Source: a virus | Virus record (IMG/VR): IMGVR_UViG_3300031269_000117 | Span: 1-19,164 of that record | Direction: 5' to 3' (one strand) | Length of the DNA: 19,164 bases | Shown here: positions 1 to 19,164 of the stretch, one piece after another | Layout of the letters: the number at the start of each line of letters is the position of its first letter | How positions within the stretch are numbered: position 1 is the stretch's first letter | The notes under the pieces: model-generated | The model's database searches: none | The model's input: the letters and a program-made list of their open reading frames with translations, nothing else | What the model was told of the DNA's origin: nothing | Position numbers and translations under genes: made by a program

Positions 1-127
1 GTGTTTTAACCGGCATCAAATACGACGCTAATGGCGCAGAAGTAGAAGTTAGAGTAGCATTAGTTAAAATGGTGGGTGGGTTGTAATGGCTAAAAAAGCC
101 AAAACTAAATCAATCATTAAAAAGGTT
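1..127. repeat. Terminal direct repeat, copy 1 (exact duplicate of 19038-19164). Best read as the wrap-around of a circular or circularly permuted genome.
   Basis: Both window ends read gtgttttaaccggcatcaaatacgacgc...caatcattaaaaaggtt identically for 127 nt. The repeat covers the 3' end of the 140-aa ORF (its stop is at 84-86) and the 5' end of the 51-aa ORF. Confidence 0.95.
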
Positions 128-241
128 GATACTTTAGAGGACTCACAATTAGACGTGGGTTCTTTAAAAAAAGAGACTAAAGTTTCTGACAAAAAAGTGA
201 CCGGCCGTAGGGCTATTAAAATTAATAGATTTAAAAAATAG
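86..241 (+). CDS. Small Lys-rich protein of 51 aa (MAKKAKTKSIIKKVDTLEDSQLDVGSLKKETKVSDKKVTGRRAIKINRFKK), unknown function, in the head module.
   Basis: Below the ORF-track size cutoff. Its ATG overlaps the upstream stop (TAATG). A ggtgggtggg SD-like tract lies 5 nt upstream. It fills an otherwise empty gap between the decoration-like gene and the capsid gene. Confidence 0.55.
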   Translation: MAKKAKTKSIIKKVDTLEDSQLDVGSLKKETKVSDKKVTGRRAIKINRFKK

Positions 242-250
242 GGGAAACAG

Positions 251-1120
251 ATGAACACTAATAACTTGGTTCTAAAAGAAGTCGATCAATACATGGCGGA
301 TTATGCTCCAGCGTATACTGCTTTAATGCCGGCGTTTATGAGAACTTCACAGTCTTATGCTGCAGAGGTAGGAAAGATCAACTTTAAAAGAGTGTCTGTG
401 ATAGGTGATATCAGATCGAAAGTAATTGATCCAAAAGATACGGCTATTAAGCTTTTAAAAGTCGGCCAAGATAGAAAGTCTTTTAATAAGTACTTTTTAG
501 GCTCAAAGTTTACAAGCTCTGAGCTGCAATCCTCTGATGAGATTGAAGAGGCGATCAAGATGTTTCTTGATGAGCATAATAGGCAGAGTGATGAGATCTT
601 TTTAACAGGGGATGGCACAAATGATTCAAACACTTTAAACAACGGTCTTTTATACTCTCAAGACAAAAACTACTTTAAAAGAGCTAGTGCCGAAGTTGAA
701 AAAGATGCTAATGATTCACATCTTGCAGATCTTTACGATAAAATTACTGATGCGATTGATGAGGCAGATGATCTTGATGGTCAAAAGCTTGTTCTTTTTT
801 ATGGTGACAGACCTATCAAAGAGCACAAGGGTTTGTTTGTTGAAACTAAAACTTCTTTAATTGAGACTTTAGTAGGTGCTAACGCGGGTGTTTCTTTTGG
901 AAAAATTCCTAAAGAAATAACTCCATCGGGTGAAGCTGGTATTTTGGTTTGTAACCTTGATCAACTTAAACTCAACTACACTGTTTTAGCTCAGCTTCGT
1001 GACAGAGATGTCAACAAAGAAGACATGTACTTTTGGGCTAACTTCATAATGGGTTCAAGCATGCTGGAAGTTAAAAACAAAAAAGGTATTGTTAGACAGC
1101 CTTTGACTTTCGAAGCTTAA
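251..1120 (+). CDS. Putative major capsid protein (289 aa).
   Basis: The call rests on position: it follows scaffold, decoration-like gene and small ORF, as in lambda Nu3-D-E or SPP1 gp11-12-13. It has an agggga RBS and is followed by the strongest intrinsic terminator in the window. No family motif was recognised by eye. Confidence 0.6.
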   Translation: MNTNNLVLKEVDQYMADYAPAYTALMPAFMRTSQSYAAEVGKINFKRVSVIGDIRSKVIDPKDTAIKLLKVGQDRKSFNKYFLGSKFTSSELQSSDEIEEAIKMFLDEHNRQSDEIFLTGDGTNDSNTLNNGLLYSQDKNYFKRASAEVEKDANDSHLADLYDKITDAIDEADDLDGQKLVLFYGDRPIKEHKGLFVETKTSLIETLVGANAGVSFGKIPKEITPSGEAGILVCNLDQLKLNYTVLAQLRDRDVNKEDMYFWANFIMGSSMLEVKNKKGIVRQPLTFEA

Positions 1121-1142
1121 GTTTTAGTTAACTTAAATTTAC

Positions 1143-1180
1143 AAAGAGCCCGGCCCCACTAGGGTATGGGCTTTTTTTTT
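1143..1180 (+). terminator. Rho-independent terminator after the capsid gene.
   Basis: GC-rich hairpin (aaagagccc...gggct, with an inner ccc/ggg stem) followed by T9 at 1172-1180. Confidence 0.75.
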
Positions 1181-1188
1181 AGGGGGAC

Positions 1189-1449
1189 ATGGTGAGAGAT
1201 TGGATCAATAAAATTATGGGCATCATTGAAGAGTCTTCTTTAACAGACTCCGAGTTTGCTACTGTCCAATCTACTACAATTGAATACACTCAAAAAACTT
1301 TTGATGAGATAGCATTGATACTAGACTCAAGGGGGTCCATATCTGATTCAAGAAAGCGCCTAGCTTTTTTGTATAAAGCCAAGGGTTTTAATGTGGGTGG
1401 GGGTGATGACTTAGCAGTTTCTAATATTTGGATAGGAAGTGTGCTTTGA
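1189..1449 (+). CDS. Hypothetical head-tail connector or head-completion protein (86 aa).
   Basis: aggggg RBS, and located between the capsid gene and the neck/tail genes. Confidence 0.35.
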   Translation: MVRDWINKIMGIIEESSLTDSEFATVQSTTIEYTQKTFDEIALILDSRGSISDSRKRLAFLYKAKGFNVGGGDDLAVSNIWIGSVL

Positions 1450-1949
1450 TAATTGAACTTTCTAAAGACTTTAAGAAAAGTTATATAAAAACTTTAGAGC
1501 GTTATAATTTTGACGTGGGGGTTTTGGAAGACAAGCCTCACTATGAAGCTGAGTATAATTCAATCAATGAGGAGCCTTCGTTAAAACAGTACGCCGGTGG
1601 TCCTTCTAGAAAGCAGAGCAGAATAAAGTCTGGAAAAACAGTAGGTGAGGTCTTGGTTGATAATATGAAAAGGCTACAAATTAATTTTGTACTTGATCCT
1701 TTCAAAAGAAAGAGCGAGCCTTTGACTAGATTTACAGAGTCGTTTTTAAAGCTAGCCTACGGGGATGGGGAAAAAGTTAGAAGGGTTGAAAACTTGCTTC
1801 AAGCCCTTATTAGAAATCCTATATTGAAACGAGAGTATGGTGACAGTAAAAGCTCAACCTCTGATGCAAAAGGTTTTAACAGACCTTTAATTGACACTTC
1901 ACAAATGTTTAGAGCTATAAGAGCTAAGGTTAACAATGCTGGAAAATGA
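1446..1949 (+). CDS. Neck / head-tail joining protein, HK97 gp10-like or Mu G-like.
   Basis: The C-terminal motif NRPLIDTSQMFRAIRAKV resembles the (I/V)DTGxLxxSI signature of HK97 gp10-type proteins. The TTG at 1446 overlaps the upstream stop (TTGA) and has an aggaag RBS. The ORF track allows an alternative TTG at 1428. Confidence 0.5.
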   Translation: MIIELSKDFKKSYIKTLERYNFDVGVLEDKPHYEAEYNSINEEPSLKQYAGGPSRKQSRIKSGKTVGEVLVDNMKRLQINFVLDPFKRKSEPLTRFTESFLKLAYGDGEKVRRVENLLQALIRNPILKREYGDSKSSTSDAKGFNRPLIDTSQMFRAIRAKVNNAGK

Positions 1950-2322
1950 GATTGTTGATTTATTCAAAGCTATTTTTGATATAAAAAAGGTCACTCTTGA
2001 AGAGCCGGGTGAGGCTTTAGAGCAAGGTGTTTTGTTTATAAGTGTAGACTCATATACTGAAGACACTAAAAACGGTTTTGTTAAGGGCGTACTGAGAGGT
2101 AATGCTAAGGTCTATAGTCAATCAAACAAGTTGCCTTTAGGTTTTTTTACTAGGAAACTTAGAAGTGCCGGGGTTGATTTGACTAGAGATTTATTTTGTA
2201 CGGACTTTGAGATGAACTTGAATGTGTTTCAAAATCTTATCGAGAGATCTTTTAGCTTCACATATTTTTACACAAGCGAATACGATCCAGAGCAAGGGTC
2301 ATTAAATGAGATAGTTTTTTAA
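1936..2322 (+). CDS. Hypothetical neck or tail-terminator protein (128 aa).
   Basis: The call rests on synteny only. It overlaps the upstream gene by 14 nt. Confidence 0.3.
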   Translation: MLENEIVDLFKAIFDIKKVTLEEPGEALEQGVLFISVDSYTEDTKNGFVKGVLRGNAKVYSQSNKLPLGFFTRKLRSAGVDLTRDLFCTDFEMNLNVFQNLIERSFSFTYFYTSEYDPEQGSLNEIVF

Positions 2323-2333
2323 AAGGGGAACAC

Positions 2334-3266
2334 ATGTCTAAGAATATTTTACTGGATTATTTTTTCAACGTAGAGGCCATAACGCCTACATCACAAGCGT
2401 CTACTGCTTTTTTAAAGCAAGCTTGTATAGTTGTAAACTCAAACTCGGGTGGGACTGATGGTGACATAACTCAATGCTCAACCATTGCTGAGATAGAAGC
2501 TGTTACTGACAATGAAGATGCTAAAGAACTTTTAGCCGGTGGCATGTCTAAAATATATGTGCTTCAAAATGACGACTTAGATTTACAATCGATACTAGAT
2601 GCTTTTGGCCCTGAGTTTTTCACATTAATTATCTCAAGCGACTTTAATGATACTAATATAACAGGCATGGACCTTGGTTTGTTCAAAGGTGTTGTTGGTG
2701 TTTCAAGTGCAACGGAGTCTTTCTTAGAAGCTCAAGCGGTTATTCCTAAAAGAGTTTCATTTTTTACTAAGACAGAAAACGGGGCAAAAAATATGTGTTA
2801 CGCTTTTGGAAAGCTTCTCTCTAGTTTTACATGGAGAAATCAGCAATATGTAACCATGCCTTATGATGATGAGGTTGTAACTCTTGGCAAAGCCGAGTCT
2901 TATTTTGATGATAAAATCTCCTTTGTTTTAAACGACAAAGAGTTTGGAAAAAGGCTAGGTCTTTTTGCAGTTGGTGGGAAGGCTATTGTTGCTCCTTATA
3001 TTTTAAAGAATTTAGAAATAGACATGCAATCAAGAGCTCTTTCTTATATCTCTGGGAATCAACCACAGTACACTATTAAAGAAGCAACTCTGATTGAAGA
3101 CGAGCTAAGTCAGGTTATACAGGGATTTGTTGATAGAGGGCTAATAACAATAGGTACGGTTTCAATTGCAGTAGATCAAGGCAACTTCATTGCAAGCGGT
3201 CAAATAAACGTATCCGAACCTACAGGGCTTTGGAGATTTAAAGCAGAACTTAAGCAGACACTTTAA
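2334..3266 (+). CDS. Major tail structural protein, possibly a compact tail sheath (310 aa).
   Basis: aagggg RBS. It is followed by a ~140-aa tube-like ORF, then the chaperone and tape measure. This is the sheath-tube-chaperone-TMP order of P2- and Mu-type myoviruses. Confidence 0.4.
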   Translation: MSKNILLDYFFNVEAITPTSQASTAFLKQACIVVNSNSGGTDGDITQCSTIAEIEAVTDNEDAKELLAGGMSKIYVLQNDDLDLQSILDAFGPEFFTLIISSDFNDTNITGMDLGLFKGVVGVSSATESFLEAQAVIPKRVSFFTKTENGAKNMCYAFGKLLSSFTWRNQQYVTMPYDDEVVTLGKAESYFDDKISFVLNDKEFGKRLGLFAVGGKAIVAPYILKNLEIDMQSRALSYISGNQPQYTIKEATLIEDELSQVIQGFVDRGLITIGTVSIAVDQGNFIASGQINVSEPTGLWRFKAELKQTL

Positions 3267-3279
3267 TTAAGGGGTAGTA

Positions 3280-3699
3280 ATGATTTTTAAGATATATGAT
3301 TGTGATTTTGGTATTAAAGTAAAAGGTGTTTCTTATGACTTTGAGCATGTCTCAAGTCTACAGATTGAAGATCCTGAGCGTAACAGAATAACCAGGGGCG
3401 CCAACGCTAGAAACAAAGTTGGCCTAGCTTTTAAGGATGGCTTAAAAGAGCCTAAGCGTTGGACTATTCCAATTCTTAATATGAGCTTAGAGCTTAAAGC
3501 TGTTTTAGATGATGCCTATGATAATGTCACAAGAGTTGAATGTTACTGTATAGACAGAAAAGACGGGTCTTCTAAGATTGCAAAATCAGCTGTGCTTTCT
3601 AACAAGCCTCAACAACTAAACATCGAAGACAATGCTGAGAGCTTAGAAGTGATGTTAGAGTTTGAAACTTTTGATTCAAGCGAGAATCACAAGTCATGA
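3280..3699 (+). CDS. Putative tail tube protein (139 aa).
   Basis: Its size and its position directly upstream of the frameshifting chaperone fit a tube protein. The predicted beta-rich sequence ends ...LEVMLEFETFD, which loosely resembles XkdM-type tube proteins. Confidence 0.4.
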   Translation: MIFKIYDCDFGIKVKGVSYDFEHVSSLQIEDPERNRITRGANARNKVGLAFKDGLKEPKRWTIPILNMSLELKAVLDDAYDNVTRVECYCIDRKDGSSKIAKSAVLSNKPQQLNIEDNAESLEVMLEFETFDSSENHKS

Positions 3700-4070
3700 T
3701 TAAAGTTAAAGAGCTTAAAGGGTTTAAATCTCTACGAGCTCTTAATGTTTTTAACACTTTACTGATAGGCTTAAAGATGCTGCCGGCTTATCAAAGGTAT
3801 GACTTTGAAGAAATGCTTTTAGCTATACATGATATGCCTGAGAGTGATCAAAGAAAGTGTATGAAAGAAGCGGCTCTACTTGTTGAACTAGACGAGAGCG
3901 AGGTCGAGTCTTTAATCTCTTTTTGCGTTGATCCCAATGGGGTTCCGTACACTAAAGAGAACTTAAGAAATCTTGAGCCTAATAAGATTGTTGAGATGAT
4001 AGTCGCTGTTTGTATGGAGATATCAAAGTTTAAGATTGATCTCATAAGTGATTCTGAAAAAAAAAACTAA
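3696..4070 (+). CDS. Tail assembly chaperone, short form (lambda G-like).
   Basis: It sits immediately upstream of the tape measure, is acidic, has an ATGA overlap start, and ends in an A10 slippery tract. Confidence 0.7.
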   Translation: MIKVKELKGFKSLRALNVFNTLLIGLKMLPAYQRYDFEEMLLAIHDMPESDQRKCMKEAALLVELDESEVESLISFCVDPNGVPYTKENLRNLEPNKIVEMIVAVCMEISKFKIDLISDSEKKN

Positions 4071-4195
4071 AAAATTGGTCAGTTGATCCAAGATCTGTTT
4101 TTTCCAAAAGGCCTAATTTAAGTTTAGAAGATTGTTTAAACATTTCTTTTTATGAAACATATTGCAGCGACGCGATGGAAGGGGCTTTAACATAA
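3696..4195 (+). CDS. Tail assembly chaperone, -1 frameshift-extended form (lambda GT-like), slipping within A10 at 4057-4066.
   Basis: The -1 frame (codons from 4061) stays open for about 44 codons: KKLKNWSVDPRSVFSKRPNLSLEDCLNISFYETYCSDAMEGALT. It stops at TAA 4193-4195, which overlaps the tape-measure ATG (TAATG). Without the frameshift, 4071-4194 would be an unexplained 124-nt gap in a very compact operon. Confidence 0.7.
4057..4066 (+). promoter_or_regulatory. Slippery homopolymer (A10) for programmed -1 ribosomal frameshifting.
   Basis: The sequence is g aaa aaa aaa ac at the 3' end of the chaperone ORF. An A AAA AAA heptamer is a canonical slippery site. Confidence 0.65.
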
Positions 4196-5166
4196 TGTTT
4201 AAAAGTGTAATGAAAGTCACCCCCAAAATAGACAAGCGCGGTTTAGACAAAATGGAGAGGTCTTTATCTCAAAGGTTTAAAAGAGTTGCTAATGGTTTTA
4301 GTAAAGGTTTTGCTAAAATTTTTAAAGGGGGTGCTTTCATAGGAGCCGCCCTTGCTTTTGTTGATAAGCTTTTATCACCAATAAAAGAAGTGAATGAAGC
4401 ACTGGAAAGAACATTGCAAAGTAATGATTCAATCTCAACCTTTGCAGCTCAGTTAAATACGACAGCTGGGAAGCTTCAAAAGCTACAAGCTATTGTCGGC
4501 ACAGGAACAGGTCTCACTCAAGACAAGCTTTTAGATATACTGACAAAGTTTCAATTGGGTCTAGCAGAAGAAAGAAAGACACCGGGGTCAATGGGTCTAA
4601 AGGACTTCACTGAGTTTGGTGATGTTTCTGATGCTTTCTTTTCTTTCATACAGTCAATGAAGTCTGCTAACGATGATGATAAAAACCTTGTCACTAAAAG
4701 AGTTTTTGGTGATGAGGGGGTGAAGGCGTTAGCTGAAGCTTATCAAATTGATGTTGGGCAAATAATGAAACAAAGCGGCTTAGACAAAGTTAGCTTTGAG
4801 GCTTTAGATAAAAGCATTGAAAAGATAGCAGCTCTTTCTAACATGTCTGATGCTCTAAAAGCCGGCCGACAAACTCGTGATATTATCGATAAGGCCAGGG
4901 TTTTAAACGAAGGTATTATAAGAAGTAGAGAAGACAAAGCAGCTCTTGATTTAAAGCGGGAAAATGAAAGGTTTAAAAGCTACCAAAACCTTCAAAATCT
5001 AACCAACACAGTTGATAACATTTTCATTGCAGTTGAGGGTATGGTTGCTAAGCTTGGTGAGTTTATAGGTATGGCTACACCTTGGATAAAAAAAGTTGGC
5101 GGCTTTATAGACGAGACAAGATCAAGCTCTTGGTTTAAGGGTTTGTTTAAGTGGGGGGGGAAGTAG
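4195..5166 (+). CDS. Tail tape measure protein (about 323 aa, which is short).
   Basis: It follows the chaperone, is helical and coiled-coil rich, and has a Gly/Ala hydrophobic segment (GGAFIGAALAFV). The ATG at 4195 is preceded by a ggaagggg RBS. The ORF track's TTG at 4162 is a less likely start. Confidence 0.7.
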   Translation: MFKSVMKVTPKIDKRGLDKMERSLSQRFKRVANGFSKGFAKIFKGGAFIGAALAFVDKLLSPIKEVNEALERTLQSNDSISTFAAQLNTTAGKLQKLQAIVGTGTGLTQDKLLDILTKFQLGLAEERKTPGSMGLKDFTEFGDVSDAFFSFIQSMKSANDDDKNLVTKRVFGDEGVKALAEAYQIDVGQIMKQSGLDKVSFEALDKSIEKIAALSNMSDALKAGRQTRDIIDKARVLNEGIIRSREDKAALDLKRENERFKSYQNLQNLTNTVDNIFIAVEGMVAKLGEFIGMATPWIKKVGGFIDETRSSSWFKGLFKWGGK

Positions 5167-5714
5167 TGCTTAACGGTTTAGATCCTGTATTGATTTTTCA
5201 ATTCAAAACTTTAATAAGCGGCGTTAGTGATAACATCAAAAACATACCAATTGTCTCTGACATCCCCACCTTGGTAGAGGAGCCCCCTATACCAATTTAT
5301 TTAAGCGAAAATTTAACAGGTCTTTTTATAGACAGTGAAGATAAAAACCTAGACATTGAAACAGACATTGAAGAATCAAGCGACTCAACTAAAGAGCCCT
5401 TGGTGACTCAAAAAGGTGTGACAACTTCTGTGTCTATAAACATACAGGCCAACAAAAATTCAATCGGTTTAAATCTTTTGAATAGCCTTATAGACCAGGC
5501 TTTTTTAAAACTAAGAAACAACCTTTATACTATAAGCTATCTCAACGGTTCTACTACTGTTTTCAGAGGAAGAATACAAAGCTATAGAGTAAATCAAAAC
5601 GCTGATAGTGAGCTTGTAAACATTCAGCTTATACTAAACAAGGGAAAGCCTAGGCCTCAAGGGTCTCCTACAAATCCCTTTGTTACTAGAGAAGAAAACT
5701 TAGACGTGTTATGA
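5166..5714 (+). CDS. Hypothetical distal tail or baseplate hub protein.
   Basis: It is the first gene after the tape measure. The GTG at 5166 overlaps the TMP stop (TAGTG) and follows a G8 SD-like tract. GTG at 5151 is an alternative start. Confidence 0.35.
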   Translation: MLNGLDPVLIFQFKTLISGVSDNIKNIPIVSDIPTLVEEPPIPIYLSENLTGLFIDSEDKNLDIETDIEESSDSTKEPLVTQKGVTTSVSINIQANKNSIGLNLLNSLIDQAFLKLRNNLYTISYLNGSTTVFRGRIQSYRVNQNADSELVNIQLILNKGKPRPQGSPTNPFVTREENLDVL

Positions 5715-5971
5715 ATTATTTTTGGTATCGAATTTTTAATGAAGCTGATTTTAATAACGTTGATTACAACGGAAAAACCTACACTCTAAATTTAGAAGGA
5801 TTAGGTTTGAGAAGAATCCTTGTGACTAAGAAAAAACTCTTAGGCATAACCTATGAGGACACCTACCTTCCTTTGTCACTAAACAATAAAAACCCATTTT
5901 ACTTTAACGATAAGGCTATATTTAAAAATTCAAGTGGGAATGTTTTCTTAGGATTTAGAGATGATAGTTAA
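5711..5971 (+). CDS. Hypothetical tail or baseplate protein (86 aa).
   Basis: ATGA overlap start and location within the baseplate block. Confidence 0.3.
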   Translation: MNYFWYRIFNEADFNNVDYNGKTYTLNLEGLGLRRILVTKKKLLGITYEDTYLPLSLNNKNPFYFNDKAIFKNSSGNVFLGFRDDS

Positions 5972-6401
5972 CTGTGAGCATGGTTTCTATACTTTTTATG
6001 AGACTGATGTGGGTCAAATTAGTAACTTTATACTAAGGTCTGGTTTTAGTTTATTTAAGAAAAATAACTACTTTGTTTTTGATGCCTTAAAAGATGCTGA
6101 GGATTTTAGCATAAAAGGACTTCCTTATTTAAATGCTGTTAGTAAAAAAAACTATCAAGGCAAGATGGGGGAAGTGTTTAGGTCAAATGATTTTGTTTTT
6201 GATTTTACAAGTGATTTAATAAAAGACAGGAATTCTGTCACAAGTTTTAATGACTTAATGTTAAGCGGTGACAGGTATGTTTCAAAGGGTCTTGTCTTGC
6301 CGGGCTCTTTTACTCAAGGGGGCAAAAAGGTGATAGGCTACACTTGTCATGTCTCAAGGCTAACTAACAGTTTCACATATAGCGAGGTTGATTTTGTCTA
6401 G
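5961..6401 (+). CDS. Hypothetical tail or baseplate protein (146 aa).
   Basis: Start overlaps the upstream gene; located within the baseplate block. Confidence 0.3.
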   Translation: MIVNCEHGFYTFYETDVGQISNFILRSGFSLFKKNNYFVFDALKDAEDFSIKGLPYLNAVSKKNYQGKMGEVFRSNDFVFDFTSDLIKDRNSVTSFNDLMLSGDRYVSKGLVLPGSFTQGGKKVIGYTCHVSRLTNSFTYSEVDFV

Positions 6402-6750
6402 GTGTTTAAAAGCAAGGCTAAGCTCTAAGGGAGAGGTTATCTACAGCGATAAGGTTGTATCTGATGTCGACATCTTAAGTGAAGGAAACGCTGAGAGTGA
6501 AGGTGTTTTAGTTTTAGATAAAGAGCTTATTTTTTATCTTGCAAGCTCTGCTAAAGACATTAAGAAAGCTCTAATAGAGGTTTCAAAAGGATTGTCTGAG
6601 ATCTCAACCTCACTTGATAAGCTTGATAATGCCGGCTATCTGGTAGGCGCATCGGGAGCTGTACCGGGCCCACCGCTTTTAACTTTAAACATTAATAATA
6701 TAAATAACATCAGAGGAAAGATTGATGATCTAAAGGATGCTTTAATATGA
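6388..6750 (+). CDS. Hypothetical baseplate or spike protein (120 aa).
   Basis: TTG start (6388 or 6394) overlapping the upstream gene. The call rests on synteny only. Confidence 0.3.
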   Translation: MILSRCLKARLSSKGEVIYSDKVVSDVDILSEGNAESEGVLVLDKELIFYLASSAKDIKKALIEVSKGLSEISTSLDKLDNAGYLVGASGAVPGPPLLTLNINNINNIRGKIDDLKDALI

Positions 6751-7064
6751 TTGACATTGTGGCACCGAGTGAGGAAGGCCTGGACCAGGGAGTTGTTTTT
6801 ACAGACACAACAAGAGCTGCAAATCTTTTGAGTGTACAGCTTAACAGTTTAAACTTTGCTCCCGAATTAGGTATAGATTTTGATTACTTTTTGCGAGAGG
6901 ATTTAGAGATCCAGAACGAAAGTTTTAGAGGGTATTTGGTAGAGGTTTTAAGTGAGAGAGGCATTAGTGTTATATCAATTATAACAGAGGTTGAAAGTCT
7001 TTATCAAAAATTTACAATGAACATAAAAGATCAGGAAACCTCTTCTGATTTATTAGTGAGGTAA
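6747..7064 (+). CDS. Putative baseplate wedge protein, gp25/W-like (105 aa).
   Basis: Its size and its position directly upstream of a J-like ORF fit this family. The segment LNFAPELGIDFDYFL loosely resembles the P-x-(F/Y)G motif region of gp25-like proteins. Confidence 0.35.
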   Translation: MIDIVAPSEEGLDQGVVFTDTTRAANLLSVQLNSLNFAPELGIDFDYFLREDLEIQNESFRGYLVEVLSERGISVISIITEVESLYQKFTMNIKDQETSSDLLVR

Positions 7065-7066
7065 CA

Positions 7067-7879
7067 ATGAGCTATTCACAGGAAAACGGATACTTGCCAA
7101 GTGACTTTCAAACAATAATGGGCGCTTTAAGAGTTAAAATAAATGAACAGTTTGGCACCACATACACATCAGAAAACTTTGAAGGCACTAACTTTTATAA
7201 GTACTTCTACGCTTTAGCACAAAAGGTTCAAGACAATGAGGTTTTAACTGCTGAGATTTTTATCAAACTTCAAGACTATATAGCTTCAACAAATGAAAGA
7301 ATATCAAGACCTGTAAACACAAATACAGGAATCATAGATAGGCTTAAGGTTTTAGGATACACCGCTAGTGTTAAAAAAATTATAGAAGCTGATGCCGGAA
7401 AAATTAATATATGTATTGATGTGGACGATTCAGCGGATGATTATGCTACTGTAAAAACTGAGATCGCCACTCTGATTTCTCAAATAACAGTAGCCGGGTG
7501 TGTTACTCAAGGTGATGAAAGTGAAACTATTGTTTTATCTAACGGGCAAAGTTTTGATTTTAAGTTTCATTTGCCAAACAAGATACCAGTTTTATTAAGG
7601 CTTACAATTGAAACAAGTAAAAACAATCTTAATTTAATCGGCGATCCTGATGATACAAAGTTTAAACTTATAGAAAACATCAATGCTAGATACAGGCTTG
7701 GCTTGGACTTTGAGCCTAAAAAATACTTTGACATTGACGATGATGCGCCATGGGCTGGAGATATAAAGTTAGAGTGGAGTGATGATGATGGGGCAACTTG
7801 GTCAGATGATATTTACGATGCAACTTTTGAAGATCTTTTTACATTCGGTCTTGATGATATAACTTTAGTGGAGACTTAA
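7067..7879 (+). CDS. Putative baseplate J-like protein (270 aa).
   Basis: gaggt RBS. Size and order match W-J-I-fibre as in P2. Confidence 0.4.
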   Translation: MSYSQENGYLPSDFQTIMGALRVKINEQFGTTYTSENFEGTNFYKYFYALAQKVQDNEVLTAEIFIKLQDYIASTNERISRPVNTNTGIIDRLKVLGYTASVKKIIEADAGKINICIDVDDSADDYATVKTEIATLISQITVAGCVTQGDESETIVLSNGQSFDFKFHLPNKIPVLLRLTIETSKNNLNLIGDPDDTKFKLIENINARYRLGLDFEPKKYFDIDDDAPWAGDIKLEWSDDDGATWSDDIYDATFEDLFTFGLDDITLVET

Positions 7880-7880
7880 A

Positions 7881-8429
7881 ATGCCTGAGTTTTTTAAAGG
7901 TGATGATTTAGAAAACAAGTACTTTAATGTGGGCTCTAATTTATTTGATCAAATAGAGACTGAAAAGACATCGTTTTTTAATGACTGTTATGAAAACAAA
8001 CTCCTTGGTGAAATAATTCACAAGTCTAAGATAGCCCCTTTATCAAATGCTATACCTTTAGATGTTTTTAAAGACTCCTTTAATGCAATCTTTAATATAT
8101 TTTTAGAAGCCGGATCATTTGAAGGCTACTTAACAGTTTTCAAAGCAATTTTTGGCCCTGATGTGGATGTGACATTCACAGTACCCGCACCCGGAAAACT
8201 TGGAATAGTAATTGAAGCTCAAGGCCTTTTAACTTTTAACTTGGCAGCTAGAAAAATTGTTTCTGATGCCTATGTGTTTGAGCCCTTAGTCGATCACAAT
8301 GATAACAATATTGTTGTTAACTTTATCAGAGGGCTTTCTTCTCAAAGTGAAGTAGAGATAATGCTTAATGAGTTAGTGCCTCAAGGCGTATGGACTGACA
8401 TAGATTTAACTATAGGTGGGGGTGTTTAG
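7881..8429 (+). CDS. Putative baseplate/tail protein I-like (182 aa).
   Basis: It lies between the J-like ORF and the tail fibres. Confidence 0.35.
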   Translation: MPEFFKGDDLENKYFNVGSNLFDQIETEKTSFFNDCYENKLLGEIIHKSKIAPLSNAIPLDVFKDSFNAIFNIFLEAGSFEGYLTVFKAIFGPDVDVTFTVPAPGKLGIVIEAQGLLTFNLAARKIVSDAYVFEPLVDHNDNNIVVNFIRGLSSQSEVEIMLNELVPQGVWTDIDLTIGGGV

Positions 8430-9091
8430 TGTCTAATAAAACTATTAATGAATTACAACTAATTGATGAGGTTAGTAGTGGGGTGAACTTAATAGGTGAT
8501 GATACTATTCAAACCTATAGACTAACTACAGCTCAACTAAAAGCCTTTATAAATAAAGAAGTGAATGAAAGAATTGATTTAATTGAAGCTGACAAGTGGG
8601 TCACAAGAGATCGAATGAATCAAAATTCAGTAGGGTTTTCACAGCTAAATTTAAAGGATAACTTTCAAGAAAGAAAAGGTTTAACAGGTTGGTTGGGTCC
8701 TTTAGAGGATAACTTTTTAATAGCAGCCGGCACTCAAGGGGGTGTTAACATAGCTGCCGGTACCGGTGATCAATTCGGAGTTACACAAGAGTGGGGTTTT
8801 TTAGTTACTTTCGGAGCTGATTTAGAAGTGATAGGTCCTGGAGCTATAGACGTTAAGTTTTCAATCAACAATGATACCCCCGCGGACAATGTGAGAACTG
8901 TTAGCCTTGTTGGGACAACACCTTCTAATTTAGGCATGAGTGGGACTTTTTCAAAGAGTGAGTTTTTTACTTTAAACAATGTTGGCTCTGGTATTAAAAG
9001 TTTTAGTTTAAAAGTTGCTAAAAGAAATTCTGGTCAAGCGTTTTTTAAAAACGCATACTGGACAATGATCATGTTTAATAACAAAGCTTAG
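8429..9091 (+). CDS. Tail fibre / receptor-binding protein, paralogue 1 (220 aa).
   Basis: The GTG start overlaps the upstream stop. The N-terminus MSNKTINELQLIDEVSSGVNLIGDDTIQTYRLTTAQLKAFI matches the common fibre N-terminal anchor pattern (ITxLxxxxxLxGxDxxxxxxxxTxxxTxxQL) and is shared with the next ORF. Confidence 0.6.
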   Translation: MSNKTINELQLIDEVSSGVNLIGDDTIQTYRLTTAQLKAFINKEVNERIDLIEADKWVTRDRMNQNSVGFSQLNLKDNFQERKGLTGWLGPLEDNFLIAAGTQGGVNIAAGTGDQFGVTQEWGFLVTFGADLEVIGPGAIDVKFSINNDTPADNVRTVSLVGTTPSNLGMSGTFSKSEFFTLNNVGSGIKSFSLKVAKRNSGQAFFKNAYWTMIMFNNKA

Positions 9092-9101
9092 GAGTTATAT
9101 T

Positions 9102-9662
9102 TTGAGTAATAAAAAAATTACAGACCTTCAATTAATATCAACCTTAGATGATGATGTAAACCTAGTCGGTGATGATACTATTCAAACATATAGGTTTACT
9201 TTAGCTCAGCTTAAATCTTTTATAAACCAAGAGATACAAAGCAATGACTGGGTTACTACAATTAGAATATTAAATGGAGCAGTTACCGGGCCTAAACTTG
9301 GCATAGGTGCCGGCAATATAACTGAAAGCGGTTCGGATACCAACGGTAGATATATAAAGTTTGAGGATGGAACAATGCTACAATGGGGGGAAGTTGAAAC
9401 AACTCAAGGCGTAAACATATCTAGAGGTTCTCTTTTTATCAGATATGGAAGCACGATTACTTTTCCAGAAGAGTTTAACTCAGTTCCAGAAGTTTTTGTA
9501 AACTATAAAAGTAATTCAGGGTCTATAGACGACAGAGAGTTTTGGGCAACAGGTGCAACACCTACGACAACAACATGTCCAACATGCCTATGGTCTCCGA
9601 CATCAGTAGGTTCGGCTACGCATGTAATTTCATGGAATGCAATAGGAAGGTGGAAAACTTAA
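9102..9662 (+). CDS. Tail fibre / receptor-binding protein, paralogue 2 (186 aa).
   Basis: aggag RBS with a TTG start. The N-terminal ~45 aa is homologous to the preceding ORF, including an identical 20-nt stretch (ggtgatgatactattcaaac). The C-terminal domain is unrelated. Confidence 0.6.
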   Translation: MSNKKITDLQLISTLDDDVNLVGDDTIQTYRFTLAQLKSFINQEIQSNDWVTTIRILNGAVTGPKLGIGAGNITESGSDTNGRYIKFEDGTMLQWGEVETTQGVNISRGSLFIRYGSTITFPEEFNSVPEVFVNYKSNSGSIDDREFWATGATPTTTTCPTCLWSPTSVGSATHVISWNAIGRWKT

Positions 9663-10109
9663 GTGTCTGAAGAAAGAAAAAACTGGGATGTTAAAAATTT
9701 AGGAGCGGGCGCTTCCATAGGTGGTGGTTTAGCTACGATCATAATTAGTTTAGTGATGAATTCAATGAACATGAACAACAAAGCTATGCAAACAGAGATG
9801 AACGCTAACAACAAAACTATGCGAGCAGAGGGAAAACTTGCAATCGAGCAAATTAAAAACCTCACTGATATGTTAATTCGTAGTGAAAAAAGAAGAGAGA
9901 AAGAACAATCAAGTGCTGAAAAAAAGTTTGAAGCTTTTCAAACCAAACAGGATAAAATCTTTGAGCTAATCACAAAAAGTACCAGAGAGATTTTCACTAG
10001 GGATGATCAAAACAGACATGTTGATTTTATCAATGAAAGATTTAAAAAAATTGATTTACAAATAATTGATTTAAAAACTGATTTAATAAGGCTTAAAAAA
10101 GCACAATAA
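9663..10109 (+). CDS. Single-pass membrane protein with a long coiled-coil ectodomain; candidate holin or i-spanin.
   Basis: GTG start after a ggaaggtgga RBS. One TMD (GAGASIGGGLATIIISLVMNSM) is followed by about 110 aa of charged heptad-like sequence. It opens the lysis block. Confidence 0.45.
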   Translation: MSEERKNWDVKNLGAGASIGGGLATIIISLVMNSMNMNNKAMQTEMNANNKTMRAEGKLAIEQIKNLTDMLIRSEKRREKEQSSAEKKFEAFQTKQDKIFELITKSTREIFTRDDQNRHVDFINERFKKIDLQIIDLKTDLIRLKKAQ

Positions 10110-10126
10110 CCAAAAAGGGGTATTAA

Positions 10127-10360
10127 ATGGAATTAAAAGAAGCATATAATGTAAAGCTACTAACTGATAAGTTAAAAGTTAGAGGTTTAGATTTAACTGA
10201 GGAAGCGGCTATAATTGCGCTAGATGAAGTTTTGGATTGGGTTAGTGAAAGTGCTACTAAATCCACAACCCCTTACGACAATTTAGTTGCAACAATCTTT
10301 CCACTTCTAAAAACAGAAGTGCTAAAACAGATTGATAAAATAGATGGCGAAGTTGGCTAA
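10127..10360 (+). CDS. Hypothetical protein (77 aa, acidic, no TMD).
   Basis: aagggg RBS with a clean ATG. Confidence 0.4.
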   Translation: MELKEAYNVKLLTDKLKVRGLDLTEEAAIIALDEVLDWVSESATKSTTPYDNLVATIFPLLKTEVLKQIDKIDGEVG

Positions 10361-10591
10361 GTGAATTTTCTAACTAGTCTTTTATCCTCAATTTTAAGAC
10401 CTATTATTCAACAAGAATTTAATGAGTTAAAAAAATGGTTAAAAGAAAGTTATTTAGAAAACGAGAAATTTAAAGAATTTGACTCCATTGCTATGGAAAA
10501 CATTTCGGCAATGGAGTCTGCAACTACACCGGAGGAGGTTAAGGCTCATGCGAGACGTATTTATCAAGAGCGCGCTAGGCTTAATCTTTAG
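10361..10591 (+). CDS. Hypothetical protein (76 aa) with a weakly hydrophobic N-terminus; possible partner of the overlapping lipoprotein.
   Basis: The GTG start abuts the upstream stop. Its 3' 44 nt overlap the lipoprotein ORF in another frame, as in overlapped spanin pairs. Confidence 0.35.
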   Translation: MNFLTSLLSSILRPIIQQEFNELKKWLKESYLENEKFKEFDSIAMENISAMESATTPEEVKAHARRIYQERARLNL

Positions 10592-10844
10592 CGGATGTAC
10601 AATCCTTCCTAAAGCACCAGAAATTAGAATAGGGGTTTATGATAACTACTCTAAAAACGAAAAACTAGACCATGCAAAATCTCCAGTGTTTCACATGATT
10701 GGTGCAAATGGTACTGAATTTGAAATACCTTGGAATTCAGAGTCGGCAAAAAATATGGTCTGCACTCCTAATAAAGATTATGAAAATCTAAACGCGTACT
10801 TAAGAAAAGTTTTTTATATACTAGAAAAAGAAATGAGAAAATAA
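10548..10844 (+). CDS. Predicted lipoprotein (98 aa); candidate o-spanin or superinfection-exclusion lipoprotein.
   Basis: The ATG at 10548 is preceded by a ggaggagg RBS. The signal peptide MRDVFIKSALGLIFSG|C has a lipobox-like FSGC. The ORF track extends the frame up to 10479. Confidence 0.55.
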   Translation: MRDVFIKSALGLIFSGCTILPKAPEIRIGVYDNYSKNEKLDHAKSPVFHMIGANGTEFEIPWNSESAKNMVCTPNKDYENLNAYLRKVFYILEKEMRK

Positions 10845-11522
10845 ATGAAACAAATAATTGAAATCTTATTAAAAATATTAGACGCTTTGTTAAAACCTAT
10901 TGAGGTTGTTAAAGACGCAGTAACAACTAAAACATATAGAAACAAAGCTATACTTATAAACGCAGCTAAAGAGCTAGGTGTTTTAGAGTGGGGAAATGGG
11001 TCTAATCCAAAAGTTGAAAAATACCTTGACCATGGGGCAAGAGGGGATAACAAAAACTCAGGCTTAAAAGACAACACCCCTTGGTGTGCTGGCCTTGTTG
11101 CTTACGTCTTAGAGACTGCCCCTGGAATCATTGGAACTAATCCTTTAGAAAACATTGGTTCTACTAATAGTTTAATGGCTAGATCTTACGAGAAGTGGGG
11201 AAAAAAAGTAACTAACCCACTTCCTGGGGACATAGTTACAAGGTATAGATCTGGAATAAACTCAGGCTTTGGTCATGTAGGGTTTTTCCTAGGCTGGACA
11301 AGTCCTTCAAAAAGCAGTTACTACTGTTTAGGTGGCAACCAAAATGACTCGGTAAATATATCTACATATAAAATGAACAAGGGTTCAAATTCAGGTCACT
11401 CTATGTTTAGAAGATCTAGTAAGCACGTTCCCATAACTTTAGATATGGAAAATGAGCTTTGGGATTTAGCTAATAGAATAATAAACGGTGAAGACGTAAG
11501 CGAAAACGCTACTGTTGTTTAA
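10845..11522 (+). CDS. Peptidoglycan hydrolase (endolysin), TIGR02594 / CHAP-NlpC-P60-like family.
   Basis: Motifs recognised by eye: ELGVLEW..GSNPKVEKYL...DNTPWCAGLVAYVL...ARSYEKWG...PLPGDIV...GHVGFFLG...LGGNQNDSVNI. These are the characteristic TIGR02594 pattern with catalytic Cys and His. Confidence 0.8.
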   Translation: MKQIIEILLKILDALLKPIEVVKDAVTTKTYRNKAILINAAKELGVLEWGNGSNPKVEKYLDHGARGDNKNSGLKDNTPWCAGLVAYVLETAPGIIGTNPLENIGSTNSLMARSYEKWGKKVTNPLPGDIVTRYRSGINSGFGHVGFFLGWTSPSKSSYYCLGGNQNDSVNISTYKMNKGSNSGHSMFRRSSKHVPITLDMENELWDLANRIINGEDVSENATVV

Positions 11523-11626
11523 CTAAGGGTATGTATGTCTTACACAAAAATGATATATTTGGATGAGGTATTCTTCGGACTGGAGTTTTATTCAGGTCTA
11601 GCAAAGTGTGTAGTCTAGTTATGCTT

Positions 11627-11659
11627 AAAAAAAAGGCCCCTAAATTTAATTAAGGGCCT
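11627..11659 (-). terminator. Intrinsic terminator for the minus-strand gene.
   Basis: A8 (11627-11634) is followed by a hairpin with arms aggccc and gggcct. On the minus strand this reads as a hairpin followed by T8. Confidence 0.6.
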
Positions 11660-11662
11660 AGA

Positions 11663-11692
11663 TTGATCTTAAAGTGCAACCAAGAAGATCAA
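11663..11692 (+). terminator. Possible terminator hairpin for the late (+) operon.
   Basis: 8-bp stem (ttgatctt / aagatcaa) with a 14-nt loop, followed by T-rich sequence but no clean T-run. Confidence 0.3.
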
Positions 11693-11728
11693 AACTTATT
11701 TAATTTTATTATATAATTTTTAAGAAAA

Positions 11729-11953
11729 TTAATCCTCTTCATCTGCTGGGTAGAAATGGCCCAGATCGAAAGAAAAAAATATAGGTGTTTGATTTATTTT
11801 AAGTTCAATGCTGTTTTCAATAGTTTGACCTTCACCAATAGCTCTTTCCACCTCTTCTCCCCAGGCATAAAGGGTGCCAGGGTAAAATTTACTTCCAAGC
11901 TTTTTTTCAAGCTGTGTTTTTAAAGTTTTATAACCTTTTTTGTTTAACTGCAT
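11729..11953 (-). CDS. Hypothetical protein (74 aa); the only minus-strand gene and a possible regulator.
   Basis: Strong RBS on the minus strand (ctaaggagaaaaaATG). It has its own terminator and is divergent from the early + operon. No HTH was recognised. Confidence 0.6.
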   Translation of the reverse strand: MQLNKKGYKTLKTQLEKKLGSKFYPGTLYAWGEEVERAIGEGQTIENSIELKINQTPIFFSFDLGHFYPADEED

Positions 11954-12118
11954 TTTTTCTCCTTAGTTACACATATACAGTAGCACATTTTTTAAGCAAA
12001 AACAATAGCCTAGTATCAATACAATACACTATTGAAAACATCTTATATCGATACAAAAAGTAAGAAATCTTACAATAGTACTTGATCAGGTACAGCCAAG
12101 TGAGTCTACAAAATAAGC

Positions 12119-12314
12119 ATCCTAATTGAGATCTAATCCTAATTAAAAATATCTGAGTATTTATTGGTGTGCTCAGAAAAATCAGATTGACTGCTAATCC
12201 TTAAGCACCCCTAATACTAACTTAAGCCCTCAAGTCTGGGTTTTTAACTACAGATTCCTTGCCTTTGGAACTGCCGCGCTAACGCTTGGACTGCTCATCA
12301 GCAAGCTGATCGAG
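12119..12314. promoter_or_regulatory. Cluster of short direct repeats and a palindrome in the divergent intergenic region; candidate operators, iterons or origin.
   Basis: ATCCTAATT occurs at 12119 and 12136, and CTTAAGC at 12200 and 12221. The motif TTG(G)A(A)CTGC occurs at 12187, 12265 and 12286. A palindrome ATCAGCaaGCTGAT lies at 12297-12310 and is extendable to 12294-12314. The 12240-12320 stretch is a GC-rich island in AT-rich surroundings. Confidence 0.4.
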
Positions 12315-12472
12315 CCTGTAAAATTTAGGCTATTAAAACTTTTAACTTCATTTAATTAAAGTGTTTAACTTATAAACAATGTCTAAAAGTTATACGATAT
12401 TTTAAACTCACATTGTCCTCAATACCAATACAGATGGCACCGATTGTGCATACTTATTTTTGAGGTGCAGAT

Positions 12473-12679
12473 ATGACAAAAAATAAAATAATTAAAAGAC
12501 GTTCAAACAATCAATCAAAGTATATAATAAGATGTAATGATGGTAGAACTTTGAAATCTAGATCAGATTCAGACCTTAAAAAAGACATTGGTTCTCTTGA
12601 TGTAGGCTTTACTGTTTTAAAAAATGTAGAGGGTACTACTTTATATGTTTCTGAATTTAAAGACTTGGTGCTTAAATAA
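12473..12679 (+). CDS. Hypothetical basic protein (68 aa); first gene of the rightward early operon.
   Basis: gaggtg RBS 6 nt upstream of the ATG. Confidence 0.5.
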   Translation: MTKNKIIKRRSNNQSKYIIRCNDGRTLKSRSDSDLKKDIGSLDVGFTVLKNVEGTTLYVSEFKDLVLK

Positions 12680-12761
12680 TATTTCAAATTGTAGGTAGTT
12701 TAGAAAAAATATAAATAATGATTGCAATCTTTTTAGTTCTAATCCAACTTGATTGCAGCTC

Positions 12762-12821
12762 CTTTGGGGGAGTTTGTTCTAAGACTTCTTGTTTTAAAAT
12801 GATAATTGTTCTCCCCCAAGG
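12762..12821. repeat. Long-range inverted repeat (stem-loop) upstream of the ERF gene.
   Basis: ttgggggag (12764-12772) and ctcccccaa (12811-12819) are perfect complements, extendable by a G-T and a G-C pair, with a 38-nt loop. Confidence 0.6.
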
Positions 12822-12897
12822 TGGCGACCTTAAAGAGTTTGACATCGTATTATAAATTCAATACATATCAAACAGGTCGTCATTCAAAGGAGAAAGC

Positions 12898-13644
12898 ATG
12901 GAATCATCAGCTTCAATTCAAGAAATTTATAAGTCATTAATCAAAGCACAAGGGGATTTCTCAGCAATTCCATTTGATGCTAAGAATCCTCACTTCGGAA
13001 ACAAGTATGTAAGTCTCACAGGGACTCAAGAACATGTCAGACCTATACTTTCTAAGCATGGCTTAGGTCTAATTCAATCGGTTGAAAGTCTAGATTCTAG
13101 ATACTATGTCCTGTCTAGATTGATACATGAGTCTGGCGAGTGGATTCAATCCTCTATAGAGTTGATGGTAGATAAGAAAAATATGCAAGGGCTTGGATCA
13201 GCCACAACCTACGCGAAGAGATATGCGGCACAAGCAATACTAGGTCTATCGGGTGATGAGGATGATGATGGCAATGCATCATCTAAGGACTACAGTCACA
13301 AAGCCCCTCCACAAACTCCGGCTTATAAACCTTTTGTCGGTAACTCTAATGACTTCAAACTTCCATTTGGTACAGCCAAAGGATCTAGTATTATAGACAT
13401 GGACATTAAAACTTTGTTTAAAATAAAATCTTGGATTAATGGTGAGGTTCAAAAAAATCCAAAAGCAAAAGCTAACCTTATGTACATCGACACCTTAGAT
13501 CATGTTGAAAACATAATTCATTTAAAAACTCCCTCAAATAACGATGATCAATTTTCTGAATTTACGCCACCCCCAGAAGAAGAAAATCAAGAGACTGTTC
13601 AAGATCAAATAAATAGATTGCAAGGTCAGTATGGGAAAAAGTGA
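12898..13644 (+). CDS. erf: ERF-family single-strand annealing recombinase with a C-terminal extension.
   Basis: aaggag RBS. The motifs match the P22 Erf family: KAQGDF..I..DAKNPHFGNKYVSL...VRPILSKHGLGLIQ...HESGEW...GSATTYAKRYAAQAILGLSGDEDDDGN. The C-terminal segment KLPFGTAKGSSIIDM...KSWI resembles the PFGKYKG...L.WL (DUF3820-like) module. Confidence 0.8.
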   Translation: MESSASIQEIYKSLIKAQGDFSAIPFDAKNPHFGNKYVSLTGTQEHVRPILSKHGLGLIQSVESLDSRYYVLSRLIHESGEWIQSSIELMVDKKNMQGLGSATTYAKRYAAQAILGLSGDEDDDGNASSKDYSHKAPPQTPAYKPFVGNSNDFKLPFGTAKGSSIIDMDIKTLFKIKSWINGEVQKNPKAKANLMYIDTLDHVENIIHLKTPSNNDDQFSEFTPPPEEENQETVQDQINRLQGQYGKK

Positions 13645-13677
13645 TAAAACAAAGCACAGTGTTGGGGGGGGATGATC

Positions 13678-13803
13678 ATGGATGTTTTTATAAGCTACCT
13701 AGTTTTTATATTAGAGATCTTATTTACAATGTCGGTGTTTTTATTTATGGGGACTGCCATTTACTATATGGATAAGTTTTCACATCAGGAGAAAAAAAAA
13801 TGA
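13678..13803 (+). CDS. Small hydrophobic membrane protein of 41 aa (MDVFISYLVFILEILFTMSVFLFMGTAIYYMDKFSHQEKKK).
   Basis: Below the track cutoff. A G8 SD-like tract (13664-13671) lies upstream. Its stop overlaps the next ATG (ATGA). An alternative in-frame ATG is at 13672. Confidence 0.5.
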   Translation: MDVFISYLVFILEILFTMSVFLFMGTAIYYMDKFSHQEKKK

Positions 13804-14066
13804 AAGTACTAGTTGAGGAAAACAGTAAAGAAGGTTTAGAGGGTTTACTCGGAAAAAGAGTTTTATTAGTGAGCGCTGGTTATTTCTACGAGGGAAAACT
13901 TGTAGGTGTTAACTCAACTTGTGTAAAGCTTGAAGATCCTAGTATCGTTTATGATACCGGTGATTGGGAGAGTAAAACCTACTCAGACATTCAAAAACTA
14001 AACACTGATGTTTGGTATGTTAACACTGGTTTAATTGAGTCATTCGGGCTTAGTAAAAATGATTAA
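13800..14066 (+). CDS. Hypothetical protein (88 aa) with Sm/LSm-like motifs.
   Basis: LLGKRVLLVSAGYFYEGKLVGVNSTCVKLED resembles the Sm1 motif (hGKxVxVxLxxGxxxxGxLxxxDxxxNLxLxD). VWYVNTGLIESF resembles Sm2 (hhIRGxxIxxh). This was recognised by eye only. Confidence 0.35.
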   Translation: MKVLVEENSKEGLEGLLGKRVLLVSAGYFYEGKLVGVNSTCVKLEDPSIVYDTGDWESKTYSDIQKLNTDVWYVNTGLIESFGLSKND

Positions 14067-14098
14067 TATTAAGAGTGAAAGGTTAAGATCTACTAGAC

Positions 14099-14282
14099 GG
14101 TCATGGTCAGGGTCAATGCCAAGGTCATGGTCATGGTCAGGGTTATGGTCATGGTCATGGTCAGGGTCAATGCCAAGGTTATGGTCAGGGTCAGGGTCAA
14201 TGCCAAGGTTAAGGTCAGGGTCATGGCCAAGGTCAAACTCAAGGTCCGGGTCAATGCCAAGGTCAAGGTCAATGTCAGGGTA
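14099..14282. repeat. Imperfect tandem hexanucleotide array, about 30 in-phase units, consensus GGTCA(R/T), with a higher-order 18-mer.
   Basis: The units were parsed one by one from 14099 (ggtcat ggtcag ggtcaa tgccaa ...) to 14278 with no phase break. The 18-mer ggtcag-ggtcaa-tgccaa starts at 14105, 14159 and 14189, with a ggtccg variant at 14243, giving spacings of 54, 30 and 54 bp. Confidence 0.95.
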
Positions 14283-14308
14283 GAATGATTTAAATTTTAG
14301 TTTAAAAA

Positions 14309-14521
14309 ATGGGGGTTTTTTTGACTTTAAAAGAGTATATGACAGTTGCTGTTTGGATAAAGCTTATAGATAAAAAATACAGCTCAAGTGATACTTATTT
14401 TCATAGAGCTTATAAATTTGTAAATGAAAATAAAGATAAAGATATTTTAAGTCTTTCTTTAAAGCAGCATGATTGGGTTGATCAAATAATTTACAAAATT
14501 GAAGGATTAGAAAATGAATAA
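14309..14521 (+). CDS. Hypothetical protein (70 aa).
   Basis: The ORF fills the interval and its stop overlaps the next small ORF. There is no clear RBS, and an in-frame ATG at 14339 is an alternative start. Confidence 0.4.
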   Translation: MGVFLTLKEYMTVAVWIKLIDKKYSSSDTYFHRAYKFVNENKDKDILSLSLKQHDWVDQIIYKIEGLENE

Positions 14522-14672
14522 TAATTTACTTTATAAAATAACAGTTGATTCAAAAGATTACTATGTAATAGCTTTTACAGCTGAGCTTGCAGTTGACATG
14601 CTTATTGTTTCAAAAAAAATACCAACAAGCCAAAGGTTTATTGTTACTTGTCTTGGAGGGTTCATTAAATGA
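14514..14672 (+). CDS. Hypothetical protein of 52 aa (MNNNLLYKITVDSKDYYVIAFTAELAVDMLIVSKKIPTSQRFIVTCLGGFIK).
   Basis: Below the track cutoff. It overlaps the upstream stop and ends in an ATGA overlap with the ASCH gene, so it bridges an otherwise empty 147-nt gap. Confidence 0.45.
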   Translation: MNNNLLYKITVDSKDYYVIAFTAELAVDMLIVSKKIPTSQRFIVTCLGGFIK

Positions 14673-14968
14673 TTCATGAATTAAAAATTGTTCCAAAATA
14701 TTATGAAAGAATTTTAGAGGGCGTTAAAAACTTTGAAGTTAGATATAATGACAGAGGTTTTCAGCCCGGTGATACAGTTGTCTTAAGAGAGTACGTTCCG
14801 GAGCCTTTTAATTCATGGGATCTTGAAATACAAATTGGATATACTGACAGGGAGCCTTTAGAATTTACAATTGGTTATGTGTATTCACTGCCTAAAGATA
14901 TGGTAGTTTTCGCACTACTTCCCCCCCCAAAAAAAAAACCTAAACAAAAGTCTAAAAAACTACTTTAA
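14669..14968 (+). CDS. ASCH-fold protein of the DUF3850 type (99 aa) with a Pro/Lys-rich tail.
   Basis: MIHELKIVPKYYERILEGVKNFEVRYNDRGFQPGDTVVLREY matches the DUF3850 N-terminal signature (HELKxxPxYFxxxxxGxKxFExRxNDRxFxxGDxxxLxE). Confidence 0.7.
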   Translation: MIHELKIVPKYYERILEGVKNFEVRYNDRGFQPGDTVVLREYVPEPFNSWDLEIQIGYTDREPLEFTIGYVYSLPKDMVVFALLPPPKKKPKQKSKKLL

Positions 14969-15000
14969 AAAATAAATAAACTTTGTGATATAGTCTTTCC

Positions 15001-16515
15001 ATGGCAAAGGGCTGGAGAAAAACTCATTTAGATTGGGACAAGGTTAAAGAACTATTTAACATGCAAAACTCTCAAGAAGAGATTGCAGCGTTCTATGGCA
15101 TAAGCATCAAGAGCCTTGAGAGGTACTGTCGTGAGGACTTAGGTCATGAACTTGGGGTGTTTTCTGCACAAAAAAGACTAACTGGAAAGGTTAGGGCTAG
15201 AAAAAACCTATTTAGGCTAGCCGAGTCTAACCACCCCGGTGCAGTCACAGCCTCAATATACTTACACAAAGTCCTATGTCCAACAGAGAACCCGAACAAA
15301 AAGCAAGAACCTGTAGTTGAGAAAGATTCTCATTTAGAGGAAGTTAGAACTTTCTCAGAGTTTTGTGCAAATGCCGGTTATCCAATTCCTTACTATAAGC
15401 AAAAAGAAATGAGAGAGTTTGTTTTTGATGTGACAGAGCCTAGGGAACTAATTGGCGCTAGAGGCGTTGGAAAAACTGATTATACAACCATAGCCGGTGT
15501 GGCGTATGACATATACTTAAACGGCACCAACACAACAAACCTAATCATGACCGACTCACAAAAAAGGAACAAAGCTTTAGTTGGAGAGATTGCCCACTTC
15601 TTAAAAGCCAATAGCGTTAGGCTATCAAAAGATACTAGCGAGGTTTTAAGAATTGAGGGCCTTGTTGGAAAGGATCACTCCGTAGAGGCTATGACCATAG
15701 GCTCATCAATGAGAGGTAGGCATCCTAAAAGAATCATAATGGATGATCCTGTAACAGAAAAAGACACGAGTGCCGCTAAAAGATCCCAGGCAAAAAAAGC
15801 GTATGAGGAAGCTTATAAGCTAACTTCAAATATATGCTTGATAGGACAGTACGTTCACCCTCAAGATCTATACAGTGAGCTAGAAGACAATCTCAGAGTT
15901 ATGAAAGTTCCACATGGAACTATACCAGAGCTTGATGCTGACCTTGAGGCCATGGAAGCGGCCGGTGTTTCTAGAAGATCAATAGACATGTCTTATAGGC
16001 TTTTTATACCAAAAGAAGGCGAGACTATATTTTCAGGGCTTAATAAAATTCCAGACATGCCACCGGGTCAAACAGTTGCTTTTATCGATCCGTCTGATGG
16101 GGGTGACTACACTGCTATCAGTGTTCTTAGATCTTATATGGATGGAATATGTGTTTATGGAAAAGTATGGAAAAGAGCTTGGTATCATTGCATTGATGAC
16201 ATTGAAAATGTTGTTAAAGAAAAATCAGTTTCGAGGGTTTGCTTTGAAACTAATGCGACAGGGAGTCAACCTATTGAGCAGTTAAGACAGGTCCTTGATG
16301 GGGTGGGGGTAGTTGGAAAGCACTCGACTTCAAACAAGCACTCAACAATTGTTGCAACAGGTTCTTATGCTCACATGATACACTTGTCTAATGAGTCTGA
16401 CAGTGAGTACATTAGACAAGTGGAAAACTACGAAATGAATGCAGATTATGATGATGCGCCCGACTCACTTGCAAGGTGTCTTGAGTGGATAGGTTTAATT
16501 AAGGGGGGGAAGTAA
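15001..16515 (+). CDS. terL: Terminase large subunit with an N-terminal HTH extension resembling a small terminase.
   Basis: Walker A is LIGARGVGKTD and Walker B is KRIIMDDPV. Nuclease acidic motifs are AFIDPSDGGDYTA, CFETNATG and DDAPDSLARCL. Residues 1-~95 (DWDKVKELFNMQNSQEEIAAFYGISIKSLERYCRE...RARKNLFRLAESNHPGAVTASIYLHK) look like the HTH N-terminal domain of small terminases. Confidence 0.85.
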   Translation: MAKGWRKTHLDWDKVKELFNMQNSQEEIAAFYGISIKSLERYCREDLGHELGVFSAQKRLTGKVRARKNLFRLAESNHPGAVTASIYLHKVLCPTENPNKKQEPVVEKDSHLEEVRTFSEFCANAGYPIPYYKQKEMREFVFDVTEPRELIGARGVGKTDYTTIAGVAYDIYLNGTNTTNLIMTDSQKRNKALVGEIAHFLKANSVRLSKDTSEVLRIEGLVGKDHSVEAMTIGSSMRGRHPKRIIMDDPVTEKDTSAAKRSQAKKAYEEAYKLTSNICLIGQYVHPQDLYSELEDNLRVMKVPHGTIPELDADLEAMEAAGVSRRSIDMSYRLFIPKEGETIFSGLNKIPDMPPGQTVAFIDPSDGGDYTAISVLRSYMDGICVYGKVWKRAWYHCIDDIENVVKEKSVSRVCFETNATGSQPIEQLRQVLDGVGVVGKHSTSNKHSTIVATGSYAHMIHLSNESDSEYIRQVENYEMNADYDDAPDSLARCLEWIGLIKGGK

Positions 16516-17511
16516 ATGGGACTTTTAGAATCCATTGGATTTAACGTTGGTAGATCAACTACAAAAGTAGACGTGGGTGAAGTGTTTGAGTTTGCTATAT
16601 CTAGAAACGAGTATGTTAAACTAGACATGATCTCTTTTTATAAGATGATACTCACTGATGTTTTGAGTATGACTCAAGGCTTAGACGATGATAAATCCTC
16701 AATGCTGGTTAAAAGTTACTTAGCGAATGAAGTAAAAATTGATGCGCTAACTCTAATAGCTGAATCAATGTATTTAAGAACTGAGCTTTTTCTGGTCTTT
16801 GATAGCACTGTAGTTGTTCGACAAGCGACTCCAGAGGAGCAGTCAAGAATTAGAGAAAGCTATAAAGATCCCACATCGCCCCCTGTAAAAAACGCTGTTT
16901 ATGTAAACTTTAAAGAGTACAAAGTAACAGAGCTTTTAAAGGTCTACTCCTCTATGGAGTACACTGCTTTATCTAAACTCGACAAGGATCTTAACTTTTC
17001 AAAAGCTTTACAAGTGGGCATTAAAGGAATGAGGGCGAACGTTTCTTTGTCCGATTCAAGCATTGCTTTTAAGCAAGGCAAAGACATAGTAGACGGTTTA
17101 AGAAAAGGCCATGACATCATAAAAGATTCTGAAGATACTCTAACAAGTGGGGTGCCGGTTTTAGATCCTATATTAAAAACATTCGAAACAGTTGATAAAA
17201 AGAAAAGCTTAAAAACAAGACTCCCAATGAGCTATATAACAGGGGAGCTCTCTCCGGGTGGGTTAACTGATACAGGGGATGGGGATGCTAGAGCTTTACA
17301 TAGAGGTCTAAGACTTCACTACATTACTTTGTTTAAGCCTATCATTGAAAATCTTTTTGATATTAAAACAAGCTTTGAAGAGCCTGTAAAAAACGCTAAC
17401 GATGGTGCGACTCAACTTCTACAAACCTTTAACTTAGATGAGTCTGGTTATTTGAGTGAGGATGAAAAAAGAGTCATAATAAGACGTGCGTTTAATATAC
17501 AGGAATCCTAA
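16516..17511 (+). CDS. Putative portal protein (331 aa, small).
   Basis: It lies immediately downstream of terL (TAAATG junction) and upstream of the MuF-like gene. No motif was recognised by eye. Confidence 0.5.
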   Translation: MGLLESIGFNVGRSTTKVDVGEVFEFAISRNEYVKLDMISFYKMILTDVLSMTQGLDDDKSSMLVKSYLANEVKIDALTLIAESMYLRTELFLVFDSTVVVRQATPEEQSRIRESYKDPTSPPVKNAVYVNFKEYKVTELLKVYSSMEYTALSKLDKDLNFSKALQVGIKGMRANVSLSDSSIAFKQGKDIVDGLRKGHDIIKDSEDTLTSGVPVLDPILKTFETVDKKKSLKTRLPMSYITGELSPGGLTDTGDGDARALHRGLRLHYITLFKPIIENLFDIKTSFEEPVKNANDGATQLLQTFNLDESGYLSEDEKRVIIRRAFNIQES

Positions 17512-17994
17512 GTGTCGATTGTTTATGAGCCTGAAAAGATCTTAAAACAAATAGCGCCGGGATCTAAAATTGAGAAGATGCTAACTCAAAAAGCAAGTTT
17601 AAAAAAAACGGCACTTGCTTTTGTTAAGTCCTTTGATTTTATTGACGATGAAAAAATAGCTGAAGTTGCCATTAAAACTATTAAAGATTACAAAAAAAGA
17701 ATTGCTAATAAAGAAACTAAAGAGACTGCAAAAGACATTGTTAAAAAACCTAAGCTTTTAATTGCAAGAATTCAAAATGCGGTTGTGTTTCAAGTTGCAA
17801 ATGAAATAGAAAAAAAATATAGAGGCGCTGAATATGAGTGGCTCCCTTCCAATGCAGATGAGCCCGATCCTCTACATCAGCTAAAGTATGGGAAAGTATA
17901 TACTTTAGGAAAAGGGGAAAAACCAGGGGACAGGCATGGGTGCCAATGTGGTATGAGATTATTAGTTAAAGATGAAAAATTAAAACTAGACTAA
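17512..17994 (+). CDS. Minor head protein, Mu F / SPP1 gp7-like domain (160 aa).
   Basis: The C-terminal pattern WLPSNADEPDPLHQLKYGKVYTLGKGEKPGDRHGCQCGM matches the Mu F core (D..xR..H..LdGk........P....CRC). GTG start abuts the portal stop. Confidence 0.65.
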   Translation: MSIVYEPEKILKQIAPGSKIEKMLTQKASLKKTALAFVKSFDFIDDEKIAEVAIKTIKDYKKRIANKETKETAKDIVKKPKLLIARIQNAVVFQVANEIEKKYRGAEYEWLPSNADEPDPLHQLKYGKVYTLGKGEKPGDRHGCQCGMRLLVKDEKLKLD

Positions 17995-18008
17995 AGGAGT
18001 CAATAAAT

Positions 18009-18695
18009 ATGAAAGCATGGATGAAAATTTTACTAAAACAAAACCTACTGTTTGATGCACCCCCTGATGCCGATGTGCCACCTAATGGTGATGCACCCCC
18101 ACCCCAAAAGGGCGAAGATGATAAAGACCAGACTATCGAACAGTTAAAAGCAGAAATTTCTAAGCTTAAAGAAACATCCCCACCCCAACAAATAGAGGGT
18201 GACTTGGCTTTAAAGGCTAGAATAGAAAGAGAAAAAATTGAGTCTGAAAAGGATCACTCGTCAAAACTTGAAGCTGCTATAGCCTTTAATTACAAGGCAC
18301 AAGACTGGTTAAAGGAAAATGACACGCTACTTCCAGAGACTATCAAGGGTATTTTTGATGAGGCCAACAAAGAAAACTATGGCTCTCAAACCCAAAAGGC
18401 TAGCGCGATTAAGGATGGCATCGTAGGCGAATTCTTTGCAGTTAAAGAAAATCTAGACCTTTTAACAGACTCACAAAAGATAGAGCTTGAACAATTTAAG
18501 AAACTGACCAAAACTGAAAGAGAACAGCGAGTGGGCAAAGTTTATGATTCATTGTTTGAGCCTAGTTTTAAGATGCTTAAAGAGATCAAAAAAGCTAAGG
18601 CAGTAAACAAGGGTCATGGATCACCGACCGGTGTACAAGAAACCTATCGTAAGATGATGATTGAAAAATCTAATAAAAAATATATCGGGGGATAA
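18009..18695 (+). CDS. Putative scaffolding protein (228 aa).
   Basis: Highly charged, helical, coiled-coil-like sequence with a Pro-rich N-terminus, positioned between the MuF-like gene and the capsid genes. Confidence 0.55.
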   Translation: MKAWMKILLKQNLLFDAPPDADVPPNGDAPPPQKGEDDKDQTIEQLKAEISKLKETSPPQQIEGDLALKARIEREKIESEKDHSSKLEAAIAFNYKAQDWLKENDTLLPETIKGIFDEANKENYGSQTQKASAIKDGIVGEFFAVKENLDLLTDSQKIELEQFKKLTKTEREQRVGKVYDSLFEPSFKMLKEIKKAKAVNKGHGSPTGVQETYRKMMIEKSNKKYIGG

Positions 18696-18700
18696 AAAAT

Positions 18701-19123
18701 ATGCATGATCCAAGTAAAGTTCTTCTAGGAAGTACAGAGCAAAGCTGGAAGGTTTCAAAATCCTACAAGGGCACTATTGAACCCGGAGTTGTTTGCAGTA
18801 GAAACTCAGGCGGTGTTTTGATTGTTGGTCCTGGTAATGACATGGGCGTTTCACTTGGAAAAAACATGGGTGACGCTGGTTACTCAACAAGATGCGAAGC
18901 CGGGCTTGGTGTACCAGTTGCACTAACAGATGGTTTTACTCCTACTCAAGGTGGGGTTGTTCATATCAATGACACTACAGGTTTAGCGAATGAAGCGGGT
19001 GCTGGTAACACAGAAACTCTTGGAGCTTATTCAAGTGGTGTTTTAACCGGCATCAAATACGACGCTAATGGCGCAGAAGTAGAAGTTAGAGTAGCATTAG
19101 TTAAAATGGTGGGTGGGTTGTAA
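18701..19123 (+). CDS. Putative head decoration protein, DUF2190-like (140 aa).
   Basis: Gly-rich, beta-type sequence ending ...TLGAYSSGVL...VEVRVALVKM, reminiscent of DUF2190. It occupies the lambda D-like position between the scaffold and capsid genes. Its 3' end is duplicated at 1-86. Confidence 0.45.
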   Translation: MHDPSKVLLGSTEQSWKVSKSYKGTIEPGVVCSRNSGGVLIVGPGNDMGVSLGKNMGDAGYSTRCEAGLGVPVALTDGFTPTQGGVVHINDTTGLANEAGAGNTETLGAYSSGVLTGIKYDANGAEVEVRVALVKMVGGL

Positions 19124-19164
19124 TGGCTAAAAAAGCCAAAACTAAATCAATCATTAAAAAGGTT
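19038..19164. repeat. Terminal direct repeat, copy 2 (identical to 1-127).
   Basis: Exact 127-nt identity with the start of the window. Confidence 0.95.

Follow-up and report, generated by a model that had tools for sequence, protein, structure and literature searches.

The locus at positions 2334-9662 of the window (the whole 19,164-nucleotide stretch that was analysed, from IMG/VR record IMGVR_UViG_3300031269_000117) holds 13 genes in 7.3 kb, all on the + strand, and raises the question of whether a contractile tail is encoded within a complete phage genome of only about 19 kb. We consider it highly probable (roughly 85%) that the window represents an entire phage genome of 19,037 bp, assembled as a circle and belonging to a dwarf myovirus of the phi1402/MAC3UK lineage, and that these 13 genes are its contractile-tail module. 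Every ORF named in the first-pass annotation of this DNA was recovered on the + strand. Neighbouring genes mostly overlap or abut, as is typical of late operons. The features are collected in Table 1.

Table 1. Features of the window, with the basis on which each was assigned.
Feature	Positions	Strand	Basis
Terminal overlap	1-127 = 19038-19164	none	Exact end-to-end match
Capsid gene	251-1120		45% identical to MAC3UK 'putative major capsid protein'; colinear with MAC3UK
86-aa ORF flanking neck gene	1189-1449		Role by position
Neck / tail-completion protein, 173 aa	1428-1949	+	phrog_222 'tail completion or Neck1', E=1.3e-7
128-aa ORF flanking neck gene	1936-2322		Role by position
Predicted tail sheath protein, 310 aa, short two-domain form	2334-3266	+	AlphaFold2 and Foldseek, homology
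Putative tail tube protein, 139 aa	3280-3699	+	Position directly after sheath gene, size, conservation
Tail assembly chaperone, zero-frame product, 124 aa	3696-4070	+	Between tube and tape measure genes; conserved slippery run at end
A10 slippery run (4057-4066) and -1 extension	4057-4195	+	Read from sequence; conservation
Tape measure protein, 323 aa from first ATG	4195-5166 (longer TTG-start ORF 4162-5166)	+	Position and MAC3UK homology
Small inner-baseplate ORF, 187 aa	5151-5714	+	Role by position
Small inner-baseplate ORF, 86 aa	5711-5971	+	Role by position
Small inner-baseplate ORF, 146 aa	5961-6401	+	Role by position
Small inner-baseplate ORF, 120 aa	6388-6750	+	Role by position
Putative sheath initiator, gp25 / gpW-like, 105 aa	6747-7064	+	Directly upstream of wedge gene; homology
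Predicted baseplate wedge protein, gp6 / gpJ type, 270 aa	7067-7879	+	AlphaFold2 and Foldseek
Putative second wedge protein, gp7 / gpI-like, 182 aa	7881-8429	+	Position and size
Tail fibre / receptor-binding gene, 220 aa	8429-9091	+	Fibre-like; paralogue of 186-aa gene
Tail fibre / receptor-binding gene, 186 aa	9102-9662	+	Gp53-like_C fibre domain, E=7.8e-8, above curated cut-off
Large terminase	15001-16515	+	phrog_38 terminase large subunit, E=6.5e-37; 51% identical to MAC3UK large terminase
Portal-position gene	16516-17511		Order colinear with MAC3UK

The two ends of the window are identical over exactly 127 bp, which indicates a circular assembly that closes into 19,037 bp of unique sequence. 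In addition, a second sample yielded an independent contig of 17,161 bp whose entire length matches the window at 100% identity, running from window 11611-19164 on into 1-9734. The terminal overlap and this contig support a complete genome, and the size of about 19 kb given in the first-pass annotation was borne out. The principal alternative, which we regard as improbable, is that the 19-kb circle is a reduced or deleted derivative or mini-phage of a phage of at least 47 kb, or that one of the assemblies is chimeric. It is prompted by a contig from another sample (ERZ27316648:k141_208335; 47,475 bp) that is 99.7-100% identical to the window over 13787-19164 and 1-11751 and is like it in composition (GC 39% vs 37%; tetranucleotide r=0.87). 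In this contig the same virion genes adjoin an early region of another kind, at least 30 kb long, where YqaJ, a DEAD-box helicase, VRR_NUC, a VapE-like primase-helicase and other genes take the place of the ERF region of the window (11752-13786). The window has no gene recognised as a replication initiator, polymerase or small terminase, so that independent growth of a 19-kb phage is an assumption, and the lack of a recognisable initiator or polymerase counts in favour of this alternative. However, the window closes on itself, the identical second-sample contig runs through the ERF region, and the ERF-bearing relatives are themselves 17-19 kb in length, including an 18.2-kb circle, with cultured relatives at 21.8-23.9 kb. 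The mismatches to the 47-kb contig are concentrated in two places, at 13792-14033 immediately within one junction and in a patch of 60 bp at 11081-11141, which fits recombination or a graph join through a shared segment. Also, a capsid sized for about 19-24 kb would presumably be unable to hold 47 kb.

The reading as a complete phage genome also depends on genes outside the tail module. It is very unlikely that the module is a tailocin, an extracellular contractile injection system or a gene-transfer agent, even though the closest solved structures to the model of the 310-aa protein include the pyocin, diffocin, PVC and AFP sheaths, and the same virion module also occurs within large bacterial MAG contigs. 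The presence of a large terminase indicates a virion that packages DNA and not a tailocin, and portal-position, scaffold-position and capsid genes are colinear with the tail genes in one closed 19-kb circle. A lysis enzyme of the peptidoglycan-hydrolase type is recognisable in the window and an ERF recombinase lies in its early region, and cultured relatives plaque on Bdellovibrio and Vibrio according to their sequence records. The interval between capsid and sheath appears to be a three-gene neck block. The MAC3UK homologue of its 173-aa protein is annotated as a neck protein and the Vibrio phage homologue was typed 'Ne' by VirFam, and the 86-aa and 128-aa ORFs would belong to the same block by their position.

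The claim in the first-pass annotation that the tail is of the contractile type was upheld by the predicted folds of two proteins. The first is the 310-aa protein, whose AlphaFold2 model (pLDDT 72) was compared with solved structures by Foldseek. The best 50 PDB matches were all from contractile phage tail, tailocin or injection-system entries, and the matching chains were as long as a sheath protein (E down to 1.5e-9, TM ~0.5). The matches in BFVD were annotated tail sheaths, the best being an unnamed 426-aa entry, which is the length of a long-form sheath (E=1e-29). The protein is 49-54% identical to the sheath of MAC3UK and phi1402 and also matches proteins annotated as tail sheath in Vibrio phages 1.190.O and 1.166.O. 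The model thus confirms a predicted contractile sheath fold, as had been proposed, and not that of a siphovirus major tail protein. The window sheath does not carry the ~120-aa insertion that follows residue 111 in phi1402 and MAC3UK (310 aa in the window vs 437 aa in MAC3UK). Its N- and C-terminal arms (residues 1-26 and 297-310) are conserved and have low pLDDT in the monomer model, which would fit the strand-exchange arms of sheath proteins.

The second is the 270-aa protein, which had been called J-like. Its AlphaFold2 model (pLDDT 83) found as best Foldseek match in PDB the Pam3 baseplate chain 7yfz_A (E=4.5e-12), followed by baseplate chains of Bas63, PhiTE, XM1, Pa193, E217 and P1, and further by T4 gp6 (3h2t, 5iv5), the Anabaena and Algoriphagus injection systems and diffocin. 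Baseplate entries of contractile systems made up 32 of the top 35 matches, and the modelled fold is that of a gp6/J-type baseplate wedge, in agreement with the proposed identity. A non-contractile, siphovirus-like tail with the 310-aa protein as its major tail protein could appeal to the weak direct profile matches of this protein (DUF3383, E=0.047 in Pfam; phrog_205, E=0.005 in PHROG), but it is effectively refuted by the sheath and wedge structure searches, since contractile-system chains fill the top 50 PDB matches of the 310-aa model, sheath annotations are found among its BFVD matches, the module includes a wedge protein of the gp6/J type, and the relative phi1402 is described from electron microscopy as a contractile-tailed myovirus.

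The other genes of the contractile-tail module were assigned with less direct evidence. The 105-aa protein, for which a gp25/W identity had been suggested, has a 50%-identical MAC3UK homologue annotated as 'putative baseplate wedge protein'. Within its family, the Sheath_initiator profile of Pfam (PF10934) is matched by two of 97 representatives (best E=8.8e-4), and one of 97 matches phrog_120, a baseplate wedge subunit. An hhalign comparison with P2 gpW gave a full-length, colinear alignment that was not significant. The suggestion of a gp25/W-type sheath initiator receives weak support from the family matches. The 182-aa gene adjoins the 270-aa gene in all relatives, and hhalign comparisons of its product with P2 gpI and Mu gp48 were not significant. 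It may encode the second wedge protein, and this identity, like those of the tube and the hub-region proteins, is suggested mainly by position and size. The putative tube protein had the highest mean column identity (66%) among the five tail-protein alignments made and is 69% identical to its MAC3UK homologue, and it had no profile match in searches against PDB, Pfam and PHROGs or with hhalign.

The chaperone is 45% identical to its MAC3UK homologue, and the A10 run lies just upstream of its stop codon. The -1 frame continues for 43 further codons to a TAA (4193-4195) that overlaps the tape measure ATG (4195). A poly-A run followed by a -1 extension of 35-52 codons was found in 20 of 21 related loci, over a GC range of 37% to 61%, and a T9 run takes its place in one. 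This conservation confirms the frameshift site that had been proposed, and slippage on the A run is predicted to give two forms of the chaperone. Along its whole length the tape measure protein shares 28% identity with MAC3UK_0026 ('putative tail tape measure protein'). A LysM match slightly under the curated threshold spans residues 86-111 in the TTG-start ORF (about residues 75-100 from ATG 4195). From the length of the tape measure, the tail is estimated at about 48-50 nm.

The four small ORFs between the tape measure and sheath initiator genes are conserved in order across relatives. They correspond in number and order to Pam3 gp17-gp20 (PMC9942802), fill the region of Mu gp43-gp45, and by position are candidates for the tube initiator, plug, hub and spike. 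The only sequence hint among them is a weak tube-fold match of the 187-aa protein to Phage_TTP_12, with E=0.026 for the window protein and E=0.006 for that of one relative. No ORF longer than 187 aa occurs in this interval, whereas Mu and P2 have a hub-sized gene of 379-387 aa. Thus, a conventional gp27-type hub appears to be absent or greatly reduced. At the other end of the module, the two fibre proteins match each other in BLASTP (E=1e-19), and the near-identical positions cluster within the first ~45 aa. Judged from this comparison, they are paralogues with a common N-terminal anchor of ~45 aa and different C-terminal domains.

Taken in order, the module would provide a sheath, a tube, a chaperone in two forms made by A10 slippage, a 323-aa tape measure and four small inner-baseplate proteins, and then a gp25-like sheath initiator, a gp6/J-like wedge, a gp7/I-like wedge and two fibres sharing an anchor. 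The predicted tail would be contractile and would likely work as in Mu, Pam3 and R-type pyocins. The wedge-bound fibres would sense the host, the wedge ring would open, the sheath would then contract from the baseplate upward, and this contraction would push the tube and spike through the envelope.

The tail modules of Mu (genes L to S) and P2 (FI-FII-E-T-U-D and V-W-J-I-H-G) have the same functional parts list. The contiguous order in Mu matches the window one-to-one and is closer than that of P2, in which the genes lie in two operons of opposite order, with V-W-J-I-H-G upstream of the sheath operon. Thus, the P2/Mu-type order described in the first-pass annotation holds for Mu, and for Pam3, but not for P2. 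P2 gpE/E+E' is a -1 frameshift chaperone of the same kind as that of the window, and the W/J/I-type trio is similar in size (105/270/182 aa in the window, 115/302/176 aa in P2 and 145/360/180 aa in Mu). Neither Mu nor P2 has significant sequence or profile similarity to the window tail proteins. The module totals ~2,400 aa in the window, compared with ~3,700 aa in Mu and ~3,500 aa in P2 (both summed from annotated coordinates). Pam3, the 'minimal myophage' (PDB 7YFZ), which supplied the best structural match of the wedge, is 15% identical to it in the structural alignment and has no detectable sequence similarity to the window. It has the same order of sheath, tube, tape measure region, tube initiator, plug, hub, spike, sheath initiator, wedge 1, wedge 2 and fibre (PMC9942802), and its baseplate likewise has a small number of components. 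However, Pam3 has one fibre gene where the window has two, and it is a larger virion, its tail measuring 84 nm and its capsid 68 nm (PMC9942802).

The window is an uncultured relative of Bdellovibrio phage phi1402 that extends the known dwarf-myovirus group downward in size, and is not a new machine. Phi1402 (NC_015721; 23,931 bp) has been called the smallest autonomous myovirus (PMC3391216, PMC3936114), and it and MAC3UK (OR167113; 23,804 bp) share the dwarf size class. The phi1402 tail was described as contractile from electron microscopy. The virion modules of both phages are colinear with that of the window, in MAC3UK from the large terminase to the second wedge gene and with 28-69% protein identity in every gene, and the chaperones of phi1402 and MAC3UK have the same A-run slippery site. 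The window is ~4.8 kb (20%) smaller than these two phages. Its fibres are shorter than theirs and unrelated beyond the baseplate genes, and in its early region ERF occupies the place that a 380-aa 'putative SSB protein' has in MAC3UK. The GC content of the window (~36-37%) is well below the 50% of phi1402 and MAC3UK, a difference that points to another host.

Vibrio phages 1.190.O and 1.166.O (Nahant collection; MG592560, MG592533) are cultured, 21.8 kb in length and have the same gene layout. They have a short sheath of 317 aa (VirFam tail sheath), 31% identical to that of the window, and also an ERF recombinase. They are much more divergent, with tblastn matches for five of 33 window proteins, and 2.7 kb larger. 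Their records are marked as partial genomes. The first-pass annotation placed the window well below the usual size of cultured myoviruses. The 19-kb size itself stood, but precedents exist in phi1402, of the same lineage at 23.9 kb, and in an 18,196-bp circular relative in IMG/VR. Many metagenomic contigs of 17-24 kb belong to the same lineage, and among the related contigs of 17.4-18.1 kb, both of those with a visible early region carry ERF.

The 310-aa protein that precedes the tube candidate had been read as a contractile sheath in the first-pass annotation, and this reading was borne out by its predicted structure. Pfam and PHROG scans of all the tail proteins returned weak hints only; for the 310-aa protein these were DUF3383 (Pfam, E=0.047) and phrog_205 'tail sheath' (PHROG, E=0.005). 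A translated search identified homologues in ten cultured-phage records, comprising the Bdellovibrio phages MAC3UK and phi1402 (two records), which align in two pieces at 49-54% identity, Vibrio phages 1.155.O, 1.259.O, 1.190.O, 1.166.O and 236O40-1, and Dulem virus 29 (two records). Six of the ten, MAC3UK and the five Vibrio phages, carry the annotation 'tail sheath.' Among 5.8 billion proteins there were 909 homologues, which form two size classes of ~310 aa and ~410-435 aa, and an AlphaFold2 model was built on 41 of these (pLDDT 72, pTM 0.64). The top 50 PDB matches of this model in Foldseek all came from entries for contractile phage tails, tailocins or injection systems, and they were sheath-length chains with E-values down to 1.5e-9 and TM scores of ~0.5. 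They include phage 812, PVC, AFP, R2 pyocin, diffocin, Mu and Milano, as well as the Streptomyces and Anabaena systems, Sf14, phiCD508 and A-1(L). In the predicted viral structures of BFVD, the best match was an unnamed 426-aa entry (E=1e-29), which has the length of the long-form sheaths, and the matches that followed were proteins annotated as tail sheath. A profile of the family found no meaningful match among PDB sequences; the fold comparison alone succeeded. The 310-aa protein is thus modelled with the conserved contractile-sheath fold.

This sheath is small. It lacks an insertion of ~120 aa that is present after residue 111 in MAC3UK and phi1402, consists of the two core domains only, and falls below even the smallest chains of the best structural hits, which measure 348-355 aa. 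The segments modelled with low confidence are the N-terminal 26 and the C-terminal 14 residues, yet these residues rank with the best conserved of the family. We infer that they fit the strand-exchange arms that link sheath subunits.

The second structural result concerns the 270-aa protein, for which 947 homologues were found and an AlphaFold2 model reached a pLDDT of 83. In Foldseek, this model matched the baseplate chain 7yfz_A of the "minimal myophage" Pam3 (E=4.5e-12), the baseplate chains of Bas63, PhiTE, XM1, Pa193, E217 and P1, T4 gp6 (3h2t, 5iv5, 5hx2), and entries for the Anabaena and Algoriphagus injection systems, diffocin, phi812 and A-1(L). Baseplate entries of contractile systems accounted for 32 of the 35 top hits. 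A J-like protein had been proposed at this position, and the model shows a gp6/J-type wedge fold. The 270-aa protein is, by modelled structure, a wedge protein of the gp6/gpJ/TssF type; T4 gp6, by comparison, has 660 aa. The family profile gave nothing meaningful against PDB sequences, and hhalign comparisons of the family with the single sequences of P2 gpJ and Mu gp47 were non-significant. A non-contractile siphovirus tail was rejected because a sheath-fold protein precedes the 139-aa gene and a contractile-type wedge is present.

The remaining tail genes were assigned from weaker profile evidence or from position. All of the ORFs in the first-pass annotation are present on the + strand at the positions it listed, and those of the tail are collected in the table below.

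Tail genes of the window, with the basis of each assignment
Feature	Position	Strand	Basis
Sheath ORF, 310 aa	2334-3266	+	ORF listing, AlphaFold2/Foldseek
Tube candidate, 139 aa	3280-3699	+	Position next to sheath gene
Chaperone ORF, 124 aa	3696-4070	+	ORF listing
Tape measure ORF, 323 aa counted from first ATG (4195)	4195-5166	+	
Four small ORFs, 187, 86, 146 and 120 aa	5151-6750	+	Roles by position
Trio, 105, 270 and 182 aa	6747-8429	+	ORF listing
Two fibre-like ORFs, 220 and 186 aa	8429-9662	+	

The 105-aa protein is likely a sheath initiator of the gp25/gpW/TssE type. It had no direct Pfam or PHROG match itself, but 127 relatives were recovered when its profile was searched against 1.84 billion representative proteins. 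Of the 97 that were scanned singly, two matched PF10934 'Contractile injection system sheath initiator' (best E=8.8e-4) and one matched phrog_120 'baseplate wedge subunit.' None of ten of the most remote representatives matched Sheath_initiator when rescanned. In MAC3UK, the homologue carries the annotation 'putative baseplate wedge protein.' The hhalign alignment of the family with P2 gpW was full-length and colinear and was non-significant, as was that with the single sequence of Mu gp46; scans of IMG/VR for more diverse gpW and gp46 profiles returned almost only identical copies. The family profile found nothing meaningful among PDB sequences.

The 139-aa ORF is highly conserved and lies beside the sheath gene, where a tube gene is expected. 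It is a putative inner tube protein by this position, and it had no profile match in PDB, Pfam, the PHROGs, or in hhalign against Mu M and P2 FII. Similarly, the 182-aa ORF is kept beside the J-like gene across relatives and is a putative second wedge of the gp7/gpI/TssG type; it had no match in the profile searches, and hhalign of its family against P2 gpI and Mu gp48 was non-significant. For the four small ORFs, profile searches, including a pooled Pfam scan of these four hub-region families, gave one relevant match, a weak tube-fold match for the 187-aa protein. Putative roles were given to these ORFs by position. These putative inner-baseplate proteins range from 86 to 187 aa.

The frameshifting chaperone proposed ahead of the tape measure is present as well. 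The chaperone ORF ends in GAAAAAAAAAAC-TAA, with a run of ten A at 4057-4066, and a -1 slip there adds 43 codons up to a TAA, which shares bases with the ATG of the tape measure gene. In 20 of 21 related loci, whose GC contents span 37-61%, a poly-A run at the 3' end of the chaperone gene and a -1 extension of 35-52 codons are kept; the remaining locus has T9 in place of the poly-A. In a genome of 61% GC, chance alone would not be expected to give ten consecutive A. From 323 aa at ~1.5 Å per residue, the tail length is estimated at ~48 nm, which corresponds to about twelve sheath rings. The tape measure ORF also contains a LysM-like match at window 4450-4530, which covers residues 86-111 when the ORF is read from its TTG start and roughly 75-100 when it is read from the ATG at 4195. 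The match scores just under threshold, with 20.0 bits against a Pfam cut-off of 20.9 (E=6.8e-4), and this segment may be a peptidoglycan-binding element.

The relationships of the window were assessed from gene order as well as similarity. In MAC3UK, 25 of 33 window proteins have matches in the same order, from the large terminase to the second wedge, at 28-69% identity. The same order of the virion module was found in 23 IMG/VR loci, on contigs of mostly 18-24 kb, and in 13 MAG loci. These comparisons place the window among the dwarf myoviruses of the phi1402/MAC3UK lineage. According to two papers that cite Ackermann et al. 2011 and show phi1402 in an electron micrograph, no smaller independent myovirus than this phage was known, its genome being 23,931 bp long (PMC3391216, PMC3936114). 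Evidence for sheath contraction on particles comes only from this relative, as cited in the two papers. A nucleotide search with the whole window had no match among cultured phages. Large contigs of 65-117 kb (L042, L044, L046, L052) from Elusimicrobiota, Endomicrobia and Alphaproteobacteria MAGs carry a distant terminase-to-wedge module at 35-41% identity with a sheath of ~305 aa. The MAG copies are presumably prophages, and since the module lies inside large contigs, part of the wider lineage is probably temperate. A search of the window that covered its small ORFs in part recognised no integrase.

The tail had been described as having a P2/Mu-type layout, and this description holds in part. 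The parts are shared with P2, but P2 has them in two operons and in the opposite order. The contiguous order from sheath to fibre is instead that of Mu, and that of Pam3, which has sheath gp13, tube gp14, tube initiator gp17, plug gp18, hub gp19, spike gp20, sheath initiator gp21, wedges gp22 and gp23 and fibre gp24 (PMC9942802). Four ORFs separate the tape measure from the sheath initiator in Pam3, exactly as in the window. With hhalign, the window families had no significant match to P2 gpW, gpJ, gpI and FII, or to Mu gp46, gp47, gp48 and M. Because no sequence similarity was detected, the window is not placed in the P2-like (Peduoviridae) or Mu-like families. Its tail most likely works like a contractile tail of the Mu or Pam3 type, and in its mode of action it would also resemble that of P2.

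The proposed working of this tail is drawn by analogy with Pam3, Mu and the pyocins for both assembly and infection; the sheath fold, the wedge fold and the slip site are what was observed. Spike and hub would nucleate the baseplate and receive the tube initiator and plug. The 270-aa and 182-aa proteins would combine two to one in a wedge triplex, six of which would close into a ring with the 105-aa sheath initiator, and the fibres would join through a common N-terminal anchor. The tape measure would fix the length of the tube, with both forms of the chaperone assisting tape measure and tube assembly. On fibre binding the wedge ring would open, and contraction of the sheath would force the tube through the envelope. 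The two fibre genes (8429-9091 and 9102-9662) are adjacent paralogues (BLASTP E=1e-19), with a nearly identical N-terminal stretch of ~45 aa and different C-terminal domains, that of the second fibre being Gp53-like (E=7.8e-8). This suggests two receptor-binding proteins that dock on one common baseplate site.

The genome size of ~19 kb was supported by several observations. First, the 127 bases at the start of the window are identical to the 127 at its end, the usual sign of a circular de Bruijn assembly, which gives a closed circle of 19,037 bp. Secondly, a second ENA sample contains an independent contig of 17,161 bp that is 100% identical end to end and covers 11611-19164 followed by 1-9734. 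Third, there are relatives of 17-19 kb. Most relatives measure 17.4-24 kb, and one of them, IMGVR_UViG_3300045922_000672, has a terminal overlap of 123 bp and is therefore a circle of 18,196 bp, smaller than the window. Logan contigs of 17.4-18.1 kb keep the tail and baseplate gene order unchanged; the two with a visible early region (18,071 and 18,062 bp) both encode the recombinase ERF, which was seen in three relatives of 17-19 kb (L041, L038, L039). A size near 19 kb is therefore credible.

Head, lysis and recombination genes were expected to accompany the contractile tail within this length, and the circle does carry a large terminase (phrog_38, E=6.5e-37), a 173-aa Neck1/tail-completion match (E=1.3e-7), ERF (E=2.9e-21) and, in the lysis position, a 225-aa protein that matches the tail-lysozyme phrog_1259 (E=1.8e-23) and, below threshold, CHAP. 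A tailocin or a gene-transfer agent was rejected because the terminase and head genes are colinear with the tail on a closed circle. No tRNA genes were found in the window by a tRNA search.

One contig of 47,475 bp from another sample (ERZ27316648:k141_208335) carries the same virion, lysis and late-early genes in a longer sequence. It is 99.7-100% identical to window 13787-19164 and 1-11751, while the ERF region between them (11752-13786) is replaced by at least 30 kb, of which the portion read encodes YqaJ, a DEAD-box helicase, VRR_NUC, a second DUF3850 protein and a VapE-like primase-helicase. The composition of the contig is similar to that of the window. Its mismatches cluster at 13792-14033 and 11081-11141, a pattern compatible with recombination or with an assembly join at a segment common to both. 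The contig may be an assembly chimera, or else a larger sibling or a co-integrate. If both the 19-kb and the 47-kb forms are real, they would imply a flexible capsid size or a relationship of mini-phage and helper.

Taken together, the short-sheath, ERF-bearing subclade of 17-19 kb that includes the window may hold the smallest genomes of independent contractile-tailed phages and the most reduced natural contractile machine, with one virion set serving two genome lengths if both forms are real; we give this joint reading a probability of roughly one in four. The window is smaller than all of the cultured relatives found (21.8-23.9 kb) and ~20% below phi1402, and its sheath is shorter than those of MAC3UK and phi1402. 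Its tail comprises 13 genes in 7.3 kb, with no gene of conventional hub size. The lineage itself has been known since the description of phi1402 in 2011, and genomes of similar or smaller size lie unremarked in public metagenome collections. Understanding of how contractile tails work is unchanged by this genome. It does show how far such a tail can shrink in nature while head, lysis and recombination still fit in 19 kb, and it is of value chiefly as a naturally minimal contractile machine worth structural study. It is a good cryo-EM target for what stands in for a full-size hub, and could supply engineers of injection devices with a compact chassis or a list of parts.

Several further features were noted around the terminase and early-region genes. 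In the large terminase (504 aa), the first ~150 residues lie outside the terminase PHROG match (residues 153-497), and this N-terminal region (15001-15200) has by eye the look of a helix-turn-helix. As no separate gene for a small terminase was recognised, the large subunit may carry the DNA-recognition function itself, as a fusion. Directly upstream, 14669-14968 encodes a DUF3850/ASCH-like protein (E=1.3e-16). Its homologue in MAC3UK bears the annotation RNA-binding protein, and the 47-kb contig has a second copy. Between the 88-aa and 70-aa early-region genes, 14099-14281 holds ~30 hexanucleotide units of GGTCAN, with higher-order periods of 24, 30 and 54, and the 47-kb contig has this array in identical form. 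Its glycine-rich frame lacks a start codon and is interrupted by a stop, so the array is probably non-coding; it may represent protein-binding repeats or a replication origin. Lastly, the ~950 bp at 11523-12472 have little coding content and hold only a 74-aa ORF (11729-11953), the sole sizeable minus-strand ORF without an overlapping + strand gene. This stretch lies within an interval of near-zero GC skew (11001-13000), the match to the 47-kb contig ends inside it at 11751, and it is likely a regulatory or origin region.

Follow-up and report, generated by a model that had tools for sequence, protein, structure and literature searches.

An array of hexanucleotides in a small phage genome is almost certainly the coding body of a real and mostly unannotated small gene, read in a frame in which serine alternates with a second residue (Ser-X), mainly glycine, arginine or tryptophan. 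The array directly follows a gene for a small protein with a predicted Sm-like fold, and the comparisons presented here make it very probable that the two genes form an obligate module. The repeat gene belongs to a phage gene family that is new, widespread, for the most part unannotated, and accompanied by a fixed partner. We propose, more tentatively, that the products of the two genes act together on nucleic acid early in infection; for coding, module and mechanism blended into one explanation, the probability is roughly 0.6.

The array lies in a stretch of 19,164 bases with 36% GC (IMG/VR record IMGVR_UViG_3300031269_000117), which was analysed as a whole and is referred to as the window. 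Its positions 1-127 are identical to positions 19038-19164, and this terminal direct repeat of 127 bp indicates that the contig is a circular assembly of ~19.04 kb (about 19,037 bp). The window is a tailed-phage genome, and its tail and baseplate genes are listed with the other features in Table 1; about 19,037 bp is very small for a phage that encodes tail-sheath-like, baseplate-hub and tail-fibre proteins. Megablast with the entire window gave 0 matches in 50,697 phage records, scans for Rfam families and tRNAs in it were negative, and the small neighbouring ORFs have no PHROGs, Pfam or NCBIfam family. The array sits between an 88-aa ORF, which we refer to as the partner gene, and a 70-aa ORF.

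Table 1. Features of the window (positions are counted from the first base of the window).
Feature	Position	Strand	Basis or remark
Tail and baseplate genes	first 11.5 kb		
Erf recombinase	12898-13644		
Partner gene, 88-aa small beta-barrel protein, predicted Sm/LSm-like fold	13800..14066	+	AF2 and Foldseek
Start/stop overlap ATGATTAA	14059..14066	+	read directly from the sequence
Ser-X repeat protein gene, 74 aa	14059..14283	+	ATG 14059, TAG 14281-14283; open frame in all relatives
Leader MINIKSERLRSTRR	14059-14100	+	N-terminal part of the repeat protein
Hexanucleotide array, 30 units of GGTCAN	14099..14278	+	almost certainly the coding body of the repeat gene
(Ser-X)n body	14101-14280	+	TCA-NGG frame
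ATGATTTAA, candidate relic of the start of a second repeat-gene copy	14285..14293	+	short similarity only
70-aa ORF	14309-14521		downstream flank of the array
DUF3850/ASCH protein	14669-14968		
Large terminase	15001-16515		

A preliminary description of this DNA had offered three roles for the array, an iteron-type replication origin, a dipeptide-repeat protein, and a repetitive RNA or binding array; the second of these was right, and the SW/SG/SR-rich ORF at 14059 had already been listed there. Its account of the repeat structure also holds. Positions 14099-14278 consist of 30 consecutive hexamers with no phase slip, mostly GGTCAT, GGTCAG and GGTCAA, for which TRF gives scores of 227 at a period of 54 and 184 at a period of 30. 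When up to 2 mismatches are allowed, the three-unit pattern GGTCANGGTCANGGTCA has 20 matches, all of them in phase at 14099+6k, compared with a chance level of 0.01 obtained from 200 shuffles. The 18-mer GGTCAGGGTCAATGCCAA is present at 14105, 14159 and 14189, with a variant (GGTCCG...) at 14243, exactly as claimed. The GC content of the array is 53%, compared with 36% for the window, and AT-rich DNA lies next to it at 14284-14340. Searched for exactly in IMG/VR, the 18-mer turned up five times, each time as an isolated, unrelated copy outside any array, and these are chance matches. A scan for promoters and terminators around the array remained at chance level. The concern that the array could be an artefact of assembly or a chimera is dispelled by an independent ENA assembly (L305), which matches the window with 100% identity along 792 bp, the entire array included; L304 agrees with the window as far as the end of its contig, which falls inside the array.

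Four frames run through the array without a stop, reading Ser-X and Val-x on the plus strand and Leu-Thr and Asp-x on the minus strand. The array had been described as open in five of the six frames, which is slightly generous, as the Gly-x frame contains one TAA (14210-14212) and one minus-strand frame is full of stops. The frame that matters is identified by comparison with relatives. We collected about 50 loci with a homologue of the 88-aa gene from IMG/VR, JGI and ENA metagenomes and one MAG, and a hexamer array directly follows the homologue in about 40 of the 45 loci with enough downstream DNA, starting within a few dozen bases of its stop codon. The unit itself varies among these loci. 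TCA-NGG is used by the lineage of the window and by many others, AGC-NGG in L007, L020, L022, L045 and L057, TCG-NGG in L037 and L042, TCT-NGG in L015, L041 and L053, and TCG-NGT in L008, and the sole feature common to all of these unit types is one reading frame, which reads Ser-X.

Codon usage in 38 non-identical arrays gives the same picture. Serine is encoded by TCA (468), AGC (235), TCT (79), TCG (67), AGT (15) and TCC (12), and the X residues are Gly (343), Arg (275) and Trp (274). No stop is present in the Ser-X frame in any of the 38 arrays, whereas the other frames are stopped in many arrays and likewise lack conservation among relatives. This comparison refutes the GGT-CAN frame (Gly-Gln/His), in which a weak hint of coding had been seen earlier and in which the variable base occupies the third codon position. 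It has no start codon and contains the TAA in the window, it is interrupted by stops in 11 of the 38 arrays, and relatives read Gly-Ala, Gly-Arg or Gly-Leu there, leaving it next to no chance of being the coding frame.

The Ser-X frame is also delimited as expected of a gene. The ATG at 14059 is embedded in the last codons of the partner gene (ATGATTAA), the TAG is located directly after the last hexamer, and the same or an equivalent start/stop overlap (ATGA, TAATG) is found in most relatives, the offset between the repeat-gene start and the partner stop being -7, -4, -1 or +1 to +10. There is no Shine-Dalgarno sequence at the window ATG, and the earlier statement that none of the ORFs has a convincing one is correct for this start, although it passes over the good start that the Ser-X ORF has in overlapping the stop codon of the partner. 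Because the ATG lies inside the last codons of the partner, the two genes are most likely translationally coupled by termination-reinitiation. Pairs that do not overlap have a Shine-Dalgarno sequence before the ATG, such as GGAGG in L056 and GAGGGTGGTGA in L027. We also considered a fusion of partner and tail by programmed frameshifting and rejected it; the relative frame of the two genes varies by locus, being +1 with ATGATTAA and -1 with ATGA, and some loci are non-overlapping with their own Shine-Dalgarno sequence, so that there is no conserved frameshift fusion.

Ahead of the repeat is a leader of 10 to 14 residues, most commonly of the form M-x-S-P-[RK]-S-[FY]-R-N-R, and SP[RK]S[FY]RNR is kept through third-base changes and through codon-box switches of both Ser (AGY/TCA) and Arg (AGA/CGN). 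Entire leader-plus-array units are tandemly duplicated in 2 to 4 copies (e.g. L013, L069, L111). The close relatives L009 and L012/L013 have ...GGTAGAATGATTAA... at the position matching window 14285-14293, and past it they contain a second leader-plus-array gene, with a third in L013. The window sequence ATGATTTAA looks like the beginning (ATGATTAAT...) of the second tandem repeat gene in L009 and L013, and by this short similarity it is probably the stump of a lost second tandem copy.

In relatives whose partner protein is 97-99% identical, the length of the array differs from that in the window by +6, -30, +48, -12 and +6 nt. Whether copy number changes in multiples of 6 or 18 had been raised as a question, and the differences are multiples of 6 and not of 18; the preservation of a single frame by substitutions, likewise raised, is seen for Ser-X through the codon-box switches. 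The array evolves fast via gain and loss of 6-nt units, with the first base of the X codon toggling freely among W, G and R, and with Ser and the overall G/R/W mix maintained by selection. Together, the codon switches, leader, starts, Shine-Dalgarno sequences, unit duplication and 6-nt indels bring coding in the Ser-X frame close to the limit of certainty that sequence comparison offers. The very fast turnover and variable copy number would also suit a functionless, self-expanding microsatellite behind a conserved gene. However, the array persists at one position over partner identities of 57-100% and in association with a second partner family (see below), and its amino-acid composition, leader and open frame are all conserved, which makes a microsatellite of this kind very unlikely.

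The same comparisons bear on the iteron-type origin. Iteron origins of plasmids and phages have conserved direct repeats bound by a cognate initiator, and the array is like them in having direct repeats, here with four copies of the 18-mer spaced by multiples of 6, adjoining AT-rich DNA (14284-14340). Unlike in these origins, its sequence is not conserved and an initiator is absent. In the Ser-X frame the 18-mer GGTCAGGGTCAATGCCAA is the peptide block SGSMPR, and it is absent or rearranged even in phages in which the flanking partner gene is 97-99% identical; in other relatives the unit is wholly different (AGCNGG, TCGNGG, TCTNGG). The ORFs that were scanned with PHROGs, Pfam and NCBIfam include no initiator (rep) gene, and the sole clear reversal of cumulative GC skew in the window is a dip elsewhere, at ~11.7-12.3 kb. 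We therefore regard an origin at the array as exceedingly improbable. The 11600-12500 region is a likelier site than the array for a regulatory switch or origin; it holds the sole minus-strand gene of the window (11729-11953), and a minus-strand terminator-like hairpin is located at 11659-11634.

The repeat protein predicted from the window has a pI of 12.0 and a net charge of +11.5 (S24 R12 W8 G8). Behind its leader come about 30 Ser-X dipeptides, with Trp, Gly or Arg at most X positions, and also Met-Pro-Arg blocks. An AF2 model has a pLDDT of 53 and no secondary structure in the repeat; the 6-nt unit, the indels in multiples of six and the predicted disorder fit a disordered protein derived from a tandem repeat. 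Pfam, PHROG and NCBIfam have no family for this protein.

The partner is more tractable. A word-seeded search found 156 homologues of the 88-aa protein at 57-100% identity, and a full HMM scan with the family gave 433 clusters at 50% identity (E<=1e-3). The AF2 model, built with 25 homologues, has a pLDDT of 80 and predicts a short helix followed by five strands, with an extra helix at 59-66. The N-terminal helix and five bent beta-strands that define the Sm fold are thus present in the predicted structure, and in a Foldseek search of the PDB the top 50 matches are all Sm/LSm proteins (TM 0.6-0.75, best E 3.9e-4). Sm1 and Sm2 motifs were not found in the sequence, which has no match to Pfam LSM or to any Pfam family at E<=1, and there is no PHROG or NCBIfam family for it. 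Without a sequence match to Sm proteins, 'Sm-like' is a statement about the predicted fold only. A profile search against the PDB gave only weak, non-significant matches, to the KOW-like domain of KIN17 and the Tudor domain of 53BP1; in the latter match (E 0.23, not significant) GYFYxGK of the partner has its counterpart in the first Tudor domain. The partner alignment contains an invariant aromatic cluster comprising G27-G32 (AGYFYEG), Y51, Y61 and W72, and a role for the partner as a Tudor-like peptide binder is conceivable. Two homologues, P0125 (218 aa) and P0153 (194 aa), have two complete copies of the Sm-like domain in one polypeptide, which fits an oligomeric assembly and proves nothing. 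No fused partner-repeat protein (Rosetta-stone) is present among the long partner homologues that were inspected.

To define the wider family, IMG/VR was scanned for six consecutive TCANGG or AGCNGG units, with at least 120 matches listed per scan. Many scan matches are plain (SR)n or other simple repeats, and among the matches listed there are at least 88 further mixed SW/SG/SR short ORFs in at least 80 loci. A partner gene lies directly upstream in 53 of these 88 listed mixed S-[GRW] ORFs, either a homologue of the 88-aa gene (23) or a member of a second partner family (30); the locus edge is too close to tell in 17 others, and a partner was not found for the remaining 18, several of which are second or third tandem copies. 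Proteins of the second partner family (loci L066, L079, L086, L094, L121, L126, L136, L150, L249, L293 and L307) are 110-135 aa long with the motifs ...YLIRTVT...WIADTGRF...EVEPFP..., have no Pfam, PHROG or NCBIfam family, and align with the first family over the barrel core with an hhalign probability of 91% (E 1e-6). The repeat genes of this second family have an ATGA overlap with the partner and encode a different leader, MNxAILRTG[FY]D.

The module was found in well over a hundred uncultured phage contigs. The operons that contain it are early ones, with recombination, methylase, helicase and regulator genes; these neighbourhoods are heterogeneous and offer no anchor for a function, and no recurrent neighbour besides the partner emerged from a survey of the neighbouring genes. 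The 118 distinct repeat proteins have a median length of 66 aa (range 27-112) and a median net charge of +10 (+3 to +18), with acidic residues at 1.2%, and their X residues are 39% Gly, 31% Arg and 29% Trp in near-random order. The pattern scans also match the IMG/VR GVMAG contigs L095, L104, L222 and L255, which bear the label of giant-virus MAGs, the last with an SG/SW-rich ORF, and similar arrays may occur outside tailed phages. The only match among 185,579 species genomes is L057 (RXKB01000029.1), a 36.6-kb contig of a Candidatus Dependentiae MAG with the full module of partner and AGC-type array; this contig could represent a prophage or a phage contig that was binned wrongly, and it gives the only clue to a host.

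In the JGI, NCBI, ENA and Logan contigs inspected, no gene is called at the repeat ORF, and as a consequence none of 10 repeat proteins was present in an exact look-up in a collection of 15 billion proteins. A homologue search with the repeat protein also found nothing, probably because of low-complexity filtering combined with the ORFs being uncalled. With tblastn against cultured phages only two genomes were recovered, both from spring-water metagenomes; these two phages are the only GenBank records with the module, and one of them annotates the ORF as a 43-aa hypothetical protein (UOF78858.1). We found no description of such Ser-X repeat proteins in the literature, and this, with the family searches, agrees with the preliminary description, to whose author no phage element of this architecture was known. 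The N-terminus of P0196, L087, and extra ORFs in L069 and L175 are arrays read in the wrong frame, for example as (V-G/V-A)n or (V-M/V-R)n; where callers do call a gene at such arrays, the frame may be the wrong one. A family that is present in well over a hundred viral contigs and yet skipped by gene callers constitutes a blind spot of annotation, and implies that low-complexity small ORFs of this kind are systematically lost.

The codons at the X position are strongly biased. In the 38 arrays Gly is encoded by GGG 321 times compared with 22 for all other Gly codons, and Arg by AGG or CGG 248 times compared with 27 for the other Arg codons. GGG accounts for all eight (8/8) Gly codons of the window array compared with 20% genome-wide, and the window genome prefers GGT and AGA, unlike the array. 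For Arg, each array uses either mainly AGG or mainly CGG (window 14101-14280; L006-L057). Selection at the protein level alone does not predict an NGG bias, and a further constraint, at the level of RNA, DNA or mutation, is therefore possible. Much of the bias is explained by rapid turnover of units in which the first base is free, TGG, GGG, AGG and CGG all being acceptable, and L008, with NGT at X, follows the same logic; a possible RNA or DNA constraint is GG every six bases.

Taken further, the bias could mean that it is the nucleic acid itself that is essential, as an RNA or DNA array with GG every 6 nt that would, for example, be wrapped round a ring-shaped partner for autoregulation, with translation incidental or secondary. 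TRAP, which binds GAG repeats, is a model for an array wrapped on a ring. Such a role would be consistent with NGG in nearly all arrays, with the striking avoidance of synonymous Gly and Arg codons, and with an array that always adjoins a putative RNA-binding gene. It does not account for the four or more unit types that all encode Ser in the frame of the ATG, including the switch between the TCN and AGY boxes, nor for the NGT of L008, the conserved leader peptide, the Shine-Dalgarno sites and the whole-gene duplications. The array RNA folds only weakly better than shuffles (z -2.0), inverted repeats are absent from the array, and there is no Rfam match. We consider an essential nucleic acid very unlikely, and the repetitive RNA or binding array suggested previously is not supported, the Ser-X frame alone being shared by all unit types.

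How the module might work can be sketched by analogy. The repeat product would be an intrinsically disordered polycation (pI 12, charge about +10) in which Arg and Trp would act as 'stickers' and Ser and Gly as 'spacers'. A conserved leader ahead of a hypervariable body suggests a docking peptide, and we propose that the leader docks the repeat protein to the partner, which would probably form a ring; the obligate coupling to a barrel fold that is usually RNA-binding suggests a joint particle made up of the two proteins. The tail would then bind single-stranded nucleic acid multivalently, RNA most likely, and may condense it as RG/RS tails do on eukaryotic Sm and SR proteins, with the module presumably acting early in infection. 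RS, RGG and designed Arg/aromatic peptides are known for multivalent nucleic-acid binding and coacervation. By this analogy, it is possible that the barrel partner and its basic aromatic tails bind or condense nucleic acid, at rather less than even odds. The fuller version, a phage RNP-type module in which a Sm/Tudor-like barrel, probably a ring, and a leader-docked Ser-(Arg/Trp/Gly) tail bind or condense RNA or ssDNA early, is slightly more doubtful again.

The same composition could serve a different end, in which the Ser-X protein would be a membrane-active or toxic Arg/Trp-rich effector, acting in host takeover, as a lysis aid or in exclusion, and the barrel its chaperone or antidote. With about 30% Arg and 29% Trp at X, a charge of +10 and almost no acidic residues (1.2%), the protein resembles Arg/Trp antimicrobial peptides in composition; in an extended chain, its strict Ser alternation would bring every W and R to the same face, and the invariant aromatic patch of the partner (GYFYEG, Y51, Y61, W72), with the weak Tudor-like matches, could fit a peptide-binding barrel. 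However, a signal peptide and a hydrophobic segment are absent, the module is positioned among early and DNA-metabolism genes and not lysis genes, and the Sm-like fold is usually RNA-binding, so an effector, though the main alternative, is unlikely.

If the RNP-type reading is true, the module would be an independently arisen analogue, in bacterial viruses, of RG-tailed Sm or SR proteins, and it would evolve in an unusual way, every second codon having a first base that can toggle freely among W, G and R. The grammar of the repeat is extreme, with Ser at every second residue and the rest in about equal thirds of Gly, Arg and Trp. This Ser-X composition is of the sticker-and-spacer type of designed condensate-forming peptides, here natural and phage-encoded, and the fixed pairing with a predicted Sm-like barrel bears on whether phages use disordered RS/RG-like tails for RNA or DNA handling. 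The NGG-only codons and 6-nt indels also offer a good system for the concerted evolution of coding microsatellites.

Among known systems, the nearest are the RS domains of eukaryotic SR proteins and the RG-rich tails of SmB, SmD1, SmD3 and LSm4. The phage repeat protein is like these in its Ser/Arg/Gly dipeptide repeats, in being disordered and polycationic, and in its tie to a protein with an Sm fold, which is predicted here. It differs in that the phage tail is encoded as a polypeptide of its own, complete with a leader, that Trp occupies one third of the X positions, and that the setting is a bacteriophage. SR proteins have one or two RRMs and a C-terminal RS domain, whereas the phage protein has no RRM or any Pfam domain, and Ser-Arg makes up only about a third of its dipeptides; no homology is implied. 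Bacterial adhesins of the Ser-Asp (Sdr/Clf) and serine-rich repeat kinds form long stalks that are acidic or neutral, secreted, glycosylated and anchored to the wall. The phage protein shares with these adhesins a (Ser-X)n stretch specified by short repeats in the DNA, with TCN and AGY codons both used for serine, but it is 27-112 aa long and basic, lacks a signal peptide or anchor, and has a leader that is basic or of the MNxAILR type.

A predicted LSm-like fold has been described for GoF, MotB.1 and Frd.2 of T4-like phages (PMC12152347). As with these, the partner is a small early phage protein whose LSm-like fold is recognised by structure prediction alone; it has no detectable sequence relation to them, and a repeat-protein partner is not mentioned in the abstract of that paper (PMC12152347). 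Borg elements are reported to have tandem repeats inside ORFs that evolve fast and create intrinsically disordered regions (PMC9879509), and the phage array is similar in that nucleotide tandem repeats within ORFs of a mobile element give rise to a disordered protein. Instead of recent expansions that arose independently, the phage gene is a conserved family that has kept a fixed partner and a fixed amino-acid grammar in many lineages.
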